Source of the DNA: a virus
Virus genome (UHGV): UHGV-0214148
Strand: one strand, 5' to 3'
Length of the DNA stretch: 64,000 nucleotides
Numbering within the stretch: the stretch's first letter is position 1; each line of letters begins with the position of its first letter. Shown here one piece after another: positions 1 to 64,000 of the stretch. The position numbers and the translations under genes are program-made. The notes beneath the pieces were generated by a model. It did no database searches and was not told the origin of the DNA. It saw only the letters and a list, made by a program, of their open reading frames with translations.

Positions 1-1
1 G

Positions 2-499
2 AACGGTGAGAAAGCGGCGTGGTTATTTCAGTTTGATAATGCAAATGGCACGTGGCAGTGTGTTGACCACAAAGGGAATAAGTATTACATTAACTCGGTG
101 GAAGATGATCTCGGGTTTGAGAATGCGATGCTCTCAAAAGTGAACATCAACAAAGAAGATGCGTTCATTTATTCAAAGCGTTCTATTAACCTGGAAACGA
201 AAACAATTAATGAAAAATGCGAAGTTCGCAATACGGAAGCAGCGAAATCCGTTACGTTTAAAACGCAAACCTGGTTAACGGAAGCAGGGAGTTCGACAAC
301 ATTTAAAACGCCGAACTTTAAACAAGAAGGGAATGAAGCGATGTTCACCGGTAATCTGGAAATCGCTAAGAACTTCAAATACGGCGGTACGGGTGAAGGC
401 GTGGGTGTCTTTACGGTTAAAGATGCCGTTATTTCTGGTATTACCTTTAGCGTTCACATTCACCAAGGTAAACATGGCCCGACATCACCTCCGCAATAA
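2..499 (+). CDS. hypothetical protein, C-terminal part (5' end lies outside the window)
   Basis: The frame is open from the window edge to the stop at 497-499; track ORF 98..499 is the internal-GTG version. No recognisable motif. Confidence 0.45.
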   Translation, partial: NGEKAAWLFQFDNANGTWQCVDHKGNKYYINSVEDDLGFENAMLSKVNINKEDAFIYSKRSINLETKTINEKCEVRNTEAAKSVTFKTQTWLTEAGSSTTFKTPNFKQEGNEAMFTGNLEIAKNFKYGGTGEGVGVFTVKDAVISGITFSVHIHQGKHGPTSPPQ

Positions 500-616
500 T
501 TCCCCTTTTTCTTACGTTGTTTTTATATATTGTGACCTGACGTTGGTAAAACTTTTTATCAACACTTTTCTTAAACCCATCGTTTAGTTAAGCAGGCCAC
601 TTTTTCGCGCACTCTA

Positions 617-636
617 CTCCTCCCTACGGGGAGGAG
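617..636 (+). terminator. GC-rich stem-loop (CTCCTCCC-TACG-GGGAGGAG), possible terminator or RNA structure
   Basis: Perfect 8-bp inverted repeat with a 4-nt loop; no clear U-tract follows. Confidence 0.3.
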
Positions 637-704
637 CTATCTTATGCTTCGGTTGTAACACACGTCGGTCTTAGACCACTAACCTTTTGAAATGGAGAGC
701 TGTT

Positions 705-914
705 ATGTCTATTAAAGAGTTCTCTTCTGCTGAGCATATTCCAGAAGAGTTTAAGAAAATCGGTAACGTCAGCGCTTTCGGCGATACCGTTGATCATGTA
801 ACTGGTAAACTGGCTGCTGAAGCCGAAAAAATTGGCGGCGACGCATTCAAAGTTATCGGTATTTCCGGCAACAACAAACTGCACGGTAACGCGATTGTCT
901 ACAAAAAAGACTAA
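705..914 (+). CDS. BhsA/YcfR-like (DUF1471-type) small protein without signal peptide
   Basis: 69 aa from ATG 705 with GGAGAG 5 nt upstream. The C-terminus ISGNNKLHGNAIVYKK resembles the conserved TGPNTLHGTAVIYK end of enterobacterial BhsA-family proteins (recalled from memory). Track ORF 687..914 starts at an upstream ATG lacking an SD. Confidence 0.55.
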   Translation: MSIKEFSSAEHIPEEFKKIGNVSAFGDTVDHVTGKLAAEAEKIGGDAFKVIGISGNNKLHGNAIVYKKD

Positions 915-934
915 GCGAAAAAAAAAACGTGCTA

Positions 935-975
935 CTCCTACCCTCTAAGAGGGTAGGAGGTTACTTTATTTTTTT
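935..975. terminator. bidirectional intrinsic terminator between convergent genes
   Basis: 11-bp perfect stem CTCCTACCCTC/GAGGGTAGGAG (935-945/949-959), A9 run upstream and T-rich run downstream. Confidence 0.7.
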
Positions 976-2228
976 CGTGCTTTAAAGCGATGCATTTCTA
1001 AATACACTTTTTCCCAGGGACCGAATGGACCAACGATTGCTTGAGCATCGTTAATCTTCTTCTGATTATACCACCGGGCTTCACGAAAGACGTAGTTTTG
1101 ACTGTCGAATTCGGTAGTGTTAAATACCCACTCACCTTCCTCCCACGTAGGCCAATAACCTACCGTCTTACCAAATCGATTATTTAAGTACCCTAATGGT
1201 TTTTCAGAATCAGGATCGTTGGGGTCCTTGAGGTAACAGCGTCCCCAAACGGCGTTATGCGAAACACCCACGACTTCTTCTTCTAAATACGGATTATCTA
1301 CCGTAAAGATAAAAGAGGATTCGTGGAGTAAAAGTGCCTTTAATGTTTCGGGGTTGCGAATACGTTGGACATTAGTAGGTGTTGATAAATCCCCCACACC
1401 GATGGCGTCCCAGTCGTAATAGCGACGGGTTTCCAGAACGGTCCGTGCAAGATCAAAATTCGGTAAAGAAATCATGATCGCACGGTCGGAGAAATAACCC
1501 CCCGGAGGCAACCAACGTAACAGTCCACCGATGACGAAACCCACCGTTTTTCCCGTGATAGATTCGGGCAGCGAAATCATTAACGTGGAGTAATAGTCAC
1601 GTGTAGTGTCGAGCTTGTTTAGGGTAAGGTTGGCAATGGGGTAAGTTTTAACATTCCCTAACTGACCAAAAACCATACAGCCGATATCTGGCGTACAGGC
1701 TCTCCGTACGATTTTACCGGCCCCGGGTAATCGGACACCTACGGTATCTGTCTGGTGCGGTACCCATTGACCGTTAATGTTGTACAGTACACTATTACGG
1801 TATTTGTCCTTCCACTTGTCCTCACAAACGATGACAACGTCATCAGCATCATCTAAGCTGAAATCTTGACTGTGGTGGTACCCAGGCGGACACAGGTACG
1901 TTTCAACGGGTACGTCGGCATTAATCGATTGGTAATGTGCCCAACCGAATTCGAGTTTCGGCAATCCGGCTTTTAGAGTGGGGATGACGTTTCCGGCTTT
2001 TTCATTTAACCAATCTTGTAAAGTGTCTGTTCGGTTTTGTAGTTCGGCAAGATGATATTGGCTGACTAACGTATAGTCTTTACCAAGTGCACTTAAACCG
2101 ATCTCAAAGGTGTGGTAGTCTGAACACAACGTAGTTAAGGGTTGCGTGACATCGATGGCTCCCCAGGTACGGGACTCTCGAGAGAAGCCAAAAGCGCTGT
2201 CGGGCCGCACTTGATAAGCAGTAGTCAC
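966..2228 (-). CDS. hypothetical protein (420 aa)
   Basis: Long ORF; GAGGA SD-like sequence about 8 nt upstream of ATG 2228; no motif recognised. Confidence 0.6.
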   Translation of the reverse strand: MTTAYQVRPDSAFGFSRESRTWGAIDVTQPLTTLCSDYHTFEIGLSALGKDYTLVSQYHLAELQNRTDTLQDWLNEKAGNVIPTLKAGLPKLEFGWAHYQSINADVPVETYLCPPGYHHSQDFSLDDADDVVIVCEDKWKDKYRNSVLYNINGQWVPHQTDTVGVRLPGAGKIVRRACTPDIGCMVFGQLGNVKTYPIANLTLNKLDTTRDYYSTLMISLPESITGKTVGFVIGGLLRWLPPGGYFSDRAIMISLPNFDLARTVLETRRYYDWDAIGVGDLSTPTNVQRIRNPETLKALLLHESSFIFTVDNPYLEEEVVGVSHNAVWGRCYLKDPNDPDSEKPLGYLNNRFGKTVGYWPTWEEGEWVFNTTEFDSQNYVFREARWYNQKKINDAQAIVGPFGPWEKVYLEMHRFKARKK

Positions 2229-2296
2229 AGCTCTTTTCCTCTATAGATTCAAGTCATAGTATGAACTTCGACGCCCACGGATTATAGGAGTAGAGA

Positions 2297-5200
2297 ATGG
2301 CTGTCGTCTTAGACCCACACTTCAAAAAACCGGGGAATAAAATAACCGGTGAAGCGGTCGCCGTCATTGGTACGAAATACCGAATGTTGGTACCTGCCCA
2401 CGCCCCTTTTTTCACCACATCCCTGGTGGTCAAGAGCGGCGGCAAAACACTGACCTTAGGCGACGATTACATTATTACACACCCGTACGAGACCGGTATG
2501 TTGCGCACAGCCTATCTCATTCACGGGATGATTTGGATTGTTAATGACAAATACAAATCGAATTTTACGGTAGATTACCACGCCGTTGGTTGTGGTCAGG
2601 CTACCCAACAACAGATTACCGCAGAACGCGAACTCAATAAAGATAAATACCCGACTACGTGTCAGTGGGACACCGTCATCGGGGACGTTTACTTTCCGCC
2701 GGTCGATATCCAGTTCGATTGGGAGAATTGGAAAGGTGAACTGGAATTAATGCAGGCTATTGCTGGATTAGGCGATTCGTTAGGGGAAGTCGTGAGTCGA
2801 CTTAACCCCATCGCACGCAATACCCTGGATTTAGAATACCGTGCTAACAGCAAGGTTATCACTTCCGAGCAGTATGCCGCATACGACAATAAAGGTGGGT
2901 TCACCTACAACACTACCCGTCATCGTTATAGCTTGAGTTATAAAACTGCAACCTTTAACAACTACGCCCTGTCAGTGAAACATAGAATTCCTGCTATTCT
3001 GCCAGACATGACGAAATTGAATCCAAACGAACAGATCGATTGGATGCTCTGTTATGCTAACGGCGGGGCAAGTATTCTACGGCTGCAGCTAAAACAGCGC
3101 AAAATCTCACTGGTCTTAACGGTCGCTATTGGTAGCGGTTCAACAAACTACGATTATACGTTAATCAACGGTTTAACTGACGATGAGTTAAAAAACGATA
3201 TCGATTTTAGTGTAACCCGTCAACCCGGAAACGGTGTTTACGTCATCGTAGTAAAAACAAATAAACAGACCATGGATTATACATTCAATGTCGATACGCC
3301 ACCTGATGAGTTCTCGGCAGGGTATTCGAAAACGGATGTTGCTAAATGGTTGAAGTCTAAAACGAACATTAACCTGAACTGGTATGCTGGACAAAAAGAT
3401 TATGTTCAAATTCGTTCTTTACCCGGTGCACCAGAACCTGACGTCGATAACGATGTTTACCAGTTAATAGTTAAATACCATCAATTAGTTGAGCAGCTGT
3501 ATCGTAACGCGCCTGCACACGAACACGTTACACGTAAGGACAACCCGCACACCGATACGTGGGGCCCGATCCGTGCGTTACAGCTGAATGGTATTGCGTC
3601 GGATGCCGCGTTAGCTTACGGGAAAACGAAACAACAGTTAACGGATTATGTTAATGCTAAGTACCCAACACAAGCAACGTTAACCGCACAGAAAAAACTG
3701 CTTCGTGAATCGGCGAACAAGAACGTTAACGGCACGATTACCACACTTCCGGGTTTTACTTCGTTCACGACGGAAGTTGATCCGGTTTCGATGTCGAAAT
3801 ACGTGAGTCCTCGTTTTAGCGAAAGCTACGTTAGTAATGGTCACAGGTATCACGGTGCGCTTCGTTACACAGGAACGAAGAGTGGATTCGCCACTTCTTT
3901 TAATGCGGTACCTGCCAACCTGCAAGATATTGACTTTATTGTTACCGGACGTAAAACAGCGTCTGGTAATGAAGCTGTCGGTACGGTTAGCCTACGTTTC
4001 TATCAGAAACCTGGTACTAACTCTGGAAAATTTATCCAGCTTACAGGTGAAATTTCTGCGGGTAAAGTCGGCGTTAAGTTGGAACTGAACGGTTTTTCGA
4101 ATACCACACCGGAAGTTCAGTATCTTTCCCAAGCCCCTAATCCAGCAATACCGGATGGGGATTTTACTCTGCGTTTTCAACTGAAACGCACAGGGAACGT
4201 GTTTGATGTCGTTATTACCATAAACGGCAAGACATACAGTGCACGTGTTAACTTCACTAACATGGACGCTGCACTAGAAGCATTGGAGAATAGCCACCAC
4301 TTTAAATCATTGATCAGTAATGTTGCTGACAACGTCACTATTAGCTCGGGGAATAAAGGTAACACGGTTACCATTAAGAAAGCGCCCGACGTCGTTGACG
4401 GGACCCGTTTAGGTGCCCAGTTTGTCGTTGACCCGAAATCCATTAAGTTTATTGGACAAGGTTCAACCGAGGTTAATGCGGGGAATAACCCTGTAACGTT
4501 TCAAGCAGGTACTAACCAACTTATATTGTATCCTGATGATCGTGGGTTACAGTGGCGTGGTAAGAAACTCTTAGACCCCACTACCGTGGCTCCGTATCTG
4601 CCAGGCAATACCGCGGGCGGTACGGGATTATTCTACGGTACATCTACAACCACGGTAGAGCTTACCGGTAGCGGGATAAAAGCATCGCCGTTCGTAGCGA
4701 CTTTTATTCTCCCTACCGCGACCGATACAACAGCCCTGGCAGCTTGGCAGTTGACCGATGAGTTTGGTACCGCTGAAAACCTTGCAGCAACGCCAGCACT
4801 GATTGAAAAACTCGATGCGGAGTTCACCGGTAAATTAGTTGCGGTTAAATCGTACATTAACGACATGCAACTTACCAGCTCGGTCACTATCGACAAAATT
4901 ACCTTTGGTTTAGGTAACGTTGCGAATACACCCGATGTCAATTTACCGATTTCTACAGCACAACGTGCGGAGTTAGATAAATACTCGCCTAAAGTTCACC
5001 AACACCCGTTTACCGCTTTTGGTACTGGGAACGCAACCACAGCGAAACGTGGTCTGATTAAATTTGGTCTGGATGTGGATGATGCGACTTTAGCACTCGA
5101 TGGGAGTGTGGTAATGGCGCAGACTACCCAGATTGAAAAATTGGAAAGTGCTGTCGGGGGTGTTGACTCGGAGGCACGTCTCGACATTATACGTTTTGGT

Positions 5201-6619
5201 AAGTCTGGTAACGACTTAATTGATGTTACGGTCAAAGACAAAATACTGGTTACACTTCCAGCATCAACGTATTTTATCGGTGGCGAAACATACACCGTGC
5301 CGTTGACGACGATTAACGTCAGTGAACGTTTTCCGAAGTTGAATACAGAAATCTACGCGGGGATTTTTGTTGATATTGTTGACAACAAAGCGAAGTACAT
5401 TATTCACGACAGCTACAGTCAAGCTGAAACGGATACCATGACGCGTGTGGGATTAATCGGCGTCAATGACCTTTCTGAAGTGTTCGTTACAGAGATGCGT
5501 AACGTCACACGGCTGGACGATTTCCGTGAACTGAAAGATCACGCTGCTGACGATAACGCGCATATTCACCGCTCCACGACACGTGCAGTGCTTGGGTTAG
5601 CTAACTTAACGGTAGGTGCGCCCTGCTGGGCTTCGGGACTCCAGGCAGTAGTACGTGGTGAAGCAGATTGGCGTTATGTCGTCGGTGGACAGTATAGAGC
5701 CTTAGACGGGGTGAAATACGACCAGCTCGCATCAAAGTGGGTTTTCGATGCGAAAGGGGTAAGTGATAACCTTCATGGTTTTATTCACAACTTATTCCCG
5801 ACTTTCAAAAACGCAGGAATGCGGGTAAGTTGGGAAACAGAAAGCAACGCAAAAACCGGAACAGTGTTAGAAACTGTTTTAGGTTGTTGGAAGAACACCG
5901 ACGGCGAGTTTATGCGGTTGTCATTACTCATCACTCGCGGTTATCGTTTAACTGACAGTAACGGTGAATATTGTTACGCAGGGTTCGGTTTGAACTTCGG
6001 TAGCGGGAAATCGGTAGTGGTAGGTTTCACACCAACGAAGCGTGTTACAGCTGCACCGTGGAGTTCATTACAACCTGACGTAACGTTTACCCACACCCGT
6101 GGTGCAAACAACGCAATAACGTTTAATGCATCGCTGACTTTAGCTGGCACTGTGTATACTATCGTGGTGTTTTTATCCGCGACAGATAAATACGTAAGCT
6201 GTACGGCAGCAGGGGGAACTACGCAGAAAATCCCATTAGCCGACCGTTTAACCGGGTTCAATATCGAACCTATCGTTAACGATCCGTATACCCCTATTTA
6301 CTACGGTTTAGGGGGACTTTATGAGGATGAGGTTCGTGCCAACATCCGCTCTACAGCAGACAGCGCAACTGCGAACAAAGTCTACGGTACGTTGTTGGAC
6401 TATGTTAGCAACTATTCCTCATTAAATCGAGTACGCGTCATGGAATTGGCCGGTGTCAGCTCAGACCCCGAAACGCTTAATGCGTTAGTGGCAACTGAAT
6501 TTAATAACAGCCTGGCGGATTACGCTGCGTTACCGATACCTCCTTATCTTAACAAGGAGCGCGTAATGTCGTTTATCGACACCAACAATAAAGTGCAGGC
6601 GGTAATCATTCGCGATTAA
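2297..6619 (+). CDS. tail fibre protein (1440 aa)
   Basis: GGAG SD; N-terminal PFF...G.DY anchor motif shared with the next three genes; contains the T4/lambda-type fibre motif FGLGNVANTPD..LPISTAQ....KVHQH. Confidence 0.7.
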   Translation: MAVVLDPHFKKPGNKITGEAVAVIGTKYRMLVPAHAPFFTTSLVVKSGGKTLTLGDDYIITHPYETGMLRTAYLIHGMIWIVNDKYKSNFTVDYHAVGCGQATQQQITAERELNKDKYPTTCQWDTVIGDVYFPPVDIQFDWENWKGELELMQAIAGLGDSLGEVVSRLNPIARNTLDLEYRANSKVITSEQYAAYDNKGGFTYNTTRHRYSLSYKTATFNNYALSVKHRIPAILPDMTKLNPNEQIDWMLCYANGGASILRLQLKQRKISLVLTVAIGSGSTNYDYTLINGLTDDELKNDIDFSVTRQPGNGVYVIVVKTNKQTMDYTFNVDTPPDEFSAGYSKTDVAKWLKSKTNINLNWYAGQKDYVQIRSLPGAPEPDVDNDVYQLIVKYHQLVEQLYRNAPAHEHVTRKDNPHTDTWGPIRALQLNGIASDAALAYGKTKQQLTDYVNAKYPTQATLTAQKKLLRESANKNVNGTITTLPGFTSFTTEVDPVSMSKYVSPRFSESYVSNGHRYHGALRYTGTKSGFATSFNAVPANLQDIDFIVTGRKTASGNEAVGTVSLRFYQKPGTNSGKFIQLTGEISAGKVGVKLELNGFSNTTPEVQYLSQAPNPAIPDGDFTLRFQLKRTGNVFDVVITINGKTYSARVNFTNMDAALEALENSHHFKSLISNVADNVTISSGNKGNTVTIKKAPDVVDGTRLGAQFVVDPKSIKFIGQGSTEVNAGNNPVTFQAGTNQLILYPDDRGLQWRGKKLLDPTTVAPYLPGNTAGGTGLFYGTSTTTVELTGSGIKASPFVATFILPTATDTTALAAWQLTDEFGTAENLAATPALIEKLDAEFTGKLVAVKSYINDMQLTSSVTIDKITFGLGNVANTPDVNLPISTAQRAELDKYSPKVHQHPFTAFGTGNATTAKRGLIKFGLDVDDATLALDGSVVMAQTTQIEKLESAVGGVDSEARLDIIRFGKSGNDLIDVTVKDKILVTLPASTYFIGGETYTVPLTTINVSERFPKLNTEIYAGIFVDIVDNKAKYIIHDSYSQAETDTMTRVGLIGVNDLSEVFVTEMRNVTRLDDFRELKDHAADDNAHIHRSTTRAVLGLANLTVGAPCWASGLQAVVRGEADWRYVVGGQYRALDGVKYDQLASKWVFDAKGVSDNLHGFIHNLFPTFKNAGMRVSWETESNAKTGTVLETVLGCWKNTDGEFMRLSLLITRGYRLTDSNGEYCYAGFGLNFGSGKSVVVGFTPTKRVTAAPWSSLQPDVTFTHTRGANNAITFNASLTLAGTVYTIVVFLSATDKYVSCTAAGGTTQKIPLADRLTGFNIEPIVNDPYTPIYYGLGGLYEDEVRANIRSTADSATANKVYGTLLDYVSNYSSLNRVRVMELAGVSSDPETLNALVATEFNNSLADYAALPIPPYLNKERVMSFIDTNNKVQAVIIRD

Positions 6620-6632
6620 GGAGAATTTTTTG

Positions 6633-9600
6633 ATGAAAGCGTATCCTTACGATCCTCGGGGGACGAAAACCGAGAATCACTTCTTAGAGGAGCGTATCAT
6701 CGGGTCAGAAAACAACAACGATCGGGTGGTGATTCTAGACCATCGCCCGTTTTTTGAAGATTTAGTCGTCAGACAACCAGGTTCAACCACCCCACTGAGT
6801 CGTGGGGTGGACTACGAACTGCAATATCAGCTGACGGAACTGGATGACTCGGTAGCAGCCAACGTGTATTGTGGGGTACACCTTATCAACCCTTCCATCA
6901 AAGGCATCGTAACCTTTGAAGGACAAATGCTCGGCGGTACGTTCTACGACCCGTTTGTTGATATTCTCGATGAACTGGTGAAATATTTGAATAACCCAGT
7001 CAGTGCTGACTGGTTGTTATTAGAAGGCAGACCGTCGTTATACCCGGCTACGCCTGCGGCAACGTCCTGGGCGGATTTGCTGAACAAAAAATATTTAGCG
7101 TCGGCAGTTCACGATATTGAATTGAAAACCGACGACGCTAACCAGTTAATTAAAGACAAATTAGCTGAAGTTAAAGCGTTAGTCGCCGCGCTGGGTAAAG
7201 AAATCGAGGCATTTAACTACCCGGCACACATCGCGGAAACCAACCCGCACCAAACTACTTCTGCACAGATTAGCGCACATCCTGTTAACTTGAAAACACC
7301 CGACACCTTTATGGCGTACGGGTTAAAGTTGAAAGCACTGACGGATGAACTGAAAGCGTTTCGTTTACCACAGTCAGTTATTGACACGTATATCTCCCAC
7401 TGGATTTCTTCAGAAGTACGGGGTGTGTTTAACTGTACGGTGTCAGGAAACCGTGCACAATTCCGCTCAAAAAACGGTGAGTCAGAAATCATTTTTGCGA
7501 ATGATGGCTTTACGTTAAAATCCAACGGTTCTGTGGTGTTGGCGGTAGGGCATCTGGAGGGAACGGGTGCAGGACGTTACATTAACTGGCGTGCTGGTAA
7601 AAACACCTTACGTATCGAGTCAACAGGCGATGCTTTAGGGATGAACAAACTCACCCTAAACGGTAACCCGTTACTGACTACCACGGCGTTGATGGAATAC
7701 CAACAAGATCCTGATGCTGGCGGGAGCGGCGGCGGTGACCCTGATGACTCGAAGGTGTACATCGAAGGCCGTAATGGGATTAGCTTCACCGGTAAAGGCT
7801 CTCGGACCGATCCTATCGTGGGTACTATCGACCCGACGAAAGCGACAACCGCTGAAAAAGGTGTTGTTAAGCTTAAAACTGGTAAAGGTACAGAAACGGT
7901 TGGGGTTGCAGCAACGCCAGCGTCATTAACACCTTATTCGACCGACCTATCAGGGTATGTGGCTAAAACGACCATGATTAACGGTAAGCCAATGAATGAC
8001 GGCTCCAGGACAATCACGAAAGCTGACCTGGGGTTAGGGCAAGCGGATAACACCGCAGACCTTGACAAACCGTTGTCAACCGAGTTAACTAAGGCGGTTA
8101 GCGGTCTAGCAGATGTAGGCCATCATCACGATTGGTCGGAGTTAGGCATTTATAAAGCTTCTCAATCTGTTTACGGTATTGGACGTTATGCAACTAACCA
8201 GAACGGTTTGGTTGAAAACCGTGCAGTGGTACCGAACATCTTAAAAGAGCTTTCGGCACGTTTAAGTGTGGTCGCTGCGGCAATTGCAAATGCGAAAGAA
8301 GGAACAGTAACGGATTTCGCTGCTGTAAAAGGCGCAGACTGGCGATTTAATAGCCAGGGTACGGCAATCTCCGTTCAGGATTTGAAATATTTCTATTTGC
8401 TGGACGGCACGAAAGGTGACAGTACCGTTACCGGTGCGATTGACCTGCAAACCACCCCGATGTTTAACTGGTTCTCACCGAATAACCAACTTGAGCTGAC
8501 TTGGGCTACGGGTAAGGTGAGTAACGGTACGGGAATCAACTGGACGGGTATTGAAGAACCGCCATTGATGGGGTTCCAGTCTGTCCCGGTAGGTAAAACC
8601 GCTACGCAGATGGGTGACCAGTCAGTTGTTACTGTATTGGCAAAAACGCGTGTAAAAGCATACCAACCGAAGCTCTGGGTTTATGCTGCTGGGGGTGGTC
8701 CGGTTACGGTTTACATTAACGGTATCCAGGCCGCTTCAGGCGAGTCCCCACTCGTTGCGGTGTACGAAACGTCGTCAGACGTTGAAAATTACACAGTGGC
8801 GGTTAAAGCCGAGTGCAGCGACACGACTAAATCCGCAGCGGTACAGTTCGAAGTTTACGATGGTGACTACCCCGTTTATTTCAGTGGTCCTGAAACGCGC
8901 GTAGAGCTTCTCCAGGAGTTTGTTACAACGCACGTAGGGGTTCGTCACTATTTGTACGTTAACATGCTCACAGGCTCTTTGTATTCGCGTGCTGAACCGA
9001 TTCAGAGTATTGCCGTTGACCCAGAGCGCGGTTATATCGGATATGTTGATATCGTTCCTGGTCAGTCTTACGCGAATAAAACTGTGGGGTTTGAAACCAC
9101 GTTTGATTTCGGGAAAAGTGCGGAAGTTAGCGAGCACATCAGCACTCGTAAGGCACACGGACTCAGCGCTGTTGACTGGGCGTTAACGGATAACCCACGG
9201 CTGCCGTTATTAAACCGTGCTATTGCTGAACCAAGAGCGTGTATCTTTAGGAAACCGTTAGCAACCGCTACAGGGGATGTTTTCCATCTTGTCAGTCGCG
9301 GCCTTTATACCTACGCACACAACCAAAACGTGAAGTCGAGTCTTCAATACGTTGTGATACCTGAAGGTGCTACGCCGTATTGTTGGTTTACACCATTTAA
9401 CCCGAAAGAAAACAACGCACCGACATTCGAAGGCTCGTTTGCGTTCGATGTTGACGATGTTGGTGGAACGCAAGCCCTTGCTGCTGCGCCGGATTTGGTT
9501 CTATGCACGTCAACGCAAGGTAGCAGCGTTAAACGTCGCTATCTGCGCATTGACCTAACTACCAAAACCTGTAAGTTGGGGATTGGTTCCCGTTCAGATT

Positions 9601-10814
9601 CTGCTGTTACGGATATTCCGTTAGTGATGGAGGAGTCTGGGGAAACGGCAGTGGCCGCAACGTTTAAGGATGTGTTGTTCAACGGTGAGGAAACCAACCC
9701 CGCGACGCTCGACTTGATAGGTTGGGGTGCCAGCCGAGATAAAATTTCTGCAAACCATGCACCTCGTGGCATGATTCGGTATCGTTACAACGTAAACACA
9801 CGGGTATTACGTTTAGCACTGACGTTCTCACAGTTCGGAACGACAACAGTTAAACATCGACAGCTGGAGATTCAATTCCCGTTCGATTTAGTGGATTATT
9901 TCACTGGCGACGGTGTGGGATTGTCGTTTAAAGAACTGTCTGCGAAATGTCGTGTAACGATTAGTCACGCGCTGATTGATCCGGCTACGAGTAACGTCGA
10001 CATTGATAAGTACCATTACTTACGTTCGTTGTTCGAATCGTATCTGGATTCTTCCGTTGGGTATTTGGCTGATACCAAAGACGTTGATTTTAGTCAGTCT
10101 GTGATTGACCCTGCGACTTACGAGGTTAGTCAAAAATACCGCGTTACAGAAAGCATCGCGCTGCCAACCGGCCAGGGAAGTGTTGCTGTTTCCCATGACG
10201 GCCAGTTGCCTGCGCAGTTCTTTGACCGTAAGCTGTCTCGTGGTGCCTTGATGGCCAAGAAAGGTGAACTCAACGCTTCCTGGAATAATGAGTGGAGCAC
10301 GACTAAAGCTGCTGCGAGTCGTTATCGCCATAAACTCATTCTACGCTTTGCACAAGGTGCTGATAAACAGCAGTATCGCGTTGCAAAAGTGGCCGGGACG
10401 GTGAAGTCTAACTGGCCGGGTAAAGTGATTATTGGTGATGCCGGGAAGGACCCGTATGTATCGGCTATTGATAGCGTATCTTTTGCGCTTTCGACCGCCT
10501 CTGATACAGGTAAAGCGATTACTCTTACGCCAAAGGACTTACGTGTAGGTCAGGACATTTATATTGTCTTAGAACCACCCGGCAATAATCCAGAAGGTTA
10601 TGAACTTAACTTCACTTGTTCGTTAGATGTCACTGACGAGAAAAGTGTCCGTCAAGATCAACTCAATGCACAGAGTTTCGAACTCCGTAGCGGCGAAAGT
10701 CAGTTCTTAATGGAGAAACGCAACCCGTACCACATCACGAGTAAAGCGTGGAAGTGGATTTTGGCTGTACTGAAACGTGAACTTAACGGGAAGCAGTTAG
10801 GGGATCGTACTTAG
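6633..10814 (+). CDS. tail fibre protein (1393 aa)
   Basis: AAGGAG SD 9 nt upstream of ATG 6633 (track start 6630 is TTG); N-terminal PFF...GVDY motif; fibre motif ADLGLGQADNTADLDKPLSTELTKAV..GHHH; Gly-rich linker. Confidence 0.7.
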   Translation: MKAYPYDPRGTKTENHFLEERIIGSENNNDRVVILDHRPFFEDLVVRQPGSTTPLSRGVDYELQYQLTELDDSVAANVYCGVHLINPSIKGIVTFEGQMLGGTFYDPFVDILDELVKYLNNPVSADWLLLEGRPSLYPATPAATSWADLLNKKYLASAVHDIELKTDDANQLIKDKLAEVKALVAALGKEIEAFNYPAHIAETNPHQTTSAQISAHPVNLKTPDTFMAYGLKLKALTDELKAFRLPQSVIDTYISHWISSEVRGVFNCTVSGNRAQFRSKNGESEIIFANDGFTLKSNGSVVLAVGHLEGTGAGRYINWRAGKNTLRIESTGDALGMNKLTLNGNPLLTTTALMEYQQDPDAGGSGGGDPDDSKVYIEGRNGISFTGKGSRTDPIVGTIDPTKATTAEKGVVKLKTGKGTETVGVAATPASLTPYSTDLSGYVAKTTMINGKPMNDGSRTITKADLGLGQADNTADLDKPLSTELTKAVSGLADVGHHHDWSELGIYKASQSVYGIGRYATNQNGLVENRAVVPNILKELSARLSVVAAAIANAKEGTVTDFAAVKGADWRFNSQGTAISVQDLKYFYLLDGTKGDSTVTGAIDLQTTPMFNWFSPNNQLELTWATGKVSNGTGINWTGIEEPPLMGFQSVPVGKTATQMGDQSVVTVLAKTRVKAYQPKLWVYAAGGGPVTVYINGIQAASGESPLVAVYETSSDVENYTVAVKAECSDTTKSAAVQFEVYDGDYPVYFSGPETRVELLQEFVTTHVGVRHYLYVNMLTGSLYSRAEPIQSIAVDPERGYIGYVDIVPGQSYANKTVGFETTFDFGKSAEVSEHISTRKAHGLSAVDWALTDNPRLPLLNRAIAEPRACIFRKPLATATGDVFHLVSRGLYTYAHNQNVKSSLQYVVIPEGATPYCWFTPFNPKENNAPTFEGSFAFDVDDVGGTQALAAAPDLVLCTSTQGSSVKRRYLRIDLTTKTCKLGIGSRSDSAVTDIPLVMEESGETAVAATFKDVLFNGEETNPATLDLIGWGASRDKISANHAPRGMIRYRYNVNTRVLRLALTFSQFGTTTVKHRQLEIQFPFDLVDYFTGDGVGLSFKELSAKCRVTISHALIDPATSNVDIDKYHYLRSLFESYLDSSVGYLADTKDVDFSQSVIDPATYEVSQKYRVTESIALPTGQGSVAVSHDGQLPAQFFDRKLSRGALMAKKGELNASWNNEWSTTKAAASRYRHKLILRFAQGADKQQYRVAKVAGTVKSNWPGKVIIGDAGKDPYVSAIDSVSFALSTASDTGKAITLTPKDLRVGQDIYIVLEPPGNNPEGYELNFTCSLDVTDEKSVRQDQLNAQSFELRSGESQFLMEKRNPYHITSKAWKWILAVLKRELNGKQLGDRT

Positions 10815-10852
10815 GACAGACTGCCTGCGGGCAGTTGTGTGTCCGTAGGTAA

Positions 10853-10889
10853 CCCCTCCCTGTAATGGGGAGGGGTATCCATTTTATTT
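10853..10889 (+). terminator. intrinsic terminator
   Basis: Stem CCCCTCCC/GGGAGGGG (10853-10860/10868-10875) followed by a T-rich tract; a second short hairpin sits at 10820-10835. Confidence 0.6.
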
Positions 10890-10908
10890 AAAAGTAGGAG
10901 TCTTTACG

Positions 10909-13900
10909 ATGCCGAGAGAAGACGCGGCGCAGTTTAACGGTACGCTAAGCACAGCGACGTACCCTAACCGATTTAACGTGGTCATTCCGCCTGAAGGACC
11001 TTTTTATCGTATCGGATTAAAACTCACAGTAGCCGACGATACCGCGCCTAACGGACGTCGTACTCTGATTGAGGGGCTGGACTACTATTTAGGCTATTAC
11101 TTTAAAGAACTCGCCGAAGCTGAACAAGATCAGATTTATGGCGGGTTTATGTTGCTTACTGCAACAGAAATCGAATATGAGATTTTAGGGGTAGCACGGC
11201 AGTATCGTGTACCGCAATCTGAAATCGGGAAGTTCTTAGTTCGTACTGACCTGAAAGACCCACGTAACGTGGACTGGTCGGAGTTAATGGCGTACGCGCC
11301 GGTTATTCAACCAATCGACCCCCCTGCTAACTTAGAAGAAGCTATTCTGAGGGACGAGGTCGTTAAAGCGTTGAACGATATCCGCAAGAAAATCATTCAG
11401 CGTTCAACAGAGTTAGATGCGGCCTTCACCGAAGTCACTAACCTTATTTACGAGAACGGTAAAAAGATTTTCGATGAAGAACTATACCAACACCACCTTA
11501 ATCCTAACGCTCACCAGTATACGACCAATGACGTTGGGGCCCTTCCGGTTTTAGGACGTGCTGTTGACGCTACAAAAGCGTTTGGGTTGACAATTGACCA
11601 ACTGGCTACGCTGATGGGTTCGGCGGGCATTGAGCAATCAGACGTTGAACAGCTAATGGGTGAAGCCCTCGGTACCGTTTACGGTCGTTGGGGCACCACG
11701 AACGGTAACGAACTAACGTTTAAAACACCGGGTGGACACATCATCAGCATCCGTGGTGATAAGTGGTTAATTACCTCCCCGCAACCGTTAGTGATTAAAG
11801 CAGACCAAGACAACAACGAATCCGGTTTGGCGGTTGAGTTTAGTGCGGGACTGAATACGCTTTGGGTACACTCTGGGTCAGAACAGGATGTATTAGCACC
11901 GGTCTATAACTCTGTGTATCTCGTTACACCAGAAATGGTGAACATGTACCTGACGTCTGTAACGTTACTTGAAGCGAATGCCTATTTCAAACCGTCAGAC
12001 ACCGTAAAACCGTACGGTACAGCGAAGCAGTCTAACCCACTAACGTTGAACGCGAATATTCCCACAGCAACCGAGTCGGTTTATGGGGTGTTTTCGATTA
12101 CGAATATCGCAACCTCTGTAGCGCTAGGCACTGCTATTTCCCAAAAGGCTGTGACCGAGTTAAAAAACCGGTTGGACTTGTACGTTGACGACGACTACAC
12201 GGTTAACGGTAGAGGGTTTGTTAAGACAGGCGACAACATGGTGTTAACCTTAACGAAGGCCGATTTCGGTATCGATAAGATGAATAACACCACACCCATC
12301 GCTAAACCGGTAACAAAAGCATTAGCGAACGTGCTGAAAAATAAAAGTTTGAAGGTACACACGCACACTACCGCTGATTTGGATAATGTCCCGATTGGTA
12401 GCGCAACAGTGGACGGTATCTTACAGCTGTGGGATGCGATTGATACCACGAATGATAAAGCCGTCACATCACGCCAAGGGTGGCTGTTCGCAAAAGAGAT
12501 TAAGAAGGTCTCTGATAAACTGAATACCCTCTTGCCCGCATGGACAACGGCCGGGAGCAAATATACCAACAATTCGATATTGCCGATCTTGTCGATGGGT
12601 AATTACGAAGGTTATGGTAAAAACATGGATGCGCTCCAGATGGTTATAGGGGTACAACAAGGTAAGCTTTATGCTTTAATTAGCTCTAAATCCGCCCTTC
12701 CGGGAACCGAGGGTATTTATTACGCCGTTGCCGGGTTAAAAAACGACAAAAGTCTTGGTGAAATTTACAAAACAACGTTCCGTTATAAGCCGAAAGGGTT
12801 AGAGACGAATTATCCTGGGGTGGAACTAAAAGAAATTACCGTTACGGGTACCGAAGCATTTATAGCGAAAGGCAGCGACGATAATTACTATTTAGTTAAA
12901 CTGAACGGTTCAATGGATTACACCAAACATACCGATGTCAGGTTGGTAACTTTCTCAGAATTTGTTTCAGAAACAACATGGGAATTTGTGCCGAATATGT
13001 TCATGGATCGTGTGGTCATAGCCGATAACGGCGTCTATGTTTTGCGTACGATGCTAATGGCCGATCTGAAAAACAATAGTCTGGTGGACTACATTAAGGA
13101 TACTCCGCAACCTATGTTCCGTGTTGGGTTATTGCGACTTAATAAAACCGATCGGTTTGAACAGGTTGATTTAAGCTCTACACGAAAAATCGGTAAGTGT
13201 GCCGATTTGGTTGAACCTGGCGCGTTCGATGTAGATAATCCGAATACGAAGCGTCTTGCCTACTTCACTGCGGAAGGCAAAGCGTTGTGGACAGTGAATT
13301 TACAATTAACTAGAGGGGTGTCAAGATGGATAACGCCCGTTGTTAAGGACGGTAATCTGTTAACCGTCGGCGTGTCTGGCGTTTGTCTTGGTTTTTCTTC
13401 AACGAAAGGTACCACATTCGGGCCATGGAATGGTGCTTATCGTCTCGACCTATTAACCGGGGAGGTTGGGTTAGAGACAACTAACATCTTCCCAATCAAA
13501 ATCGATACTACAGGTTGCTACTTAAAAGACGGAACAAAAATAGAGCTGAAATGGAAATGGGCTACTCGAAGTTCTGGCTATATGGCCGACAATAGAATCT
13601 GTGTCGGTGATATGGTTTATTCTTGCTGCTGTTCGACAGAAAAACAACTTGCACCGTCTCTCCATTACCAGAAACTCCCAGAAGGAGTTAGTTATCTGGA
13701 CTATGTTAAGTTGAGTGCGGGGTATGAGGGGCAATCTACGTTTGAAAATCGGATAAACCCTGTGGTGGGTTCGGTGTGGAAACCGTCTATGACTCTACCA
13801 TTGTTCTTCCCAGGAACAAACAAAGTATGGCTTAAACATCAAAAAACGGCTTATTTCATTGAAGCCGAATATGATAAAGATACGACTTATGGTTATCCTG

Positions 13901-16095
13901 GATACGGCGGGTTTGGACCAACATCCCGCCGTGTTGAAAAAAAAGCGAACGAATACGGCGTATTGACAAATATACCGCTGGTTGTTACGCCAGACATACC
14001 GAAAGGTCTACTAGATGGGGCTTACTTTATCGGTGCTGAAAGTAAACCATGTAAAGTTGTTTACGGTACCACTACGGTGGCTAGTGATCGGTTGTCTATC
14101 GATGCGGCAGAATGGGCGAAGTTGACTAATATTGTTCAGTCCAGCCAGTTCTCTGGGGCTTCTAACGGCAACGCCTATGAGCGGATTAGCGTAGCTAAGA
14201 CCAAAAAGAACAACTACAGTTTGTCCTTTTGGGTGCTTGGTCAAACGATGTCTGGTGGTCCGCTTTGTATCGCGATAGTGAGTCTTATCTATAAAGACAC
14301 TGACGGGGTAAATAAGTTTGCTTTTTACTTCTTTCAGGTAAAACCGACTATAACCAACGGGGTCATAAGGTTCGTTAGTTCGGAAGCGAGAATGATGACG
14401 TTCAGGGAAAAAATGGCCAGTAACGCCATTAATCTCTCACCCACAGCTTTTAATGGTGAACTTAAACAACGCTCCGGTCAAGTTTTCCTTTATTCGCAAG
14501 ACGGACAAAAGTTCAGATTCTCAATACATAACCTGGTTGGCGGGAATCTTGTAGGATCAGAGATTTCTTTTGCTTTTGGGATAAACTTGACTAAAAAAGG
14601 AGAATGGTTTACCGGCGAAATTCATCGGGCGTGGGGCTATACGTATACGCTGAATAATACATCTGAAGTCTATATACCCGATCTCTCGGGCATCGCGCTA
14701 TTGACTTGTAACTCGGAAGATTTAAACGAGTTGTATCTCGGTGGCGAACAGTATAGAATCTCTGATTTGTTTAACAAAAAATATACTGTTATCGATAAGA
14801 TTATTATTGGCGGCGTACAAACACAGAGCGGTTGGAATTTCTATCTGACGGAGGAAACCGAGTTAAGTTTTGGAAATAAAAGATATACCGTTCCAAGATG
14901 GTCCGTTGATTTAAGCGATGAATTCCCGACTAATCACGCTAACCAGACATTCTACGTTTATGCTGAAGTGGTCGGTTCTACTGCCCAATACCGCATCGGT
15001 TTAGAGCAGTTAGCTGATACCTCGTCGAGACTGTTTGTTGGGACAGTAACCACTGATTCGAACCGTATTACGGATATCAGTATCGATAAAGTAAAACGGT
15101 TAGGTCGTGTAAAAGAGCTGGAAAATCATGCCTCGGTTGTTGATCAGCACGATGTGGCGCAGGCGTTCGACAGGAAAACTGGTCCACTATTAACAGTGGT
15201 TAATAAACCCGTTAAAGCCATTACAGCATCTGCGAGCAAGGGTGCTGGGTATGTCGATGGCCAGAAATGGAATACGTTGTCCGGGATTGCAACGCGGCCC
15301 AGGTTGCCGGTACAGGAAACCTATTCAGGTTATAAAAGTATCAGCAGGGTGGCGTATGAGAACTGCGCTGACCAGTTCTGGCAGAAAGCGGTTGCTGCGA
15401 ACGTTGCAGCGGCTACTGCTTCTGAGAACAAACAAGCAGCAACCGCGAACATGAAGTGGCTGGGCGCGTATACGAGACCGACTACCGGTGCGAGTGTGTG
15501 TCTGGTACTAAGTCTACGTGTTAAAGTACCTGGTAATCCCGGCACCGCTAATCGTAGACTGAAAATCAGGCTTGCGGCTCCGACAGGTATAACTGAAGTT
15601 CGTTACGGGTTAAATCAGTCTGGCGGTACGATGGCTGAACAGACAGTAACGTTGACTGCCAACAGTTATCTGGAAAAAGAGCACGCCGGATTTAAGCCAG
15701 CCGAAGAAGTTCGTGTTCATGCTACCTTTGTCATTCCAAAAAATGAATACGAGAGTTACCGTACGAAGTTCGGTGCGGTTCAGTTGATTGACGTTGAATC
15801 GAACACTGTCATTAAACAGACAGATATCGACACACCGTTTTTCGTGTACACCGCCACGGAGCAAGCGGCACAATCTGGTTTGGTGTATAAAGCGGTTAAG
15901 AGTCAGTTTCGTCAACTCCCGGCTCAACCTGTCGTCATTGTAACTGATGGACAGACAGGGACTACGCCACCGGTGAAAACCTCGTTTGCTGACGGGACAT
16001 TAACGGTCTACGTGGCAACCACGTACGACGCGGTTAACCCAGCACAAACACGCGATATCGACAAGCTCCAGTTCAATCTTATGTTTACATCTTAA
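10909..16095 (+). CDS. tail fibre protein (1728 aa)
   Basis: AGGAG SD; N-terminal PPEGPFY...GLDY motif; fibre motif GIDKMNNTTPIAKPVTKAL...KVHTH. Confidence 0.7.
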   Translation: MPREDAAQFNGTLSTATYPNRFNVVIPPEGPFYRIGLKLTVADDTAPNGRRTLIEGLDYYLGYYFKELAEAEQDQIYGGFMLLTATEIEYEILGVARQYRVPQSEIGKFLVRTDLKDPRNVDWSELMAYAPVIQPIDPPANLEEAILRDEVVKALNDIRKKIIQRSTELDAAFTEVTNLIYENGKKIFDEELYQHHLNPNAHQYTTNDVGALPVLGRAVDATKAFGLTIDQLATLMGSAGIEQSDVEQLMGEALGTVYGRWGTTNGNELTFKTPGGHIISIRGDKWLITSPQPLVIKADQDNNESGLAVEFSAGLNTLWVHSGSEQDVLAPVYNSVYLVTPEMVNMYLTSVTLLEANAYFKPSDTVKPYGTAKQSNPLTLNANIPTATESVYGVFSITNIATSVALGTAISQKAVTELKNRLDLYVDDDYTVNGRGFVKTGDNMVLTLTKADFGIDKMNNTTPIAKPVTKALANVLKNKSLKVHTHTTADLDNVPIGSATVDGILQLWDAIDTTNDKAVTSRQGWLFAKEIKKVSDKLNTLLPAWTTAGSKYTNNSILPILSMGNYEGYGKNMDALQMVIGVQQGKLYALISSKSALPGTEGIYYAVAGLKNDKSLGEIYKTTFRYKPKGLETNYPGVELKEITVTGTEAFIAKGSDDNYYLVKLNGSMDYTKHTDVRLVTFSEFVSETTWEFVPNMFMDRVVIADNGVYVLRTMLMADLKNNSLVDYIKDTPQPMFRVGLLRLNKTDRFEQVDLSSTRKIGKCADLVEPGAFDVDNPNTKRLAYFTAEGKALWTVNLQLTRGVSRWITPVVKDGNLLTVGVSGVCLGFSSTKGTTFGPWNGAYRLDLLTGEVGLETTNIFPIKIDTTGCYLKDGTKIELKWKWATRSSGYMADNRICVGDMVYSCCCSTEKQLAPSLHYQKLPEGVSYLDYVKLSAGYEGQSTFENRINPVVGSVWKPSMTLPLFFPGTNKVWLKHQKTAYFIEAEYDKDTTYGYPGYGGFGPTSRRVEKKANEYGVLTNIPLVVTPDIPKGLLDGAYFIGAESKPCKVVYGTTTVASDRLSIDAAEWAKLTNIVQSSQFSGASNGNAYERISVAKTKKNNYSLSFWVLGQTMSGGPLCIAIVSLIYKDTDGVNKFAFYFFQVKPTITNGVIRFVSSEARMMTFREKMASNAINLSPTAFNGELKQRSGQVFLYSQDGQKFRFSIHNLVGGNLVGSEISFAFGINLTKKGEWFTGEIHRAWGYTYTLNNTSEVYIPDLSGIALLTCNSEDLNELYLGGEQYRISDLFNKKYTVIDKIIIGGVQTQSGWNFYLTEETELSFGNKRYTVPRWSVDLSDEFPTNHANQTFYVYAEVVGSTAQYRIGLEQLADTSSRLFVGTVTTDSNRITDISIDKVKRLGRVKELENHASVVDQHDVAQAFDRKTGPLLTVVNKPVKAITASASKGAGYVDGQKWNTLSGIATRPRLPVQETYSGYKSISRVAYENCADQFWQKAVAANVAAATASENKQAATANMKWLGAYTRPTTGASVCLVLSLRVKVPGNPGTANRRLKIRLAAPTGITEVRYGLNQSGGTMAEQTVTLTANSYLEKEHAGFKPAEEVRVHATFVIPKNEYESYRTKFGAVQLIDVESNTVIKQTDIDTPFFVYTATEQAAQSGLVYKAVKSQFRQLPAQPVVIVTDGQTGTTPPVKTSFADGTLTVYVATTYDAVNPAQTRDIDKLQFNLMFTS

Positions 16096-16135
16096 CGCCA
16101 CGGGACAAGGACGTCTCGGATTAAGGAGAGTGGCC

Positions 16136-17335
16136 ATGGCCTCCATTGTATACCAATACCCTTTAGATTTAACGGGAAGCCTAACCTCTAACGCCGTGGA
16201 GCGTCAGGTTACGTTAGGTACAGGTAAAGTTAACCGTGCGTTTGCTTTTCCTGATGGACCGTTTTATGCTGATACGTTCCGCTTGCGGGTTGCTAACCGA
16301 CCCGATGCGACGTATGAGCGCGGAACGGACTATGAGTTGATTTTTGCACACCCGGCTTACGAGAAATTGACGAAGAACCGGGAAGTGGTAATGGCGGTTG
16401 TTGTAACGAACACCGCGATTCCGACCGATATCACGGTATCGGCGCAAGTAGTCGGGGGCCCGCAGTCGGCAAACGTGACTGCGATAGAACAGGCGATTGC
16501 TGAGTTGAATCTCGATAATCGAACTGTTGGCTTTAAAGACTTGCGAAATGTTCCTGATACATTTCCGTCGGCACCGACGTATAAAGACGTCGGCGATATT
16601 TACGGCTTCGAATATATCATTACAGTGCTCGCTGGCATTAAAGATGCGATAACGGCGGGCGATGCTGTACAGCTTGAGAACATCAAAGCGATTCTCGAAA
16701 GCCTGAAAAACGATTTCCTGGACGCACTGAACGCGCACATTAACGCCACGGGTAACGTCCACCATCTGGACATTCATCAGGTTAACGGGTTAACGGAAAC
16801 GGAGATCCGTGCACTGATTCGTGACGTACAGTCTGCCATCGATGCAACGATTGCCGATATCAATGCATTGAAGAAAGCGGACGAAGCGTTAGGAAAACGT
16901 ATTGATGCTGTTGTCAAATCTTTGGAAGCGTGGAACGACCAACTTAACGTCGTTGCACAAAACTACCAGAAAATGGCACTGGCAATGGCGAACCTAAACT
17001 CGTTAGTGTTACAGTTACAGAAAAATATCAACGATCTGAGCACCAAACTCAACCAAGCGATTCAACGTATTGCTGCGTTAGAACAGCGGGGTAATGAGTC
17101 CGATCAGAAAATTGATAAACTGCAACAAAACCTGGATGCGCTTAAACAGCAGGTTAATAATAACACGAACGCAATCAGTCAGGCGAACCAGAACCTGCAA
17201 AACCATATTGCGGCAGATAACCCACACACAGGCTATCTCCACAAGAAATACGGTGGTGTGGTTCAGGCTCCAGTACACGTTAACGCTAACTTGACGTCCC
17301 GTGATGACGTTCAGGCAGAAGCGGGTACGAAATAA
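16136..17335 (+). CDS. short coiled-coil tail-fibre-like protein (399 aa)
   Basis: AAGGAG 7 nt upstream of ATG 16136 (track GTG 16130 is too close to the SD); N-terminal FPDGPFY...GTDY motif; long heptad-like Q/L/N-rich segment. Confidence 0.6.
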   Translation: MASIVYQYPLDLTGSLTSNAVERQVTLGTGKVNRAFAFPDGPFYADTFRLRVANRPDATYERGTDYELIFAHPAYEKLTKNREVVMAVVVTNTAIPTDITVSAQVVGGPQSANVTAIEQAIAELNLDNRTVGFKDLRNVPDTFPSAPTYKDVGDIYGFEYIITVLAGIKDAITAGDAVQLENIKAILESLKNDFLDALNAHINATGNVHHLDIHQVNGLTETEIRALIRDVQSAIDATIADINALKKADEALGKRIDAVVKSLEAWNDQLNVVAQNYQKMALAMANLNSLVLQLQKNINDLSTKLNQAIQRIAALEQRGNESDQKIDKLQQNLDALKQQVNNNTNAISQANQNLQNHIAADNPHTGYLHKKYGGVVQAPVHVNANLTSRDDVQAEAGTK

Positions 17336-17345
17336 CTTTATTACA

Positions 17346-17390
17346 GGAGGAACTATGCTTATGGGCGTAGTCCTCCATTCTTTTTTATTT
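17346..17390 (+). terminator. weak hairpin plus T-tract, possible attenuator
   Basis: GGAGGA...TCCTCC inverted repeat with a large loop followed by CTTTTTTATTTT. Confidence 0.3.
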
Positions 17391-17402
17391 TAAGGATACG
17401 TG

Positions 17403-17798
17403 ATGGCGATCAGTGTTAAAAATGTACGTGACCGAATCACCAACGTAGAGAACCAAATGGCAACTGGCCCACGTGTTGATCCGCAAGTTGCGTCGAAAGC
17501 ACATAATGCCGCCGACACTTTTTCGGGTTGGACGCCAAGTCGGTTAGACTGCGGGGGAAGTTGCAGCTGGACGTGCTCAAACGGCTGTACGCACGGCTGT
17601 ACGAGTTGTTCGGGCACCTGTACGTCAGTATGTGTAGGTAGCTGCTCCTCTGCGTGCGGTAACCAGTGTACTGGATGTAGTTCAACATGTTCCGGCGGCT
17701 GTTCAGGTTGCAGTGGGACCTGTGGGGGTGCTTGCTCGGGCCGTTGTTCTACGGGTTGTTCTGGTGCTTGCTCTGGTGGCTGTTCTGGCCCAACCTAA
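17403..17798 (+). CDS. Cys/Gly/Ser-rich precursor-like protein 1 (131 aa; about 50-aa leader plus 21-Cys core)
   Basis: AGGA 6 nt upstream of ATG 17403; leader ISVKNVRDRI...; core starts DCGGSCSWTCS and continues with Cys every 3-4 residues. Confidence 0.6.
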   Translation: MAISVKNVRDRITNVENQMATGPRVDPQVASKAHNAADTFSGWTPSRLDCGGSCSWTCSNGCTHGCTSCSGTCTSVCVGSCSSACGNQCTGCSSTCSGGCSGCSGTCGGACSGRCSTGCSGACSGGCSGPT

Positions 17799-17808
17799 GA
17801 GGTGAAAA

Positions 17809-18207
17809 ATGGCAATTGGATTACCTGCGCTACAAGCGCGGCTAAATAACATTGACAACACTGCATTGAAGAATACGGGTGCAGTGCAAAACTATATTCG
17901 TGGGAAAGCGACGAACAACGCAGACTTATTCGGTGGACAAGCTCGCAACCATTACGACTGTGGTGGGAGCTGTAGCTGGACCTGTTCGAGCTGTTCTGGT
18001 GGTTGTACAGGGAACGCATCAGGCGGCTGTGGTTCTTCGTGTTCTGCAAACTGTGTATCAGGTTGCAGCGCAGGCTGTAGCGGATGTTCGAATACATGTT
18101 CTGGTGGCTGCTCAGGAAGCTGTACGGGGAGTTGTTCTAACTCGTGTGTGGGAAACTGTTCTTCAGGCTGTTCGGGCAGTTGTTCTGGTGGGTGTTCTGG
18201 GAGGTAA
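17809..18207 (+). CDS. Cys/Gly/Ser-rich precursor-like protein 2 (132 aa; 20-Cys core)
   Basis: GAGGTG SD; same core start HYDCGGSCSWTCS; paralogue of the previous gene. Confidence 0.6.
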   Translation: MAIGLPALQARLNNIDNTALKNTGAVQNYIRGKATNNADLFGGQARNHYDCGGSCSWTCSSCSGGCTGNASGGCGSSCSANCVSGCSAGCSGCSNTCSGGCSGSCTGSCSNSCVGNCSSGCSGSCSGGCSGR

Positions 18208-18209
18208 TT

Positions 18210-18416
18210 GTGATTAGCCTTAAGAACCTTCGTGATCGATTAGTAACAGCGGAAGGGTATATTACGACCGCTAACGCAAACAACTATATTGCAAACCAGG
18301 GCACCGTGTCTTCAACCAATAACCTTGCCGGTTTACCTTTAAGCCATTATAACTGTAACGGCGGATGTAGCTGGTCGTGTAGCGGTAGCTGTAGTAAAGG
18401 TGCGGGGGGAAGGTAA
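18210..18416 (+). CDS. Cys-rich precursor-like protein 3 (68 aa, short core with 5 Cys)
   Basis: GTG 18210 with GGGAGG 5 nt upstream, directly after the previous stop; leader ISLKNLRDRL resembles the leader of peptide 1; core HYNCNGGCSWSCSGSCS. Confidence 0.5.
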   Translation: MISLKNLRDRLVTAEGYITTANANNYIANQGTVSSTNNLAGLPLSHYNCNGGCSWSCSGSCSKGAGGR

Positions 18417-18565
18417 CTAAGCCCTCCAGTGGTAGTATGTCTATTACGCAATAACCGAGTTAATCGTACGGGTTTACTGCTGAGTTTCAAGTTACCGGTA
18501 GGCAATGGCGCGGTGGGTTCTATACCCTGAATGTCCGTTTGACCGTGAAATAATTGGAGCAATCA

Positions 18566-19453
18566 ATGAAGAATGATTTACATTTAGCGTACAAAACAAT
18601 TTTCAATCATCCACTTCACATTTCTTCCCCTGATTCCGTACGTGCACACTTAGCAGATGAAGTTCGTCTGCTGACTCAGTTGCCGGGCGAATGGCCTAAA
18701 GTGCGCGGACGTTTCTTTACCGATCGTAAAAACTATCGTGTAGAAAATACGTTTAAGATTCGTGATCTGACGGCAGAAAGTGTGGTGGTCTTTACCGGTG
18801 ACTCCGAGTTGCGTGGTAAACTGGTTGCGGGTAAATATTTCTTTAGTGACGGGATTTTGAATAACTCCGTAGATATGGAATTGTTCTTTACCCCATTTGA
18901 AGAAATGGGCGCAAAACCGGTTGCCCGTCGTTGGTGGTCACCGGATTACTTAGGCTCGTTCCCGTATTTCTTTACCCTGGTAACACCAGAAACGAAGAAC
19001 TATTTCGATACGGAATCGTATATCGAAATTGAAGGGTACGAAGCGTTAGGGATTAATTGCTTAGCGGATTTAATGGCGTATAGCTATAAGTTCGTGTGGG
19101 ATCGTGAACGTTCCGTGTGGGTTGCCCTGACAGATGAACACGAAATCACAAAACGCATCCGTAAGCCTTGGATGCAGCATTTGATTCAAACACGTGTTGG
19201 CGAGCATCCGTCAACAGAAGCGGATCTGGCAAAACTCGTTAGTTTCTTAATGACGAAAGTCACGTTAACTAACGAAGAGAAAGCAGCAGTGTCGGCGGTG
19301 TTGGACCGTAACGTAACGTTGGCGGATTTAGAACGTTTAAATGTCCGTTATAAAGACCTTAACCGTATTTTGGAAGCGTATAACTCTCCATTCTTGTTAA
19401 CCCCTGGTGCTAACGTAGACGACGATCCTTTGTTCGCCATTGATTATATTTAA
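18566..19453 (+). CDS. hypothetical protein (295 aa) in the radical-SAM cassette
   Basis: GGAG SD upstream of ATG 18566; no recognisable motif; sits between the precursor-like genes and the radical-SAM genes. Confidence 0.55.
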   Translation: MKNDLHLAYKTIFNHPLHISSPDSVRAHLADEVRLLTQLPGEWPKVRGRFFTDRKNYRVENTFKIRDLTAESVVVFTGDSELRGKLVAGKYFFSDGILNNSVDMELFFTPFEEMGAKPVARRWWSPDYLGSFPYFFTLVTPETKNYFDTESYIEIEGYEALGINCLADLMAYSYKFVWDRERSVWVALTDEHEITKRIRKPWMQHLIQTRVGEHPSTEADLAKLVSFLMTKVTLTNEEKAAVSAVLDRNVTLADLERLNVRYKDLNRILEAYNSPFLLTPGANVDDDPLFAIDYI

Positions 19454-19474
19454 AAACGACCGGAGTCACCTGCA

Positions 19475-20398
19475 ATGACAACCAATGCAGAACCAAGGTT
19501 ATCGAATCGTTTATACGATAAACCCACCGTATTGTCCGTAGTCGCTACGTCCAAGTGCAACCTGGATTGTAGCTTCTGCGGTGGAGCCTATTACATGAAT
19601 CGTGAAGATTCTCCGCGAGAGTTTCAACGTGAGCGAATTTTGGAAGCGCTGGAAGCTAATCCAACCATTACCGAAATTCAGTGGACGGGTGGTGAGCCAT
19701 TACTGGCAACCCGTAAAATTGAGGCGTTTGTTGACGAATTAAAAGTGATTCGTCCAGAACTCAAACACCAGTTGTATACCAATGGCTTAAAGATGCGTAA
19801 ATCGCATCTCCCGTTGCTAAAACAGTTTGACAATGTCTACGTTAGCATCGATGGGTTTAAGTCGTCTGAGCGCCCGTTTATGCGCTTTATTGACGAAGGC
19901 TGTTACGAAGCACTGGAAACGATCTACGAGCTGGATAATGTCCAGACTTGGGGTGTCCTGACACGGGACCGTTTAGGGGACAAACGCTGGCACGAAGATA
20001 TTATTCAGCTGCACAGCGCGATTTACCATTACGGTTTCCGTGCAATGACGTTACTCTTAGATGCGAAAATGCCAAAACCTTTATCGCCCGACCACGTCAT
20101 GAACTTTATTTACGGCTACTATCAGGTTCAGGATAACATTGAACGACTGAATGTAGTAAATAGTCGTGAATGCGGCTTTACGGTAAGTAAAGTGTTTGAA
20201 GAAGGGTGTAACGTTTGCAGCGAAAGTCTTTGGATTAATGCAGACGGTGGTGAGCACCAACTCCAGAATGCACCTAACGTTCTGGAATCGGGATGTAACC
20301 AACTGGCCTTCTCTATCGGTGTAGAGGCGTACGAATATATTCGTCGCGTAGTGATGGCAGGGCGTAATAGAGGGGCGGCAAATGAGTCAAGTAAATGA
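19475..20398 (+). CDS. radical SAM enzyme (307 aa)
   Basis: N-terminal CNLDCSFC (CxxxCxxC) cluster and TGGEPLL SAM-binding motif; extra C-terminal cysteines (CNVC...C). Confidence 0.8.
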   Translation: MTTNAEPRLSNRLYDKPTVLSVVATSKCNLDCSFCGGAYYMNREDSPREFQRERILEALEANPTITEIQWTGGEPLLATRKIEAFVDELKVIRPELKHQLYTNGLKMRKSHLPLLKQFDNVYVSIDGFKSSERPFMRFIDEGCYEALETIYELDNVQTWGVLTRDRLGDKRWHEDIIQLHSAIYHYGFRAMTLLLDAKMPKPLSPDHVMNFIYGYYQVQDNIERLNVVNSRECGFTVSKVFEEGCNVCSESLWINADGGEHQLQNAPNVLESGCNQLAFSIGVEAYEYIRRVVMAGRNRGAANESSK

Positions 20399-21704
20399 AT
20401 TCCCTAAGCAGTTAACGTATCAGATCGTAACCAACCTTTCGTGTAACCTGGACTGCGAATATTGTTACGAACGTAAGTACCCGCGTAACAACAAAGCGGC
20501 GGATATTGTTGATTTCTTACACGCCTGTTTTGAACGTGATAAAAACGAACCGAATGTTGAAGTTATTATCGACATTATCGGTGGTGAGCCGTTCATGCAG
20601 CCTAAACTGCTGCTGGCTGCGTTTGAAACCGCTGAGCAGTTGTGTAAAGAACACAACCGACCGTTTATGTTTAGTATCTCCACGAACGGAACGCTGTTAG
20701 ATCGTCCGTTGAACCGTGAGATTGTAGAACGTTGGAAAGACAAACTTTCGGTTGGGGTTTCGATTGACGGCTTACCTGAGTCCCATGACCGTTATCGTAT
20801 CTTCACAACAACACGCCAGGGTTCTTACGAAGCCGCAGTACGTGGCTATAACTACTTAAAAGAGGTTGGCATTGCAGAGCTCGGCGTAAAAGCAACCTTT
20901 ACGTTAGAAACGCTGCCGTTCTATGCTGCGGGGATGAAGTCATTAATTGACATTACTGGCGGTGGGACAATTTCTGGAAACGTAACTTTCGAAGACGTTA
21001 TGCCACGTAGCATGGCGACGTCAATCGCTTTACAGATGATGGATGTGATAGATTACTGGGTTGAGAAAGGATTACACACCAACCCACGTAATATCTTATC
21101 GCACATCATTCCAGAAGGGTTGGATTTCGATACGATTTGGGAACCGAACTGGCGTGACCAGTTACTGTATAATGACACCGTACGGTTGAACCCAGAACGT
21201 TTACGTCCGTTCTGTGGGACGTTAACGCACATGACGTGCTTAGGGTTTGACCGTAAGATCTTTGGCTGTAACCGCTTTATGTCAACGGTAACGTCGCGTT
21301 CTGCGGTGTTTGAGTTGGTAGGTCGGGAATTCGTCAGTCTGGACAACGGTAAATTGTTAGAAGAGATTCAAACGCAATATACCAACTACCCAGAGACCTG
21401 TTTAGGTTGTCCGATGAAACACGCTTGTGGTAGCTGCGCGGCTGCTTCTTACGAGAACGGGGAAGGAACGTTAGAAGACCGTAAAGCGTATCACGCTGAA
21501 CGACGTCAGTGCGGCTGGACGACAGCGAAACTGATGGTGGCGGAATACTGGAAACAGAAGATGGGTACGACGTCAGCAAAAGCGTTCCATGACACGAGCA
21601 TGTGTTATTGCCCACGCTGTGTTCGTGAACGTGCCCAAAAGGAAAAATTATTAAGAGAAGCCAAAGATGAAACCAATTCTGATCAACAATATTACGAAGC
21701 GTAG
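20382..21704 (+). CDS. radical SAM enzyme with SPASM-type C-terminal domain (440 aa)
   Basis: N-terminal CNLDCEYC and GGEPF motifs; C-terminal CLGCPMKHACGSC plus further Cys pairs; start overlaps the upstream gene by 17 nt. Confidence 0.8.
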   Translation: MSQVNEFPKQLTYQIVTNLSCNLDCEYCYERKYPRNNKAADIVDFLHACFERDKNEPNVEVIIDIIGGEPFMQPKLLLAAFETAEQLCKEHNRPFMFSISTNGTLLDRPLNREIVERWKDKLSVGVSIDGLPESHDRYRIFTTTRQGSYEAAVRGYNYLKEVGIAELGVKATFTLETLPFYAAGMKSLIDITGGGTISGNVTFEDVMPRSMATSIALQMMDVIDYWVEKGLHTNPRNILSHIIPEGLDFDTIWEPNWRDQLLYNDTVRLNPERLRPFCGTLTHMTCLGFDRKIFGCNRFMSTVTSRSAVFELVGREFVSLDNGKLLEEIQTQYTNYPETCLGCPMKHACGSCAAASYENGEGTLEDRKAYHAERRQCGWTTAKLMVAEYWKQKMGTTSAKAFHDTSMCYCPRCVRERAQKEKLLREAKDETNSDQQYYEA

Positions 21705-22239
21705 AATTCGACTTCTGGATAAGTTTCTGGAAAACAGTAAGCTATTCGGTTGTTATGTGGTGATTAACGGTGAAGATTTTACCGATGACGTAAAACGCTT
21801 ACTGATTCGTCACGGCGTGACTGTAATCATCCCAATGTACTGCACCGAACTTACTGACCTGTCGGTCGCGGAAATTGAAAAACGTAACCCAGGGTTTGAA
21901 GAACGGGTATTGGATTTCCCACGTCACAAAATTGCGTTTCTACGCCGCTCTTTAAGCGAACCCAGCGCAGAATCTATCACTGTGTTGGCATTGTCCTTCC
22001 CCGGCATTACTATCTTCGCAACACGTAACCCGAACTCACCGATTGATGGGTTTTACGATGAGCGGGAGAAATTTAATAGCGTGATTTTTCCTGAGCTAAC
22101 GCCAGAAGAATGCCAGGGTATCCGTATCGATTGGGAATCTGACTTCGACACAAGATTCCGTCATATCGATTTTGAACTGTTAATCGAATTAGGGTTGATT
22201 AAAGGAGACGATGAATGTCTGCTACTGGTGAAGGCTTAA
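21667..22239 (+). CDS. hypothetical protein (190 aa), translationally coupled to the radical-SAM genes
   Basis: ORF overlaps the upstream gene by 38 nt; no motif recognised. Confidence 0.5.
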   Translation: MKPILINNITKRRIRLLDKFLENSKLFGCYVVINGEDFTDDVKRLLIRHGVTVIIPMYCTELTDLSVAEIEKRNPGFEERVLDFPRHKIAFLRRSLSEPSAESITVLALSFPGITIFATRNPNSPIDGFYDEREKFNSVIFPELTPEECQGIRIDWESDFDTRFRHIDFELLIELGLIKGDDECLLLVKA

Positions 22240-22886
22240 CGAAAGAAGAAATCCGTCGCCGTTATTTTGCGCACGATTTACCGATCGACCGTCATGGTAA
22301 CTACATGGAGAAAATCGGTAGCGAAGATCACGGCCGTACAGGGTTTTGTGCGTTACTGCACTATAAGCTGATTGATGGGATGTCTGATCGCGAAGCATTG
22401 GAACAAATGCGTAACTACGACATGTCTGAAATCGAAGCACGGTTTACGCTACAGAAAGCGAAAGACTTTGTTAACGACACGTTGGGGATTGACCTGGAAG
22501 AAATTCGTGCAGGTTTACGTTCCACGGTGCGGTACATCTTTACCGATGTTCAGAAAATTCTAAGCGCTTTGGAATTCCGTTATCAGGATGCACGCTATGC
22601 TGAGATTCAGGTAGGTGATTTCACTTTCCAGGCAGATGAGAAGTCACAGGTAGCACTGAGTCGTTATATCCAGTCAGAAACTGCGCCAGCGTATTGGTTA
22701 ACGGCTAACAACACCCGTATCGAACCGTTTACGTTAGAACAGTGCAAGACGTTGCTGGCAGCAATCGTTGAGCGTGATCAAAGACTACACCACGCAATGT
22801 CTGAGCAGAAAAGAGAAGTCAGGGCTTGGGCTGAAGCACGTGATTACGATTCGATAAAAGCGTTTGCGTTAGAGCAAGGGCTGTAA
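22215..22886 (+). CDS. hypothetical protein (223 aa)
   Basis: AAAGGAG 7 nt upstream of ATG 22215; overlaps the previous gene by 25 nt; last gene before the bidirectional terminator. Confidence 0.55.
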   Translation: MSATGEGLTKEEIRRRYFAHDLPIDRHGNYMEKIGSEDHGRTGFCALLHYKLIDGMSDREALEQMRNYDMSEIEARFTLQKAKDFVNDTLGIDLEEIRAGLRSTVRYIFTDVQKILSALEFRYQDARYAEIQVGDFTFQADEKSQVALSRYIQSETAPAYWLTANNTRIEPFTLEQCKTLLAAIVERDQRLHHAMSEQKREVRAWAEARDYDSIKAFALEQGL

Positions 22887-22911
22887 TCGACAGCGAAAAA
22901 AAAAAACAGTA

Positions 22912-22951
22912 TACCTACCTCCCGTAATAGGAGGTAGGTATTTTTATTTTT
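22912..22951. terminator. bidirectional intrinsic terminator at the strand switch
   Basis: 11-bp stem TACCTACCTCC/GGAGGTAGGTA, A11 run upstream, T-rich run downstream. Confidence 0.7.
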
Positions 22952-22953
22952 TC

Positions 22954-23484
22954 TTAGGACGTAAAACCGTCCAGCTCACCGTTGGTGGTGGCCAGGTCAA
23001 TACGATTATCAACAACCTTCGGCGTAATTACGAAAGTTGCCATTACACCTGGCTTATAACGGAGGTTCTTTTCAGTAACGGTACACGTTACCGTACGCAG
23101 AGTGACGCTATCGTGTTCGTCTTTCTGGTCTTCGGTGGTGTACTCAACGTCACCAGGTGCGATAGAGTCGTCAGGTTTTACTTTATTGATGTAAAACTGT
23201 AATCGGTCGCGTAGTTCGTTTTCTCCAGTCCAGAGAGCCAAATCGTCCGTTACCTCAATGCGTCCGACAACGCCAGGTTCCAGACGATCGTAATGCAGTT
23301 CGATTGCGCCTTTAAAATTTTCAGACTCTGTACGTGCGGTCATGGTAACTTTGGTATTTTTATCGCCCTTTTCAAGAGCGACAGGTTGACCAAAAGTTAC
23401 CTCTTTATCAGTGACCTGATGCGGTAGCTCTGTGTTAGCAGCATTATAAAGCGCAACTAACATCATCTGGTTAGTAGCTGCCAT
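22954..23484 (-). CDS. hypothetical protein, paralogue family A (176 aa)
   Basis: Shares NFKG..E.HY.RL and TNGELDGFT blocks with 23552..24082. Confidence 0.6.
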   Translation of the reverse strand: MAATNQMMLVALYNAANTELPHQVTDKEVTFGQPVALEKGDKNTKVTMTARTESENFKGAIELHYDRLEPGVVGRIEVTDDLALWTGENELRDRLQFYINKVKPDDSIAPGDVEYTTEDQKDEHDSVTLRTVTCTVTEKNLRYKPGVMATFVITPKVVDNRIDLATTNGELDGFTS

Positions 23485-23535
23485 TATCTTAAATCCTTAA
23501 AATGAAAGTTAAAGAAATATCGGGGGAGGTTACCA

Positions 23536-23544
23536 CCCCCCCCC
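23536..23544. repeat. C9/G9 homopolymeric tract inside a GC hairpin
   Basis: Nine consecutive C on the plus strand in the intergenic region about 50 nt upstream of the 23484 start. Confidence 0.6.
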
Positions 23545-23551
23545 GAATCAA

Positions 23552-24082
23552 TTACTCTTTAGGCGCTGGTGCGGTGAAGCCATCCAGTTCACCTTCCAAA
23601 CCGTTCAGTGCTACTTTCTCAATAGCTGGAGGGGTAACTTTATACGTCGCAACAGTACCTGGCAGGAACTTCAAGTGGCCAGCCACAACCGTTACCACGT
23701 AAATGGTTTTGCCTTCTTCTTCACGAGAGATAGTTTGCAGGTCGTTTTCACCGAACTCGTCATCGGTGTACCCTTTCTCAGCCATGGCTGCGTTAACTTT
23801 CGCCAGGATTTTCGTCGGTGAATCGAAATCGGTAGTAGGTGCAGTTACTTCAACTTCACCAACGATGTCGCAGGAAAGACGAGTATAGTGGAATTCTTTC
23901 TCGCCTTTGAAGTTCTGGCTTTCTGCCTTGGCGGTCAGAGTAATTTTAGTGTTGCGGCCAGCTTCTCCGGTGAACTCAGCGACAGCACTAAAATTAACAT
24001 CATTTACAGTCAGCTTAGAAGCAGTTTGGTTGTTTTTAGCAATTACAATCTCGATAAGCTGCTGTTGAAAAGTTTTAGCCAT
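23552..24082 (-). CDS. hypothetical protein, paralogue family A (176 aa)
   Basis: Start moved to ATG 24082 (MAKTF...), which has a GAGGT SD and gives the same length as its paralogue; the track start is 24118. Confidence 0.55.
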   Translation of the reverse strand: MAKTFQQQLIEIVIAKNNQTASKLTVNDVNFSAVAEFTGEAGRNTKITLTAKAESQNFKGEKEFHYTRLSCDIVGEVEVTAPTTDFDSPTKILAKVNAAMAEKGYTDDEFGENDLQTISREEEGKTIYVVTVVAGHLKFLPGTVATYKVTPPAIEKVALNGLEGELDGFTAPAPKE

Positions 24083-24222
24083 TGTTTTTACCTCGTAAGT
24101 AGTATGGGTGGTTTGCATAGTATTGTTCGGATTATAGAAGTGTTGTTAATAGTTATGACAGACAGCAGTAAGGGTTGTCTGTAAAATTATTATTTTTTAA
24201 CTTTTTATAGAAGGGTGAAAAC

Positions 24223-24705
24223 ATGCTAAAACGTTTTCTATTTGTTGTAACTGCAGCACTTTCGTTGGCAAGCTGTGCCCTACAACCCACCGCTAACGGT
24301 CAATTCTCGACTGTACCCGTAGAGCCACACGACATGGTTATTTACACCTGTATGGGTGTAGAGCAAGATTTTGTAAATTATAAACCTGTCGTCAATTCGA
24401 CTAACCTAATGTTAGGCTCAGTAACTGTAATCGATACTGGTGCTAACTGGGTAGCCACCTGGCCAAATGGTAAGATTGAGTCACCCCAACTTTATAAAGA
24501 TCTATTAGGTAAAGTTAATGGAAATATCGATCCTATCACGGGACAACGTTACTACCGTGTAAATGGGTTACTTTCAAAAACACCAACATTTGCGTATTCT
24601 ACTTTAGAATATAAAACGGGTGATGGTAAAGGCATTACTTTCTTCCACTGTAAAGAAGGTGTAGCGTCTGACACTGGAACAATGCTCCATCCTGCGGAAC
24701 AATAA
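24223..24705 (+). CDS. lipoprotein (160 aa)
   Basis: Signal peptide ending in lipobox LASC; lone plus-strand gene with its own terminator among minus-strand genes. Confidence 0.65.
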   Translation: MLKRFLFVVTAALSLASCALQPTANGQFSTVPVEPHDMVIYTCMGVEQDFVNYKPVVNSTNLMLGSVTVIDTGANWVATWPNGKIESPQLYKDLLGKVNGNIDPITGQRYYRVNGLLSKTPTFAYSTLEYKTGDGKGITFFHCKEGVASDTGTMLHPAEQ

Positions 24706-24711
24706 AAACTA

Positions 24712-24735
24712 CCCTACTCCTTAACGGGAGTAGGG
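24712..24735 (+). terminator. intrinsic terminator
   Basis: 9-bp stem CCCTACTCC/GGAGTAGGG with a 6-nt loop. Confidence 0.6.
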
Positions 24736-24820
24736 TATAGTCATTTTAACCGCCAAATCGTGCGTAGAACGCATTCTAAGCGCCTTTATACAAAATAAGG
24801 TATAAACGCCTTAGAAATAA

Positions 24821-25336
24821 TTAAATCTCGACTAAGGCGCTCCAATCGATTGGTTTTTGCTTAACAACCTTCACAGTACCTCGATTTGGTGACCAGAAAG
24901 TAATGTTAGGCTGGTTACGAACGTCGATGTGTAACCAACTGATGTCACATTCAATAAAGTGAATGAACGGAAACTCGTCAGGGTTAGCAGCGATATAGTC
25001 GTGGACCTGTTTTACGGTGCTATCCAGCAACGTTGCATCAATGGCGTTACCGAATTTGTGTTGACTTCCTGAATCGGCGTAAAGCTGCAACGCACGTTGT
25101 TTATAACTACCGCCCTTAGGCTTTTCTTGATTAATAAAGAAGTCTAAGGTTCTTAGTCCGCGTTGTTGTGCAGCGGTTGAGTTAATGACCATTCTACCGA
25201 AACGATTACGAATCTGCTGTAGCGAAATCATTAACAACGGATTCATAAACCGAATTGCAGAATCGCCGTATTTGGCAATATAAGACTGTGGTACTAACTC
25301 TTTGAGTTTAAAGTTACTCGGATTTGGATGAAACAT
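24821..25336 (-). CDS. L-alanyl-D-glutamate peptidase-type endolysin (peptidase M15/LAS family)
   Basis: SQHKFGNAIDA (H-x6-D) and WLHID zinc-ligand motifs, as in T5-type endolysins. Confidence 0.6.
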   Translation of the reverse strand: MFHPNPSNFKLKELVPQSYIAKYGDSAIRFMNPLLMISLQQIRNRFGRMVINSTAAQQRGLRTLDFFINQEKPKGGSYKQRALQLYADSGSQHKFGNAIDATLLDSTVKQVHDYIAANPDEFPFIHFIECDISWLHIDVRNQPNITFWSPNRGTVKVVKQKPIDWSALVEI

Positions 25337-25988
25337 CTTCCCTCCCAGACAGAAAAGCCCGTTTGATGTTCAGGTATTTGACATTAACGGGACATTCTGT
25401 GGTGATATCAATACGTTCGTGGTCAGGGATTGCAGGTTCCTTAAACTCGCGAACGAATAAATAGTTTCGATTGTAATCTAACGTACGAAACGCGTTAGTG
25501 CTGTAGGATGGCTTTGCATTAGGATCTGCGTAGGCATCCCAGCCGAATTCAACAACGGCCTTATAAAATGTTTGGCAGATATAAGGCGAGATTTCCAACG
25601 ACTGCATAATACGCAGGAAAGTTAAGTCAGAGAACTCTTTATCGATGAAACGCGAAACGTTACCACCCGGTGTCATGGGATAGCTACGCTCCGTGTTGCA
25701 TTTTTGATAGAGTAAGTCGTGAATACAGGCCGCAGGTGCCCACGGTCCGTCAGGATGGAAAATTCCCTGGAGGTGTTCAGGAATTGACGCTAAATCAGTA
25801 ACGAACCCTTTCGGTGCTGTTAACCACAGTTGTGTGTCAGGCAATACACCCGTTAAATAAACCGCACGGTCTAAGTGTACGTGGTCGTGATATATCTCAC
25901 GTAACGTAAACGGATAATGGTAATCCTCCGTTAATACAAACCACTTATTGTCTAAACGTTTATATTGAAGCTTCTCCATTACCCACAC
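25314..25988 (-). CDS. DUF1353-like protein
   Basis: FVTDLASIP...HD..Y block resembles the DUF1353 signature (recalled from memory). Confidence 0.45.
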   Translation of the reverse strand: MWVMEKLQYKRLDNKWFVLTEDYHYPFTLREIYHDHVHLDRAVYLTGVLPDTQLWLTAPKGFVTDLASIPEHLQGIFHPDGPWAPAACIHDLLYQKCNTERSYPMTPGGNVSRFIDKEFSDLTFLRIMQSLEISPYICQTFYKAVVEFGWDAYADPNAKPSYSTNAFRTLDYNRNYLFVREFKEPAIPDHERIDITTECPVNVKYLNIKRAFLSGREDVSSKSE

Positions 25989-25994
25989 CTTCCC

Positions 25995-26099
25995 TTATAG
26001 AAACCAGAAAAATTCGTATCCACGCTTTTCGTCTTTACGTTTCCGCCCAGACGTTAACGCTTTCCACAATAGTGCTAAGAGTTTAGCAAACCAGTTCAT
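25995..26099 (-). CDS. possible 34-aa membrane peptide (MNWFAKLLALLWKALTSGRKRKDEKRGYEFFWFL)
   Basis: ATG overlaps the stop of the muramidase gene (ATGA); hydrophobic N-terminus then a basic tail; too short for the ORF track. Confidence 0.3.
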   Translation of the reverse strand: MNWFAKLLALLWKALTSGRKRKDEKRGYEFFWFL

Positions 26100-26686
26100 T
26101 TTACTAACCCCGCCTTCACTACATAATCCGGCATTTCCCTGAACACACGTGCATACCAACCGTAAGCGAATTTTTCATTCTTCTTACGCTTTTCGGAGAT
26201 TTCTGTGTAGTAAGTTACCTGGTGTGAGATTAACGCAAAGATTAAAATGCCTAATCCCTCGCCTTTACGGTAATTCAGATAAGCATTCAGAGCACCTAGC
26301 GTTTTAGGCCCCATACCGCCGTCGGTGTCAATATCTGCGTAAAGTTTCCCTTCGTTATTTAAAACGTTGAGAATACGTTGTAACGATTTCACACAATTAA
26401 CGCGGCCAGAGTTAATAGCAAAATCAAACATCCGGTCGGCGAGTATCGGCGAGATAGCGAAAATCTCATCGAGTTTAAGTTTCTTCCACCAACCACGATC
26501 GTAAATGTCAAACGCTTGCGCACGGGTCAGATCTTTCATTCTTCCTTTGTACCCGTATTCGCGTGCAGTTGTCAGTGTTACCCCGTGACAGGTTTCCCCA
26601 CCTTTATCGTCAGGGTCGTTCACGTACCCGCCTTCTAAATCTGTTTTCGAAGCAATAATACCTTCTTTAGTCCAACGTTCGGCCAT
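26096..26686 (-). CDS. GH108-family muramidase with C-terminal peptidoglycan-binding domain
   Basis: N-terminal EGGYVNDPDDKGGETCHGVT signature of GH108 lysozymes. Confidence 0.7.
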   Translation of the reverse strand: MAERWTKEGIIASKTDLEGGYVNDPDDKGGETCHGVTLTTAREYGYKGRMKDLTRAQAFDIYDRGWWKKLKLDEIFAISPILADRMFDFAINSGRVNCVKSLQRILNVLNNEGKLYADIDTDGGMGPKTLGALNAYLNYRKGEGLGILIFALISHQVTYYTEISEKRKKNEKFAYGWYARVFREMPDYVVKAGLVK

Positions 26687-26722
26687 TTTGTTTAACTCCT
26701 CTTTTACACAAAAAAAGAAAAG

Positions 26723-26743
26723 AGGGTGGGATTACCCCACCCT
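26723..26743 (-). terminator. intrinsic terminator
   Basis: Stem AGGGTGGG/CCCACCCT; U-run on the minus-strand transcript. Confidence 0.55.
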
Positions 26744-26757
26744 GTAGTTATTTCTTC

Positions 26758-27222
26758 TTAGCGAGATGGCTTGGCTGGCGCTGCGGCGACAGCCGGTTTA
26801 CGCGCAACGCGTACTGTAAAACCACCGACCCAGGTTAGGCACTCAGGACGGAAGAAAATACCGTGCTCGATTGCACTGCCGTCTAGCGGTAACGCACCAA
26901 CCTGCTCTACCCATACATCGTCTTCTGTAAGGGTTAAGCCATACTGCTCGTTAATTACAGGCAGCAAGTCCGCAGTCGTGGTTGCTGCCTCAACTAACAG
27001 TTTCGGCAATACGTTGAGGAAATACAAACCTGCATCAATGCGGTTATACTGGAACGTTTGCTTATTAACATAACCGAGATTCTTAACCGGCACAACCGTA
27101 ATTTCGGTGTTGTACGTACCGGTACTTACGACGGGCTCACCCAATGTGACTTTGGCGGTGTCGAGCTCGGCGTCTGGGTTAGCCTTTTTAATAAGGTCGA
27201 AGATAGTTTCTTGACTGGTCAT
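26758..27222 (-). CDS. hypothetical protein, distant A-type paralogue (154 aa)
   Basis: ORF length; N-terminal pattern resembles family A. Confidence 0.5.
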   Translation of the reverse strand: MTSQETIFDLIKKANPDAELDTAKVTLGEPVVSTGTYNTEITVVPVKNLGYVNKQTFQYNRIDAGLYFLNVLPKLLVEAATTTADLLPVINEQYGLTLTEDDVWVEQVGALPLDGSAIEHGIFFRPECLTWVGGFTVRVARKPAVAAAPAKPSR

Positions 27223-27235
27223 TACTGTAATCCTC

Positions 27236-28084
27236 TTAATCTAAGAATCCCGGTAAGACCGAATTAGTCTTGGCTAATTCAATCTTCGACTTCGGACGAT
27301 CGGTTCCGTTAAAGTGAATTAACAGTTTACCGGTCAGGTTAGAACACATACCGCTTAGGGCGAGTACCAGCACACGCGTGTACTTCGCATTTGCGCCTTC
27401 GAAACCTGCGGTAGGGCCATCGTAGATAACCTTAGCACCGAACAAGTTATTAGCAGCGTTCTTAGGTACGCTTACCCATTTCTCATCAACAACGTTAGTC
27501 AGTTTAGTAGCTAACTCTACTAAGTCTACGGTGCCGTTGATGGTAATTGGATCAAGGTAATCTTTTTCTGCGGTGAAGTCAATTGGGTAAGAATAAACCG
27601 CAGCGTTACCTTTCTTAGTGGACGGATACTCTACCAGGTTTTCTAATTGAGTAACAGGTAACAGTTTAGCCAGATCAATAGGGTCGCGTAGCGTGAGTGT
27701 CACCTCGCCACACCACTCGTAGGATTTCTCGTTAGCGGTAAGCTGATGGGTTTCACCTTCAACTTTCGCATCAACGATATCCGACGGTAGAATATTTAAA
27801 TCGTATTTTGCGTTGATTGCATTAAGCAAATCTGCAGCGGTTACAACACCGTCGTTACCGAATACCAACTCACCTGTTAGGTATTCGGGCAAATTACGAC
27901 GATGGTAAGTCACGGTTAAAGTAGTAGACTCATCGCCTTTGAGTTTAGAAGTCAGAACCACCTGGGTATCAACCCCAGTACCAGTAGGTTCGCCGATATC
28001 AACATCACTGAAAGTCAATGGCGGAACAATATTGTTTTCAGTGTTGATGAGTTTTAGCAGTTTCTGTTTTGACGTAAGAGACAT
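27236..28084 (-). CDS. hypothetical protein, distant A-type paralogue (282 aa)
   Basis: ORF length; N-terminal pattern resembles family A. Confidence 0.55.
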   Translation of the reverse strand: MSLTSKQKLLKLINTENNIVPPLTFSDVDIGEPTGTGVDTQVVLTSKLKGDESTTLTVTYHRRNLPEYLTGELVFGNDGVVTAADLLNAINAKYDLNILPSDIVDAKVEGETHQLTANEKSYEWCGEVTLTLRDPIDLAKLLPVTQLENLVEYPSTKKGNAAVYSYPIDFTAEKDYLDPITINGTVDLVELATKLTNVVDEKWVSVPKNAANNLFGAKVIYDGPTAGFEGANAKYTRVLVLALSGMCSNLTGKLLIHFNGTDRPKSKIELAKTNSVLPGFLD

Positions 28085-28216
28085 CGCGTTAACTCACAAT
28101 AAGTAAAAAGGTTTAAGAGGTCGTTTTACATCCCTCAGCCAGCATAGGAATAGTCGAGTAGAGGGTAAGCAAAGTAGTGTCAAAATAACAAAAAAAGAAA
28201 AGGGAAAGAAAATTAA

Positions 28217-28244
28217 TTCCGCTATAGACCGAAGCCTATAGCGG
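28217..28244 (-). terminator. intrinsic terminator
   Basis: 10-bp stem TCCGCTATAG/CTATAGCGGA with an A-rich flank (U-run on the minus transcript). Confidence 0.5.
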
Positions 28245-28251
28245 AGTGAGA

Positions 28252-28683
28252 TTAACGAACGTTGTGTGCTAAGTACATCAGGGTACGGGTGTCGATATCA
28301 CGAGAAGTTTGTGACATCTGACTCAGTAGAGCGCTGGCAGTAGGGTCATTGTAAACGCGACTTAACCACTCGTCAACCATTTCTGGTACAGTGTCGACCA
28401 GAAGCGGATAGTTAAGATTTTCCAGCGTGTATTCAACGAATTCGTGCATCAGATTCTGGTCACGATGCATAGTGTCACCTAACTCACCTACAGGGTACTC
28501 TTCGCGAGGACGTTTGCCCCAGCTACAGATGTGCATGTAGTTAGTATTCACAATTTCCTGATATTCTTCTAACTTAACTAAATCGAAATCAGTATTTGGA
28601 CGACAGAAACCTGCTAAAACGCCCAGAGCAATAGGGTTGTTACGAATGTAGTTACGGATATCATCTTTTAATACGAAAAACAT
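28252..28683 (-). CDS. hypothetical protein (143 aa), paralogue of 29550..29978
   Basis: Shared D.R.YIR..P N-terminus and overall pattern. Confidence 0.55.
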   Translation of the reverse strand: MFFVLKDDIRNYIRNNPIALGVLAGFCRPNTDFDLVKLEEYQEIVNTNYMHICSWGKRPREEYPVGELGDTMHRDQNLMHEFVEYTLENLNYPLLVDTVPEMVDEWLSRVYNDPTASALLSQMSQTSRDIDTRTLMYLAHNVR

Positions 28684-28715
28684 TTTAATACTCCTTTAGG
28701 TAAATACAATAATAG

Positions 28716-28735
28716 AGGGGTGGTTTACCACCCCT
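28716..28735 (-). terminator. intrinsic terminator
   Basis: Stem AGGGGTGG/CCACCCCT. Confidence 0.45.
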
Positions 28736-28759
28736 TAGATGAATCTAGAACGTCGTTAA

Positions 28760-29527
28760 TTAACGACGTTTTTGACAATTAGGACAATCGCAATCTTTGT
28801 TGTAAATATCAAAAATCTTTTCGAGAACCATGGCACGTGCTTTTTCGATATAAGAATCCGTTGAAACTATTCGCATAAAGTTCGTTAATGATTTGAAAAC
28901 CTCAACATCGTTGTCGATCAAAACGGTGAGCGTTTCACCTTTGTAAACGGATTGATGAATTTTCTCCTTGTGTTCGTGAACAGCCACACGCATGAGTTCA
29001 TCAGCGGTATCTTTTCCGATACCATGAATCGAAATAAGTCGAACAGCGTCGTTATCGATCAGCTTAACGATAGAACGAATATCTTCCATGAGGTTACGAT
29101 CGTCTTTCTTCAATCGAACGAGGAGCTTGCTGTTATCCCAGTAAATGCCTAAATCGTCGTGATAGAGGGTCTCTAACGCTTCTTTAATTTCCTTAATCTT
29201 CTTACCTTCGTACCAGAGGACGTGCGGTTCGTCTTTCTGCTGTTTTTCGGCCTCGGCTTTCGGTTGTTCAGTCTCGGTCGTTTCTACCCAGGCGTTCGTG
29301 GTACCTTCTGCTGGGTTGAGTAACTCACCGATTTCTTTCGCAATAGTGTCACAAAGATAATCGTTGCTGTGAGTCCAGTAGAACACGATGCTTTCATCAT
29401 TGAGTTGTTCTACACGGAAATGCACACCTTTATCCAGGAATATGCGATAAAGTTGATCGAGTAACTGTGCTTCAGGAACCGGACGGATTTCAGTTTTAAC
29501 GAGCGGGGTAATTTCGATACTAAACAT
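28760..29527 (-). CDS. hypothetical protein (255 aa)
   Basis: ORF length; first gene of the second copy of a duplicated two-gene module. Confidence 0.55.
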   Translation of the reverse strand: MFSIEITPLVKTEIRPVPEAQLLDQLYRIFLDKGVHFRVEQLNDESIVFYWTHSNDYLCDTIAKEIGELLNPAEGTTNAWVETTETEQPKAEAEKQQKDEPHVLWYEGKKIKEIKEALETLYHDDLGIYWDNSKLLVRLKKDDRNLMEDIRSIVKLIDNDAVRLISIHGIGKDTADELMRVAVHEHKEKIHQSVYKGETLTVLIDNDVEVFKSLTNFMRIVSTDSYIEKARAMVLEKIFDIYNKDCDCPNCQKRR

Positions 29528-29549
29528 GTCATTTTTTCCTTTTGGTAAA

Positions 29550-29978
29550 TTAACTGTAATTGTGCTTAAAGAACTCTAAAGCACGCTGGTCGTTTGTAAT
29601 CGCCGTTGTGGACATTCGTTTTAACGCCTGGCGACAGTAAGGGTCATTAAGAATACGTTGCTGCCAAGCATTGACTATTTCCGTCACTGTTTCCCCTTCT
29701 ACAGCAGTGTTAAGTTTATCGAGGCAGTGTCGGCCTAACAGAAACGCAACCGCATAATCTGTAAACATCTCTGTGCCGAAAGGACCATCAGGATAATCGC
29801 AACGTTTACGTACTGAGGTTGCGGTAATGGAGTTATATGCGGTTTTTATTATCTCGTGAAATTGTTCCACAGTTAAGACGTTAACGTCAGTACCTGAAAG
29901 CGTAAGTGATGCCAGTACAGGAATACTGGCTGGGTACTTACGGATATAATCACGCAAATCTGAATTGAGCGTCTTCAT
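29550..29978 (-). CDS. hypothetical protein (142 aa), paralogue of 28252..28683
   Basis: Paralogy; overlaps the upstream gene by 29 nt. Confidence 0.55.
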   Translation of the reverse strand: MKTLNSDLRDYIRKYPASIPVLASLTLSGTDVNVLTVEQFHEIIKTAYNSITATSVRKRCDYPDGPFGTEMFTDYAVAFLLGRHCLDKLNTAVEGETVTEIVNAWQQRILNDPYCRQALKRMSTTAITNDQRALEFFKHNYS

Positions 29979-30726
29979 TCTTGAACCCCTTTGTTTTTAT
30001 CCAATATAAGCAATTTGTACCAACCTGAACTGGTTCGATCCTATCGAGTTCTTCCATCAAAGCCAGATAAGTCTGCCAAACGATTTGACGTTCGAGGAAA
30101 AATGATGTTGTGCCATTAGACCTAACACAAGCACGTACCAGGTGCTCGGTTTGTGAAAACTGTATATTAACGTTGTTCAGGACACGTTGAATAGTATCAG
30201 AATCGTAATGCGCGAAACGATCTTTGTGTACCAGAACCAACTCTATAGGCGTGGAATCGTCATTGACTGAAAAAGGTTCGTCAATACGAATAAGGTTATT
30301 CCGGTGAGGTACCCCATCATAACCGAGCGTATAAACATCCATACCTTCCCCTGGGTTACAGTCGAAATACTCCAGAAGTTTATCAGCGTTTTTCTCCGCC
30401 GAACGTTTAAAGTAAACAATATAAACGCCATGACTAACCTTCTCAACTTCGTATACTTTTTCGGAGAGTGCCCTGAAGATTGCCATGACGTTTAATCTTC
30501 CTTTGTCTTTAGCAACGTAACTTGCAACTAAACACGTTGCTTCACCACGAAGAACATCGTCAATGAACTCTTTTGCTCGTTTTAATTCATCCTCGTTAAA
30601 ACCACCGATAGTGAGCTCATTCCCACAAATCTGATAAGCAAGATGTGGAGTAACGTTTTTCAGGAAACTCGTAATGATGTGCGTGTATGCCCAAAGACTA
30701 CTATTCTTAAACTCGATAGTTTTCAT
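29950..30726 (-). CDS. hypothetical protein (258 aa)
   Basis: ORF length. Confidence 0.55.
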   Translation of the reverse strand: MKTIEFKNSSLWAYTHIITSFLKNVTPHLAYQICGNELTIGGFNEDELKRAKEFIDDVLRGEATCLVASYVAKDKGRLNVMAIFRALSEKVYEVEKVSHGVYIVYFKRSAEKNADKLLEYFDCNPGEGMDVYTLGYDGVPHRNNLIRIDEPFSVNDDSTPIELVLVHKDRFAHYDSDTIQRVLNNVNIQFSQTEHLVRACVRSNGTTSFFLERQIVWQTYLALMEELDRIEPVQVGTNCLYWIKTKGFKNEDAQFRFA

Positions 30727-30759
30727 TTTATTTTCCTTTTGGTTTTACAAGTCGAAATA

Positions 30760-30786
30760 ATAGGGTAAGGGAATCCCTTACCCTAT
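30760..30786 (-). terminator. intrinsic terminator
   Basis: 12-bp stem ATAGGGTAAGGG/CCCTTACCCTAT. Confidence 0.6.
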
Positions 30787-30793
30787 AGCGTAA

Positions 30794-31300
30794 TTAAACG
30801 TTGAAGTTAAAACGTACGTCTAAGATATTGGATATAAGATTGAAAAGTTCAACTTTGGTAGCTAAACCGGCTCTTAAGTAAACGTCAAAGCTATCCTTAC
30901 GGAAACTAAATTTAACCGAACTACCTAGCTCCTTTCTGAATTCGTCATAAAGTTCGTACTTATCGACATCCGTTAAGTCTTTATCGAATTCTACCGTGAA
31001 GCGATATTTTTCTTTGGCTTCCATTCCTTTAGTGTAAACCGCACATTTAGCGGTGGTGGTACCGACGATTTCGCACACCATATTGAACATTTCCTCATCG
31101 GTACGTACTGCGGCGGTGTAACCAATATCGATGGAGTCTTTACGGAAACCCATAAAGAACAACGCACCGAAGTGTTTGCGGAAAGCTTTATACAGCGCAT
31201 CTTTTTCATCTTCGGTTAATACGTAGTCCAGTTCAACAGTAAACTTGTAATCTTCTTTAGAAACGAATTCTTTAGCATAATCAACTTTAGTGAAGTTCAT
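30794..31300 (-). CDS. hypothetical protein with internal tandem duplication (168 aa)
   Basis: Two roughly 80-aa halves share K..Y.FTVE.D..LT...K..LY..FRK..G.....FRKDS.D. Confidence 0.55.
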   Translation of the reverse strand: MNFTKVDYAKEFVSKEDYKFTVELDYVLTEDEKDALYKAFRKHFGALFFMGFRKDSIDIGYTAAVRTDEEMFNMVCEIVGTTTAKCAVYTKGMEAKEKYRFTVEFDKDLTDVDKYELYDEFRKELGSSVKFSFRKDSFDVYLRAGLATKVELFNLISNILDVRFNFNV

Positions 31301-31346
31301 GGTATATTCTCCTAAAATGGTTTTTCGTTAAGTGAGAGCTTTTGTA

Positions 31347-31372
31347 CCCTCACCTAAGTAATATATATCTGA
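31347..31372 (-). promoter_or_regulatory. conserved 26-bp promoter-like element, copy A
   Basis: CCTCACCTAAGTAATATATATCTGA, nearly identical to copies at 35726 and 55204, each 47-76 nt upstream of a minus-strand start codon. Confidence 0.45.
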
Positions 31373-31383
31373 AATTATTTTTA

Positions 31384-31686
31384 TTAAAACCCCGCAATAA
31401 AACTACCTAGCGAGACACGCTGTAGGTATTTTGGTTTGCGTGCCAGGTAACAGTTCTTAGGATTACCTATTGCCATCTGCGCAACTGCACGTTCTAAACG
31501 CGGTGCTTCTAAGATGGCGCGATAGTTCCCTTCGTAATGCATTAACCACGCACACTCTTCAACGAAACGTTTTGCTTCGCGATAATCTAACGTACGAATT
31601 AACTTCTTGCCCCGGTATTGTTTTACATCACCGTTTTGACAAAATACAATAGTTTCACGATTCATTGATAATCTCCCAGAATTCAC
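31384..31686 (-). CDS. hypothetical protein (100 aa)
   Basis: ORF length. Confidence 0.5.
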   Translation of the reverse strand: MNSGRLSMNRETIVFCQNGDVKQYRGKKLIRTLDYREAKRFVEECAWLMHYEGNYRAILEAPRLERAVAQMAIGNPKNCYLARKPKYLQRVSLGSFIAGF

Positions 31687-31792
31687 GTACTAAATTACTT
31701 TTATATCCTTCAACCTCGGCACGACAACCTTTTGAGATTTTCTCAAGCACTGTCAGCCCACCCTCTTTAGATAGCTTACCTTCGCAGATCAA

Positions 31793-31951
31793 TTAAGATA
31801 TTGCACAGAGCTTGTAATAAAGTTCCCATTGTTCGGTGATTGATTTCGACTGTACCTTGATCAGTTCATCTTGCGTAGCAATAAGTTTTTCGCTGATCTC
31901 ACAGACATCGCATTTCTTACGTTTAAAGAATTCGATTAGTTTAAAAACCAC
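31793..31951 (-). CDS. small CxxC protein (52 aa)
   Basis: GTG 31951 with AGAGGAGGT SD 5-6 nt upstream; overlaps the upstream stop by 11 nt; the track gives a longer ATG version 31793..31984. Confidence 0.4.
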   Translation of the reverse strand: MVFKLIEFFKRKKCDVCEISEKLIATQDELIKVQSKSITEQWELYYKLCAIS

Positions 31952-32252
31952 TGTTACCTCCTCTGGCAATCCAGGTCGCCACACGCATATGGGCGTCTTG
32001 AAAAGATGAGATCAGTAAGATCACACCGCCTAACGTACGAGGTACGCGTAAGGCTTCGAAACGTCGGCAGTAAGAGCGTACACAATACTCGGAACCTAAG
32101 ATAACGATTTCGCAGTATTCTGAACGAATCGGTAGTAATTGAGAAACGAGTTTATCGCACGTTTCTTTGTTGTCTTCTAATAACCCGCCACTGAGAATAT
32201 AATTGACAATGTTCTCAGGTGCCGATGTGTTCGCGATTTTATTTTCCATCAT
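31941..32252 (-). CDS. hypothetical protein (103 aa)
   Basis: ORF length. Confidence 0.5.
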   Translation of the reverse strand: MMENKIANTSAPENIVNYILSGGLLEDNKETCDKLVSQLLPIRSEYCEIVILGSEYCVRSYCRRFEALRVPRTLGGVILLISSFQDAHMRVATWIARGGNSGF

Positions 32253-32650
32253 TAAACTCCTATTGTGATCTCCGTAATGTGCATTCTTCGCATCTCACGG
32301 GTCATTCTCTCCATTGCTCGTTGACACTCGAATAAATTGTCGTAGTATTTCTGGGCGGTAACATTGAATAAAACTCGACCATCTTTCAATTGTTTAGCAG
32401 CGACTCTTATAGTTTCCGATTCAAACAACCGACCGCCTCCCCTGCCAACCTTAACCATAACGTCACGAATAGTAACGTTTATAAGTTCACCGTTAGGGGA
32501 AGTCACAACCTCCGTATACCAGTCACCTTCTTTAACGACATATTGTACTCTTTTACCACACAGCCAGTTTTTAACTTTCCCGTTAACAAACAGTTGGGCT
32601 TTTAATGACAAACGCCTTTTTAAGTAAAATAAACGCATCATGTAAATCAC
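32252..32650 (-). CDS. hypothetical protein (132 aa)
   Basis: ORF length. Confidence 0.5.
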   Translation of the reverse strand: MIYMMRLFYLKRRLSLKAQLFVNGKVKNWLCGKRVQYVVKEGDWYTEVVTSPNGELINVTIRDVMVKVGRGGGRLFESETIRVAAKQLKDGRVLFNVTAQKYYDNLFECQRAMERMTREMRRMHITEITIGV

Positions 32651-32654
32651 CTTA

Positions 32655-32679
32655 TCTCCCTCGGCGTTCCCGAGGGAGA
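32655..32679 (-). terminator. intrinsic terminator
   Basis: Stem TCTCCCTCGG/CCGAGGGAGA. Confidence 0.5.
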
Positions 32680-32684
32680 GCTAA

Positions 32685-32966
32685 TCACAGTTTCTCTTCT
32701 ATTGTATCTAATCGAACTAACGCATCGTGACTGACTTTACGTGCATGTCCAATCGTACTGCCTAAAGCTTTTGTTGTTGGGTCTAAGGTATTCAGACGGT
32801 GATACTGATAATCGATATCCCGTATACAACGCGCCTGTTGTTTTACCATCCGAATTAATTGTCGTTTGGTTTGACGATTGTTACTAAGTTCCTGCCGTAA
32901 CCGTGCGTTTTCTTTATAAAGCTCCTGTTGACGTGAGTTAATTAATCCCAACAACCAATCTAACAT
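32685..32966 (-). CDS. hypothetical coiled-coil protein (93 aa)
   Basis: ORF length; charged helical pattern. Confidence 0.5.
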   Translation of the reverse strand: MLDWLLGLINSRQQELYKENARLRQELSNNRQTKRQLIRMVKQQARCIRDIDYQYHRLNTLDPTTKALGSTIGHARKVSHDALVRLDTIEEKL

Positions 32967-32968
32967 TT

Positions 32969-33484
32969 TTACCCCCGGTGCAAGAAAATACGGTTAGTGT
33001 TTTCGAATTTCGGTTCCGTCCACTCTAGTTCCCAGTAAGCCTGGTTAATATCGCGAGACGTAAGTTTCAAATTCGAAACGCCGGGGATATCGATCTGTTG
33101 CAGTAAATTAATAATCGTCATCAGCTCTTTACGAGGACGGTTCCAGATAACTTCAAGATATTCCTTTAGGCGTTCTGGGTAAGCGACAGGACGAATATAA
33201 ACTAACCCAGAAGGATACTCAATTGCTGAGGGCGTTCTTGGCACTAACCAAACCCAGTCTTTTAATAGCGGTCCTGGGTGATAGTTGGAGAGTTGGGTAA
33301 GCGCGTTTGCGACCGAACAGCAACGGAAGTAGGTGATATCCCAATCGCGTTCATGACAATTTCGCGCAACGATAACTTTTAAACGGTCAATAGGTTTACC
33401 GTCGATGGTCGTAACACCAGGTTGATTCGCCAGAATCTGACGTTCACGTTTAGTGTAAAGATTCATGTTAATATTTACTGACAT
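32969..33484 (-). CDS. hypothetical protein (171 aa)
   Basis: ORF length; AAAGGAG SD. Confidence 0.5.
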   Translation of the reverse strand: MSVNINMNLYTKRERQILANQPGVTTIDGKPIDRLKVIVARNCHERDWDITYFRCCSVANALTQLSNYHPGPLLKDWVWLVPRTPSAIEYPSGLVYIRPVAYPERLKEYLEVIWNRPRKELMTIINLLQQIDIPGVSNLKLTSRDINQAYWELEWTEPKFENTNRIFLHRG

Positions 33485-33510
33485 TTAATGCTCCTTTAGG
33501 TAAATGGTGT

Positions 33511-33519
33511 GGGGGGGGG
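33511..33519. repeat. G9/C9 homopolymeric tract, intergenic
   Basis: Nine consecutive G on the plus strand between the stop at 33534 and the start at 33484. Confidence 0.6.
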
Positions 33520-33533
33520 TAGTTAATGCTTCG

Positions 33534-34376
33534 TTATTTAAGATTCTGAATTTCTCTCATCTCGTTACAAAACTTATCAAACAACTGGGCGTATTTGTCA
33601 ATGTGATTTTCGAACTCCCCAAAAAGGTGGCGTGAAAGGCGTTCGCTGACTTCCTTTTCGTATTTCTCGAGAAGTTGTTTAAAATATTCACTGTCTCTCT
33701 TAATTTTCTTCACATGGGATTCCAAAACTTTAAGAATCCATGATTCGTTTCTGATCAAGAGATTCAAATTACCTTCAAGATATTTGCTTTGATAAATCAT
33801 AAATTCGCGGCCTTCGAGTTCATCTTTCACGCGTCGGATAAACTCGCCAGCATTGGCTTCGCTAATATCTTCAACTGTAAATACCAGAACATTTTCTCCC
33901 TCTATGTCTTCCAATAGTTGATTTAAAAGAACACGATAGCTAGTATATTCATAGTTCACCCTAAGTACGTTGTTTTCAACCAGATAAGTGAATTTGTCGC
34001 TGTAAAAAAGGTATAATATCGATCCAATTTTACCTGCTTGTTTGGGGGTAAGCGGAATCTCGTCTGTGAAGTAAGCGACGTCTTTTGCGGTGGGCTTGTC
34101 TTTTAGCCTACAAGTCATTTGATCGGGTATTTCTTGCCCTTTAGGCATCTCAACAGGCCGTACCAAAATATCCATAACTGCACTAATGAGCTTGTTAGAG
34201 AAATCGACCTCGCCTTCTACCCAGAAAATATTAAATGTTTCCGATTTAACTTTATAGTAAAAGGTGTACGTTTTTTGTAACTCAGCGATTTCCTTAATTT
34301 GTTCTTCTGTGGGGATAGGGGAGATCTTAAACCTGCTGATGACTTTTTCTTCTTCGGTGAGTTCGAACTGTAACAT
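33534..34376 (-). CDS. hypothetical protein (280 aa)
   Basis: ORF length. Confidence 0.55.
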   Translation of the reverse strand: MLQFELTEEEKVISRFKISPIPTEEQIKEIAELQKTYTFYYKVKSETFNIFWVEGEVDFSNKLISAVMDILVRPVEMPKGQEIPDQMTCRLKDKPTAKDVAYFTDEIPLTPKQAGKIGSILYLFYSDKFTYLVENNVLRVNYEYTSYRVLLNQLLEDIEGENVLVFTVEDISEANAGEFIRRVKDELEGREFMIYQSKYLEGNLNLLIRNESWILKVLESHVKKIKRDSEYFKQLLEKYEKEVSERLSRHLFGEFENHIDKYAQLFDKFCNEMREIQNLK

Positions 34377-34387
34377 GTTATAGTTCC

Positions 34388-34831
34388 TTAAATCATACCT
34401 GGGAATTCGAAATCGATTTTATCTAAAAGTTTGTAGTCGTCTTTTAGTTGAAGCATTAGTGTATTCTTAAACAGTTCAAGTGAACCGATAAAGTAAGCCG
34501 TATAGCAGCTACCACGAACAGAAGAGGAAAGACCCAAGTCTCTTAAACACTGTTTCAAGATTTCATGTTCTTCAGCGGTACCGAAAAGTTGGAAATTGAT
34601 AACGGTAATCTGTTTATTAATGATTGCCGATAACCATTCTTTAATTCTTCTCGTGGTTATACGTTCTTTGAAATCACTAGCTTCTGGCAACCAGGTAATG
34701 TGAACGAACGGTGCATCGTAATCCACGAGAACTTTTTGCTGCCAACGTACTTGCATCAAACCACGAATACGGTTTGCTAACGTTTCAGAATCACAAAGTA
34801 ACATAATGCCGTTAGTAGTATTTGGTTTCAT
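34388..34831 (-). CDS. hypothetical protein (147 aa)
   Basis: ORF length. Confidence 0.5.
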   Translation of the reverse strand: MKPNTTNGIMLLCDSETLANRIRGLMQVRWQQKVLVDYDAPFVHITWLPEASDFKERITTRRIKEWLSAIINKQITVINFQLFGTAEEHEILKQCLRDLGLSSSVRGSCYTAYFIGSLELFKNTLMLQLKDDYKLLDKIDFEFPGMI

Positions 34832-35679
34832 AATTGCCCTTCCTTCTTAATGTAATCTTCAACCAACTTATCAAACACGATTTTTATTTTCTCGCGTTCA
34901 TCTTCATTCAATTCACCAGAACAGGTTAGCCCATTTATCTTTCCGTACCGTAATTCCAACACATATTTCAACCGATGACGTAAGGCTTGTTCAAAATGCG
35001 TCGGGATATAGATCGGTTCGAAGTTGTGTAATAAAGTAAAATTGTCTTCGGTGTGTTTAGGGGGTTCGAATTTTACTTTATCTAAGATAGTAAGCCAACG
35101 GTGTCTGTCGACTAACCGATCGTCCCAATAAACCGGTTTTGTCTTAGAGGGAGTAAGTGTGTTGTAGTTACTGGAATCAGAGACACGGAAATTTGCCGTG
35201 ACATAAGTCTTCGAGAGTAACGAGAGAAGACAAATCGTACCTTCTTCAGAGAAACTTAAACCCTCGTCGAGTACGTCTTTAGCTTTCTTGAAGTAGTCCT
35301 CAATATAGTCTTCAGCAATTGGTTGAATTTCTACCTCCATACAGCTAATTTGGGGCCCGTCTATCCGTAAAGGAATTTTTAGTTCAGCAATATATTGCCT
35401 ATCCGATGTATAAGCTCGCGTAATAATAGGGTACGTAACAGGCTTAGCTAAATGACGATATTCGCCATCGCTAATGACTGAGAGACGTCCAAAGCCATCT
35501 TTATTCGATTTTGAAAAACTGTAAAGGTCTTTTAGATACTCCAGATACTGGTCATCCGTCATTTCATCGGTATCAAATTCACGAATGTAAAGTTGATTAA
35601 AAGATCCCTTTGTTTGTTCGTAGTAATAACCAGGGTCCCTATTTGCTAGAATGTGCGGGAGATAATACGGGTGATACAT
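34828..35679 (-). CDS. hypothetical protein (283 aa)
   Basis: ORF length; sits downstream of promoter-like element B. Confidence 0.55.
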   Translation of the reverse strand: MYHPYYLPHILANRDPGYYYEQTKGSFNQLYIREFDTDEMTDDQYLEYLKDLYSFSKSNKDGFGRLSVISDGEYRHLAKPVTYPIITRAYTSDRQYIAELKIPLRIDGPQISCMEVEIQPIAEDYIEDYFKKAKDVLDEGLSFSEEGTICLLSLLSKTYVTANFRVSDSSNYNTLTPSKTKPVYWDDRLVDRHRWLTILDKVKFEPPKHTEDNFTLLHNFEPIYIPTHFEQALRHRLKYVLELRYGKINGLTCSGELNEDEREKIKIVFDKLVEDYIKKEGQL

Positions 35680-35725
35680 CTAATCCTCCTTTAGGCTATA
35701 ACTAATGGAGTGAACGTAAATTTCA

Positions 35726-35752
35726 CTCTCTCCTAGGTAATATATATCTGAG
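35726..35752 (-). promoter_or_regulatory. conserved 26-bp promoter-like element, copy B
   Basis: CTCTCTCCTAGGTAATATATATCTGAG, 47-73 nt upstream of the 35679 start and just downstream of terminator 35766-35796. Confidence 0.45.
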
Positions 35753-35765
35753 AAAAAATATAAAA

Positions 35766-35796
35766 ACCGTAGGATGGACTAAGTCCATCCTACGGT
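35766..35796 (-). terminator. intrinsic terminator
   Basis: 14-bp perfect stem ACCGTAGGATGGAC/GTCCATCCTACGGT with a 3-nt loop. Confidence 0.65.
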
Positions 35797-35801
35797 TTAA
35801 A

Positions 35802-37922
35802 TTAAATAACTACCCAGCTTTTGCCATCGGAACCAATCTGCATTAGCGTAATACTTTCATTGGTCTCAATGGGTTTGGCAAGACCTTCCGTCCCACTCTT
35901 TGGAGTGATGAGAACGTTTGAGTTTTCCGGTTTAACGATGATCTTACCAGCCTTATTTGCCACGATCTGTATATTTCTACCCACACTATATTCTAGATCA
36001 GGAATAGTAAGTTGGCCGCCACGGTTGGTGGCTGGGAAATACACATAAGACGACACATCTTCCTCAGATAACACTATACCACCAGAATCACGATTGACCG
36101 AGATCTCAAACTTAGAAATATCGATATCGTAGGCAGTAACTTTCGTAATATCTGTCAGAACCAATTCGTTCAAATCGGTATTAGCTGGACTGTTCGCCAG
36201 ATCAAACGGAGTGCCATTCTTGCCGTCAAGCACAGGTGTGACTTTGATTTTATTGTCACCCGGATAAATGATTTCAAGCGTATGCCAGTTATTATCGTAT
36301 GCACCAAAAGTTCCTAATTGCGCATTCTGCTTTTTATGATGCATCAGATAAAGATTCGTAGCGTCGGTCTGTAAGAAAAAAGACATTAGGTACGGGTTCG
36401 TCTTAGCCACACCAGCGTCAGCAAGTGTAGTACCAGAAGGTAGGTCGGACGCGGAAATACGCCAATAAAGTCCTAATCCGAAACGATCTGCTGCTAAATC
36501 ACCTTTTAGTCTAAAAGTAACGGTCAGACGTCCACCGTAACGTATCATGTCCGCAGCAGTCGCCATTGACTTAGTTACATTCCAAGGTTTCATCGTTACA
36601 GCCTTTCTTAATTCGACGAAATGCCCGTTTCCATCCTCAGTTTTTTGCACGGTTACGTTACAATCAACGATATTGTTCCAACCTTGCCCTTTCAGGGAAC
36701 CATCTCCACGACGACCGTTATAACCAACAGACTCTACTAATGGGGTATAGCTTCTTACCACATTCATATTGTCTTTGGAGCTCTTAGTGTCGTTCTTCGT
36801 CAGGAACATTGCACCAATCGCTGTTCTTGATAATATCTCGGCAGCTATTCTCTCTGAGATAATACCGCGTCGTGCCCAAGAACTGAAATGACTATTCCTT
36901 TCTGCAGACGTCCAGTTATCAGAACTACGGGAGGCAGCACCGTAATAGGCAGCACCAGTGATATTAGGATCGTCAGTGGGATCATTAGTCGGAACATGTT
37001 GGCCATTATCGTCGTACATGAATGGAACAAAAAAGATATTTTTTTGTTCGTTGTTACGATAATTACCGTATATGGTTTCATATTGAGCAGGATATTTTTC
37101 CTTCCAATAATAGGTAGTGTCCCCACAGATCCATGGTACTTCGGCGGTGGCGTACTCGGGCATCTGAGAGAGATGGTCAGAGAGATCAGTTCGGAAACGC
37201 TCTACCATTGCGTTAAATAACGCTGGTTGTTGTGCGTATTGTACTTTAGTCAGATCATACTCTCCCTGCATCCACACTACAGCCAAGAGTTTATTTTTAG
37301 GATTAACTTCCAGGGCTTTTTTGGTCCGGCTAACTAAATCTTTATAAAGCGGTTTGTCCACCCCCCATACCGATGACGCCGCAGAGGCTCCTGTGGCTTC
37401 ATCGAAGGTACCTTCTGCACCACCCGTGAAAGCAGAACCGCCGCGTGCGCAGGGTACTAGTAAGATACCGGCGTTCTTAGGAATATACGGGAGAAGACGC
37501 TTCGCGATATGAAGACCTTGACCCACACATCCGTATTCACCTTTGTCTAAATTGGCATTGGGATGCGAGTATTTGGACATATCTTGCACGTCGTGCAGAC
37601 AGTGATCCGCTGGAATGACGTCGTTATATTTACAATCAGCCCCATTAGGCGTTACCTTCGCACGGCGCGCCATCTGTTTAATTCGCGGATCGGGAGCGTC
37701 CAACGTCGCCGGTAGAGGCAACCCTTCACCATAACTCATCGCATTAGATTGCCCGGCTATAGGAATCACGAAGTAATACTCCGGCTCCGTCGTGCCCTGA
37801 AGTTTTGCAATATCAATTTTATATTCTTTTTCTTCCTTAGAAAGAAGAACTAACGCACCTTTGAGATCGCCAGAGAAATTGTCGAGTTCATGGATACGTT
37901 TCTTTCCAATTGGCTGACTCAT
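35802..37922 (-). CDS. tailspike-like protein with sialate-O-acetylesterase (SASA/SGNH) domain (706 aa)
   Basis: GQSNAMSYG and WMQGEYD blocks typical of the SASA esterase family; N-terminal roughly 35 aa resemble the N-terminus of the 1479-aa fibre. Confidence 0.7.
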   Translation of the reverse strand: MSQPIGKKRIHELDNFSGDLKGALVLLSKEEKEYKIDIAKLQGTTEPEYYFVIPIAGQSNAMSYGEGLPLPATLDAPDPRIKQMARRAKVTPNGADCKYNDVIPADHCLHDVQDMSKYSHPNANLDKGEYGCVGQGLHIAKRLLPYIPKNAGILLVPCARGGSAFTGGAEGTFDEATGASAASSVWGVDKPLYKDLVSRTKKALEVNPKNKLLAVVWMQGEYDLTKVQYAQQPALFNAMVERFRTDLSDHLSQMPEYATAEVPWICGDTTYYWKEKYPAQYETIYGNYRNNEQKNIFFVPFMYDDNGQHVPTNDPTDDPNITGAAYYGAASRSSDNWTSAERNSHFSSWARRGIISERIAAEILSRTAIGAMFLTKNDTKSSKDNMNVVRSYTPLVESVGYNGRRGDGSLKGQGWNNIVDCNVTVQKTEDGNGHFVELRKAVTMKPWNVTKSMATAADMIRYGGRLTVTFRLKGDLAADRFGLGLYWRISASDLPSGTTLADAGVAKTNPYLMSFFLQTDATNLYLMHHKKQNAQLGTFGAYDNNWHTLEIIYPGDNKIKVTPVLDGKNGTPFDLANSPANTDLNELVLTDITKVTAYDIDISKFEISVNRDSGGIVLSEEDVSSYVYFPATNRGGQLTIPDLEYSVGRNIQIVANKAGKIIVKPENSNVLITPKSGTEGLAKPIETNESITLMQIGSDGKSWVVI

Positions 37923-37925
37923 CTA

Positions 37926-38438
37926 CTACTCTCCAAAAGTTAAGATTTTATTGTCAAACGTCAACACGACAGAATCATCACCGATGCCACACGGTGTTTC
38001 ATCTGGGCCGAAAACCACCACGGAGAACTGTCCTTTATAAGCGATGGAATTTGGAGCGATGCTAAGCGTTACCGCGTCTTTACCTACCGTGAACGACTGG
38101 TCGGTTAAATCGTCGGTTTGTAAGTTAGCACCACAAACGGCATTGACGGATTCGATAAGATCGTGTGCATTAAACCCTTCACCTATTACTTTTACCAGAA
38201 TAGGTTGTTGGTTTAACCACCGCTCTGCGGTTAAACGGTTGTAGTAGATTTGCAACGTTCTGTTTCCAGGACGTTTAATCTTTACAATGGCAGTGGAGTC
38301 ACGATCCATTTCATCACTGGTTTTTACGTCACTGACTTCAACCTCGTTCTCTTGCAAGTCAAGTTGGAGGTCATGGTTAACCAGTGAAATAACCATGTTA
38401 AGTGAAGTTAGTGATAAATCTGGTGTGAATTTTTCCAC
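37926..38438 (-). CDS. hypothetical protein, paralogue family B (170 aa)
   Basis: GTG start with TAGGAGGT SD; shares PDLSL...NHD...YY.RL...CG.NLQ..DL and C-terminal CGIGDD.VLTF blocks with 44527..45087. Confidence 0.55.
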   Translation of the reverse strand: MEKFTPDLSLTSLNMVISLVNHDLQLDLQENEVEVSDVKTSDEMDRDSTAIVKIKRPGNRTLQIYYNRLTAERWLNQQPILVKVIGEGFNAHDLIESVNAVCGANLQTDDLTDQSFTVGKDAVTLSIAPNSIAYKGQFSVVVFGPDETPCGIGDDSVVLTFDNKILTFGE

Positions 38439-38492
38439 GTATGTTTACCTCCTAAGGTTGGGGGTCATAAAATATTGACTAAAAAACATTCA

Positions 38493-38501
38493 CCCCCCCC
38501 C
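38493..38501. repeat. C9/G9 homopolymeric tract, intergenic
   Basis: Nine consecutive C on the plus strand about 55 nt upstream of the family-B gene start at 38438. Confidence 0.6.
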
Positions 38502-38535
38502 ACGATTATTTTCAACCGCTTTCAGTTGAAAATAA

Positions 38536-38979
38536 TTAGCTAATTCTCAAATCACGCAGTGCGCCTGTCGATTTCATCGCGTTTTGGAACGCGCCACTGA
38601 TGTTATTAGTCCAGTAATAATGCTGTCCGTTAATAACCTGCTGATAGGTCAGTGCGCAGGTGTTACCACCTAAATTTACGGTAATGTTAGAGGCTCTGCC
38701 TCCTTGTAAGTAAACCGCTAAAGTAGGCTTTGCGTTGGCAACTATCGTCGTTAACTGTAACTCAATACCTACTAAAGTTCCCACCCCGCAGTTACCCGCG
38801 TTTTGAATGGTTCCCTGATTTTTCTGGTTTAACGGCCAGCTTGGTCCTACCGCGCCCCATTTCTTACCTAAAGAATCGCTATATGCAGCGGTTGCAATTT
38901 TACAGCCCATAGATCTTCCCACCATTTGACTCATCATAAAAGGTCTACCCAATCCTAATTTACTACCAGCAGCGCTCAT
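38536..38979 (-). CDS. adhesin-like Gly-rich protein, paralogue family C (147 aa as an intact ORF)
   Basis: Paralogue of 39298..39843; the conserved N-terminal extension and its SD/ATG lie upstream in another frame (see 38980..39044). Confidence 0.55.
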   Translation of the reverse strand: MSAAGSKLGLGRPFMMSQMVGRSMGCKIATAAYSDSLGKKWGAVGPSWPLNQKNQGTIQNAGNCGVGTLVGIELQLTTIVANAKPTLAVYLQGGRASNITVNLGGNTCALTYQQVINGQHYYWTNNISGAFQNAMKSTGALRDLRIS

Positions 38980-39044
38980 CCATTGTTCGCCCGTTTCGTT
39001 CTTAGCCGAAGAACCGACCCACGAACCGGTTACCCCCCCCCCAT
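38980..39044 (-). other. out-of-frame N-terminal extension of the family-C gene with its own SD and ATG, interrupted at a G-tract
   Basis: AGGAG 7 nt upstream of ATG 39044..39042. As sequenced the frame reads M-G-G-G-stop; one extra G, or two fewer, gives MGGGVTGSWVGSSAKNETGEQWMSAAG, which matches the paralogue's MGVASGWVGSSAKAVTGQEWMSVAG. Confidence 0.55.
39033..39042. repeat. C10/G10 homopolymeric tract at the start codon of the family-C gene
   Basis: Ten consecutive C on the plus strand; the last C is part of the minus-strand ATG. Confidence 0.7.
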
Positions 39045-39056
39045 CGCGATCTCCTG

Positions 39057-39287
39057 TTAAGATTTTCTACATGTTATTGAATCGAAAGCACCACGCCCAA
39101 CCCAACGCCAATTATAATGATGATCAGCTTTATAAAGTGTGTATCTGCCCTGCTTTTTTACGTCGAAAATATTGATCGTAGTCTCTTCATTACCCAGCTT
39201 AGCTGTGCCGTAACATACAGGTTCGGGTAGTTGTTGACATCCACTTACTGTAAGCAATGCGAAACCCAGTAAAACTTTTCTTAACAT
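39057..39287 (-). CDS. small lipoprotein (76 aa)
   Basis: Signal peptide with lipobox TVSGC; mature part about 58 aa; lies between the two family-C genes. Confidence 0.6.
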   Translation of the reverse strand: MLRKVLLGFALLTVSGCQQLPEPVCYGTAKLGNEETTINIFDVKKQGRYTLYKADHHYNWRWVGRGAFDSITCRKS

Positions 39288-39297
39288 CTTTCTGTCC

Positions 39298-39843
39298 TTA
39301 GACTACACTTATTGAAATTGTTGCACCGTTCTGATTAAATAACCAGTTGGTTGCCGTCTTAGCCTCATAGCGCCGGACGCCGTTACTGTAAGAGTACGGT
39401 AGAAAAGTAATCTTCGTTCCGTTAAACGAAAGCGTAATATTCTGATTTGGTCCATTAGTTAGGGCCATGTAGATAATACCAGTATTTTGTACTTGGCTAA
39501 GATGTGTGACGCTACAACCCAAGATCGAACCTGACACCGAACCGGCCGCATTTTGTGTTTGCACACGATTCGATACTGTAGAACCAGCACCCGTTGTTGT
39601 AGAGTTGTTCGAATACCCCCCATACGTATTTGTAATAGGAACCCACTGCGTGTTCGTAGCCTGCACCAAAACAACATAGGTTGATCGGCCTACAACGAGT
39701 TTAAGATCCTCTACGCTACGCCCGACCATCTGCGACATGTTAAATGGTGTGCTCAGTTTAAGCTTATTACCTGCCACACTCATCCACTCCTGACCGGTTA
39801 CTGCCTTTGCTGAGCTTCCAACCCAGCCGGATGCTACCCCCAT
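39298..39843 (-). CDS. adhesin-like Gly/Ser/Thr-rich protein, paralogue family C (181 aa)
   Basis: ORF length; paralogy with 38536..38979 including the N-terminal extension. Confidence 0.6.
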   Translation of the reverse strand: MGVASGWVGSSAKAVTGQEWMSVAGNKLKLSTPFNMSQMVGRSVEDLKLVVGRSTYVVLVQATNTQWVPITNTYGGYSNNSTTTGAGSTVSNRVQTQNAAGSVSGSILGCSVTHLSQVQNTGIIYMALTNGPNQNITLSFNGTKITFLPYSYSNGVRRYEAKTATNWLFNQNGATISISVV

Positions 39844-39861
39844 AAATCCTCCAAACTAAAA

Positions 39862-39881
39862 TAGGGGGATTACTCCCCCTA
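39862..39881 (-). terminator. intrinsic terminator
   Basis: Stem TAGGGGGA/TCCCCCTA. Confidence 0.5.
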
Positions 39882-39884
39882 TCT

Positions 39885-42800
39885 TTAATTCCCCTTGAGT
39901 TCTTTAAGCTCTTGGCGAAGAGTTTTCATGCCTTCTACTAACAACGCAATAACACCATTGTAATTTAGACGTAAACGTTTTTCGCCTGAAATGGCATCAT
40001 CATCCTCAGACACAAGCTCAGGTAACGCTTCTAGAGCGTCCTGAGCAATTAGACCTACAGAAGTCTGCCAGCCGTCGTCAGGATGCTGAATTTCGTACAA
40101 ATAACCGGTTAGTAACTCTAACCGATCCAAAGCCTTATCCAGCTTCACCAGATTACGTTTGTTACGACGGTCAGAACGAATCTGTACGTCGTTAAACGAA
40201 CCGTTACCGTTGCCAGTAACGTTATGTCCAAAGTTTACTTGGCCGTTAGAATTATTAAAAGACAACGGGCGTAATCCGTTCCAGGAACCCGCTGCGGCTT
40301 GTCCGGCGTCGGTTACTAAGAAATAGGTATTGGCACCGTCGTTACGTAAAATAAAACCGTAGGTACCGTAAGCGATTCGAAAATCAGGGTATTTAGTGGC
40401 CAATTTACCATTAACGGTTAAATCACCGCCTACAGTACCGCCCCCTGACGGTAACGCGCCCACTTCCGCAGCAGTTGGCTTGTTTCTCGTATTGTAAGCA
40501 CGACGCCAGCCTGGTGAGTATCCATCGCCGTTAAATACGTAGATAAACTCCGCATTAGTGAGTGCTCCGCCGACGCTCGTCGTTGTGGCGGTCGTTATAC
40601 GGATCGTGTAGTTGTTTGTGCTGTTGCCGTTACTAATGACTTCTATAACGGCCCCAGCTAACGGAATGACACCACAACCCGTCTCGCTGTGAGGTATGGA
40701 CGCACTGGCGGCATAAGCCCACGCACAGCGAGCAACCCACGATCTTGTGGTAAATGCGCCGTTATTTTTCAATAACGTCACTAGCTGTGCTGTAGTTATT
40801 GCACCGCCATTAGCGCCAGTTTCTAACCAACCACTAGGTGATGCCGGACAACCTATTTCGGCTGGCCCTAACGATATATTTCTAGTGCCATCAAACGCAA
40901 TACCATTGATGGTTCTTGCGGTTTGCAACTTTGTTGCCGTGGCTGCGTTTCCGGTGGTCGACTGATTCCCTGTTTGGTTTACTCCAGGTAAGTTGATGTC
41001 TTTAGTACCATCAAAAGCTACGCCACCTATATTTCGCGCAGTCTGGAGCTTAGTCGCAGTCGCAGCATTCCCCGTCGTCGATTGGTTACCGGTTTGGTTC
41101 ACACCGGGCAGACTAATGTCTTGCGAACCATCAAAGTTAATACCACCGATCTTACGTGGCGTTTGTAACTTAGTAGCGGTCGCTGCATTACCTGTCGTAT
41201 TCTGGTTACCTTGCTGGTTAACCCCCGGTAAATTGATATCCCCAGTACCGTCAAAGGTAACGCCCCCGATTCTGCGAGCAGTTTTCAGTTTCGTCGCGGT
41301 AGCAGCGTTACCAGTAGTATCTTGATTACCGGTGGTATTTACACCAGGAATACTATCACGGGCAGTATAAACTTGTGCCCAATCTGACCACGGCGCATCC
41401 GCTGTATCGCGTCGACTACGAATATAAACGGGTGCGTGCGCACCACTCGTGCCCGACCAACCGATTAACAGTTCACCTTCACCTAGCGCAGTAGAACCGC
41501 CCAAATGCAGCAAGTTACCATAAGCGGTCGGATAACCGTTATTGTAAACTTCGTACATCTGAATACCGGGTGTACCTTTGTTTGAACCGGTTAGTGCAGT
41601 AACCCGACCACGACCTACCAGGGTGTTGATATTGATGTCAGCAGAACCATCGAATCTCACACCGTTAATATTTCTGGCAGTTTGAAGTTTAGTGGCTGTC
41701 CCGGCATTACCCGTGGTGTTTTGATTACCCTGTTGGTTAACACCTGGGAGGTTAATATCAGCACTACCGTCGAAAGCGACTCCACCAATTCTACGTGCCG
41801 TCTTTAATTTCGTTGCGGTTGAAGCATTGCCTGTTAACTCGCCTGCTAACCCTTTTGCAAAGGTCTGTTTTTCTGCCCAGGTGTGTGCTGCATTCAATAC
41901 AGGCATCTGTCGTGGTGTAATCGTACGACTACCTTTCTCACCAGCGATACGTACTGCAAAGAATCGATAGTTGGCAGTAGACACCGTACTACGCCAAACC
42001 AACATACTCCGGCCTGATGTAGCGCCATCTGATGGACCAACCAGAATGCTAACTAAGTTACCGTCAATAACACCCCAATCCATTCCCGTAGGAATGTTTT
42101 TCATGGTGTTAAGCGGCGTACAGATTAACTCACCCGGTTTAAAGTCATAGGTTTGCCAGTCTAAAGGATCAACATTCGCACGTTCACCGCCGATACCTAA
42201 TACCAGCGGAAGCGAATACGATGTGAAAACCTCACGCCAATCGCTCCAAGCGTTACCCGTACGGATACGTTGGAATTTACGACCTTTAGTTTCTGTACCC
42301 GTACCGTATGTAGTATAATTCTGTTCGACCCCTGTACCGTCTAAGCGTAAGGTAACTTCACAAACGCCTAATATGGTTTCACCAGAAGAACCGGTAAGTG
42401 GACCGTTAGTTGCTTCACCAGTGACACTGAAACGTCCCGGTTTAACGAGATCGTTAAAATTGGCTTTAAAGAAAGCACCGTCAGTCTGATAACCAACCTG
42501 AATCCAATCTTCCCATTGCGGGTTTGATGAATCCCACGTTGCGGTCAAACCACGAACATACATCGTACCACGACGTGTGGTGTATCGCTGCAACCGTCCG
42601 AAAAGACCACCTTCCATTACTTCTAGTACGCCTTGCGCACCGCCACCTTCTTCAGGGTAATGTCTGCTAAAAACAGCCAGCGAACTGCTTGAGTTTCGCC
42701 AGTTACCCATATGCTCAGCGCCACCCAAACTGTTCAAGTCTATAGCGGTAGATAATGGACGTACACCAGTAGTTACCATTCTCCACGGCGACCAGGGTCC

Positions 42801-44324
42801 ATTGGCACCATTCCACTCGCCACTCAGCATACGGTTGTACACGTTACCATTACGACAGGTAAAACGCTGTGCACCACTGTAATTACCGGCTTTATACACT
42901 TCCAGATAACCGACTGCACCGTCTTCTGGGAAATGTTTTGCCATCGACGCATTGGTTGACGTCGACTTAGCCCACGTTCCTGTGTAATTGGCATCAGGAG
43001 CAAATGTGTTAATATCAGCATCTACAGGCATTTCGCCACGGAAACGTAGATAGGTGTCAGGAGACAGACCGATATTGCGAGCAAACGTTTCTTTATCTGG
43101 GATATCAGCGCCGTTAGAGTTTTTCTGTAACGCGCCATTCGCTTTATCTACAGTGGCTTTTAATCCCAAGAAATTGATGATATCCGCAGTTGACCCTTTC
43201 GCTAACAAGGATCTGGCCGTTTCTGTAAAATCCGTTAATCCGACTTTATTACTGCCAGTGAAATACATGAGTTTATTTGCCGCTGTGGTGACTGCGGCAA
43301 TGGCGGTGAGCAACGGACTGAGAGGTTGTTTCTGCGCAAGTTCCCCAGTAATCGTTGTTGCGAAGTTAGGGTCATTACCTAACGCCTCAGCTAATTCCGC
43401 TAAGGTATTTAACGTCTCGGGTGAAGAACCAACCAGTTCCGCAATCGCGTCACGCACCCAGGCCGTTGTGGAGATGCTCGTGTCGTTCGAGTCCTTCGGG
43501 GGTGTTGGGGATGACGGTTTACCCGTAAAATTCGGCGAATGTTTATTGGCTTTTAACTGTAATTCGTCATTCAGCTGTTTAACCGTGGACGGTGTGGCGG
43601 CCTCAGTCACGGATTCGCTAGTCAGTGTATCGTTAAGTTTAACGATACCTTTACCGGTCGTACTAGCGTCGATTAAGCCCTGCGCAGCGATTTTCTCCGC
43701 ACGTAAGGCAGCTGACTCCGAGCGTGTTGCTGCGCCTTCTGAACTTTCTTTATCTTTCGCGACCTGTGCAGCAATCTTCTCCACTGCGCCCTTACTGGCC
43801 TCAACTGAAGCCGCAGTATTCTCGACACCGGTAGCCGTCTGTTGGACTTGTCCGGCCTGTTGCGTAACCGTTTCTGCTTTCTTAGTTACATCAGCCGCTG
43901 CAGCCGTCACCGATTGTTCGCTTGTAGCGACAGCTTGAGCTTTCTCATTTACCGACTGTAATACAGTATCTACGGCAGTTTTCGCGGCTAAAACTTCAGC
44001 GTGTTTTTTGTTAACCTCAGCAGTTTTAGTGGCAACGGTTCCCGCTTGCTCGCTAACGGTGGAAGCTAACGTGTCAGTTTGTTGCTTCGCGGTTTCTGCT
44101 AAGTCTTTTGCTTGTGTGGCTTCTGTTGCAGACTGTTGTGATTTGGCCGCAGCCGTTTGTGCGTCAGCAACCGCGTTTCTGACGGTGTCAATATCCGCAA
44201 CAATCTCGCGGACAGGTAACTGATAATCCCTTTCGTCTTTCGAAAAAAGTAAAACGCCTTCACCGATATCCCCGGTGTATGGACGTAAATCGTGTAAACG
44301 AATTTTCTTTACCGCTTTAGCCAT
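39885..44324 (-). CDS. long tail fibre with coiled-coil shaft, tandem fibre repeats and C-terminal intramolecular chaperone domain (1479 aa)
   Basis: Ala/Gln/Thr-rich coiled coil; about six copies of a roughly 40-aa repeat (NTTGNAATATKLQTAR.IGGV.FDG..DINLPGVNQ.GNQ); C-terminal SDRRNKRNL...LTGYLYE resembles peptidase-S74 chaperone domains. Confidence 0.85.
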   Translation of the reverse strand: MAKAVKKIRLHDLRPYTGDIGEGVLLFSKDERDYQLPVREIVADIDTVRNAVADAQTAAAKSQQSATEATQAKDLAETAKQQTDTLASTVSEQAGTVATKTAEVNKKHAEVLAAKTAVDTVLQSVNEKAQAVATSEQSVTAAAADVTKKAETVTQQAGQVQQTATGVENTAASVEASKGAVEKIAAQVAKDKESSEGAATRSESAALRAEKIAAQGLIDASTTGKGIVKLNDTLTSESVTEAATPSTVKQLNDELQLKANKHSPNFTGKPSSPTPPKDSNDTSISTTAWVRDAIAELVGSSPETLNTLAELAEALGNDPNFATTITGELAQKQPLSPLLTAIAAVTTAANKLMYFTGSNKVGLTDFTETARSLLAKGSTADIINFLGLKATVDKANGALQKNSNGADIPDKETFARNIGLSPDTYLRFRGEMPVDADINTFAPDANYTGTWAKSTSTNASMAKHFPEDGAVGYLEVYKAGNYSGAQRFTCRNGNVYNRMLSGEWNGANGPWSPWRMVTTGVRPLSTAIDLNSLGGAEHMGNWRNSSSSLAVFSRHYPEEGGGAQGVLEVMEGGLFGRLQRYTTRRGTMYVRGLTATWDSSNPQWEDWIQVGYQTDGAFFKANFNDLVKPGRFSVTGEATNGPLTGSSGETILGVCEVTLRLDGTGVEQNYTTYGTGTETKGRKFQRIRTGNAWSDWREVFTSYSLPLVLGIGGERANVDPLDWQTYDFKPGELICTPLNTMKNIPTGMDWGVIDGNLVSILVGPSDGATSGRSMLVWRSTVSTANYRFFAVRIAGEKGSRTITPRQMPVLNAAHTWAEKQTFAKGLAGELTGNASTATKLKTARRIGGVAFDGSADINLPGVNQQGNQNTTGNAGTATKLQTARNINGVRFDGSADININTLVGRGRVTALTGSNKGTPGIQMYEVYNNGYPTAYGNLLHLGGSTALGEGELLIGWSGTSGAHAPVYIRSRRDTADAPWSDWAQVYTARDSIPGVNTTGNQDTTGNAATATKLKTARRIGGVTFDGTGDINLPGVNQQGNQNTTGNAATATKLQTPRKIGGINFDGSQDISLPGVNQTGNQSTTGNAATATKLQTARNIGGVAFDGTKDINLPGVNQTGNQSTTGNAATATKLQTARTINGIAFDGTRNISLGPAEIGCPASPSGWLETGANGGAITTAQLVTLLKNNGAFTTRSWVARCAWAYAASASIPHSETGCGVIPLAGAVIEVISNGNSTNNYTIRITTATTTSVGGALTNAEFIYVFNGDGYSPGWRRAYNTRNKPTAAEVGALPSGGGTVGGDLTVNGKLATKYPDFRIAYGTYGFILRNDGANTYFLVTDAGQAAAGSWNGLRPLSFNNSNGQVNFGHNVTGNGNGSFNDVQIRSDRRNKRNLVKLDKALDRLELLTGYLYEIQHPDDGWQTSVGLIAQDALEALPELVSEDDDAISGEKRLRLNYNGVIALLVEGMKTLRQELKELKGN
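40850..41340 (-). repeat. tandem roughly 120-nt coding repeats (fibre repeat units)
   Basis: Near-identical DNA units seen directly; further copies lie around 41640-41830. Confidence 0.6.
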
Positions 44325-44526
44325 GATATTTAATTCTCTATCGGGAGCTAAAAGATCTGAGGAAGTGTTTTACCCCTCAACATTTTTATAAGCGGATTAT
44401 TATACTGGTTTTAATCCATCATCTTCTAACGTGAAAGTGATGCCCAACTCCGCGCTTCATGATTTGGGATTGTTAAGTTTTGATAAAAGTTTGCTTTGAC
44501 CTCCATTACCGGTAAAACGGTCAAGT

Positions 44527-45087
44527 TCATGTAGCCGGGTTTTCTTCAGCTGTGTCGTCATCTGGAACCTCAAAGGTAAGAACGGCATCATCACCAATAC
44601 AGAAGATCGCATCATCTTCGTTTGCTAATGCTCGTTCGGTTGTATCGAATAACGTTACCATAAACGCATTCATCCACGCAGGAGAATCGTCAGCAACGTT
44701 AACAGCAATGGGTTCGTTACCTAAGGTGATATCTGCAGCACGTAAATCTTCGGGTTGTAAGTTCGTTCCGCAGAATTCATTTACAACACCTAAAATGTCA
44801 CGAAGGTTGTCTTCAGTACCGTCTAACGAAATCAAAATAGGTTCAGACGCTAACACTTCGTCCGCATCCAAACGGTCGTAATAAACAACCACAGAAGCAC
44901 CATCAGGTTTCCTGATTTTTGTAATCTCTGTCAGTGTGTTACGACGCGAAGTGGTCGGGGACGGGTTTGCCATAGTGTTGCTAATACGGATTTCGTTTAG
45001 AGACAACCGTGAACCGTTATCGTGGTTGATTAAAGCGACCACTAATTCGGCTGAGGCCAGACTTAAATCAGGTACGTAAGTAGTCAC
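44527..45087 (-). CDS. hypothetical protein, paralogue family B (186 aa)
   Basis: Start reassigned to GTG 45087 (GGGAGG 5 nt upstream); the track ATG 45153 lies upstream of terminator 45121-45144, and homology to 37926..38438 begins right after the GTG. Confidence 0.55.
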   Translation of the reverse strand: MTTYVPDLSLASAELVVALINHDNGSRLSLNEIRISNTMANPSPTTSRRNTLTEITKIRKPDGASVVVYYDRLDADEVLASEPILISLDGTEDNLRDILGVVNEFCGTNLQPEDLRAADITLGNEPIAVNVADDSPAWMNAFMVTLFDTTERALANEDDAIFCIGDDAVLTFEVPDDDTAEENPAT

Positions 45088-45120
45088 TAAAACCTCCCAG
45101 ATCAAAAAAATAAAAACACC

Positions 45121-45144
45121 TACCGCCCATAGAATCGGGCGGTA
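45121..45144 (-). terminator. intrinsic terminator
   Basis: Stem TACCGCCC/GGGCGGTA followed on the minus transcript by a U-rich run. Confidence 0.55.
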
Positions 45145-45173
45145 GACAGTCATTTTACAGCTAAAAAATCAAA

Positions 45174-45548
45174 TCAGTCCGTTAATTCTCCACACAACTC
45201 GACGTCAATACCGAACATCAATCCCACCTCTTGAAGCTTGTTCGCCAATAAGTGGCGATGACAAAACTTACCTGGCGGACAATAACACATCAAAACCAAA
45301 TCTTCGTGTCTAAGTAATGACACTAAAGTTTCGGCGTCGGTATCTAACAGTCGTTCGAGTTTGTACAAATACTTTATCGTGTACTCGCGTTCAGCAGCTG
45401 CATCCTTTGCAGAGTTTTTATACGCCATTAAGAAATCCCAGTCGGGGGCGAGTTCCTTTCGCCCCGACTTCACAGTGATATCCACTACGTGAAACCCTTT
45501 CTGCTTAGCTAACCGCCACTTAGCGAGTTGTAACGTCCAGATACGCAT
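45174..45548 (-). CDS. DUF488-like protein (124 aa)
   Basis: LMCYCPPGKFCHRHLLANKL resembles the DUF488 C.C...CHR signature (recalled from memory). Confidence 0.45.
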   Translation of the reverse strand: MRIWTLQLAKWRLAKQKGFHVVDITVKSGRKELAPDWDFLMAYKNSAKDAAAEREYTIKYLYKLERLLDTDAETLVSLLRHEDLVLMCYCPPGKFCHRHLLANKLQEVGLMFGIDVELCGELTD

Positions 45549-45745
45549 TAGGAACGAGTCTGCGATTCAGCCATCAACGCACAACTTTTCACAGCCTGTG
45601 CATGAAGCTCTGTACCAGGTGTGTAATCCTTTATACAATCCTGATACAATTCGCTTTTCTTTTCTAAAACACGATTGTCGCACTCGGCACTTGCTAGTGC
45701 CCCAGCGATAAGGATAAAAGCTACAATCGGTAACCAAATCTTCAT
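45548..45745 (-). CDS. small secreted protein (65 aa)
   Basis: Cleavable signal peptide (ALASA/E); two conserved Cys shared with the next gene. Confidence 0.45.
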   Translation of the reverse strand: MKIWLPIVAFILIAGALASAECDNRVLEKKSELYQDCIKDYTPGTELHAQAVKSCALMAESQTRS

Positions 45746-45969
45746 CGGCCATCTCCCATTAGTTTAGCATGTTCTGTGCACGCCTTTACCAATTCGCTGT
45801 AACGCGGATCGTCTACGGTCTTTCCTGACATACACTCACGATAAAGGCTTTCTTTGCGCGAGTCATCTGACACACGGACATAAAACATCAGCATCGTCAC
45901 AACCAGCACGGTTGAAACAATCGCTGAGATGATGTATCCATTAGCTCTTTTCATCGTATAAAACACCAT
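45742..45969 (-). CDS. small single-pass membrane protein (75 aa)
   Basis: N-terminal hydrophobic helix; the C-terminal ELY.EC...VKAC pattern is paralogous to 45548..45745. Confidence 0.45.
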   Translation of the reverse strand: MVFYTMKRANGYIISAIVSTVLVVTMLMFYVRVSDDSRKESLYRECMSGKTVDDPRYSELVKACTEHAKLMGDGR

Positions 45970-46472
45970 GGTTCTGGATAAAACCCTGTAAGTAAATCAA
46001 CGTAAAAACTATGTAAATTTGTTAGTGTTATAACGCACCCTAACAAATCATGCTCAGTATGGTGATAAATCACTACAGATGTTTCTGATACTCGTTTAAC
46101 ATGTATATGGCCCACGTCTTTAATGCTCTGATACAATCGTCCGAAATCGACCGTACCGACAGCATCAGATGAATCCGTAACCGAGTACCGTATACGTGGA
46201 GTCTCATTATTTACTAACGAAAGAAATTTCTCCACACTTTCAGCATGGATTTGTTCCATAAAGGATAAGTGTGGGAACACTTCTTTACGTAACGCGCTGC
46301 TTGAAATCTTAGCAAAAACCTGACGTTCCGTTAAGCGCATTAACTCGCCTAATCTTTTCAAGTCTTTGTTATAGTTCAGAAAAGCAACCACCTTTTCATC
46401 GTGCGTAATAGGCGGCCATTCGACCGCCTTTGCCCGACGTTGCTTAAACCAACTCGCGAGTCGCGCTATCAC
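45951..46472 (-). CDS. hypothetical protein (173 aa)
   Basis: ORF length. Confidence 0.5.
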   Translation of the reverse strand: MIARLASWFKQRRAKAVEWPPITHDEKVVAFLNYNKDLKRLGELMRLTERQVFAKISSSALRKEVFPHLSFMEQIHAESVEKFLSLVNNETPRIRYSVTDSSDAVGTVDFGRLYQSIKDVGHIHVKRVSETSVVIYHHTEHDLLGCVITLTNLHSFYVDLLTGFYPEPWCFIR

Positions 46473-46474
46473 GC

Positions 46475-47167
46475 TTAGTAATCCTCTTCCTGATTCACTA
46501 CCGATTGGATACGGGATGCGACTTCGTTAGTGTCCAGGTCAGTTTCGTCTACCTTATCCACAAGTTTCTGTACTTTACGTACATGTGATTCGGTAATATC
46601 AAAACGACCACGATCGGCTAACAACAACGTTACCATGTCCTTACGTGTAACCATCAGTTCTTCTTCAGGTAAGTGTAAGGATTTGTCTAACAGACCCGAA
46701 TGCATGAAGTTTTCCAGTAAGCGTTCTTCCCCCTGGTCGAAATCATAACGTTCGTTAGGTGCAGCAACGAAAGCATAACCGAAGTAGTTTTCTTCCGTCT
46801 CACGTAGCGACTTGATGATTTTGTCACCGTGTTGACAGAAATCACTTAACGTGTAGTCGTCAAGCGTTGCCACGACGGTTTCTGCTTGCACACCATTATC
46901 TGTTTCGTACAGATGCGCAACCCACAGTTTCCAGTTACGTGGCTCGTCAAACAAACCACCGATTAACATATCGGTAGCCGCCATGCGCATACGCGGTGAC
47001 GTTGTAAACTGGAAACCACGACCTGCGTACGGACCGATAGGACGAATAGAGCTACCGACGAAAGTAATGCGGTTTAGCGCATTTTCAGCAATGGTGTGCG
47101 CAGTACGGTTAGCAGCGGCTTTCGGATTATACTTTTTGTTACGCGGTTTCTTTTGTTTGGTAGCCAT
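46475..47167 (-). CDS. hypothetical protein with basic N-terminus (230 aa)
   Basis: ORF length. Confidence 0.55.
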   Translation of the reverse strand: MATKQKKPRNKKYNPKAAANRTAHTIAENALNRITFVGSSIRPIGPYAGRGFQFTTSPRMRMAATDMLIGGLFDEPRNWKLWVAHLYETDNGVQAETVVATLDDYTLSDFCQHGDKIIKSLRETEENYFGYAFVAAPNERYDFDQGEERLLENFMHSGLLDKSLHLPEEELMVTRKDMVTLLLADRGRFDITESHVRKVQKLVDKVDETDLDTNEVASRIQSVVNQEEDY

Positions 47168-47649
47168 TATTTATTCTCAACTAATACTGTGTGAAATGCT
47201 TTGTAAAGAGCTTGACGTGTCTCAATTAACGCGGGACGATTAATCAAGCACATGTATCCAATTTTCCAAGACCAGTAAGAAGTGTCGTCGGTATTTAACC
47301 CGTAATCAGGTTCAAGATATACCAAATCCGTGTATGCATCTGGTATATAAAGACGACACAAACTAAGATTCCAGAAATTCGGTAAATCCGATTTTGCAAG
47401 TTCAGTCATAACCTGCATTGGAATCTGACTTCCAATAGCGTCTGTTGCAAAAACGATATGCAGATTTCCAGGTGACTTAGAATACATACCGTGACCTTCA
47501 CAACTCCACATTGTCGCCAAGTGTGGATGGTCGTTGATTAGCTTGCAGGTGTCACGAACACCTTTTTCAATATAGCCGTTTTTAACTGCAAACTGACTAC
47601 GCTCTTTAAATGATGCTAGTCTTTCTGCATCAACAGAAAATTGATTCAT
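47167..47649 (-). CDS. hypothetical protein (160 aa)
   Basis: ORF length. Confidence 0.5.
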   Translation of the reverse strand: MNQFSVDAERLASFKERSQFAVKNGYIEKGVRDTCKLINDHPHLATMWSCEGHGMYSKSPGNLHIVFATDAIGSQIPMQVMTELAKSDLPNFWNLSLCRLYIPDAYTDLVYLEPDYGLNTDDTSYWSWKIGYMCLINRPALIETRQALYKAFHTVLVENK

Positions 47650-48152
47650 GTTGGGTTCTTCCCTAAAATTATCTCACGCATTTCCAGGTAGGTGTCAAAC
47701 GGCACCACGGTGTCTTTATAACGTAGCGTTACGTAGGTTACAAAATGTTGGGGTGCCAGGAAAGGACGTTTTGGTGACCCGTCGTGATTGTAATACTGCT
47801 TCGGACGATATTTGTTGAAAATGTCTTCCCGTGGGAATAATGATTTCTGAATAACCACTTCCCAACGGTGCGGCGTTTCCAAGAGCCCAATACGGATCAG
47901 CATACCATCTACCCACCGGCTCATGTTTTCGGTTAATACGAAACTGACGTGGTGATGTTGTACCTCTGCTAACGCGACTTCGGGTTCTTTATCCAGTCGC
48001 ATTAATACCGCAAACAGTGGGCGATAATCAGAATCGTACAAGTCACGGAAAGCAGTTTTCTCACGCTGTTTAAACAACTCAACAATTTCTTTAGATTCGA
48101 AGTAATTCATTTTGAAATCCCCAATTCGTAAGTAACTAAATCGAACAAACAC
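47646..48152 (-). CDS. hypothetical protein (168 aa)
   Basis: ORF length. Confidence 0.5.
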   Translation of the reverse strand: MFVRFSYLRIGDFKMNYFESKEIVELFKQREKTAFRDLYDSDYRPLFAVLMRLDKEPEVALAEVQHHHVSFVLTENMSRWVDGMLIRIGLLETPHRWEVVIQKSLFPREDIFNKYRPKQYYNHDGSPKRPFLAPQHFVTYVTLRYKDTVVPFDTYLEMREIILGKNPT

Positions 48153-48502
48153 ATTTCCAGCATCGCTTGATACAATGTGTGTTCCCCATTACCCACAAAA
48201 CCATTGTTCAACATTTTATACGTATCTACCCCAAACATCGTCTTTACGTCTATAGGACGTTTTTCGAGAATACGTAATAGCGATATTTCCATTACAATCC
48301 AATAAGCAGGCTCAACCTTAATTCTGAATAACGGATTGATTTTACTTATTGTTTTATCCCAAATATTAAACCAGCGAACCCATTCTGTGCTATTCTGGGG
48401 TTTACGCAATCTAAGACGCGTATACGGTGAGTTGTTATATTGGTCGATAAATGTCTTAATGACATCAGCTTTTCTTGACATTATACCTATTATTGCGGTC
48501 AT
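48107..48502 (-). CDS. hypothetical protein (131 aa)
   Basis: ORF length; overlaps the downstream gene. Confidence 0.45.
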   Translation of the reverse strand: MTAIIGIMSRKADVIKTFIDQYNNSPYTRLRLRKPQNSTEWVRWFNIWDKTISKINPLFRIKVEPAYWIVMEISLLRILEKRPIDVKTMFGVDTYKMLNNGFVGNGEHTLYQAMLEMCLFDLVTYELGISK

Positions 48503-48548
48503 CTCTATATTCTCCTAATCATTAAAATAGCCGCAGTTGTAAAAAAGA

Positions 48549-49070
48549 CTACGGGTTAAAAGGTAGCGGCTTGCAATCCCGCTTTTTCATCTCCTCTACT
48601 AACTCAGGTAATGTACACCAGCGTTTAAATTGGTTGTTAGCTTTAAAGTGGCTGAGAATCTCCTCAATGCGCTCAATAGACCACTTCCCTTTCCCTACGT
48701 TGTCTAGATCCTTACGTACCGATAGCGTCTCAATGGTAAACGCTAACTCTGAACTATCCGAGTGGTCGTACAACAATCTTACTGGTGTTGGTTGGTGTAG
48801 CGTAACACGCCACCCTGCCTCTTTAGCCCAATAGACGTCTTTAATTCGACCGCTGACGTCAATTACGGAACTGATATAAGTCCAATCGCTATCCAATTTG
48901 TTCTTTTCGGCGGTTAATGCATCTTCTAATCGTAAGGAGTTAGGGGACGGAATCCACCAACCGTACTTACCGTAATAATCGTCTATTACAGTAATACCTT
49001 CGTAATACAAATATTGTGTTTTTGTATTAACGAATATTTCATCGCCAATTAAAACCACGTTTATCTTCAT
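48549..49070 (-). CDS. hypothetical protein (173 aa)
   Basis: ORF length. Confidence 0.5.
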   Translation of the reverse strand: MKINVVLIGDEIFVNTKTQYLYYEGITVIDDYYGKYGWWIPSPNSLRLEDALTAEKNKLDSDWTYISSVIDVSGRIKDVYWAKEAGWRVTLHQPTPVRLLYDHSDSSELAFTIETLSVRKDLDNVGKGKWSIERIEEILSHFKANNQFKRWCTLPELVEEMKKRDCKPLPFNP

Positions 49071-49558
49071 CGTAAGTGCTTCCTGTAAAACAAGTCATAG
49101 GTGGTCGAGCTAGATGGATCAATAGAACCTACCAATGGCATAATTTTCTTTTCTGATATTCCAGTTGCCCAAGCAGCTCGCGCAAAACCTCCGCCAGAAC
49201 CCGTTGTCCAAACCGCATTTTTATTTATTACAAACGTTTTAAACTTATCTGCTACTAATGTCAGCCAATGTGTTTCTTTAGCCGTAAAAATGACGATTTG
49301 ATCGTATATTCGCTCTTTTTCGATAAGATCCGCAAGCAAGGGCTCAACCTTCTTACGTTTATCCTCGTCTAAATATTCTTCTATAGCAGCGGTAATCGAC
49401 ATTTTCCAAAACTCGGTGTCCAGTACACGTTCGCCCGTGTAGAAAACAAACTTGTTTTTGTGTTTATGCAGTTTGGGCAATTCTTTAACCGTACCAGCAT
49501 AATCCACAAGTCGGTCAGCTAAAATGTAATCCTTTGTTACCAATACCGTTGTCATCAC
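49067..49558 (-). CDS. hypothetical protein (163 aa)
   Basis: ORF length. Confidence 0.5.
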   Translation of the reverse strand: MMTTVLVTKDYILADRLVDYAGTVKELPKLHKHKNKFVFYTGERVLDTEFWKMSITAAIEEYLDEDKRKKVEPLLADLIEKERIYDQIVIFTAKETHWLTLVADKFKTFVINKNAVWTTGSGGGFARAAWATGISEKKIMPLVGSIDPSSSTTYDLFYRKHLR

Positions 49559-49582
49559 ACACCTCGAAGAAAAATAAAAGTA

Positions 49583-49606
49583 CCCTCTCTCCTAACGGAG
49601 AGAGGG
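49583..49606 (-). terminator. intrinsic terminator
   Basis: 10-bp stem CCCTCTCTCC/GGAGAGAGGG with loop TAAC. Confidence 0.6.
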
Positions 49607-49613
49607 GCACTGC

Positions 49614-49883
49614 TTAAATCTTACGGCTGCTACCGTAGCAGCCACGACCGGCTGTCGTTTTCGCAGCACTGACAGGCGCTAACGCAACCATCGTACCATC
49701 GTCCTTAACAATCTGTAAGTTACCTGCGCGAACCAGACCTTTAAAGGTAATCTTCACGCCCTTACGTAAACTCTTCACATTGAAACCGTCGAGTTTGAGT
49801 GTTTTGATTTTCTCAGGTTTACCTTCTTCGTAATAAGAAAGTACATTACCTGCACGTTTTTCAACAATATAGATCTTAGCCAT
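49614..49883 (-). CDS. hypothetical protein (89 aa)
   Basis: ORF length. Confidence 0.5.
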   Translation of the reverse strand: MAKIYIVEKRAGNVLSYYEEGKPEKIKTLKLDGFNVKSLRKGVKITFKGLVRAGNLQIVKDDGTMVALAPVSAAKTTAGRGCYGSSRKI

Positions 49884-49956
49884 TTTAGATTACTCCATTT
49901 AGTTAAGTGAGAATTCTCACATAGATGAAATATATCTTAAATTTTTTAGACAGCCA

Positions 49957-50265
49957 TTAACATAGCGCAATATTAACCGACTTACCAGGCAGCGGGAAAT
50001 GCTGAAGTTCTATCGATAGAAGTTTCCTGTCAATAGTCAGTATTTCATCAACGTTGGGTGTAAGGCGGAACACAGTGCGCGGTAACGTGAAAGGCACGTT
50101 CGTTGAACAGTTTTTTAACAGTAACTGATCCTGAGGATAGTCAATTTCTACCACCCTCCCAATTACCCAACGTTCGTGAACCTCACCACCTAGCGGTGCA
50201 GTTAGTGCCCGTTGCAAGCGCTGTAAATTCGTTTCGTCGGTATTAGTGTGGTTTTGGTTCGACAT
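49957..50265 (-). CDS. hypothetical protein (about 102 aa)
   Basis: Start moved to ATG 50265 (GGGGAA SD), cutting the 134-nt overlap with the upstream gene to 23 nt; the track start is 50376. Confidence 0.4.
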   Translation of the reverse strand: MSNQNHTNTDETNLQRLQRALTAPLGGEVHERWVIGRVVEIDYPQDQLLLKNCSTNVPFTLPRTVFRLTPNVDEILTIDRKLLSIELQHFPLPGKSVNIALC

Positions 50266-50560
50266 AGATTTCCCCAAACACGTATGCGGTTCCGGCTTCA
50301 TTTGTCGGTTTAGCAACGCACCACTTCCATTCTTTAGTTTCAGGGTTTTGCCAGGACAACAAAAGAGAACCCTCACAGATTTCAGAGGTATCGACCTCAG
50401 GGTGGAACAGCATGAATTCGTTTTCGTTGTCGTCCACTACGACGAATTGACCTTCTTCTACCCTTTCGAACTTAGCAACACCTACTACAGTTGCTGGCTC
50501 GCCAACAGTAAATACCATTTCTTGTTTTGGTAAATCACGGTGAATCGCACTTAACCACAT
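50243..50560 (-). CDS. hypothetical protein (105 aa)
   Basis: ORF length. Confidence 0.5.
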   Translation of the reverse strand: MWLSAIHRDLPKQEMVFTVGEPATVVGVAKFERVEEGQFVVVDDNENEFMLFHPEVDTSEICEGSLLLSWQNPETKEWKWCVAKPTNEAGTAYVFGEIYVEPKPH

Positions 50561-50628
50561 TTAGCTGTTCCTCAATTAATTTTGTTTACGTGTGCATAAT
50601 TAGACACGAAACCGTAAAAATAAATACT

Positions 50629-50652
50629 CCCTCTCTCCAAACGGAGAGAGGG
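50629..50652 (-). terminator. intrinsic terminator
   Basis: 10-bp stem CCCTCTCTCC/GGAGAGAGGG with loop AAAC; same stem sequence as terminator 49583. Confidence 0.6.
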
Positions 50653-50657
50653 TAAGT

Positions 50658-51164
50658 TTACAGTACGTTTTCTTCGCGATCGTCTACTAAAATCGAAGTA
50701 ATCACATAACGCGCTAAGCGACTGCGTGCTTCTTCCGTTTCTTCTTCAGAAGGTAACTGTTCGCCCGCAGGTGCACACAACGTTAGCCCAGATTCACGAA
50801 GCTGCTCGGTATAGTCTTCCACAGCGCTGTCGAACGTACCACGAATACCTGCTACCGCATCCATAATTTCGTCGTTCGGAATAATGGATTCTTTTAGCAC
50901 GGCGTGAGCATCCGTAGGCTCCACCATTTGCAGGTTCTGTTCTACCAGCAACGCCTGTTTCGCTAAGCTGTCGGTGATAAAGCAAGATAGAATCTTTTCG
51001 AAATCGTCTAACGAGAATTCGGAGTCTTCAGATGCCCCGGTAATCAATTGCCCGTAGCGATTAAAGAATTCTTTACAACGCGTTTCGTAGTCAGCTTCTA
51101 AGTCGCGAACACCGAGATCAAAATCGTGCTGCTCAAGCTGATTAAAATCCAGAGTCTCTTTCAT
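50658..51164 (-). CDS. hypothetical acidic protein (168 aa)
   Basis: ORF length. Confidence 0.5.
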   Translation of the reverse strand: MKETLDFNQLEQHDFDLGVRDLEADYETRCKEFFNRYGQLITGASEDSEFSLDDFEKILSCFITDSLAKQALLVEQNLQMVEPTDAHAVLKESIIPNDEIMDAVAGIRGTFDSAVEDYTEQLRESGLTLCAPAGEQLPSEEETEEARSRLARYVITSILVDDREENVL

Positions 51165-51202
51165 CTCTAAGTCTCCAGTTAAGAGGTCATATTACCTGCT
51201 GG

Positions 51203-51430
51203 TTAGAGTGCCAACGTTAACCCGGTATGGGTTTCTACTGAACCAACACCGTCACGCGCTTTTGCTTTGGCGATGAGTTTGTCAATTACACGTTGATGAC
51301 TGCGAGTAATATCTTTACCTGGATAACCGATAATCAGCACGTTCTCAGCATTAATAACCGCCGAGAACTCGTTATCACCTGCAACATAAGCAATCTTTTT
51401 GTCTTTGGTTACAATACGTTTGATTTCCAT
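51203..51430 (-). CDS. hypothetical protein (75 aa)
   Basis: ORF length. Confidence 0.45.
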   Translation of the reverse strand: MEIKRIVTKDKKIAYVAGDNEFSAVINAENVLIIGYPGKDITRSHQRVIDKLIAKAKARDGVGSVETHTGLTLAL

Positions 51431-51439
51431 TCAATGTCC

Positions 51440-52213
51440 TTAAAAGATAAAATGACCAGTTAATGCTTCTGCTTCAACACCAGGCATCGATGGAGGTGCT
51501 GAATATGGAAAAGTAAGACGCACGGTTGCGCCCTTTAAATACGCAATACGGTAGTACGTGGTCAAGAGCGCATTCCCGTAAGTACAATCGTTATAGAAGA
51601 AACCTTCGGTGGCAAACGTCTTTTCGTTGATTTTCGAATAGACTAAGATACCTTCAACTTTACCATCTTTACGGCAGCACAAACCTTCTGCTGCACCAAT
51701 CGCTAACAATTCCAGGCAGCGCGTATCCAAATTGACATTAACCACCTTAGTGATCGTAATCGTTTCTTCTAACGTTAGAGATTCAATATCATCTACATCA
51801 GGCAAATCGGTGCGAACTTCAGGTTTTTCAGTAAACGTCAGCTCATAATCGATGAACGACGGCTGCATACGCAAGAACGCCATTAACTGATCGCGACGTT
51901 TTAGGTCATTGGCAGGGTATGTGACATCAAACACCTCTACATTTAACAAACGTTTGAGTTGTGCGAAATTAATTTTCTTCTTCGCAAACACAACGATTGC
52001 CGACATGTAGAAAATCTTACCATCGGCGCGACCGGAGAAGACACATTGCAGCTGATTCGTGTTCGAAAGAATGATAAAGGTCGGATCTTCAGATTCGCGA
52101 ATGATGTCTTTTTCTATCAACCCTTTTCGTAGACGGGTTAGCGAAACTATTCTACCGCCCACACCAATTGCTAAATGGTCATTACGATAATCGTCAATAT
52201 CCACTATACGCAT
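51440..52213 (-). CDS. hypothetical protein (257 aa)
   Basis: ORF length. Confidence 0.55.
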   Translation of the reverse strand: MRIVDIDDYRNDHLAIGVGGRIVSLTRLRKGLIEKDIIRESEDPTFIILSNTNQLQCVFSGRADGKIFYMSAIVVFAKKKINFAQLKRLLNVEVFDVTYPANDLKRRDQLMAFLRMQPSFIDYELTFTEKPEVRTDLPDVDDIESLTLEETITITKVVNVNLDTRCLELLAIGAAEGLCCRKDGKVEGILVYSKINEKTFATEGFFYNDCTYGNALLTTYYRIAYLKGATVRLTFPYSAPPSMPGVEAEALTGHFIF

Positions 52214-53028
52214 TAGAGCACTCCCAGTAATTCAGTCACTGTTTTCCGAGCGGCACCAGACGCACCCATATAGCGACCGACCTCAATACTGCGCCACTCA
52301 AAACCGTAATAAATTTCTCGGGTGAGTAGGGTGTCTGCATTTGACAGCACGACGCTGTTGCCACGTCCCACCTGCTGCTGTAGTAACTTGGCTAATTCAC
52401 GATGATCCGTTTGTGAGAATTCTTTACGGTGGTATTGCGCGTGTTTCGCGGTATCCGATAACGGAATATAAGGAGGATCAGCATAAATCACGGCATCTTC
52501 AGGTGTCCGTGCTAATACAGAACGAAAGTCCTCACAAACAATTTCTAGATACTCAACTTCTGCGCAACGTTTAGCCCAATCCCGAATTTCTTCTAATGGA
52601 TAATAAACGCCATTCGGGTAACGTCCAAACGGAACATTGAACCCACCACTACTGTTATAGCGACACATCCCGTTATAACCGTGACGCATTAAGTATAAAA
52701 ACATTGCAGCACGTTCAACTTCGGTCATCGTTTTACCGCTATTAAACAGTTCACGACGTTCCATATACTTTACAGTGGTATTGCCGTCTAAGAACAACGG
52801 TTGCGATGCAGCGATCAGTTCTTCAGGCTGTTCACGCGCAACACAAAGTAAGCGTATCAAATCGGGGTTAGAATCCGATAGAATATACCGGCTGTAATTC
52901 GTATTTAGGAAAACAGACCCTGCGCCCACAAACGGTTCTACAAAGGTTGAACGTTTAGGTAAGACCTTTTGTAATTCACCCAAAACGCGTGTTTTCCCAC
53001 CCATCCATTTAATTATCGGTTTCCGCAT
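52213..53028 (-). CDS. dam: DNA adenine (GATC-type) methyltransferase, Dam family
   Basis: VEPFVGAGSVFLNTNYSRYILSD, LYLMRHGYNGMCRYN..GGFNVPFGRY and DPPY motifs closely parallel E. coli Dam (recalled from memory). Confidence 0.9.
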   Translation of the reverse strand: MRKPIIKWMGGKTRVLGELQKVLPKRSTFVEPFVGAGSVFLNTNYSRYILSDSNPDLIRLLCVAREQPEELIAASQPLFLDGNTTVKYMERRELFNSGKTMTEVERAAMFLYLMRHGYNGMCRYNSSGGFNVPFGRYPNGVYYPLEEIRDWAKRCAEVEYLEIVCEDFRSVLARTPEDAVIYADPPYIPLSDTAKHAQYHRKEFSQTDHRELAKLLQQQVGRGNSVVLSNADTLLTREIYYGFEWRSIEVGRYMGASGAARKTVTELLGVL

Positions 53029-54007
53029 TATATCCGCCTTGTAACGATGACACTTCGTCGACTAACACCAATTTGACATGATTTTTCTGACGCTCCCAAC
53101 TGACGACGTTTTCGTCACGCACTAAAACAAATTCGTATTCGTAGGGGCGAAATTTAAATAATTCGACGGCCAGGTGCCTGAATGCAGGGTTGTTATTGAA
53201 ACACCCTATTTCTAATGGTGCCGCTGTTGTCGATGCAATTTGTAGAGCACGATACAATAAAGTCCGTCCGATACCACGACCCCGATGTGTCTCACTTACC
53301 GCAATGGCTTTTAATTCACACTCGTTAAGATTACGCAATTTAACTTGCACCGCGCCCACAATATCGTTGCCGTCCATCCAAACGTAGGTGTGGTGGTTGA
53401 CGTGGCGTACTAACTCCACCAACGTTTCGACTTGTGGCATGATTTGACGTGAGCGACTCACAGGGTCAGCGTTGATGTTTTCAACGACACTCGTACCCAA
53501 AAGCAACATAAGCTGTTCACGTTGTGCGGCAGTTAACTCTTTATAAAAATCGCCGGAAATGTTCTTCACGTTTGTTGGTAGAGCGATATCCAACAACGAG
53601 CGTGTACCTAAGCGATACGTAGTGTGGGTGTGTCTAAATCCTAAGTCATTAAGCTCAGCGATTTCTTCTACACCACTGGCGATTCGATTAAGGTACGTAA
53701 AACCGGTATAGTCGAGTACCAGTAGCAGGTTCAGTTTGTTCAAACAACCCGGTACAATTTCATGCATATACAAGCAGTGTAACGTTGGGTCGCCGTAAAT
53801 GTGTTTTGTGATGATAAACCCTTGGATTGTTTTTCCTTTTTGTAAAGAGAACGTATTCAGTTCACTATTGCACAACGCCTCACGAATCACAGCACCGTTA
53901 GGGCCCGATAAACATGCCTGAAGTTGAGGGTTGCGAATATCTCTACGTGCTAACCGACCTACTGTTAAATCCGTGGCGGTATGTTTTATAATCTTCATAA
54001 AAGCCAT
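53009..54007 (-). CDS. protein with C-terminal GNAT acetyltransferase domain (332 aa)
   Basis: ETHRGRGIGRTLL acetyl-CoA-binding motif in the C-terminal part. Confidence 0.55.
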   Translation of the reverse strand: MAFMKIIKHTATDLTVGRLARRDIRNPQLQACLSGPNGAVIREALCNSELNTFSLQKGKTIQGFIITKHIYGDPTLHCLYMHEIVPGCLNKLNLLLVLDYTGFTYLNRIASGVEEIAELNDLGFRHTHTTYRLGTRSLLDIALPTNVKNISGDFYKELTAAQREQLMLLLGTSVVENINADPVSRSRQIMPQVETLVELVRHVNHHTYVWMDGNDIVGAVQVKLRNLNECELKAIAVSETHRGRGIGRTLLYRALQIASTTAAPLEIGCFNNNPAFRHLAVELFKFRPYEYEFVLVRDENVVSWERQKNHVKLVLVDEVSSLQGGYNAETDN

Positions 54008-54071
54008 GTTAATTACTCCTTAAAAGGTCGTCTCAAAACAATACGCTAAAGTTGTAAAAACAAAAAAGAAA

Positions 54072-54089
54072 GGGGAACCGAAGTTCCCC
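54072..54089 (-). terminator. intrinsic terminator
   Basis: Stem GGGGAAC/GTTCCCC with loop CGAA; A-rich flank. Confidence 0.5.
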
Positions 54090-54101
54090 AATTATTAAAC
54101 A

Positions 54102-54773
54102 TCATGCAGAAGGGGCAGAGTTTGTAAAAGCAAGATTGGGTGTCAAGCCAGCTTTCCCTAATTTTTCATACAGGTAATTGAAAAATCTGAGATGGGCGTC
54201 GTAGTGGCCAGCCGCTACTCGCTGGCCGTAAACTTCTACCAAGTCAGGCGAAAACTTAATATGGCAGTTTTGTCTAGAGAACAAAGGTTGTTGCACCCCA
54301 CCCTTAATTAAGATGCGATACTTTTTACCGTCGTCTGTTACGGCGTGAAGAATATTTGTACTGAAATGGAAATAGATAGAAGGGTTAAAACACAACCAGG
54401 TGGCGGCATTGATTAGTAAGTCAGCTAACTTAACAGCGATTTTGTCAAGTTCAGGCCCTTCAAACTTATGCATTAACCGCAGAAGAATTTCAGTAATAAC
54501 CGTGCCTGTAAGTAATTTGTCTCTATTAAGACCAGGTGCAACCGCCAAAACATCACCATTATAAGTGCAGACAAGTGTGAATAAGTTGAAAGGCTGGTCT
54601 TGATAAAGTTCGAAAACCAGGTCAGTATACGGGCTAAAAGTTAAGAATTTCACCCCGAGTATTTCATTAACGCAGGGTAAAAGCTCAACTTTCACAGGCG
54701 GTTGAGCTTCGTTAACTTTAGTCTCGTTCTTTACAGCTTCTTCAATTACGGTTTTACCAATTTTCGGTGGCAT
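54102..54773 (-). CDS. hypothetical protein (223 aa)
   Basis: ORF length. Confidence 0.5.
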   Translation of the reverse strand: MPPKIGKTVIEEAVKNETKVNEAQPPVKVELLPCVNEILGVKFLTFSPYTDLVFELYQDQPFNLFTLVCTYNGDVLAVAPGLNRDKLLTGTVITEILLRLMHKFEGPELDKIAVKLADLLINAATWLCFNPSIYFHFSTNILHAVTDDGKKYRILIKGGVQQPLFSRQNCHIKFSPDLVEVYGQRVAAGHYDAHLRFFNYLYEKLGKAGLTPNLAFTNSAPSA

Positions 54774-54794
54774 GATAATACTCCTTCAGGTTGA

Positions 54795-55154
54795 TTAGTG
54801 TGTTGCGGCGTTAGTGATAAAACGCACATTCTTCGTGGTGCGTTTAATGGACGTGTTTGCAACGTAGTCCAACGCGGACTCTACGTGAACGGTTACTGAG
54901 CAACGACCCTTAACGGAATTAAAACTAATCTGGTATTTCAGACGAATCGCATCAGCAACTTTCATCATAATCGGCAAACTTAAACGTTCTGAGTGATCGT
55001 TCTTAATAGACGAGATAACGGGTTGTGAAACTTTCGCAAGCTGGGCAAGTTCACGCTGAGTAATGTCTTTTGTGGTCAAATGACGAATTACGTAAGACAA
55101 GTGAAGACCGAATTTACGCTTTGCCAGAATGATGGAATTGTGATTGTAAGCCAT
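54795..55154 (-). CDS. helix-turn-helix transcriptional regulator (XRE-like)
   Basis: ITQRELAQLAKVSQPVISSIKN helix-turn-helix signature; sits downstream of promoter-like element C. Confidence 0.6.
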   Translation of the reverse strand: MAYNHNSIILAKRKFGLHLSYVIRHLTTKDITQRELAQLAKVSQPVISSIKNDHSERLSLPIMMKVADAIRLKYQISFNSVKGRCSVTVHVESALDYVANTSIKRTTKNVRFITNAATH

Positions 55155-55203
55155 TGTAAATACTCCTTTAGGTTAACAAGTCGGTGTAAAGAGTTAATCA
55201 TAA

Positions 55204-55230
55204 CTCTCACCTAGGTAATATATATCTGAG
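55204..55230 (-). promoter_or_regulatory. conserved 26-bp promoter-like element, copy C
   Basis: CTCTCACCTAGGTAATATATATCTGAG, 50-76 nt upstream of the 55154 start; terminator 55246-55267 lies immediately upstream. Confidence 0.45.
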
Positions 55231-55245
55231 AAAAAATAAAATATA

Positions 55246-55267
55246 GGTACCACCGTTGGGTGGTACC
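55246..55267 (-). terminator. intrinsic terminator
   Basis: 9-bp stem GGTACCACC/GGTGGTACC with loop GTTG. Confidence 0.6.
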
Positions 55268-55274
55268 TAAGCGG

Positions 55275-55898
55275 TTAGTTTGCTAAAATGTGCGTAACAA
55301 TCTCAGCGGCTTTCAAACGGTAATCGTCATTCTGCGTTACTGGTAATAATGCGTGAAGACAACCACCTTCTGTTAAGATGTGATGCGCGAAACGATAATG
55401 GTCGCGTAAGCCATCCCAAGATTGGTTGTCCTTTAGGTACTTAACCGTAAGTACCTCATCGTCCCAATTCTTACCTTGTTCTTCTACACGTTTCTTAAAT
55501 CGCGCTAACGCTGTTGGGTAATCAACATCTGTCCAAATATAAAGGTCTGGCGTGTGGAAATGACGAGTTAGCTTACGTTGGAAAACTACGTCCTTGCCAT
55601 CTGTCCCCTGATAAACAATCGTTGAAGGGCAAAAACGATCGAAAATAACGACATCGTACTCGTCAACAACATGGTCTAACGTGTGAAGGAAGTCATCACA
55701 CATTGCTTCAGCAATTTTTGTTTTCGAAGCAGACTGTACAACCAAGCTACGTGCACGAATACCCGCCTCGGTTTCAGACGTCGGATGGTTCCGAATACAC
55801 ACTTTTAATCCTGCGGACTCCAACATCGCTTTTACCATTTTACACAATGTTGATTTCCCAGAAAAATCAGGACCATCAATAGACACTGTCTTAAGCAT
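55275..55898 (-). CDS. thymidylate-kinase-like (d)NMP kinase
   Basis: P-loop IDGPDFSGKST and DRF.PS.IVYQG block resembling the TMPK DR..S..YQG motif. Confidence 0.7.
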   Translation of the reverse strand: MLKTVSIDGPDFSGKSTLCKMVKAMLESAGLKVCIRNHPTSETEAGIRARSLVVQSASKTKIAEAMCDDFLHTLDHVVDEYDVVIFDRFCPSTIVYQGTDGKDVVFQRKLTRHFHTPDLYIWTDVDYPTALARFKKRVEEQGKNWDDEVLTVKYLKDNQSWDGLRDHYRFAHHILTEGGCLHALLPVTQNDDYRLKAAEIVTHILAN

Positions 55899-55986
55899 TA
55901 TTGTTTTACCTTTTTACGCACGTTAAGTGAAACCTCTCACAATGAGAGTAACAGTTGTAATAATTTACAATAAAAAAAGAAACCCG

Positions 55987-56006
55987 CCCCTACCGTTAAG
56001 TAGGGG
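55987..56006 (-). terminator. intrinsic terminator
   Basis: Stem CCCCTAC/GTAGGGG; A-rich flank. Confidence 0.5.
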
Positions 56007-56013
56007 TAAGGTT

Positions 56014-56619
56014 TTATTGGTGATCAACAATCGGATCACTCCACACTTCTGACGTTTGTGGTGCGGTGAGGTTAGCAGCCTGTGCAGATGTTACGCACAG
56101 CAAGACTAACCCTTGTTTAGCAAGATAATGTTGCATTCTTGCAGCCTGCACAGCGGTGTCCACAATAACGAGCTCAGCGCCACGTAGAAGCGTTAGAGCC
56201 GCTTGACCCTCTTGCGGTGTGGTTAAGGCATCACTGTCGTCCAGAATGCGTTTAAGGCGGTTATACGCCAGCCCAGTTACATTACTTCGACCTGCACGAA
56301 GATCGACAACCATATCGTTGTATTCCCCCACCACTTGTTGCGTCGAATTGGGATAAAATCGAAACGCGGCACGGCGGCGTTTACGACGCACCTCAGAAAT
56401 CGCGCGTTGTAAAACCAGTAAAACGTATTTCGGTGCCGCTTCGCTATTCGGACGACGCATCTTAGCTAAACGTGCAGCTAAATCCAAAATTTTCGTTAAG
56501 GGATAGCGGTGTTTAAACCCGTCACGTTCGATAGTAACGCCACGCTTAGGCAACTTGCCCGTTTTGTTGATATACGATACTGTAATCAATAGTAATGAAT
56601 CGAGAATCATCTCTGACAT
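56014..56619 (-). CDS. hypothetical protein (201 aa)
   Basis: ORF length. Confidence 0.5.
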   Translation of the reverse strand: MSEMILDSLLLITVSYINKTGKLPKRGVTIERDGFKHRYPLTKILDLAARLAKMRRPNSEAAPKYVLLVLQRAISEVRRKRRRAAFRFYPNSTQQVVGEYNDMVVDLRAGRSNVTGLAYNRLKRILDDSDALTTPQEGQAALTLLRGAELVIVDTAVQAARMQHYLAKQGLVLLCVTSAQAANLTAPQTSEVWSDPIVDHQ

Positions 56620-56633
56620 TACAAGGCCCTCTC

Positions 56634-57005
56634 TTAGAACCCCTCAAGAACAGCTTTCACAAATTCATAAACCGTGCGTCGGTGTTCTTCAAGCGGATAA
56701 ACAAACTTAGAATAATCGTTGTTCCAGACAACCGGATAGAGGTCGCCGTCACAACTTAAATAGCTCTTACGAACCATGTAATAATCTAAACCTACACGGA
56801 AGTTTAACGACAGGCTCCCGTGTTTACTACAAACGTGTAGCTGGAGCGATTTCACACCGTCATGGGTCGGCGATTCAATCGTTTCCGCATACAATACATC
56901 CGAACACTGTTCTATAGTGCTAACGACATCTCTGAGGTTGTTGTCCGCATCGATGGTCGCTTTTCGGAGAGCGTCGGTGTATTGCTGAAGTTCTCGATAG
57001 AACAT
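56634..57005 (-). CDS. hypothetical protein (123 aa)
   Basis: ORF length; overlaps the 3' end of the upstream ORF by 94 nt. Confidence 0.45.
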   Translation of the reverse strand: MFYRELQQYTDALRKATIDADNNLRDVVSTIEQCSDVLYAETIESPTHDGVKSLQLHVCSKHGSLSLNFRVGLDYYMVRKSYLSCDGDLYPVVWNNDYSKFVYPLEEHRRTVYEFVKAVLEGF

Positions 57006-57544
57006 CCTGCTAATCTCCTGTCTCTACCGTATGGCAGAGGAAATGCTTTGTGTTCAAATTCTGCAACGACATACGCAGGATAGAACAAAAGGTATTTATA
57101 GAACGTAGCTAACGTAACGTCTTTCGGGGTGGCTAAGAAGTAATTAAGATCGGGGTTGTCTGGAAAAGCAAAATGCAACCCTGTGTATACCTGACCTTTG
57201 TACTCCCCATTAAAGGGCGTCACTGCACATCGTGGACGTGTTGGTTCGACGTGTAACCAACGACTCCCTACGTGATAAACACCACGTACCGCCGCGTTTC
57301 GTGTTTTACCCAAATAACGGCAACGGATATTCTTTTCCCACGCAGCACGTTGGGTGGGTGAACCCAGAGAAACAAACCGCGTTAAAGCTTCAGGTGTAAA
57401 GTAATCAAAAATGCCCGTCGGTAAATACCAGCACGCCTTATCGATTCGTACCACTCTCCAACCAGGACGAAAACCCACAGCGTAACGCTCTACACCAAAA
57501 GTATATCTAGACCCGTCGTGAAACGGTACGAATCTTGCAGCCAT
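56912..57544 (-). CDS. hypothetical protein (210 aa)
   Basis: ORF length; low-complexity C-terminal tail within the overlap. Confidence 0.45.
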   Translation of the reverse strand: MAARFVPFHDGSRYTFGVERYAVGFRPGWRVVRIDKACWYLPTGIFDYFTPEALTRFVSLGSPTQRAAWEKNIRCRYLGKTRNAAVRGVYHVGSRWLHVEPTRPRCAVTPFNGEYKGQVYTGLHFAFPDNPDLNYFLATPKDVTLATFYKYLLFYPAYVVAEFEHKAFPLPYGRDRRLAGCSIENFSNTPTLSEKRPSMRTTTSEMSLAL

Positions 57545-57545
57545 T

Positions 57546-58013
57546 TTAGATTTCCTTTATCATTTCCCTGCATTCAGTACGGAATCCCATTTTCTCATAC
57601 AAGGAGATAGCTTTAACGTTGTTGTCTAACACATCCAAACTCATCCAACCACAACCTTTGGACTTTCCATATTCACGGACTTTGTCCATAAGTGCACGAC
57701 CCACCCCTTGAGAACGCGCTTCGGGAATCACGTAGTAGTTCCCAATATAAACAAATGTGTCCTTCGAGCAAGAACCCATTGAAAAGGTCATAATTCCCAG
57801 AAGTTGTTCGTTGTCATCCACGGCACACGCACAGAGATAATCTTGGGGCCAGATCTCTTCTAAGTGTTCAATTGGGTTGAACGTGTCGCGTCCGGTTAAC
57901 TGACTAATACGCACTTTCTCTTCTGCGAACAACATGTTGTGCAGTTTGAGTACCTGGTCGCCGTATAACTTTCCGTATTTACTGTCGGGTTTGAGAATAA
58001 TAGTGATACGCAT
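57546..58013 (-). CDS. GNAT-family N-acetyltransferase (155 aa)
   Basis: ARSQGVGRALM acetyl-CoA-binding motif. Confidence 0.7.
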   Translation of the reverse strand: MRITIILKPDSKYGKLYGDQVLKLHNMLFAEEKVRISQLTGRDTFNPIEHLEEIWPQDYLCACAVDDNEQLLGIMTFSMGSCSKDTFVYIGNYYVIPEARSQGVGRALMDKVREYGKSKGCGWMSLDVLDNNVKAISLYEKMGFRTECREMIKEI

Positions 58014-59146
58014 TATTTAACCTCAATCAGTGACAACCTGCACCACTCCAGTAACCCTTCCGCAACGCGCACTAACGAGGTAGTAAACGCATCTTCTAAA
58101 CGCAGTGCGTTTTTATAACGTACGGTAGCGTCGCGTAACTCCCGCCCTTCAAGCGACTTAAGTTCCTTACGCATACGCTGAATCTCATCATAAATTCCTG
58201 TATACCCAACACTACGTCGTTTCGCACCACGCTGACGTAACGCTCGGATAATGTTTCTAACGGCGTCGAGTGCTGAACCGATTTCGTGCAAGTTTAGAGA
58301 TTTGATTGTGTGGCCAAAATCACCATCGCGAGCAATCGCCCATTCAATCTTACCGCTGTCGTGTTCAACGACCACCACGTTACCTGGCCACGGATATGCC
58401 TTCACCGTTTTAAACGGATCGATAATACCGAACAGCCCTGCGCTTCGTTTAATCGCCCAGTTCGTTGACCGGCCCACTTTCTCCAAACCGCTCTCGGTAA
58501 CTTTCTTGCTCTTACCGATTAACGTACGTGTTTTAACGGTATACTCGTTGACCATCGCATCCATTGCACTCAGGTTCTTACTGAACTCAATACATGCTTT
58601 TACGTTAGGCTTGTCTTCTAAACAAACTTTGGTTGTCCAACTTCCCGTGTCACAGTCAACCGGTTCTAAAGTGTCCTTGATACCGAGTAAACTTAAACGT
58701 GCTTCTAACTTCTGTAGCTTGCGCTCTAACGACGATGCTTTGGACGTCGCTTCTTTCAGTTCATTAATAACTTCTTTACCGGCGGCTTCCGCGAAGTCGA
58801 TGAAACGTAAGGCCAGCTGCTTAGAATGTTTACCTGCGAATTTTCCAGACGCTTTGGCTCCTGCCACTGCTGCTTTTCCAGCAACGCGTCCAACTCCCTT
58901 AACCGCTCTGCCGGTCGCACGCGCGACCGCTTTACCTACCCCTGCGTAAGGCTCGGTGTCCGCAACAAATTGCGCGCGTTCCATCATCGCTGCGGACTCC
59001 AACGCAACGTGGACATCATCTAAAGCCCACCGTTTTCGGATAGCGACAACCGCTGGATAATTGTCTTTAACATTAAGCGATTCTAACGCGACCAATCGAT
59101 CGTAGTCATCGCAAAGGACTTCTAAATCGGAATCTAATGTTGACAT
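58013..59146 (-). CDS. hypothetical protein (377 aa)
   Basis: ORF length. Confidence 0.55.
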   Translation of the reverse strand: MSTLDSDLEVLCDDYDRLVALESLNVKDNYPAVVAIRKRWALDDVHVALESAAMMERAQFVADTEPYAGVGKAVARATGRAVKGVGRVAGKAAVAGAKASGKFAGKHSKQLALRFIDFAEAAGKEVINELKEATSKASSLERKLQKLEARLSLLGIKDTLEPVDCDTGSWTTKVCLEDKPNVKACIEFSKNLSAMDAMVNEYTVKTRTLIGKSKKVTESGLEKVGRSTNWAIKRSAGLFGIIDPFKTVKAYPWPGNVVVVEHDSGKIEWAIARDGDFGHTIKSLNLHEIGSALDAVRNIIRALRQRGAKRRSVGYTGIYDEIQRMRKELKSLEGRELRDATVRYKNALRLEDAFTTSLVRVAEGLLEWCRLSLIEVK

Positions 59147-59196
59147 CCTTTACCCCATTTTAAGCTAAAGCGGGGAGAAGCCCGCCCTGACTAACT

Positions 59197-59745
59197 TCAT
59201 AATAAGCGTAGGTCTTCTAACCACTTAGATGCATCCGTAACATGATAATAACAAGGGATGTTCAGTGACTGTGCGTAGCGAACACCCATCGCCGTACCCC
59301 CTTTTGGATTTCCCTTTTTATCATGCTCGGCGTAATAATAGACGGCGTCTACATGATCGTCCAAAGAATCACCGGATACAATATTTAAGTTTCGTCCATG
59401 CAACGCCCAAGCTATTTCCGATAGCTTATCAGGATTAGGGTGAAGCGATGCCACAATCCCACGATAACGGACGTCTTGTGGAATAACGCGAAAATCCACA
59501 TTCGGATGTAACTTACGTAACCACAACTTACGTTCGTCAGGCAAATAACAAATATGTGGACCTGGTTCAGTACGTGCTAACATAAACTGTAATTGGTCTG
59601 GTCCTTTGTAACAACCGCCTGACCGCGTTTCGATACTGTGCTGTTTATTACGAAGAATTTTGAACCCACGTTGCAACACATCCAACATTTCTTGCATCGT
59701 GTCTTCGGGCGTTTCTCGAGAACCAATAATAGCAATTTTATACAT
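59197..59745 (-). CDS. SLOG-type (DprA/Smf-like) Rossmann-fold protein
   Basis: N-terminal IAIIGSR, then SGG and a C-terminal GGTAMG block, as in DprA/LOG-like families (recalled from memory). Confidence 0.4.
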   Translation of the reverse strand: MYKIAIIGSRETPEDTMQEMLDVLQRGFKILRNKQHSIETRSGGCYKGPDQLQFMLARTEPGPHICYLPDERKLWLRKLHPNVDFRVIPQDVRYRGIVASLHPNPDKLSEIAWALHGRNLNIVSGDSLDDHVDAVYYYAEHDKKGNPKGGTAMGVRYAQSLNIPCYYHVTDASKWLEDLRLL

Positions 59746-59790
59746 TTGTCACCTCCATACTGAAGTTGTGAAGTGAAAAAAAAAGAAAGC

Positions 59791-59819
59791 AGGAGAGAAC
59801 CCTGAAAAGGTTCTCTCCT
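59791..59819 (-). terminator. intrinsic terminator
   Basis: 11-bp stem AGGAGAGAACC/GGTTCTCTCCT; A-run flank. Confidence 0.6.
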
Positions 59820-59832
59820 ATCGGTGATGTTA

Positions 59833-60495
59833 TCACGCTTCTAAACCACTTAAAACGACGGTCTCGAGTAACGCTTTGCCCATCCAGACGTCCAACTCAC
59901 CATCTAAGCCCCCTAAAGGACGTTTATTCAGTTCGTTGTTGTAATTAAGTCCGTCAAGGGTTTTATTCGTAATAATTTGCCCAATATGAAGCGGTAGAAT
60001 AAATCGATTTCGTGCGCTATAAATAAACGAATCACATTCGTAAATTACCACATAGCGTTCGAGATCCTCATCATACTCAACGTGACACTGCGAGCCCGTG
60101 TCCCATGCACGTGACAAAACCATACCACGGTCTTGACACATCTTCTCCACCGACACTTTCGCGGACTCTGCCCATTTATCGTAATTTTTAGGTTGGCCGT
60201 TTTCGAAATCGAACCAATCCAGATACTTACCGGGAATATCAAGAAAGTCGTTCAATTGAAGTTTCGTGTAAGATATCATCACCGCGTCGTTAATATCATT
60301 GCGGTTAGTTAACTTTACTCGATACCGACCTTCCGGTGTGGGTGCGCCTATTAAAGAAACATCCACTTTCTCAGCCGAAAGCTTTTTACGTACACTGCCG
60401 CTATTACAGTAACTAACGAGGTTGAGTAAGTTCTGTCTATGACCAACTTCAAAATCAATTACAAAAGACATACAAACTCCGCGGGGGTTAATCAC
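59833..60495 (-). CDS. hypothetical protein (220 aa)
   Basis: ORF length. Confidence 0.5.
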   Translation of the reverse strand: MINPRGVCMSFVIDFEVGHRQNLLNLVSYCNSGSVRKKLSAEKVDVSLIGAPTPEGRYRVKLTNRNDINDAVMISYTKLQLNDFLDIPGKYLDWFDFENGQPKNYDKWAESAKVSVEKMCQDRGMVLSRAWDTGSQCHVEYDEDLERYVVIYECDSFIYSARNRFILPLHIGQIITNKTLDGLNYNNELNKRPLGGLDGELDVWMGKALLETVVLSGLEA

Positions 60496-60887
60496 TAATA
60501 CCCGTATAATGGGTACCGTGCGGTGATCTCATCACCAACATAGAAAGTTAAACGTTGAACATTAATACTTTTATTTGCGTAGGGTACAGTTTCTAACGTT
60601 ACCTTTACACTGGCAGAACAACTACCCGGATCAACAAACTGATATGTACGCCGTTTGATGTTTACCAAATAGTAGCCGCCTGCCGGGCACAATTCGGTTT
60701 TACCGTAATTTACCGTGGCGAACTCATCGTTTTGAACTGCAACAACTGGCTGGTCGGTAGATTTAAAAACGACGGGTTTATCGCCCGGCACTGTAGGTTC
60801 AAAACGACTAATATCGTGCGGTTTAAATTCCGCGAACGCGGAAAATGAAAGTAACGTTAGAAATAGGGTAATGACAGTTCGTTTCAT
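60495..60887 (-). CDS. secreted or periplasmic protein (130 aa)
   Basis: Typical signal peptide with an AFA/EF cleavage site. Confidence 0.55.
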   Translation of the reverse strand: MKRTVITLFLTLLSFSAFAEFKPHDISRFEPTVPGDKPVVFKSTDQPVVAVQNDEFATVNYGKTELCPAGGYYLVNIKRRTYQFVDPGSCSASVKVTLETVPYANKSINVQRLTFYVGDEITARYPLYGY

Positions 60888-61363
60888 CGGTCTACCTCAT
60901 CAAGATGATCGCGTAGCCATGGCATCGACTCTAAGCGCGGAATCATATTCCGTGTGTTCGGCGAAAACCATAGCGCTTCACGATATTTCTTTTTGAAACG
61001 TTCCCAGTGATACGAGAAAGGTTTGGGTGTAAAACCGCGCTCTTTTAGCACCTCCTCCCAAACCAAGTCTTTAATAAAATCGTCCACTAAAATTAATACC
61101 AACACTTTCCATTTACTGCGTCGGTAGTGCCGTGTAAAAGATTTGCGGAGATCAGAAAAGTCCTCTCGACGACGAGAACGTACTGCTGGAGTTGCCTTCT
61201 CTTTAAATTGCGAACAAGGATTATGTTGTAGTATCGTTACAGGAACTCCCCGAACACGGCCTGTACGTAAATCAACCTCGTGTGCGGGGATAACTTCAAC
61301 GCAACGTAACACTTTTGCTTTATTGCCTTCCAAGCACCGCGTCTCATATTCGACACGAATCAT
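60884..61363 (-). CDS. hypothetical protein (159 aa)
   Basis: ORF length. Confidence 0.5.
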   Translation of the reverse strand: MIRVEYETRCLEGNKAKVLRCVEVIPAHEVDLRTGRVRGVPVTILQHNPCSQFKEKATPAVRSRRREDFSDLRKSFTRHYRRSKWKVLVLILVDDFIKDLVWEEVLKERGFTPKPFSYHWERFKKKYREALWFSPNTRNMIPRLESMPWLRDHLDEVDR

Positions 61364-61382
61364 TTTGGGCTCTCAACTGTTT

Positions 61383-61859
61383 CTAATAAATCTTATCCGC
61401 AACAGAGAGAAAGATGGGGGTGTTTTCAATAAAATCCACCAAATATCCTTCTTCCGGCGGGGCGTATGACGAATCAACGTTACTGTTCGTCATACGAAAA
61501 TACCGACGGGAGTCACTGGCAATAAACCATCGGTCTATTTGGAAGCCTTTTTTGGAAAAGAAACACAACCCGTCTATGTTTGAGGGATGGACACGACACA
61601 TCACCATTTGACGATCTGAATTAAGTTGAACGTATTTCAGTAAAAAGGAACCTACGCCGCTACGACGAGAACCTTCGGCCACTACCAGATAGATAAGATT
61701 CCCCGGTTCCCAGATTGCAACCCCATGTGTAATATCGTCTTCAACAGCCAACGTGATTCTAACTGGCGTTTCCCGAATCGAATTTAAGTCGTTGACGTAT
61801 TCACGTAATTCAGGAAATTTAGCGGAAATTTTGTCTTCGGTAATATCTAACTGCTGCAT
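61383..61859 (-). CDS. GNAT-family N-acetyltransferase (158 aa)
   Basis: EGSRRSGVGSFLL acetyl-CoA-binding motif. Confidence 0.6.
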   Translation of the reverse strand: MQQLDITEDKISAKFPELREYVNDLNSIRETPVRITLAVEDDITHGVAIWEPGNLIYLVVAEGSRRSGVGSFLLKYVQLNSDRQMVMCRVHPSNIDGLCFFSKKGFQIDRWFIASDSRRYFRMTNSNVDSSYAPPEEGYLVDFIENTPIFLSVADKIY

Positions 61860-62539
61860 TATTGTTCCCCTATCGATAAAACGTTTTTAACAAATTCATC
61901 CCACGTGGTGTTCCCACCAGAAGTAAATAAACTGCTAAGTGGAACGTTTCGATGCTGTGGAATAATCGCATCGAGTTTCGTTACTGGAACTTCGGCCCAT
62001 AAAGCCCAACCGTACAACCCCTCCACTGTTTTTCTCTCACCACGTAGGGATGGCACCCACCAGGTAAACTGTATGAATCTTTTACCGCGACAGATTTTAA
62101 GGCTGGTAGTAAAACCGTGGTCTAACATCCGAACGTCGTCAAACTTACAATTAATCGAGAAAAGACCATAACGGGCAAGTAATCTCCTTATCTGTAACAT
62201 TAGGTCGTTTTGGTATTTGTTCAGTGTGGCAATGTCTACAAAAACCTGTCCCTTCCCAACCCCAAACCCTTTCTTTTCTAAATGCTCCGCTATTAACGCA
62301 GACGTACTCCCCTCTACACCCGGACAATCTAGACTGCCGGATAAAGGTACTGCACGATAATAGCGATGGAGCGTCTCTTGAAAAGCCGCCGTAAGAATTT
62401 TTTCCTCTTTAACGAAATCAACAATTTCCCCATTAGAGGTGACCAGCGGTCCAACCTTCAGGTCCTGAATAGGTATCAGTAACGTTCTGGTCATTAAGCG
62501 TAATGGTTCCACAATAGCACTCCTTCTTTTAAGTCTCAC
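61859..62539 (-). CDS. hypothetical protein (226 aa)
   Basis: ORF length. Confidence 0.5.
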   Translation of the reverse strand: MRLKRRSAIVEPLRLMTRTLLIPIQDLKVGPLVTSNGEIVDFVKEEKILTAAFQETLHRYYRAVPLSGSLDCPGVEGSTSALIAEHLEKKGFGVGKGQVFVDIATLNKYQNDLMLQIRRLLARYGLFSINCKFDDVRMLDHGFTTSLKICRGKRFIQFTWWVPSLRGERKTVEGLYGWALWAEVPVTKLDAIIPQHRNVPLSSLFTSGGNTTWDEFVKNVLSIGEQ

Positions 62540-62573
62540 AGTATGTTTAAAAATTGTAAAAATAAAAAGAAGT

Positions 62574-62597
62574 AACCTCTACCCGAAGGTAGAGGTT
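62574..62597 (-). terminator. intrinsic terminator
   Basis: 10-bp stem AACCTCTACC/GGTAGAGGTT with loop CGAA. Confidence 0.6.
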
Positions 62598-62601
62598 AAT
62601 G

Positions 62602-63180
62602 TTATTTCGTTGTTGGGCTTTCCGTCTTCGACTTAAGCTGGCCTGATTTCTCAAGCTTCTTCTCAACAACTTTTGTGGCTATCTCAAGAGACTTATAAGC
62701 CAACGTTTTAATCGGCCAAGTCGCAAAAACAACCAACGCAAAGAACGGTACCAACGTCACAATCAGAACATCTAAACTGTCTTCTGGAAAATGTTGATGC
62801 GTGTCATAACCCAGGAAACCGGTTACAACAACCGTCGCTAACGTCAGGAGGGCAATAATGAACTTCTGGGGAGCGGATAATTTCGGCCATAAGGTTAGCA
62901 TGGTTTCTTTGCTAATCTCATCCCCTAGAGATTCCACAGCGTCAGTTGCCTGCTGATGGAATTGTTCTGACAGTTTGCCTAAGTTATCGATTAGCGTCGG
63001 GCGTAAGTCGGAAAGAATCTTTGTTCCAGAACGGGTGACGTCAACGTCGACGTCATCCCCATACGCCGCTTTCAAGAGTTTCGTTAACTGTTCAGACTGT
63101 TCTTTACTTAACTTTCTGTTTCCAGCTTGGATCAATAAGTCAAGTATTTCAGTGGGTAGTGCTTGTGTGCTCGGTTCCAT
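62602..63180 (-). CDS. membrane protein with two predicted transmembrane helices (192 aa)
   Basis: Two hydrophobic stretches (IIALLTLATVVVTGFLGY and VLIVTLVPFFALVVFATWPI). Confidence 0.5.
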   Translation of the reverse strand: MEPSTQALPTEILDLLIQAGNRKLSKEQSEQLTKLLKAAYGDDVDVDVTRSGTKILSDLRPTLIDNLGKLSEQFHQQATDAVESLGDEISKETMLTLWPKLSAPQKFIIALLTLATVVVTGFLGYDTHQHFPEDSLDVLIVTLVPFFALVVFATWPIKTLAYKSLEIATKVVEKKLEKSGQLKSKTESPTTK

Positions 63181-63824
63181 TATCGTTTTCTCCGACGCCT
63201 TCTCCGCCTGGAGGTCTTAGTCGACTTTTGTTTAGGCGGTAGCAGGCTGTTTAAGTTTAACAGATTTACCCTGACGAAAATATTTCCCACCGCCACAGCA
63301 TCAATACTGTGCTCATCTAACGTTGTAATATCAAACAAAGCATGTTCGCGGTAGAGCTTGGTCACGGCCCGAAACATATCGGTTTTATCCGTCCCCTTCG
63401 CTTCCACCCCAACGAATGATTTTACAATGATAGGATTGAAGCCGTGTAAAATTTTCTCCGGGTAAACGTCCCACAAAGTACGTCGCAACATTAATTGTAG
63501 TTCGACACCAGATTCATAAGCGGAGAGTTTTGCTCTCCGCATAAACGGTGTCTCTGTTGCAACGAAAGTTGGGCAGGCAATCCGAAGAAATTCACGGTAA
63601 CAAGCTTCGAGCTTAACTAAACGATCGTCACGCTTACCGACACACTCTGCAAACGCATTTGGATGCGTTGGGTCTAATACATGCATGGTATCAGCCCAAA
63701 CCACTTCGGCTTGATCGCTGCCGTATTCCCAATCCAATACTGCCATACCAAGATGGCTCGTACCGGGGTCTATTGCCGCGATTCTTACCATCTTATCTGG
63801 AAGTCTCGGCTCGGGTATCAACAT
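63180..63824 (-). CDS. RuvC-like Holliday junction resolvase with basic C-terminal tail
   Basis: IAAIDPGTSHLGMAV start block, ATETPFM and DEHSIDAVAVG acidic motifs as in RuvC-family nucleases; the true start may be the internal ATG at 63791. Confidence 0.6.
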   Translation of the reverse strand: MLIPEPRLPDKMVRIAAIDPGTSHLGMAVLDWEYGSDQAEVVWADTMHVLDPTHPNAFAECVGKRDDRLVKLEACYREFLRIACPTFVATETPFMRRAKLSAYESGVELQLMLRRTLWDVYPEKILHGFNPIIVKSFVGVEAKGTDKTDMFRAVTKLYREHALFDITTLDEHSIDAVAVGNIFVRVNLLNLNSLLPPKQKSTKTSRRRRRRRKR

Positions 63825-64000
63825 CAGTTAGCTGTCCCCAGGAAGAACGGTGCAGGTTGTCCGATACGAATGGTCAAAGACAATTTGTCATTCGTCTGTG
63901 CCAGGTTGGTAAACATCGAAATATAGTACAGCGCTTGAACACCGATCGCCTCGTTATAGCTGAATTTAGACCCAGTTGCAGAGTCCCCGGACGCGACCTG

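What the first reader, a model, noticed from the sequence alone, without database searches (positions are those of the whole stretch)
18566..19453. Unknown 295-aa protein between precursors and maturases
By position it is a candidate leader-recognition, protease, or scaffold component. It has no motif I can recognise and is preceded by a 150-nt untranslated spacer that may hold an internal promoter.
Basis: inference. Interest (0 to 1): 0.5.

Follow-up and report, generated by a model that had tools for sequence, protein, structure and literature searches.

The report
Accessory protein for phage fibre-tip maturation
This real, conserved 295-residue gene of a giant Salmonella-type phage has no recognisable fold or catalytic residues, yet it always sits between cysteine-repeat tail-fibre proteins and radical-SAM enzymes, so it is most likely a helper that presents those fibre tips for chemical cross-linking.

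Summary
The ORF is real: 18566-19453 (+), 295 aa, ATG with a GGAG 7 nt upstream. The window is a jumbo phage related to SPN3US, and the ORF is the orthologue of SPN3US gp165 (phrog_8030, function unknown).

What the searches gave:
- Pfam, NCBIfam and PDB sequence searches found nothing.
- No residue is invariant across the wider family, which argues against an enzyme.
- SPN3US gp165 is absent from the published virion proteome.

The strongest evidence is gene order. In about 30 loci from at least nine divergent phage or prophage lineages, a family member lies next to two things. One is a protein ending in a CxxxC-repeat. The other is radical-SAM/SPASM enzymes that lack their own recognition domain and are closest to the CXXX-repeat maturase family TIGR04115.

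In other phages the Cys-repeat is the C-terminus of full-length tail fibres. The "precursors" are therefore probably fibre-tip modules, not free peptides.

Best reading: a non-catalytic, non-virion adaptor or chaperone for radical-SAM maturation of fibre tips. It is analogous to, but not homologous with, TIGR04116 or RRE proteins.

The 149-nt spacer exists but is not conserved across relatives. No promoter evidence was found.

The parts
16130..17335 (+). Context: coiled-coil virion protein, orthologue of SPN3US gp167. gp167 is abundant in the published virion proteome, where it carries no head label. The gene lies directly upstream of the Cys-repeat genes.
   Evidence: phrog_2163, E 5e-103; SPN3US gp167 detected in virions; conserved position in all SPN3US-like loci
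17400..17798 (+). CxxxC-repeat protein A, 131-132 aa. About 49 aa of N-terminal fibre-like region, then the junction ...SRLDCGGSCSWTC, then about 20 Cys at mostly 4-residue spacing. Likely substrate.
   Evidence: phrog_6085 E 1.6e-40; weak TIGR04114 hit
17809..18207 (+). CxxxC-repeat protein B, 132 aa, with junction NADLFGGQARNHYDCGGSCSWTC. Likely substrate.
   Evidence: phrog_6085 E 1.4e-39; TIGR04114 19.4 bits against a cut-off of 20
18210..18416 (+). Short CxxxC protein C, 68 aa, GTG start with GGAGG 5 nt upstream. It keeps the N-terminal region and one CNGGCSWSCSGSCS motif only. It is conserved in SPN3US, pEa_SNUABM_29, L014, L015 and in the unrelated L005 phage.
   Evidence: phrog_6085 E 2.3e-24
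18417..18565 (+). Intergenic spacer, 149 nt. It carries a 127-nt insertion relative to SPN3US and pEa_SNUABM_29. The insertion is shared with L015 and L016.
   Evidence: no promoter, terminator, Rfam or structure signal
18566..19453 (+). The finding: 295-aa acidic (pI 5.5) protein with a single Cys, orthologue of SPN3US gp165. It has an N-terminal alpha+beta domain and a C-terminal helical domain. The family-wide conserved core is roughly residues 160-275. Proposed non-catalytic adaptor or chaperone of the cassette.
19475..20398 (+). Radical-SAM protein 1, 307 aa (orthologue of SPN3US gp164). The CxxxCxxC motif is at residues 28-35, which leaves no room for an N-terminal recognition domain.
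   Evidence: PF04055 E 6e-14
20382..21704 (+). Radical-SAM/SPASM protein 2, 440 aa (orthologue of SPN3US gp163). The CxxxCxxC motif is at residues 21-28, so there is no N-terminal RRE. Its two best family matches are the PapB ranthipeptide maturase (117 bits) and TIGR04115, the CXXX-repeat-target maturase (115 bits). Both are below their cut-offs.
21667..22239 (+). 190-aa protein of unknown function (gp162-like, phrog_7988). It also follows the radical-SAM genes in the unrelated L005 cassette, so it may be a further accessory.
22215..22886 (+). DUF4376 protein (gp161-like), the last gene before the only terminator-like hairpin on this strand (22911-22941).

Best explanation
The protein is a dedicated, non-catalytic accessory (adaptor or chaperone) of a phage cassette that matures cysteine-repeat (CxxxC) tail-fibre tip modules with radical-SAM/SPASM enzymes.

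Proposed mechanism:
1. The three CxxxC-repeat proteins are made. Each has a fibre-like N-terminal region and a conserved junction, [LF]xGQxxxxY-x-C-x-G-(x)-C-S-W-x-C.
2. The gp165-like protein binds the junction and/or the unfolded Cys-rich tail through its conserved C-terminal core (about residues 160-275). It keeps the tail soluble and reduced, and docks it onto the two radical-SAM enzymes, which have no recognition domain of their own.
3. The SPASM enzyme, a sister of the TIGR04115/PapB thioether-forming maturases, installs sulfur-to-carbon cross-links along the repeat ladder. The smaller radical-SAM enzyme adds or primes a second modification.
4. The accessory is released and is not built into the virion.
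5. The rigidified Cys-rich module becomes part of the baseplate fibres encoded just upstream.

Shown here: the gene, its conservation, its invariable linkage to substrate and enzymes, the absence of an RRE in the enzymes, the lack of conserved catalytic residues, the unmatched fold, and absence of the orthologue from SPN3US virions.

Inferred: physical binding, the chemistry, and the virion location of the Cys-repeat proteins.
For: 1. Synteny. A census of ORFs in all fetched loci shows CXXX-protein -> family member -> radical SAM in the window, SPN3US, pEa_SNUABM_29 and 17 other SPN3US-like contigs, and in L004, L005, L009, L031, L032 and L033. L011/L012 have the order substrate -> rSAM1 -> member -> rSAM2. 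Two prophage-like regions in bacterial MAGs follow the same pattern, one of them with two tandem paralogues. The neighbours outside the cassette differ between lineages, so the module moves as a unit.
2. Both window radical-SAM proteins start their CxxxCxxC motif at residues 21-35. They align from profile position 2-14 of the RRE-less PapB and TIGR04115 models, but from about position 105 of the RRE-containing SCIFF maturase model. Substrate recognition must therefore come from elsewhere.
3. The broad alignment (37 sequences, down to 15% identity) has no invariant residue. Conservation peaks at residues 161-240 in hydrophobic and helical motifs: LADLxxYSYKFxW, and ADLxKLVxFLLxKVxLTxEE.
4. The AF2 model is confident (pLDDT 89.8, pTM 0.86) but matches no enzyme, RRE or structural-protein fold.
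5. gp165 is not among the 86 SPN3US virion proteins, whereas neighbouring gp167-170 are.
6. Cassettes whose radical-SAM enzyme scores at or near the TIGR04115 cut-off lack this family, and one of them (L137) carries the small TIGR04116 'CXXX repeat peptide modification system protein' instead. This fits two alternative accessories filling one role.
7. The substrates are fibre modules. In L009 the repeat ends a 258-aa protein with HxHDxRY fibre repeats that sits downstream of the tail genes L, K and J. In L004, L031-L033, L154 and L155 the repeat ends 221-482-aa fibre-like proteins. The L009 and L004 proteins, the two of these scanned against PHROGs, hit the same phrog_6085 as the window's short proteins.
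Confidence: 0.55

Rival explanations
1. It is a classical tail-fibre assembly chaperone. It promotes folding or trimerisation of the Cys-rich fibre tip, or its attachment to the gp167/gp168 fibres, independently of the radical-SAM enzymes. It sits near them only because all are fibre-tip genes.
For: In L004, L009, L031-L033 and L155 it is encoded immediately downstream of a fibre gene, which is the usual place for a fibre chaperone. It is absent from SPN3US virions, like many fibre chaperones. It has no catalytic signature.
Against: It was never found next to a fibre gene without radical-SAM genes. In L011/L012 and L154 it lies between two radical-SAM genes rather than next to the fibre. It shows no sequence or significant fold similarity to known fibre-assembly proteins. 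This rival overlaps the best explanation; the two differ only in whether the enzymes need the protein.
Confidence: 0.2
2. It is a low-copy structural component of the virion, for example an adaptor that joins the Cys-repeat proteins to the baseplate fibres.
For: It lies within a block of tail-fibre and baseplate genes in SPN3US-like phages. Low-abundance proteins can escape mass spectrometry.
Against: It was not detected in purified SPN3US virions although 86 proteins were, down to four spectra. It has no similarity to any structural protein. In L005 the cassette lies away from tail genes, among Acb2/Tad1-like, GIY-YIG and Cpn60 genes.
Confidence: 0.08
3. It is an enzyme of a new fold, such as a protease that trims the N-terminal region or a further modifying enzyme.
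For: RiPP clusters often encode a leader peptidase. The fold is unassigned, so a new catalytic fold cannot be excluded. Within the close SPN3US-like family several polar residues are invariant: H28, R47, R49, E150, D168, K175, R197, R199, K200.
Against: None of these residues survives in the wider family, which has no invariant column apart from Met1. There is no peptidase or other enzyme fold match. Fibre-fused substrates have no leader to remove.
Confidence: 0.07
4. It is unrelated to the cassette's chemistry, for example a regulator or a host-interaction factor carried along with it.
For: The C-terminal helical region gave weak, non-significant similarity to a MarR-type repressor (AdcR, E 0.62).
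Confidence: 0.05

Closest known systems
phrog_8030 / SPN3US gp165 (SPN3US_0165, YP_009153459)
   Same: Full-length orthologue: 75% identity to the SPN3US protein, identical length, identical neighbours.
   Different: Nothing substantive. The family is catalogued as 'unknown function', and no paper in the held library discusses SPN3US gp165.
TIGR04116 'CXXX repeat peptide modification system protein' (CXXX_rpt_assoc), the accessory of the TIGR04114/TIGR04115 CXXX-repeat system
   Same: Same kind of context: an uncharacterised, non-radical-SAM protein encoded beside a CXXX-repeat target and a CXXX-repeat-type radical-SAM/SPASM maturase. A phage example is L137. The two accessories appear to be mutually exclusive.
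   Different: TIGR04116 is a 90-position model, whereas this protein has 295 aa. The window protein does not hit it at all, and only one distant family member does, at E 0.4. hhalign of the family profiles against the L137 member gives probability below 1%. In L137 the TIGR04116-like gene lies after the enzyme; here the gene lies before it.
RiPP recognition elements (PqqD-like RRE domains), discrete or fused to radical-SAM/SPASM maturases
   Same: Proposed role: substrate recognition for maturases that lack their own recognition domain. Both radical-SAM proteins here lack an N-terminal extension.
   Different: No PqqD Pfam hit and no winged-helix fold match. The protein is three times larger. 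The substrates are probably fibre proteins rather than leader-core peptides.
Ranthipeptide/SCIFF-type thioether maturation (PapB, CteB) and the uncharacterised CXXX-repeat system (TIGR04114/04115)
   Same: The cassette's SPASM enzyme matches PapB (117 bits) and TIGR04115 (115 bits) best and over nearly its full length. The substrates carry CxxxC repeats.
   Different: All scores are far below the curated cut-offs of 340-350 bits, so this is a sister clade. A second, smaller radical-SAM enzyme and the gp165-like protein are added. The repeats are attached to phage fibre modules.
Phage tail-fibre assembly chaperones (lambda/Mu Tfa, T4 gp38/gp57A, Pam3 fibre chaperone)
   Same: Encoded next to fibre genes and not part of the virion.
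   Different: No sequence or significant structural similarity. Always linked to radical-SAM enzymes.

Membership tests
phrog_8030 (SPN3US gp165-like) | Full-length match to the family HMM | tested here: met
   E 1.8e-141, residues 1-293 on profile positions 1-293 of 295
RRE / PqqD-like recognition domain | Sequence match to PqqD-type models | tested here: not met
   No Pfam or NCBIfam hit for the protein or for 37 family members
RRE / PqqD-like recognition domain | Winged helix-turn-helix fold (three-stranded sheet plus three helices) | tested here: not met
RRE / PqqD-like recognition domain | Binds the substrate's leader or recognition sequence | not testable with these tools
   No complex modelling or experiment was available
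TIGR04116 CXXX_rpt_assoc | HMM score at or above the curated cut-off (50 bits); roughly 90-aa protein | tested here: not met
   No hit for the window protein. One of 37 relatives hits at E 0.4. The protein has 295 aa against a 90-position model
TIGR04116 CXXX_rpt_assoc | Profile-level homology to a family member | tested here: not met
   hhalign of A2 and A5 against the L137 member gave probability 0.5% and 0.2%. Only one member sequence was available, so this is a weak test.
TIGR04116 CXXX_rpt_assoc | Encoded beside a CXXX-repeat target and a CXXX-type radical-SAM maturase | tested here: met
Peptidase (leader protease) | Conserved catalytic residues and a peptidase fold | tested here: not met
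Tail-fibre assembly protein families | Sequence or fold similarity to known Tfa or fibre chaperones | tested here: not met
Virion structural protein | Detected in purified virions | tested here: not met
   The orthologue gp165 is absent from the SPN3US virion proteome table (PMC5694885 Supplementary Table 1). This is indirect: it concerns the orthologue, not this phage.
CXXX-repeat radical-SAM system (TIGR04114 target + TIGR04115 maturase), for the cassette as a whole | Maturase and target score above the curated cut-offs | tested here: not met
   rSAM2 scores 114.7 bits against a cut-off of 350. Protein B scores 19.4 against 20. The cassette is a sister clade rather than a member; the L115 enzyme, scoring above the cut-off, reaches 385.6 bits.

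The most novel reading that the evidence does not exclude
The gp165-like family has a fold with no detectable relative. It is a previously unrecognised substrate-presenting partner for radical-SAM/SPASM enzymes, replacing the RRE or TIGR04116 accessory. The cassette it belongs to applies RiPP-type cysteine cross-linking chemistry to full-length structural proteins, so that many phages, from 40-kb siphoviruses to jumbo myoviruses, build covalently stapled, cysteine-ladder tail-fibre tips.
Probability: 0.4. Interest if true: 0.8.

Novelty: new variant of a known kind. Interest (0 to 1): 0.62.

Why it matters
Radical-SAM peptide maturation is known mainly from secreted natural products (RiPPs). 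Here a related enzyme set, with a conserved accessory protein of unmatched fold, is wired into phage tail-fibre modules across very different phages.

If the reading is right:
- It identifies a new type of partner protein for RRE-less radical-SAM maturases.
- It points to enzymatic covalent cross-linking of receptor-binding fibre tips, a form of virion maturation I could not find described.
- It gives a function to three or four 'hypothetical' genes of the SPN3US model phage.
- It shows that two of SPN3US's Cys-repeat genes are unannotated and the third (gp166) is annotated in the wrong frame. Proteomic searches based on the GenBank annotation may therefore have missed them.

It would also make the uncharacterised CXXX-repeat system (TIGR04114-04116) experimentally approachable in a phage that can be manipulated genetically.

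Tried and rejected
- Sequence searches of the protein against Pfam, NCBIfam and PDB: nothing. The same searches on 37 family members, and a family profile against PDB: only chance-level hits.
- Attempts to reach TIGR04116 or TIGR04115 members above the curated cut-offs for a profile-profile test. A homologue search with the L031 enzyme returned only unnamed phage-type enzymes. A search with the L137 TIGR04116-like protein returned only itself. The homology test therefore rests on a single sequence.
- A DNA pattern scan for nine Cys codons at 12-nt spacing in viral contigs. It mostly returned simple tandem repeats read in arbitrary frames. Only L089, L115, L117 and L137 were genuine Cys ladders.
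- Spacer. The sigma-70 and terminator scan, RNA folding, Rfam, and repeat searches within the window found nothing. An exact-match search in viral contigs also found nothing, although the near-identical contig L016 carries the same spacer with SNPs in the searched 31-mer. The 33-aa ORF inside the spacer loses its start codon in L015 and shows 6 synonymous against 9 non-synonymous changes (read by eye from the alignment), so it was rejected as a gene.
- Literature. No paper in the held library links SPN3US gp163-166, CXXX-repeat maturases, or radical SAM to tail fibres. The SPN3US infected-cell proteome paper is not held.
- Alignments A2 and A5 were too diverse for pattern-based locus scans.

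Full report
**1. Observation**

The window encodes an ORF on the + strand from ATG 18566 to the stop ending at 19453, giving 295 aa. A GGAG lies 7 nt upstream; the mechanical ORF list extends to an in-frame TTG at 18554.

The gene is real.
- It matches PHROG family phrog_8030 end to end (E 1.8e-141).
- It has 48 full-length relatives of about 295 aa in a 5.8-billion-protein collection.
- Against its SPN3US orthologue it shows 112 identical, 110 synonymous and 73 non-synonymous codons.
- Its G+C content (0.439) matches that of the window (0.448).

Megablast places the window among SPN3US-like jumbo phages (Seoulvirus relatives) at about 72% nucleotide identity. An IMG/VR contig of 225 kb carries a 99% identical copy (L016). 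The orthologue is SPN3US gp165 (SPN3US_0165), annotated 'hypothetical protein'.

**2. Surroundings**

Upstream:
- A 1728-aa gp168-like fibre/baseplate protein (10909-16095).
- A gp167-like coiled-coil virion protein (16130-17335).
- Three Cys/Ser/Gly-rich ORFs: 17400-17798 and 17809-18207 (132 aa each, about 20 Cys, mostly at 4-residue spacing), and 18210-18416 (68 aa, one CNGGCSWSCSGSCS motif).

Downstream:
- A 307-aa radical-SAM protein (19475-20398).
- A 440-aa radical-SAM/SPASM protein (20382-21704).
- A 190-aa unknown protein (phrog_7988).
- A DUF4376 protein.

The only terminator-like hairpin on this strand between 16000 and 23500 is at 22911-22941, so the block could be one transcription unit.

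The 440-aa enzyme is best matched, over nearly its full length, by the PapB ranthipeptide maturase model (117 bits) and by TIGR04115, 'radical SAM peptide maturase, CXXX-repeat target family' (115 bits). Both scores are far below the curated cut-offs of 340-350 bits. The Cys-rich proteins graze TIGR04114, the CXXX-repeat target model (19.4 bits against a cut-off of 20).

Both enzymes begin their CxxxCxxC cluster motif at residues 21-35. Neither therefore has room for the N-terminal RiPP-recognition element that SCIFF-type maturases carry; alignments to that model start at about profile position 105.

**3. What the protein itself shows**

Pfam, NCBIfam and PDB sequence searches return nothing.

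An AlphaFold2 model built on 42 homologues is confident (mean pLDDT 89.8, pTM 0.86). It has an N-terminal alpha+beta part of roughly residues 1-190, followed by four to five helices at 191-272.

Fold searches:
- Foldseek against BFVD finds only the orthologue of Erwinia phage Asesino.

An exhaustive profile search of 1.84 billion cluster representatives found only 43 proteins. The distant ones (230-290 aa) match mainly profile positions 160-275.

Aligning 37 members down to 15% identity leaves no invariant residue apart from Met1. Conservation peaks at residues 161-240 in hydrophobic and helical motifs: LADLxxYSYKFxW, and ADLxKLVxFLLxKVxLTxEE. This is the pattern of a binding or scaffolding protein, not of an enzyme. 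The protein is acidic (pI 5.5) with a single Cys.

**4. Context across phages: the decisive evidence**

I fetched the DNA around distant family members and ran an ORF census with BLAST, HMMs and a Cys-ladder pattern. Every locus with enough flank shows a CxxxC-repeat protein, a family member, and radical-SAM gene(s) side by side.

| Loci | Type | Arrangement |
|---|---|---|
| Window, SPN3US, pEa_SNUABM_29, 17 other contigs | SPN3US-like jumbo phages | CXXX proteins -> member -> rSAM1 -> rSAM2 |
| L005/L006 | Unrelated large phage | The same 'two long + one short' Cys-repeat genes; neighbours are Acb2/Tad1-like, GIY-YIG and Cpn60 genes, not tail genes |
| L009/L010 | Lambda-like siphovirus tail | Tail L, K, J, then fibres; three radical-SAM genes |
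| L004 | Phage contig | Downstream of a central-fibre J homologue |
| L011/L012 | Phage contigs | Member lies between two radical-SAM genes |
| L031, L033 | High-GC phages of about 40 kb | A single SPASM enzyme |
| L032 | 284-kb phage | The two enzymes are fused |
| L154, L155 | Prophage-like tail regions in bacterial MAGs | Synergistaceae MAG L154 has two tandem paralogues of the family; L155 has a fused enzyme |

The SPASM enzymes of the cassettes scanned (window, L009, L011, L031, L032, L033) score 115-190 bits on TIGR04115. By this measure they form a sister clade of that family.

Two viral cassettes have enzymes that score at or near the TIGR04115 cut-off (L115, 386 bits; L137, 341 bits). 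These lack the gp165-like family. L137 carries instead a 118-aa protein that matches TIGR04116, 'CXXX repeat peptide modification system protein' (E 4e-6).

hhalign finds no relation between that protein and the gp165-like profiles (probability below 1%). Only one distant family member touches TIGR04116, at E 0.4. The two accessories therefore look like analogues occupying the same niche, not homologues.

**5. The 'precursors' are probably fibre-tip modules**

- In L009 the CxxxC ladder ends a 258-aa protein with a typical fibre N-terminus and repeated HxHDxRY(F/Y)TExE motifs.
- In L004, L031, L032, L033, L154, L155 and L011 the ladder ends fibre-like proteins of 221-533 aa, placed among tail genes.
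- The C-terminal parts of the L009 and L004 proteins hit phrog_6085, the family of the window's short Cys-rich proteins. The match includes part of the pre-repeat region.
- A junction motif, [LF]xGQxxxxY-x-C-x-G-(x)-C-S-W-x-C, is shared by the window proteins and by L005, L009 and L011; L154 and L155 share its C-S-W-T-C part. From my own knowledge, the part before the first Cys resembles the 'NAxxLxGxxxxxF/Y' motif common in tail fibres. I did not test this.

The published SPN3US virion proteome detects gp167-170 but not gp161-166 (PMC5694885, Supplementary Table 1). This argues that gp165 is not structural.

It says nothing about the Cys-repeat proteins. In the SPN3US records gp166 is annotated in the wrong frame, and the other two Cys-repeat ORFs are not annotated at all. 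If the mass-spectrometry searches used that annotation, as I assume, they could not have found these proteins.

**6. The spacer**

The 149-nt gap (18417-18565) is real but not a conserved feature. The gap between the third Cys-repeat ORF and the gene varies:

| Loci | Gap |
|---|---|
| SPN3US | 22 nt |
| pEa_SNUABM_29 | 27 nt |
| L020 | similar to the two above |
| L018 | about 64 nt |
| Window, L015, L016 | 149 nt |
| L014 | 511 nt, with an extra ORF |

Where the 149-nt version is shared it is 85% identical between the window and L015. The flanking genes are only 67-79% identical. That is unexplained.

The spacer has no sigma-70-like site on the + strand, no terminator-like hairpin, no Rfam match, and folds no better than shuffled sequence (z = +0.9). 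It occurs once in the window. Promoters of the phage's own RNA polymerases could not be assessed.

**7. Mechanism and rivals**

The best-supported reading is a non-catalytic, non-virion accessory. It binds the junction and/or the Cys-rich tail of the fibre-tip proteins and presents them to the RRE-less radical-SAM enzymes. By analogy with PapB, SCIFF and QhpD-type SPASM enzymes (established knowledge, not tested here), those enzymes would install thioether cross-links along the CxxxC ladder. I put this at about 0.55.

| Rival | Confidence | Main point |
|---|---|---|
| Pure fibre-assembly chaperone acting independently of the enzymes | 0.2 | Overlaps the best reading; strict radical-SAM linkage, and placement between enzymes in some loci, argue against independence |
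| Low-copy virion adaptor | 0.08 | Orthologue not detected in virions |
| Enzyme of new fold | 0.07 | No conserved catalytic residues |
| Unrelated passenger or regulator | 0.05 | Strict linkage in a fixed position |

**8. Novelty and score**

The protein family is already catalogued (phrog_8030) but has no assigned function. I found no paper discussing it, the CXXX-repeat system, or radical-SAM modification of tail fibres.

The system is a new variant of a known kind: CXXX-repeat radical-SAM maturation, with a different accessory of unmatched fold, embedded in phage fibre modules. All of the functional reading is computational inference. The score of 0.62 is accordingly moderate to high, not higher.

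Noticed in passing
L001 (SPN3US NC_027402) 7950-8342, 8353-8757, 8773-8979; record complement 143828-144220, 143413-143817, 143191-143397: SPN3US has the same three Cys-repeat ORFs as the window (130, 134 and 68 aa). The record annotates only 'gp166' (143409-143744), and in a different frame, giving an Arg/Val/Ala-rich artefact. The other two are unannotated. pEa_SNUABM_29 annotates reverse-strand artefacts over the first two and only the short third ORF correctly.
   Followed up: partly
window 18210-18416; L005 7786-7995; L001 8773-8979: A short third paralogue (68-69 aa) keeps the N-terminal region and only the first C-G-G-(S)-C-S-W motif. It is conserved directly upstream of the gp165-like gene in SPN3US-like phages and in the unrelated L005 phage. 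Its role (primer, decoy, cap or regulator) is unknown.
   Followed up: partly
window 18417-18565 (also L015 2852-3000, L016): The 149-nt spacer carries a 127-nt insertion absent from SPN3US and pEa_SNUABM_29. Between the window and L015 it is more conserved (85%) than the flanking genes (67-79%), and includes a 31-nt block that is identical in both. No function was found.
   Followed up: partly
L020 4392-5303 and L021 4393-5304: Two SPN3US-like contigs carry an extra rSAM1-type paralogue inserted between Cys-repeat genes A and B.
   Followed up: no
L154 6974-7864 and 7839-8594 (Synergistaceae MAG JAVVWB010000003.1): Two tandem paralogues of the gp165-like family lie between rSAM1 and rSAM2 in a prophage-like tail region. 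The family therefore also occurs in temperate phages of anaerobes.
   Followed up: no
L032 7582-9642; L155 7503-9521: The two radical-SAM enzymes of the cassette are fused into one protein of 672-686 aa (rSAM1 at the N-terminus, SPASM enzyme at the C-terminus). This indicates that they act together.
   Followed up: no
L137 5656-7038, 7005-8300, 8266-8622: A phage contig encodes a 460-aa protein whose C-terminal half is a ladder of about 50 Cys. It is followed by a near-cut-off TIGR04115 maturase (341 bits) and a 118-aa TIGR04116-like accessory. The classical CXXX-repeat system therefore also occurs in phages on large, apparently structural proteins.
   Followed up: partly
window 31346-31384, 35725-35763, 55203-55241: A repeated intergenic motif, ACTCTC(T/A)CCTAGGTAATATATATCTGAG, is present in three copies at 74-100% identity. 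It may be a phage promoter or regulatory element. It is absent from the spacer upstream of the finding.
   Followed up: no
window 21667-22239; L005 10980-11498: The gp162-like protein (phrog_7988) follows the SPASM enzyme both in SPN3US-like phages and in the unrelated L005 cassette. It may be another accessory of the extended cassette. It is missing from the minimal cassettes L009 and L031-L033.
   Followed up: partly
L014 916-1440; L013 1195-1467: In close relatives (89% identical gp165-like protein) the gap upstream of the gene holds additional called ORFs of 174 and 90 aa. This intergenic position is therefore a hot spot for insertions.
   Followed up: no

What the first reader, a model, noticed from the sequence alone, without database searches (positions are those of the whole stretch)
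19475..21704. Two different radical-SAM enzymes, translationally coupled
The first enzyme (307 aa) has the canonical N-terminal cluster plus a short Cys-containing C-terminus (a partial auxiliary cluster). The second (440 aa) has a full SPASM-like motif (C-x2-C-x5-C-x2-C plus further Cys pairs). Two non-identical maturases next to three precursors suggest two distinct modifications or a heterodimer. The start of the second lies inside the 3' end of the first, implying coupled expression.
Basis: partly seen in the sequence, partly recalled or inferred. Interest (0 to 1): 0.7.

Follow-up and report, generated by a model that had tools for sequence, protein, structure and literature searches.

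The report
Phage tail-fibre cysteine-repeat maturation cassette
Two different radical-SAM enzymes in a giant Salmonella-type phage sit inside the tail-fibre operon, beside three small proteins made of Cys-x-x-x repeats, and probably modify those fibre-like proteins chemically, a kind of virion maturation I found no description of.

Summary
ORF 19475-20398 (307 aa) and ORF 20382-21704 (440 aa) are two different radical-SAM enzymes whose genes overlap by 17 nt.

The long enzyme has a full eight-Cys SPASM region. Its closest relatives are PapB, CteB and the TIGR04115 "CXXX-repeat target" maturases. The short enzyme has a truncated, twitch-like C-terminus with three conserved Cys.

The window is a SPN3US-like jumbo phage. 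The genes lie in one + strand row: giant baseplate/fibre protein, fibre-like virion protein, three CXXX-repeat proteins, an unknown 295-aa accessory protein, the two enzymes, an unknown gene, a DUF4376 gene and a terminator.

The same four-part cassette (Cys-repeat protein, accessory, short rSAM, long rSAM) recurs in unrelated phage types. In several of them the repeat forms the C-terminal end of a bona fide tail fibre.

So the "precursors" are most likely tail-fibre-like structural proteins, not secreted peptides. Thioether cross-linking is inferred from homology only. Whether the enzymes form a heterodimer or make two separate modifications is unresolved.

Rating: a new variant of the bioinformatically defined CXXX-repeat system, with no experimental characterisation found.

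The parts
10909..16095 (+). Giant baseplate/tail-fibre protein (1728 aa), homologue of SPN3US gp168. First gene of the co-oriented row.
   Evidence: ORF. Synteny with SPN3US_0168. gp168 is a tail protein similar to phiKZ gp131 (PMC5105663; PMC5694885).
16130..17335 (+). Fibre-like virion structural protein with a coiled coil (401 aa), homologue of SPN3US gp167.
   Evidence: phrog_2163 'virion structural protein', E 5e-103. gp167 was detected in SPN3US virions by mass spectrometry. A protein matching tail-fibre phrog_7037 (best hit) and, more weakly, phrog_2163 also directly precedes the CXXX protein in gut-phage locus L021.
17403..17798 (+). CXXX-repeat protein 1 (131 aa). Conserved 49-residue N-terminal part, then 21 Cys spaced 4 (or 3) residues apart.
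   Evidence: phrog_6085, E 1.6e-40. Orthologues in SPN3US-like phages.
17809..18207 (+). CXXX-repeat protein 2 (132 aa, 20 Cys). The junction motif NADLFGGQARNHYDCGGSCSWTC is shared with fibre proteins of other phages.
   Evidence: phrog_6085, E 1.4e-39. TIGR04114 19.4 bits, cutoff 20. N-terminal 50 aa conserved in 62 phage records.
18210..18416 (+). Short paralogue 3 (68 aa, GTG start, 4 Cys). Same N-terminal part and CxGGCSWSC junction, repeat region almost absent.
   Evidence: phrog_6085, E 3.9e-24. It starts with ATG in L016 and L012.
18566..19453 (+). Conserved accessory protein (295 aa from ATG 18566), function unknown, no Cys. Candidate substrate-recognition or chaperone subunit.
   Evidence: phrog_8030, E 1.9e-141. 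Homologous 250-aa proteins sit in the same position in L002 and L003. No Pfam, NCBIfam or PDB match. The SPN3US homologue gp165 is not in the virion list.
19475..20398 (+). Short radical-SAM enzyme (307 aa): rSAM cluster motif, intact SAM-binding motifs, and a truncated SPASM/twitch-like C-terminus with 3 conserved Cys.
20382..21704 (+). Long radical-SAM/SPASM enzyme (440 aa) with 8 conserved SPASM-region Cys and an extra C-terminal CxCxxC. No N-terminal RRE domain.
   Evidence: AF2 model pLDDT 87.5. Foldseek: CteB E 1e-13, then anSME and ChlB.
21667..22239 (+). Unknown 190-aa protein whose start overlaps the end of the long rSAM gene by 38 nt.
   Evidence: phrog_7988, E 2e-55. Syntenic in SPN3US.
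22215..22886 (+). DUF4376 protein (223 aa), last gene of the row. Weak tail-fibre PHROG hits.
   Evidence: PF14301, E 4.8e-11. phrog_8169 and weak phrog_1807. A DUF4376 gene also follows the rSAM pair in L087.
22911..22941 (.). Bidirectional terminator-like hairpin (12-13 bp stem, T-runs on both strands) that closes the + strand row.
   Evidence: No terminator-like site was found between the fibre genes, the Cys-repeat genes and the enzymes.

Best explanation
This is a tail-fibre maturation cassette of a SPN3US-like jumbo phage.

Shown by sequence:
- Three small fibre-like proteins consist of a conserved ~49-residue N-terminal part followed by C-[S/T]-G-[S/G/T] repeats.
- They are encoded directly after a fibre-like virion protein.
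- They are followed by a conserved accessory protein and two radical-SAM enzymes.
- All of these sit in one late, tail-gene transcription unit.

Inferred:
- The accessory protein presents the Cys-repeat region to the enzymes, since neither enzyme has its own peptide-recognition domain.
- The long SPASM enzyme abstracts hydrogen atoms with SAM-derived radicals and converts the repeat cysteines into carbon-sulfur (thioether-type) cross-links. This would turn the repeat into a rigid, protease-resistant rod or fibre tip.
- The short twitch-like enzyme, which keeps every SAM-binding motif, carries out a second radical step. That step could be a different linkage, a different substrate paralogue, or an inter-chain link.
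- The modified proteins are then built into the baseplate/fibre apparatus, while the enzymes stay out of the virion.

The overlapping genes keep the two enzymes in fixed proportion. The chemistry (thioether) and the division of labour between the two enzymes rest on homology only.
For: Identity of the enzymes:
- Both pass Pfam Radical_SAM.
- The long one aligns over its full length to TIGR04115 (115 bits) and matches PapB (117 bits) over its N-terminal ~190 residues.
- The family profile matches CteB at 132 bits and anSME at 69 bits.
- The folds match thioether-forming SPASM enzymes.
- The Cys sets and the GGE, TNG and SxD motifs are conserved in both families.

Substrates:
- CXXX spacing holds in 83% of inter-Cys steps.
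- Protein 2 scores just under the TIGR04114 cutoff.
- 84 of 86 loci encoding a relative of the long enzyme carry a Cys-repeat ORF nearby.

Tail-fibre link:
- The operon context is tail and baseplate genes.
- SPN3US gp167 and gp168 are tail/virion proteins.
- The repeat is fused to the C-terminus of a Pfam Phage_tail_fib fibre in a Campylobacter P2-like prophage.
- It is likewise fused to fibres in GpJ-type siphophages and an SU10-like podophage, with the same junction motif.
- Bona fide TIGR04115 systems lie between baseplate wedge and tail-fibre genes.

Cassette:
- The accessory, the short rSAM and the long rSAM are homologous across these phage types.
- The junction between the two rSAM genes is -41 to +13 nt in 14 loci.
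- A second short-rSAM paralogue is inserted between two repeat genes in L016.

Enzymes not structural: SPN3US gp163-165 are absent from the 86-protein virion list.
Against: - No experiment shows any modification, and the Cys-repeat proteins have never been shown in a virion. They were missing from or misframed in the SPN3US annotation. They also contain almost no K/R within the repeat, so published tryptic mass spectrometry could not have seen them.
- The long enzyme has a Cys (C286) where CteB has Ala. Its first auxiliary cluster may therefore be fully Cys-ligated as in anSME, rather than open for substrate-Cys binding as in CteB. This weakens the direct analogy to CteB-type thioether formation.
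- All NCBIfam scores are far below the family cutoffs.
- The short rSAM is absent from one cassette (L089), and other loci have three rSAMs or two long-type rSAMs. The pair is therefore common but not obligatory.
- The accessory protein's role is pure inference, with no detectable homology.
Confidence: 0.65

Rival explanations
1. A classical RiPP cluster. The three small proteins are leader-core precursors that the two maturases modify. The products are then cleaved and released as a phage-encoded bacteriocin or signalling peptide, unrelated to the virion.
For: The architecture (several small Cys-rich ORFs followed by rSAM/SPASM enzymes) looks like sactipeptide and ranthipeptide clusters. The three paralogues share a conserved ~49-residue N-terminal region that could act as a leader.
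Against: The gene row has no protease or exporter. It sits within, and shares a terminator with, the tail genes. The repeat region is the C-terminal part of 258-600-aa fibre proteins in five other phage types. Bona fide TIGR04115 systems also sit in baseplate/fibre modules.
Confidence: 0.08
2. The cassette is as described, but the chemistry differs. The long enzyme acts like anSME and oxidises Cys (or Ser) side chains, for example to formylglycine, or it performs some other non-thioether radical reaction. The short enzyme could be a peptide epimerase like YydG/EpeE.
Against: The sequence is clearly closer to the thioether formers: the profile scores CteB at 132 bits against anSME at 69, and PapB and TIGR04115 are the top NCBIfam hits. 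No C/S-x-P-x-R sulfatase motif is visible in the substrates (read from the sequences printed; no pattern scan was run). EpeE ranks well below CteB, ChlB, TigE and SkfB for the short enzyme.
Confidence: 0.15
3. The two enzymes form an obligate heterodimer that makes a single modification. The short protein supplies an auxiliary cluster or substrate-binding surface rather than performing separate chemistry.
For: Conserved gene adjacency and overlap whichever gene comes first. The two co-occur in jumbo, P2-like and lambda-like phages. The HxsB/HxsC precedent is a long SPASM enzyme paired with a short rSAM, and both models are among the hits.
Against: The short enzyme keeps its own CxxxCxxC and all SAM-binding motifs as invariant positions, which argues that it cleaves SAM itself. 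One cassette works without it (L089), and others have three rSAMs or an extra short paralogue. That pattern fits modular, separate activities better.
Confidence: 0.2
4. The Cys repeats are simply a metal-binding or disulfide-rich structural module, and the radical-SAM enzymes act on something else. Candidates are another tail protein or a small molecule or cofactor.
For: Dense Cys arrays can bind metals. T4-type fibre tips use metal-binding repeats (my own knowledge, not tested here). No direct evidence links the enzymes to the repeats.
Against: Co-occurrence of a long-rSAM relative with a Cys-repeat ORF in 84 of 86 loci across very different phages. The short rSAM was duplicated next to a repeat gene in L016. 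The nearest characterised relatives all modify Cys-containing peptides.
Confidence: 0.07

Closest known systems
TIGR04115 / TIGR04114: 'radical SAM peptide maturase, CXXX-repeat target family' and its Cys-rich repeat target (NCBIfam; defined bioinformatically, and I found no experimental work on it)
   Same: The substrate type is the same: long runs of C-x-x-x repeats rich in S, T and G. The window's long enzyme aligns over the full model length. The window's repeat proteins and a tier-2 (bona fide TIGR04115-type) target fall in the same PHROG, phrog_6085. Bona fide members (L024 at 455 bits, L047 at 470 bits) also lie in phage baseplate/fibre modules.
   Different: The window enzyme scores 115 bits against a cutoff of 350 and is 24-26% identical, so it belongs to a sister family. 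The window system adds a second, short rSAM and a conserved accessory protein, which the single-enzyme TIGR04115 loci lack. Its targets are three small separate proteins rather than one 150-390-aa protein.
PapB (freyrasin) and CteB (SCIFF) ranthipeptide thioether synthases
   Same: They are the best characterised sequence and fold relatives of the long enzyme: PapB 117 bits, CteB profile 132 bits, Foldseek E 1e-13. They install thioethers from repeated Cys residues.
   Different: Scores are below the family cutoffs (340 and 425). The substrates lack PapA's C-x3-D motif. The window enzyme lacks CteB's N-terminal RRE domain, because its cluster motif starts at residue 21. It has a Cys where CteB has Ala in the first auxiliary-cluster region.
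His-Xaa-Ser system HxsB/HxsC (paired long SPASM and short radical-SAM enzymes acting on a repeat peptide)
   Same: The architecture is the same: a ~450-aa SPASM enzyme, a ~290-aa rSAM and a short-period repeat substrate. HxsB is among the top hits of the long enzymes. HxsC is the top hit of the Deferribacter short enzyme.
   Different: Scores of 39-113 bits are far below the cutoffs of 268-370. The repeat is Cys-based rather than His-x-Ser. The context is a phage tail module. The Hxs chemistry is itself unknown, to my knowledge.
QhpD (quinohemoprotein amine dehydrogenase maturase)
   Same: It is a precedent for an rSAM/SPASM enzyme that cross-links Cys residues within a protein subunit that stays part of a larger assembly, rather than within a secreted peptide (my own knowledge). 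It is among the NCBIfam hits at 61 bits.
   Different: It is a distant relative (cutoff 453), it acts as a single enzyme, and it has no repeat substrate.
SkfB, MoaA and BtrN type 'twitch' radical-SAM enzymes
   Different: Sequence similarity is confined to the N-terminal core. All the family models score far below cutoff. Its best fold matches are the full SPASM enzymes CteB, ChlB and TigE.

Membership tests
Radical SAM superfamily (PF04055) | CxxxCxxC cluster motif and a Pfam score above the gathering cutoff | tested here: met
   Short enzyme: 53 bits. Long enzyme: 57 bits. Cutoff 29.5. The motifs C28/C32/C35 and C21/C25/C28 are invariant, as are the GGE and TNG motifs.
SPASM-domain radical SAM enzymes (long enzyme) | C-terminal 7-8 Cys set (C...C...GxxxxC, then Cx2Cx5Cx2-3C, then C) for two auxiliary [4Fe-4S] clusters | tested here: met
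   C278, C286, C296, C340, C343, C349, C352 and C377 are conserved in 30 homologues. Fold and profile alignments to CteB and anSME run through this region. No Pfam family other than Radical_SAM and Fer4_12 was reported at E<=0.01. Cluster content itself was not tested.
SPASM/twitch (short enzyme) | C-terminal Cys ligands for at least one auxiliary cluster | tested here: inconclusive
TIGR04115 CXXX-repeat-target maturase | Score at or above the 350-bit equivalog cutoff | tested here: not met
   114.7 bits, aligned over residues 10-371 to model positions 3-345 of 359. Controls L024 and L047 score 455 and 470 bits.
TIGR04115 CXXX-repeat-target maturase | Encoded next to a protein with tandem CXXX repeats | tested here: met
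   Three such ORFs lie 1-3 kb upstream in the same gene row. Protein 2 scores 19.4 bits on TIGR04114, cutoff 20.
PapB ranthipeptide maturase (NF047865) | Score at or above 340 bits, and a C-x3-D substrate motif | tested here: not met
   116.8 bits. The repeat regions contain no Asp (composition).
Anaerobic sulfatase maturase (TIGR03942) | Score at or above 349 bits, and a C/S-x-P/A-x-R target motif | tested here: not met
   59 bits for the long enzyme and 29.5 bits for the short one. No such motif is visible in the three substrate sequences printed (read by eye; no pattern scan was run).
HxsB/HxsC paired maturases (TIGR03978/TIGR03977) | Scores at or above 370 and 268 bits, and a His-Xaa-Ser repeat target | tested here: not met
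   75 and 39 bits. The targets are Cys repeats.
   Short enzyme: QueE 35.5 (cutoff 260), NrdG 34 (cutoff 131), MoaA 43.8 (cutoff 284). All these hits cover the N-terminal ~110 residues only.
RiPP biosynthetic cluster (classical sense) | Leader peptide recognised by an RRE domain, and a leader protease and/or exporter | tested here: not met
   Neither enzyme has an N-terminal domain before the cluster motif. No protease or transporter family was found in any gene of the row. Leader cleavage itself cannot be tested here.
Phage tail-fibre module | Co-oriented with, and flanked by, tail or baseplate genes, with homologous repeats fused to recognised fibres | tested here: met
   (gp167-170 are tail/virion proteins). 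(PF12571 fibre ending in the repeat).. Presence of the repeat proteins in virions was not tested.

The most novel reading that the evidence does not exclude
Radical-SAM enzymes install covalent cross-links in cysteine-repeat segments of phage tail fibres or baseplate fibrils. That would be a previously unrecognised class of virion post-translational modification, found in jumbo, P2-like, lambda-like, podo- and gut phages. Because the enzymes are oxygen-labile, fibre maturation would depend on anaerobic host physiology, and so possibly would host range or infectivity. This would explain why these proteins were missed in aerobically prepared virions that had also been misannotated.
Probability: 0.35. 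Interest if true: 0.85.

Novelty: new variant of a known kind. Interest (0 to 1): 0.72.

Why it matters
Known radical-SAM/SPASM peptide maturases make secreted natural products or enzyme cofactors. Here the same enzyme type is hard-wired into the tail-fibre modules of many unrelated phages, and it acts on proteins that are, or are fused to, fibres.

If confirmed, it would matter in four ways:
- It adds a new chemistry to virion assembly.
- It gives a function to the uncharacterised CXXX-repeat (TIGR04114/04115) systems.
- It identifies unannotated or misframed genes in the model jumbo phage SPN3US.
- It raises the testable idea that fibre maturation, and hence adsorption, depends on oxygen, which bears on phage therapy and gut phage ecology.

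SPN3US already has an amber-mutant genetic system and published virion proteomes, so the question can be tested directly.

Tried and rejected
- **Literature.** Ten full-text searches combined SPN3US, radical SAM, tail fiber, thioether, CXXX repeat, TIGR04115, SPASM and RiPP. None found a paper describing this system. Hits that mentioned phage rSAMs concerned QueE-type or generic annotations. The library excludes most subscription journals, so absence is not proof.
- **Accessory protein.** Pfam, NCBIfam, a PDB profile search and PHROG annotation gave nothing informative. An exhaustive phmmer search found only 24 representatives. Its role stays inferred.
- **Regulation between precursors and enzymes.** The 137-nt spacer 18417-18553 folds no better than shuffles (z 0.97). 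No terminator was found there, and promoter-like sites are not above chance. I rejected the idea of an attenuator.
- **Auxiliary metabolic genes.** The QueE, NrdG, MoaA or viperin reading was rejected on profile scores.
- **Wrong-frame artefacts.** I considered that the Cys-rich ORFs might be artefacts of a GC-rich repeat. This was rejected. The Cys frame is conserved from Enterobacteria phages to Deferribacter and Campylobacter prophages, each ORF has its own Shine-Dalgarno sequence, and they match phrog_6085.
- **Cys geometry.** Distances between Cys residues in the AF2 models could not be measured, because coordinates are not exposed to the script machine.
- **Complex prediction.** Prediction of rSAM1:rSAM2:accessory:substrate complexes was not available.
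Full report
**1. Observation**

The ORF list shows two + strand ORFs exactly as described.

- The first, 19475-20398 (307 aa), carries CNLDCSFC at residues 28-35.
- The second, 20382-21704 (440 aa), carries CNLDCEYC at residues 21-28.
- Further on, the second has C340-LG-C343-PMKHA-C349-GS-C352. It also has C278, C286, C296 and C377, and a terminal C411-Y-C413-PR-C416.
- The ATG at 20382 is the first possible start in its frame. An AGAGGGG motif lies 6 nt upstream. The ATG sits 17 nt inside the first gene, which ends with TGA at 20396-20398.
- Both proteins pass the Pfam Radical_SAM model, with E 6e-14 and 3.4e-15.
- They are only 25% identical, and only over the first 150 residues. They are different enzymes, not recent duplicates.
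- Three Cys-rich ORFs lie upstream at 17403-17798, 17809-18207 and 18210-18416 (GTG start). Each has its own Shine-Dalgarno sequence.

**2. Where the window comes from**

- The region is about 72% identical in DNA to Salmonella phage SPN3US and its relatives, which are 240-kb jumbo phages of Salmonella, Escherichia, Erwinia, Proteus and Cronobacter.
- SPN3US has the same gene order. There the two enzymes are annotated only as 'putative radical SAM superfamily protein 1/2'.
- All genes from 10909 to 22886 are on the + strand and tightly packed.
- No terminator-like site lies between the tail, Cys-repeat and enzyme genes. A strong bidirectional hairpin at 22911-22941 closes the row.
- The first gene (1728 aa) is the homologue of SPN3US gp168. 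That is a tail protein of the phiKZ gp131 baseplate-periphery/fibre family (PMC5105663; PMC5694885).
- The second gene (401 aa, phrog_2163) is the homologue of gp167, which was found in virions by mass spectrometry.
- The homologues of the two enzymes and of the gene before them (gp163-165) are absent from that virion list. This fits assembly enzymes.

**3. The enzymes**

*Long enzyme*

- Its best NCBIfam hits are PapB (117 bits) and TIGR04115, the 'CXXX-repeat target' maturase (115 bits, aligned over almost the whole model). Both are far below the cutoffs of 340 and 350.
- A profile of 30 homologues matches CteB at 132 bits and anSME at 69 bits.
- The AF2 model (pLDDT 87.5) matches CteB, anSME, ChlB, TigE and SuiB.
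- Six SPASM-region cysteines are invariant and two more are at least 90% conserved.
- One of these, C286, aligns with an Ala in CteB. Both auxiliary clusters may therefore be fully Cys-ligated, as in anSME.

*Short enzyme*

- It has only weak, N-terminal-only hits to many families, including MoaA, QueE and NrdG, all far below cutoff.
- It keeps the cluster motif and the GGE, TNG and SxD motifs as invariant positions.
- It has three conserved C-terminal cysteines.
- I read it as a catalytically competent enzyme with a truncated, twitch-like auxiliary site.

Neither enzyme has a domain in front of the cluster motif that could serve as a peptide-recognition element.

**4. The substrates**

- Proteins 1 and 2 (131 and 132 aa) have a conserved ~49-residue N-terminal part. 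It is followed by 21 and 20 cysteines spaced four residues apart, or occasionally three. The filler is almost only S, G and T.
- Protein 3 (68 aa) has the same N-terminal part and only four Cys.
- Over 26 such proteins the unit is C-[S/T]-G-[S/G/T].
- All three match phrog_6085.
- Protein 2 scores 19.4 bits on the TIGR04114 Cxxx-target repeat model, whose cutoff is 20.
- The three paralogues are conserved across SPN3US-like phages. The N-terminal part is found in 62 phage records, annotated as 'hypothetical' or not annotated at all.
- In SPN3US RefSeq, the only CDS in this stretch (gp100) is in a different frame from the Cys-repeat ORF.

**5. The decisive comparative evidence**

More distant homologues of the long enzyme (33-40% identity) come from prophages of Deferribacter abyssi and Campylobacter pinnipediorum.

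*Campylobacter pinnipediorum prophage (L003)*

- It is a P2-like element with baseplate J, Tail_P2_I and a Pfam Phage_tail_fib fibre.
- That 384-aa fibre ends in GCNGCSGSCSGSCSSGCTACSGCSGSCSG.
- It is followed by a 250-aa protein, a long rSAM, a short rSAM and DUF1353.

*Deferribacter abyssi prophage (L002)*

- It is a GpJ-type siphophage.
- A 302-aa fibre with typical fibre repeats ends in about 110 residues of Cys repeats.
- The repeats are introduced by KATNADQLGGQAGSYYRCSDCSWTC. This is the same junction as NADLFGGQARNHYDCGGSCSWTC in the window.
- The fibre is followed by a 250-aa protein, a short rSAM and a long rSAM.

*Homology and further contexts*

- The 250-aa proteins are homologous to the window's 295-aa protein, and the short enzymes are homologous to each other.
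- L086 is a second GpJ phage, with three rSAMs.
- L087 is a 170-kb contig that also has DUF4376 downstream.
- L089 is an SU10-like podophage with a fibre, the accessory protein and a long rSAM, but no short rSAM.
- L017 has a 600-aa fibre-like protein.

*Survey numbers*

- In an IMG/VR survey, 84 of 86 loci encoding a relative of the long enzyme carry a Cys-repeat ORF nearby.
- The closer relatives have the four-part cassette.
- The more distant relatives are bona fide TIGR04115 members (455-470 bits). They have one enzyme and one large repeat protein.
- In the contexts examined (L021, L031, L047) these too lie between baseplate-wedge and tail-fibre genes.
- In L021 a fibre protein matching phrog_7037 and, more weakly, phrog_2163 directly precedes the repeat protein. 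The window has the same arrangement.

**6. Coupling**

- In 14 loci the two rSAM genes are separated by -41 to +13 nt, whichever comes first. Tight co-expression is therefore a conserved feature and not an accident of this genome.
- In L016, the closest relative (its long enzyme is 93% identical), a second short-rSAM paralogue (62% identical) is inserted between repeat genes 1 and 2. This ties the short enzyme to the repeat proteins.

**7. Interpretation**

- *Shown:* the cassette has four parts, namely repeat protein(s), an accessory protein, a short rSAM and a long rSAM/SPASM. It belongs to phage tail-fibre modules. The repeat is a part of fibres or a small fibre-like protein.
- *Inferred from homology:* the long enzyme converts the repeat cysteines into thioether-type cross-links.
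- *Inferred:* the short enzyme performs a second radical step, and the accessory protein substitutes for the missing recognition domain.
- Both enzymes look catalytically intact, which favours two reactions. An obligate complex cannot be excluded.
- The alternative chemistries (anSME-like oxidation, epimerisation) and the secreted-RiPP reading are weighed in the rival explanations.

**8. Comparison with known systems and novelty**

- The nearest defined system is the CXXX-repeat target/maturase pair TIGR04114/TIGR04115. It is a bioinformatic family, and I found no experimental work or literature discussion of it.
- The window's long enzyme fails that model's cutoff. It belongs to a sister family that travels with a second enzyme and an accessory protein.
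- The paired long and short rSAM architecture resembles HxsB/HxsC.
- The link to tail fibres, the accessory protein and the second enzyme were not described in anything I could search.
- The genes themselves are already in databases as 'radical SAM protein' and 'hypothetical protein'.

I therefore rate this a new variant of a known kind. The interest is fairly high, because it would be a new type of virion modification and is directly testable in SPN3US.

Noticed in passing
L001 (SPN3US NC_027402) 4950-5979; record 143191-144220: SPN3US annotation problem. The only CDS annotated here (gp100 / SPN3US_0166, locus 5426-5761) is in a different frame from the conserved Cys-repeat ORF 5353-5757. The other two repeat ORFs (4950-5342 and 5773-5979) are not annotated at all. 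Published virion proteomics therefore could not have detected these proteins.
   Followed up: partly
L001 6911-7825 (SPN3US gp102 / SPN3US_0164): The annotated start of the short rSAM in SPN3US (locus 7031, 264 aa) lies downstream of the CxxxCxxC motif. The full ORF starts at 6911 (304 aa) and includes the cluster motif, as in the window.
   Followed up: partly
L016 4564-5484 (IMGVR_UViG_3300045988_078609, 225-kb contig): The closest relative of the window has an extra short radical-SAM paralogue, 62% identical to the window's, inserted between Cys-repeat genes 1 and 2. It also keeps the normal short+long pair.
   Followed up: partly
L031 10035-13266; L047 11565-15035; L021 11908-13146: In gut-phage contigs with bona fide TIGR04115 systems, a reverse transcriptase gene (phrog_1423) lies downstream of the CXXX/rSAM module. 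In L031 and L047 it directly follows a tail protein (phrog_5302). This looks like a diversity-generating retroelement targeting the adjacent fibre.
   Followed up: no
L083 4493-9735 and L076 2952-12257: Two viral contigs carry clusters of four to six radical-SAM-like ORFs. L083 pairs them with proteins built of C-x-C-x-C type repeats (for example CSCDCNYSCTCNCNYAC), and L076 has a small C-x-C repeat ORF plus very large Cys-rich proteins (up to 78 Cys). These appear to be a different, multi-enzyme Cys-repeat system.
   Followed up: no
L086 6087-6992: A GpJ-type siphophage cassette has a third radical-SAM gene (301 aa, CNMRCSYC, C-terminal CCRDCSLHTRC) between the short and long enzymes.
   Followed up: no
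window 22954-23484 (-) and 23552-24118 (-): Two adjacent paralogous DUF7941 proteins (176 and 188 aa) lie on the opposite strand, just beyond the bidirectional terminator. By position the first corresponds to SPN3US gp160, an abundant virion protein in the published mass-spectrometry tables.
   Followed up: partly
window 25314-25988 (-): A DUF1353 protein (224 aa). A DUF1353 gene also directly follows the rSAM pair in the Campylobacter prophage (L003 8068-8433). RefSeq calls the SPN3US gene at the corresponding position (gp109) a 'tail assembly chaperone'. A possible functional link to the cassette was not examined.
   Followed up: no
window 26096-26686 (-): Endolysin-type gene (Glyco_hydro_108 plus PG_binding_3) close to the tail module. 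This is ordinary.
   Followed up: no
window 21667-22239 (+): A 190-aa protein of unknown function (phrog_7988). Its start overlaps the end of the long rSAM gene by 38 nt, and its end overlaps the DUF4376 gene by 25 nt. It may be a further member of the cassette in jumbo phages.
   Followed up: no

What the first reader, a model, noticed from the sequence alone, without database searches (positions are those of the whole stretch)
21667..22886. Two overlapping unknown genes closing the cassette
The 190-aa and 223-aa ORFs overlap each other and the SPASM enzyme gene (38- and 25-nt overlaps), so they are co-translated with the maturases. They may be an export, immunity or peptidase component, or a fibre-assembly factor. 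Neither matches anything I recognise.
Basis: inference. Interest (0 to 1): 0.45.

Follow-up and report, generated by a model that had tools for sequence, protein, structure and literature searches.

The report
Radical-SAM partner protein plus tail-fibre chaperone
The two overlapping genes at the end of this jumbo-phage operon are real and conserved: the last one belongs to a known family of tail-fibre folding chaperones, and the one before it is an orphan protein that always travels with, and is probably a helper subunit of, a phage radical-SAM enzyme that modifies cysteine-rich peptides.

Summary
ORF190 (21667-22239) and ORF223 (22215-22886) overlap the SPASM radical-SAM gene by 38 nt and each other by 25 nt, and a hairpin terminator follows. 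The window is an SPN3US-like jumbo phage; the ORFs are orthologues of SPN3US gp162 and gp161. Both overlaps, the start codons and the gene order are conserved in all 62 related phage genomes. Both genes are under strong purifying selection.

ORF223 is not unknown. It carries a C-terminal DUF4376 domain (E 5e-11), the domain found in experimentally validated trans-acting tail-fibre chaperones such as Alteromonas phage V22 gp27. It is absent from divergent cassettes that lack gp168-type fibres or whose fibres carry their own intramolecular chaperone.

ORF190 belongs to a tiny orphan family, with 29 representatives among 1.84 billion proteins. It always lies immediately downstream of the SPASM maturase, even where the DUF4376 gene and the fibre genes are missing. 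Its confident model is a partial (beta/alpha) barrel closest to radical-SAM cores, but it has no CxxxCxxC motif. I read it as a cluster-less accessory subunit of the maturase.

Neither protein is membrane-bound, and SPN3US gp161 and gp162 are absent from the virion proteome. Export and immunity roles are not supported.

The parts
21667..22239 (+). ORF190, orthologue of SPN3US gp162 (phrog_7988). A soluble 22-kDa acidic protein predicted to form a partial (beta/alpha)6-7 barrel resembling a radical-SAM core, without a CxxxCxxC motif. It is an invariant downstream partner of the SPASM maturase.
22215..22886 (+). ORF223, orthologue of SPN3US gp161 (phrog_8169). A predicted trans-acting tail-fibre chaperone with a helical N-terminal part and a C-terminal DUF4376 domain.
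22584..22847 (+). DUF4376 (PF14301) domain of ORF223, aa 124-211. It contains the F-Q-x-D..S / W-L-x-x-N / P-F-T core shared with V22 gp27.
21667..21704 (+). 38-nt dual-coding overlap between the rSAM1 C-terminus (...DQQYYEA*) and the ORF190 N-terminus (MKPILINNITKR). It is nearly invariant at DNA level across genera.
21653..21660 (+). Purine-rich SD-like element (AAGAGAAG) 6 nt upstream of the ORF190 ATG. The orthologous position in relatives is GGAG or GAGG.
22202..22207 (+). Shine-Dalgarno AAGGAG, 7 nt upstream of the ORF223 ATG and inside the 3' end of ORF190.
22215..22239 (+). 25-nt overlap between ORF190 and ORF223 (22-25 nt in all relatives).
22911..22941 (.). Bidirectional intrinsic terminator: a 12-13 bp hairpin flanked by an A-run and a T-run. 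It closes the + strand operon and the convergent - strand gene.
20382..21704 (+). Context: rSAM1, a radical SAM/SPASM maturase (orthologue of SPN3US gp163). It is closest to the PapB and CXXX-repeat-target maturase families. CxxxCxxC lies at aa 21-28, so there is no N-terminal RRE.
19475..20398 (+). Context: rSAM2, the second radical SAM enzyme (orthologue of SPN3US gp164).
18554..19453 (+). Context: a 299-aa protein of unknown function (phrog_8030, orthologue of SPN3US gp165), a conserved member of the peptide module.
17400..18416 (+). Context: three CxxxC-repeat precursor-like ORFs (17400-17798; 17809-18207; and a short third one most likely starting at GTG 18210 and ending at 18416). They belong to phrog_6085 and are orthologues of SPN3US gp166.
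10909..17335 (+). Context: the candidate chaperone clients at the head of the operon. These are the 1728-aa fibre/baseplate-periphery protein (orthologue of SPN3US gp168) and the 401-aa coiled-coil virion protein (orthologue of gp167).

Best explanation
The two genes have different jobs but are produced together from the 3' end of one late operon that starts with tail-fibre genes.

(1) ORF223 is a DUF4376-type intermolecular tail-fibre chaperone. It has a lineage-specific N-terminal part and a C-terminal DUF4376 module. In validated relatives, that module caps the fibre tip and drives trimerisation, in the manner of the intramolecular Peptidase_S74 chaperone domains. Its most likely clients are the gp168-like 1728-aa fibre and/or the gp167-like 401-aa virion protein encoded upstream. 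It is not retained in the virion.

(2) ORF190 is a dedicated, non-structural accessory protein of the CxxxC-repeat peptide maturation module. It is made in step with the SPASM radical-SAM maturase through a conserved 38-nt translationally coupled overlap. It has a radical-SAM-core-like partial barrel that has lost, or never had, the Fe-S/SAM-cleaving cysteine motif. I infer that it binds the maturase as a non-catalytic subunit, for substrate presentation or stabilisation, because neither rSAM has an N-terminal RRE.

Shown: gene reality, the overlaps, conservation, co-occurrence, DUF4376 membership, the fold class, and absence from the SPN3US virion. Inferred: the identity of the chaperone client, physical association of ORF190 with rSAM1, and its non-catalytic nature.
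For: ORF223:
- Pfam DUF4376, E 4.8e-11 at aa 124-211.
- Weak PHROG hits to tail fibre/tail protein families.
- RefSeq already labels SPN3US gp161 as DUF4376.
- V22 gp27, an essential fibre chaperone, is DUF4376 at aa 87-187 with the same size and architecture. It aligns with the ORF223 profile over the core motifs, hhalign E 6e-4.
- The CJIE1 H-fibre also needs its downstream DUF4376 protein.
- The DUF4376 gene is present wherever gp168/gp167-type fibre genes are present (62 phage records; L024). It is absent where no such fibre is nearby (L020/21) or where the fibres carry Peptidase_S74 in cis (L023).

ORF190:
- Only 29 representatives in 1.84e9 proteins, all 170-204 aa.
- Strict 62/62/62 co-occurrence with rSAM1 and ORF223 among isolated phages.
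- It lies immediately downstream of the rSAM1 orthologue, with overlapping stop and start, in every divergent context. That includes contexts with permuted gene order and no DUF4376.
- AF2 model pLDDT 83, pTM 0.80. The fold is reproduced by the independent BFVD model of the Kwan orthologue, TM 0.83-0.86.
- Foldseek: the top non-self viral hits are rSAM maturases, prob 0.96-0.98.
- There is no CxxxCxxC and only 4 scattered Cys.

Both:
- pN is far below pS.
- SPN3US gp161-166 are absent from the 86-protein virion proteome, whereas gp160 and gp167-173 are present.
- Both are soluble and acidic.
Against: - ORF223 is separated from the fibre genes by eight ORFs, whereas validated DUF4376 chaperones sit directly after their fibre gene.
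- No sequence-level hit to any solved structure was found.
- The direct hhalign probability with V22 gp27 is only 29%.
- No Pfam or NCBIfam family matches any of 24 members.
- A nearly invariant Ser66, the RNPGFE motif and a mostly conserved Lys88 could mark a catalytic site rather than an interface.
- No physical interaction has been tested.
Confidence: 0.55

Rival explanations
1. ORF190 is an enzyme in its own right. It would be a small TIM-barrel-like hydrolase or tailoring enzyme, for example a leader peptidase, or an esterase or amidase acting on the modified Cys-rich peptide. It would carry out a step after the two radical-SAM enzymes.
Against: No His/Asp/Cys/metal-ligand constellation is conserved across the family. 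Judged from the secondary-structure positions, the conserved residues lie on both faces of the barrel. No profile hit to any enzyme family was found. The best structural neighbours are rSAM cores rather than hydrolases.
Confidence: 0.22
2. Both proteins are tail-fibre assembly factors. ORF190 would be a second, clade-specific fibre chaperone, and its link to the radical-SAM genes would be only positional.
For: Both genes sit in a fibre operon and are absent from virions. In most contexts the cassette is embedded among fibre genes.
Against: In L020/L021 the ORF190-like gene follows the rSAM pair and the CxxxC peptides with no fibre or DUF4376 gene within 10 kb on either side. In L023 the gene order is permuted, yet rSAM1-ORF190 adjacency is kept. 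The fold is unlike that of known fibre chaperones.
Confidence: 0.1
3. ORF223 acts on the Cys-rich proteins rather than on the large fibres. It would use its DUF4376 module to oligomerise or cap the matured CxxxC-repeat products, which might themselves be thin fibre-like virion components.
For: ORF223 is closer to the peptide and rSAM genes than to the fibre genes and is translationally coupled to them. A cross-linked, K/R-free Cys-rich core would escape tryptic MS, so its absence from the virion proteome is not conclusive (inference).
Against: The peptide module exists without any DUF4376 gene in L020/21 and L023. All validated DUF4376 chaperones serve large trimeric receptor-binding fibres.
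Confidence: 0.1
4. The genes are export, immunity or self-protection components for a secreted antibacterial RiPP.
For: Many RiPP clusters end with transport or immunity genes (general knowledge). The rSAM is closest to ranthipeptide-type maturases.
Against: Neither protein has a transmembrane segment, a signal-like hydrophobic stretch or an ABC/peptidase domain. There are no PADLOC hits. ORF223 belongs to a morphogenesis chaperone family.
Confidence: 0.03

Closest known systems
DUF4376 (PF14301) intermolecular tail-fibre chaperones: Alteromonas phage V22 gp27, phage A5 gp9, Campylobacter CJIE1 H-fibre chaperone
   Same: ORF223 has the same Pfam domain at the C-terminus, the same size class (195-240 aa), and the same architecture of a variable N-terminal part plus DUF4376. 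The shared core motifs align. It is encoded in a fibre operon and is not a stable virion component in SPN3US.
   Different: ORF223 is not immediately downstream of a fibre gene. It is the last gene of an operon in which a complete radical-SAM/Cys-rich-peptide module lies between the fibre genes and the chaperone, and it is translationally coupled to ORF190. Its N-terminal 120 residues are specific to the SPN3US clade. Its function is untested.
Peptidase_S74 intramolecular chaperone domains of phage fibres and tailspikes (K1F endosialidase, T5 pb1)
   Same: The literature reports that DUF4376 chaperones structurally resemble these domains (PMC10579305). In L023, fibres carrying Peptidase_S74 replace the combination of a trans DUF4376 gene and gp168-type fibre next to the same rSAM module.
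   Different: ORF223 is a separate polypeptide, with no Pfam S74 hit and no autoproteolytic Ser context tested.
Radical SAM superfamily core domain (PF04055), e.g. the PFL-AE domain 3CAN, viperin, anSME, SuiB, CteB
   Same: ORF190 is predicted to adopt the same partial (beta/alpha)6 barrel. rSAM cores are its best structural neighbours in two independent libraries and with two methods. It is encoded next to two bona fide rSAM enzymes.
   Different: ORF190 has no CxxxCxxC loop after beta1 and no conserved GGE-type motif across the family. It shows no sequence-profile similarity to the Pfam Radical_SAM family or to the neighbouring rSAMs. It cannot bind the catalytic cluster in the canonical way.
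CXXX-repeat peptide / radical SAM maturase system (TIGR04114/TIGR04115; PF27846) and PapB-type ranthipeptide maturases
   Same: The module ORF190 belongs to has CxxxC-repeat precursors and a SPASM maturase. That maturase scores best against these families, at E 1e-33 and 6.5e-33. A relative's precursor is flagged PF27846.
   Different: All scores are far below the curated cut-offs (115-117 bits against 340-350). The phage module adds a second rSAM, a 299-aa protein and ORF190, none of which is part of the family definitions I could consult. The product chemistry is unknown.
RiPP recognition elements (PqqD-like RRE) and other non-catalytic partner subunits of rSAM maturases
   Same: The proposed role is analogous: a small dedicated partner of a leader-dependent rSAM maturase. 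Neither phage rSAM has room for an N-terminal RRE, because the Cys motif starts at aa 21-28.
   Different: The fold is a beta/alpha barrel, not a winged helix, and there is no PqqD hit. The analogy is inference only.

Membership tests
DUF4376 (PF14301) family | Significant match to the Pfam model above the gathering threshold | tested here: met
   ORF223 aa 124-211, E 4.8e-11, 43.5 bits against a cut-off of 25. All 12 full-length homologue clusters (P0013-P0024) carry precomputed PF14301.
DUF4376-type tail-fibre chaperone (V22 gp27-like) | About 190-240 aa, with a variable N-terminal part and a C-terminal DUF4376 | tested here: met
   ORF223 is 223 aa with DUF4376 at 124-211. V22 gp27 is 195 aa with DUF4376 at 87-187. 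The core motifs align.
DUF4376-type tail-fibre chaperone (V22 gp27-like) | Encoded immediately downstream of its client fibre gene | tested here: not met
   Eight ORFs (16130-22239) lie between the 1728-aa fibre gene and ORF223. It is in the same terminator-bounded + strand unit, with terminators at 10852-10876 and 22911-22941.
DUF4376-type tail-fibre chaperone (V22 gp27-like) | Co-occurs with a fibre that lacks its own intramolecular chaperone | tested here: met
   Present with gp168/gp167-type fibres in 62 phages and in L024. Absent in L023, where the fibres carry Peptidase_S74, and in L020/21, where there is no fibre nearby. The sample of divergent contexts is small.
DUF4376-type tail-fibre chaperone (V22 gp27-like) | Required for folding or activity of the fibre; binds the fibre tip | not testable with these tools
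   This needs co-expression or mutant analysis. The only indirect evidence is that SPN3US gp161 is absent from purified virions.
Caudo_TAP / Tfa (PF02413) tail-fibre assembly proteins (lambda Tfa, Mu U) | Match to the PF02413 model | tested here: not met
   Neither ORF hits it at E <= 0.1.
Radical SAM superfamily | CxxxCxxC (or variant) cluster-binding loop after beta1 | tested here: not met
   ORF190 has Cys only at positions 29, 59, 149 and 184. None is in a CX3CX2C arrangement and none is invariant across the family.
Radical SAM superfamily | Sequence-profile match to PF04055 or to related rSAM families | tested here: not met
   0 of 24 family members hit Radical_SAM at E <= 10. hhalign against the two neighbouring rSAM families gives probabilities of 0.1% and 1.3%.
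Radical SAM superfamily | Partial (beta/alpha)6 TIM-barrel core fold | tested here: met
CXXX-repeat rSAM peptide-maturation module (phage form) | Gene is always found with the SPASM maturase and the CxxxC-repeat precursors | tested here: met
   ORF190: 62/62 phage records. In all 7 divergent metagenomic contexts it lies directly after the rSAM1 orthologue. CxxxC peptides were detected wherever the contig is long enough.
RiPP export/immunity proteins | Transmembrane segments, ABC/peptidase domains or a signal peptide | tested here: not met
   Maximum 19-residue hydropathy is 1.43 and 0.57, and there are no such Pfam or NCBIfam domains.

The most novel reading that the evidence does not exclude
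ORF190 founds a new class of 'pseudo-radical-SAM' proteins. In this reading it is a cluster-less derivative of the rSAM core that has become an obligate, stoichiometrically co-translated subunit of a phage SPASM maturase, replacing the usual RRE in recognising the CxxxC-repeat precursors. The whole module, finished by a DUF4376 chaperone, would build a covalently cross-linked cysteine-rich component needed for assembly or function of the jumbo-phage tail fibres. That would be a RiPP-type pathway used for virion morphogenesis rather than for a secreted natural product.
Probability: 0.2. Interest if true: 0.75.

Novelty: new variant of a known kind. Interest (0 to 1): 0.45.

Why it matters
Radical-SAM/SPASM peptide maturation is known from bacterial natural-product clusters. 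Here a complete module sits inside the tail-fibre operon of a whole clade of jumbo phages, including the genetic model SPN3US.

Separating the two terminal genes gives concrete, testable hypotheses. ORF223/gp161 is an ordinary fibre chaperone. ORF190/gp162 is an orphan, rSAM-fold but cluster-less partner that never leaves the maturase. SPN3US already has an amber-mutant and proteomics platform on which these can be tested.

If gp162 is a non-catalytic rSAM-derived subunit, it would be a new kind of accessory factor for RiPP-type enzymes. It would also be a handle for reconstituting the unknown chemistry on CxxxC-repeat proteins. If it is not, the result still assigns a function to one 'hypothetical protein' conserved in more than 60 phage genomes.

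Tried and rejected
- Sequence homology for ORF190: Pfam, NCBIfam and PADLOC gave no hits. Scanning all 24 family members against Pfam gave only scattered noise. Profile searches against PDB sequences gave only noise.
- Paralogy of ORF190 with the adjacent rSAM genes: hhalign was negative against both, and no better than against the unrelated ORF223 profile. I therefore do not claim that ORF190 descends from them.
- The apparent 'variant' homologues in SPFM6/7/8/12/14/20 (P0010-12, P0027-31) looked like a shuffled cassette. Their sequences are the normal proteins with blocks of about 20 aa in reversed order, so this is a record artefact.
- The afdb50 fold library was unavailable.
The closer alignment A2 found only clade members.
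- The SPN3US infection-proteome paper (JVI.01833-18) is not held, so I have no expression-timing data.
- No paper linking SPN3US-type phages, radical SAM and Cys-rich peptides was found.
- There are no tandem repeats at DNA level in the region.
Full report
**What the window is.** The region matches the SPN3US group of Salmonella, Erwinia and Cronobacter jumbo phages at about 72% nucleotide identity, and no record is closer. The + strand block from 10909 to 22886 is collinear with SPN3US genes 168 to 161:
- a 1728-aa fibre/baseplate-periphery protein (gp168 orthologue);
- a 401-aa coiled-coil virion protein (gp167);
- three CxxxC-repeat small ORFs (gp166 family, phrog_6085);
- a 299-aa unknown protein (gp165);
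- two radical SAM enzymes (gp164, gp163);
- ORF190 (gp162) and ORF223 (gp161).

The block is bounded by terminator-like hairpins at 10852-10876 and 22911-22941.

**Checking the observation.**
- Both ORFs exist with ATG starts at 21667 and 22215. The overlaps are 38 nt with the SPASM rSAM gene, which stops at 21704, and 25 nt with each other.
- ORF223 has a canonical AAGGAG 7 nt upstream of its start. ORF190 has a purine-rich AAGAGAAG 6 nt upstream.
- A 12-13 bp hairpin with T-runs on both strands follows at 22911-22941, so these genes do close the cassette.
- In 16 related loci from at least five genera, the homologous ATGs give overlaps of 38-41 nt and 22-25 nt.
- The first overlap is almost invariant DNA (AATGAAGTCA...TTTTACGAAGCGTAA). 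It encodes both the rSAM C-terminus (NEVxxDSQFYEA*) and the ORF190 N-terminus (MKSILIHNFTKR), with a GGAG-like element upstream.
- Non-synonymous divergence is far below synonymous divergence, which is saturated. Examples are pN 0.13 vs pS 0.89 for ORF190 and 0.25 vs 0.90 for ORF223.

Both are real genes under purifying selection and are very probably translationally coupled.

**ORF223.** It also has weak PHROG hits to tail fibre and tail protein families. RefSeq already names SPN3US gp161 a 'DUF4376 domain-containing protein'.

DUF4376 is the C-terminal domain of chaperones shown experimentally to be needed for functional receptor-binding fibres:
- Alteromonas phage V22 gp27 (PMC7289586; PMC10579305);
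- the protein downstream of the Campylobacter CJIE1 H-fibre (PMC7882524).

A5 gp9, the homologue in phage A5, co-elutes with its fibre but is dispensable in vitro. The same work reports that these chaperones resemble the intramolecular Peptidase_S74 chaperone domains.

I fetched V22 gp27. It is 195 aa with DUF4376 at 87-187 (E 3e-21). It aligns with the ORF223 profile over the core F-Q-x-D-x-x-S / W-L-x-x-x-N / P-[FM]-T motifs (hhalign E 6e-4, probability 29% with a single-sequence template).

**ORF190.**
- There is no Pfam, NCBIfam, PADLOC or PDB-sequence hit. The only match is the unannotated phrog_7988.
- The family is tiny. A word-indexed search of 5.8 billion proteins found 12 clusters. 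An exhaustive profile search of 1.84 billion representatives found 29, all 170-204 aa single-domain proteins.
- Across these, at about 25% identity, the conserved features are Ser66, an E-x-RNPGFE motif, P-x-x-K and LSFP.
- The AF2 model is confident (pLDDT 83, pTM 0.80) and consists of alternating beta/alpha units. The independent BFVD model of the Kwan orthologue superposes at TM 0.83-0.86.
- Foldseek against viral models again puts rSAM maturases first after the orthologue, at probability 0.96-0.98 and TM about 0.5.
- ORF190 nevertheless has no CxxxCxxC and only four scattered cysteines. No family member hits Radical_SAM. Profile-profile comparison with the two neighbouring rSAM families is negative.

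It therefore has an rSAM-like fold but fails the defining tests for membership.

**Context decides which module each gene belongs to.** Among isolated phages, ORF190, ORF223 and the rSAM1 orthologue occur in the same 62 records. The divergent metagenomic members are more informative (verified by phmmer):
- L019 and L018: rSAM1, then ORF190-like, then a DUF4376 protein.
- L024: the full cassette, including the fibre genes.
- L020/L021: CxxxC peptides, gp165-like, rSAM2, rSAM1 and ORF190-like. There is no DUF4376 gene and no fibre gene within 10 kb on either side.
- L023: the order is permuted (rSAM1, ORF190-like, peptides, gp165-like, rSAM2). The module lies beside fibres that carry Peptidase_S74 domains, and there is again no DUF4376 gene.

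So rSAM1 followed directly by ORF190, with touching or overlapping stop and start, is the invariant. The DUF4376 gene tracks the presence of gp168/gp167-type fibres that lack a cis chaperone.

**Other evidence.**
- In purified SPN3US virions, gp160 and gp167-173 were detected, but gp161-166 were not among the 86 proteins (PMC5694885, Supplementary Table 1).
- gp168 is a tail protein related to phiKZ gp131 at the baseplate periphery (PMC5105663).
- Both ORFs encode acidic soluble proteins without hydrophobic segments.
- Neither rSAM has space for an N-terminal RRE, because the Cys motifs begin at about residue 21-28.

**Interpretation.** ORF223 is most likely a trans-acting DUF4376 fibre chaperone for the fibre proteins encoded at the head of the operon. 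Family membership is shown. The chaperone function and the client are inferred.

ORF190 is most likely a dedicated, non-structural accessory subunit of the SPASM maturase within the CxxxC-peptide module. The linkage is shown. Physical association and a non-catalytic role are inferred from the cluster-less rSAM-like fold and the lack of a conserved catalytic constellation.

The main rival is that ORF190 is a small barrel enzyme performing a further tailoring or leader-removal step. Ser66 and Lys88 make this plausible. Export and immunity roles are effectively excluded.

**Novelty.** The sequences are already in more than 60 deposited genomes as hypothetical proteins, and one already carries the DUF4376 label. 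No paper in the searchable library discusses this cassette or these two genes. ORF223 is a new member of a known chaperone family in an unusual operon position. ORF190 is an uncharacterised family whose rSAM-like, cluster-less fold and strict coupling to a phage SPASM maturase have not, as far as I could find, been described. Overall I rate the finding as a new variant of a known kind and of moderate interest.

Noticed in passing
GenBank LR5359xx records of Salmonella phages SPFM6, SPFM7, SPFM8, SPFM12, SPFM14 and SPFM20 (proteins P0010-P0012, P0027-P0031); probably also SPFM1/5/9/15 (hits H25-H30): The gp161/gp162 homologues in these records consist of the normal sequence cut into blocks of about 20 aa in reversed order, e.g. 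MLDFGLLLELGLIEEDECL...PILIHNFTKRKLHLVDRFLR. This looks like a deposition artefact, with sequence lines in reversed order rather than reverse-complemented, and not a variant cassette.
   Followed up: partly
L001/L003 (SPN3US) 9911-10825 vs annotated 10031-10825; L004 (CR5) 9794-10669 vs annotated 9890-10669: The deposited start of the second radical SAM gene (SPN3US_0164, CR5_154) is too far downstream and cuts off the CNLDCSFC cluster-binding motif. The longer ORF restores it (MTDQVESR...TSKCNLDCSFCGG).
   Followed up: yes
window 22954-23484 (-) and 23552-24118 (-): The two convergent genes just past the terminator carry N-terminal DUF7941 (E 5e-9 and 9e-10). The first corresponds by position to SPN3US gp160, a very abundant virion protein (more than 300 copies) assigned to the head. 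A 2026 Goslar preprint proposes that DUF7941 proteins form a 'fiber cloud' at the peripheral baseplate. ORFs at 26758-27222 (-) and 27236-28084 (-) might be further paralogues, but I did not test them.
   Followed up: partly
window 17400-18416 (+): There are three CxxxC-repeat precursor-like ORFs: two full-length ones of 132 aa, and a short third one that most likely starts at GTG 18210 after a GGGAGG SD (68 aa) and keeps only the first C-x-G-G-C-S-W-x-C-S motif. The same 2+1 arrangement, with a 69-aa short copy, recurs in Wellington, CR5 and metagenomic loci L020 and L024. All share a conserved leader-like N-terminus (I-S-L-K-x-L-R-D-R-L) and the invariant CGGSCSW(T/S)CS junction.
   Followed up: partly
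window 18554-19453 (+): The 299-aa protein (phrog_8030, gp165 orthologue) has no Pfam, NCBIfam or PADLOC hit, but it is a conserved member of the peptide/rSAM module even in the most divergent contexts (L020 E 7e-29; L023 E 1e-3). It is another candidate leader-binding or tailoring component.
   Followed up: partly
window 25314-25988 (-) and 26096-26686 (-): A DUF1353 protein sits here; by position it corresponds to SPN3US_0157, which RefSeq labels 'tail assembly chaperone' but SPN3US proteomics detected in the head. Next to it is a GH108 + PG_binding_3 endolysin. The same DUF1353-plus-lysis-gene neighbourhood follows the cassette in the divergent locus L018.
   Followed up: no
L020/L021 5654-5875 and 12949-14565: The divergent phage contig that carries the rSAM/ORF190 module without fibres also encodes an Acb2/Tad1-hairpin anti-defence protein and a Cpn60/GroEL homologue nearby.
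   Followed up: no
window 20382-21704 (+), C-terminal 60 aa: Beyond the SPASM region, rSAM1 has a conserved extra Cys triad (C408, C410, C413) and a variable linker that ends in the invariant ...QFYEA tail. That tail is constrained by dual coding with ORF190.
   Followed up: no
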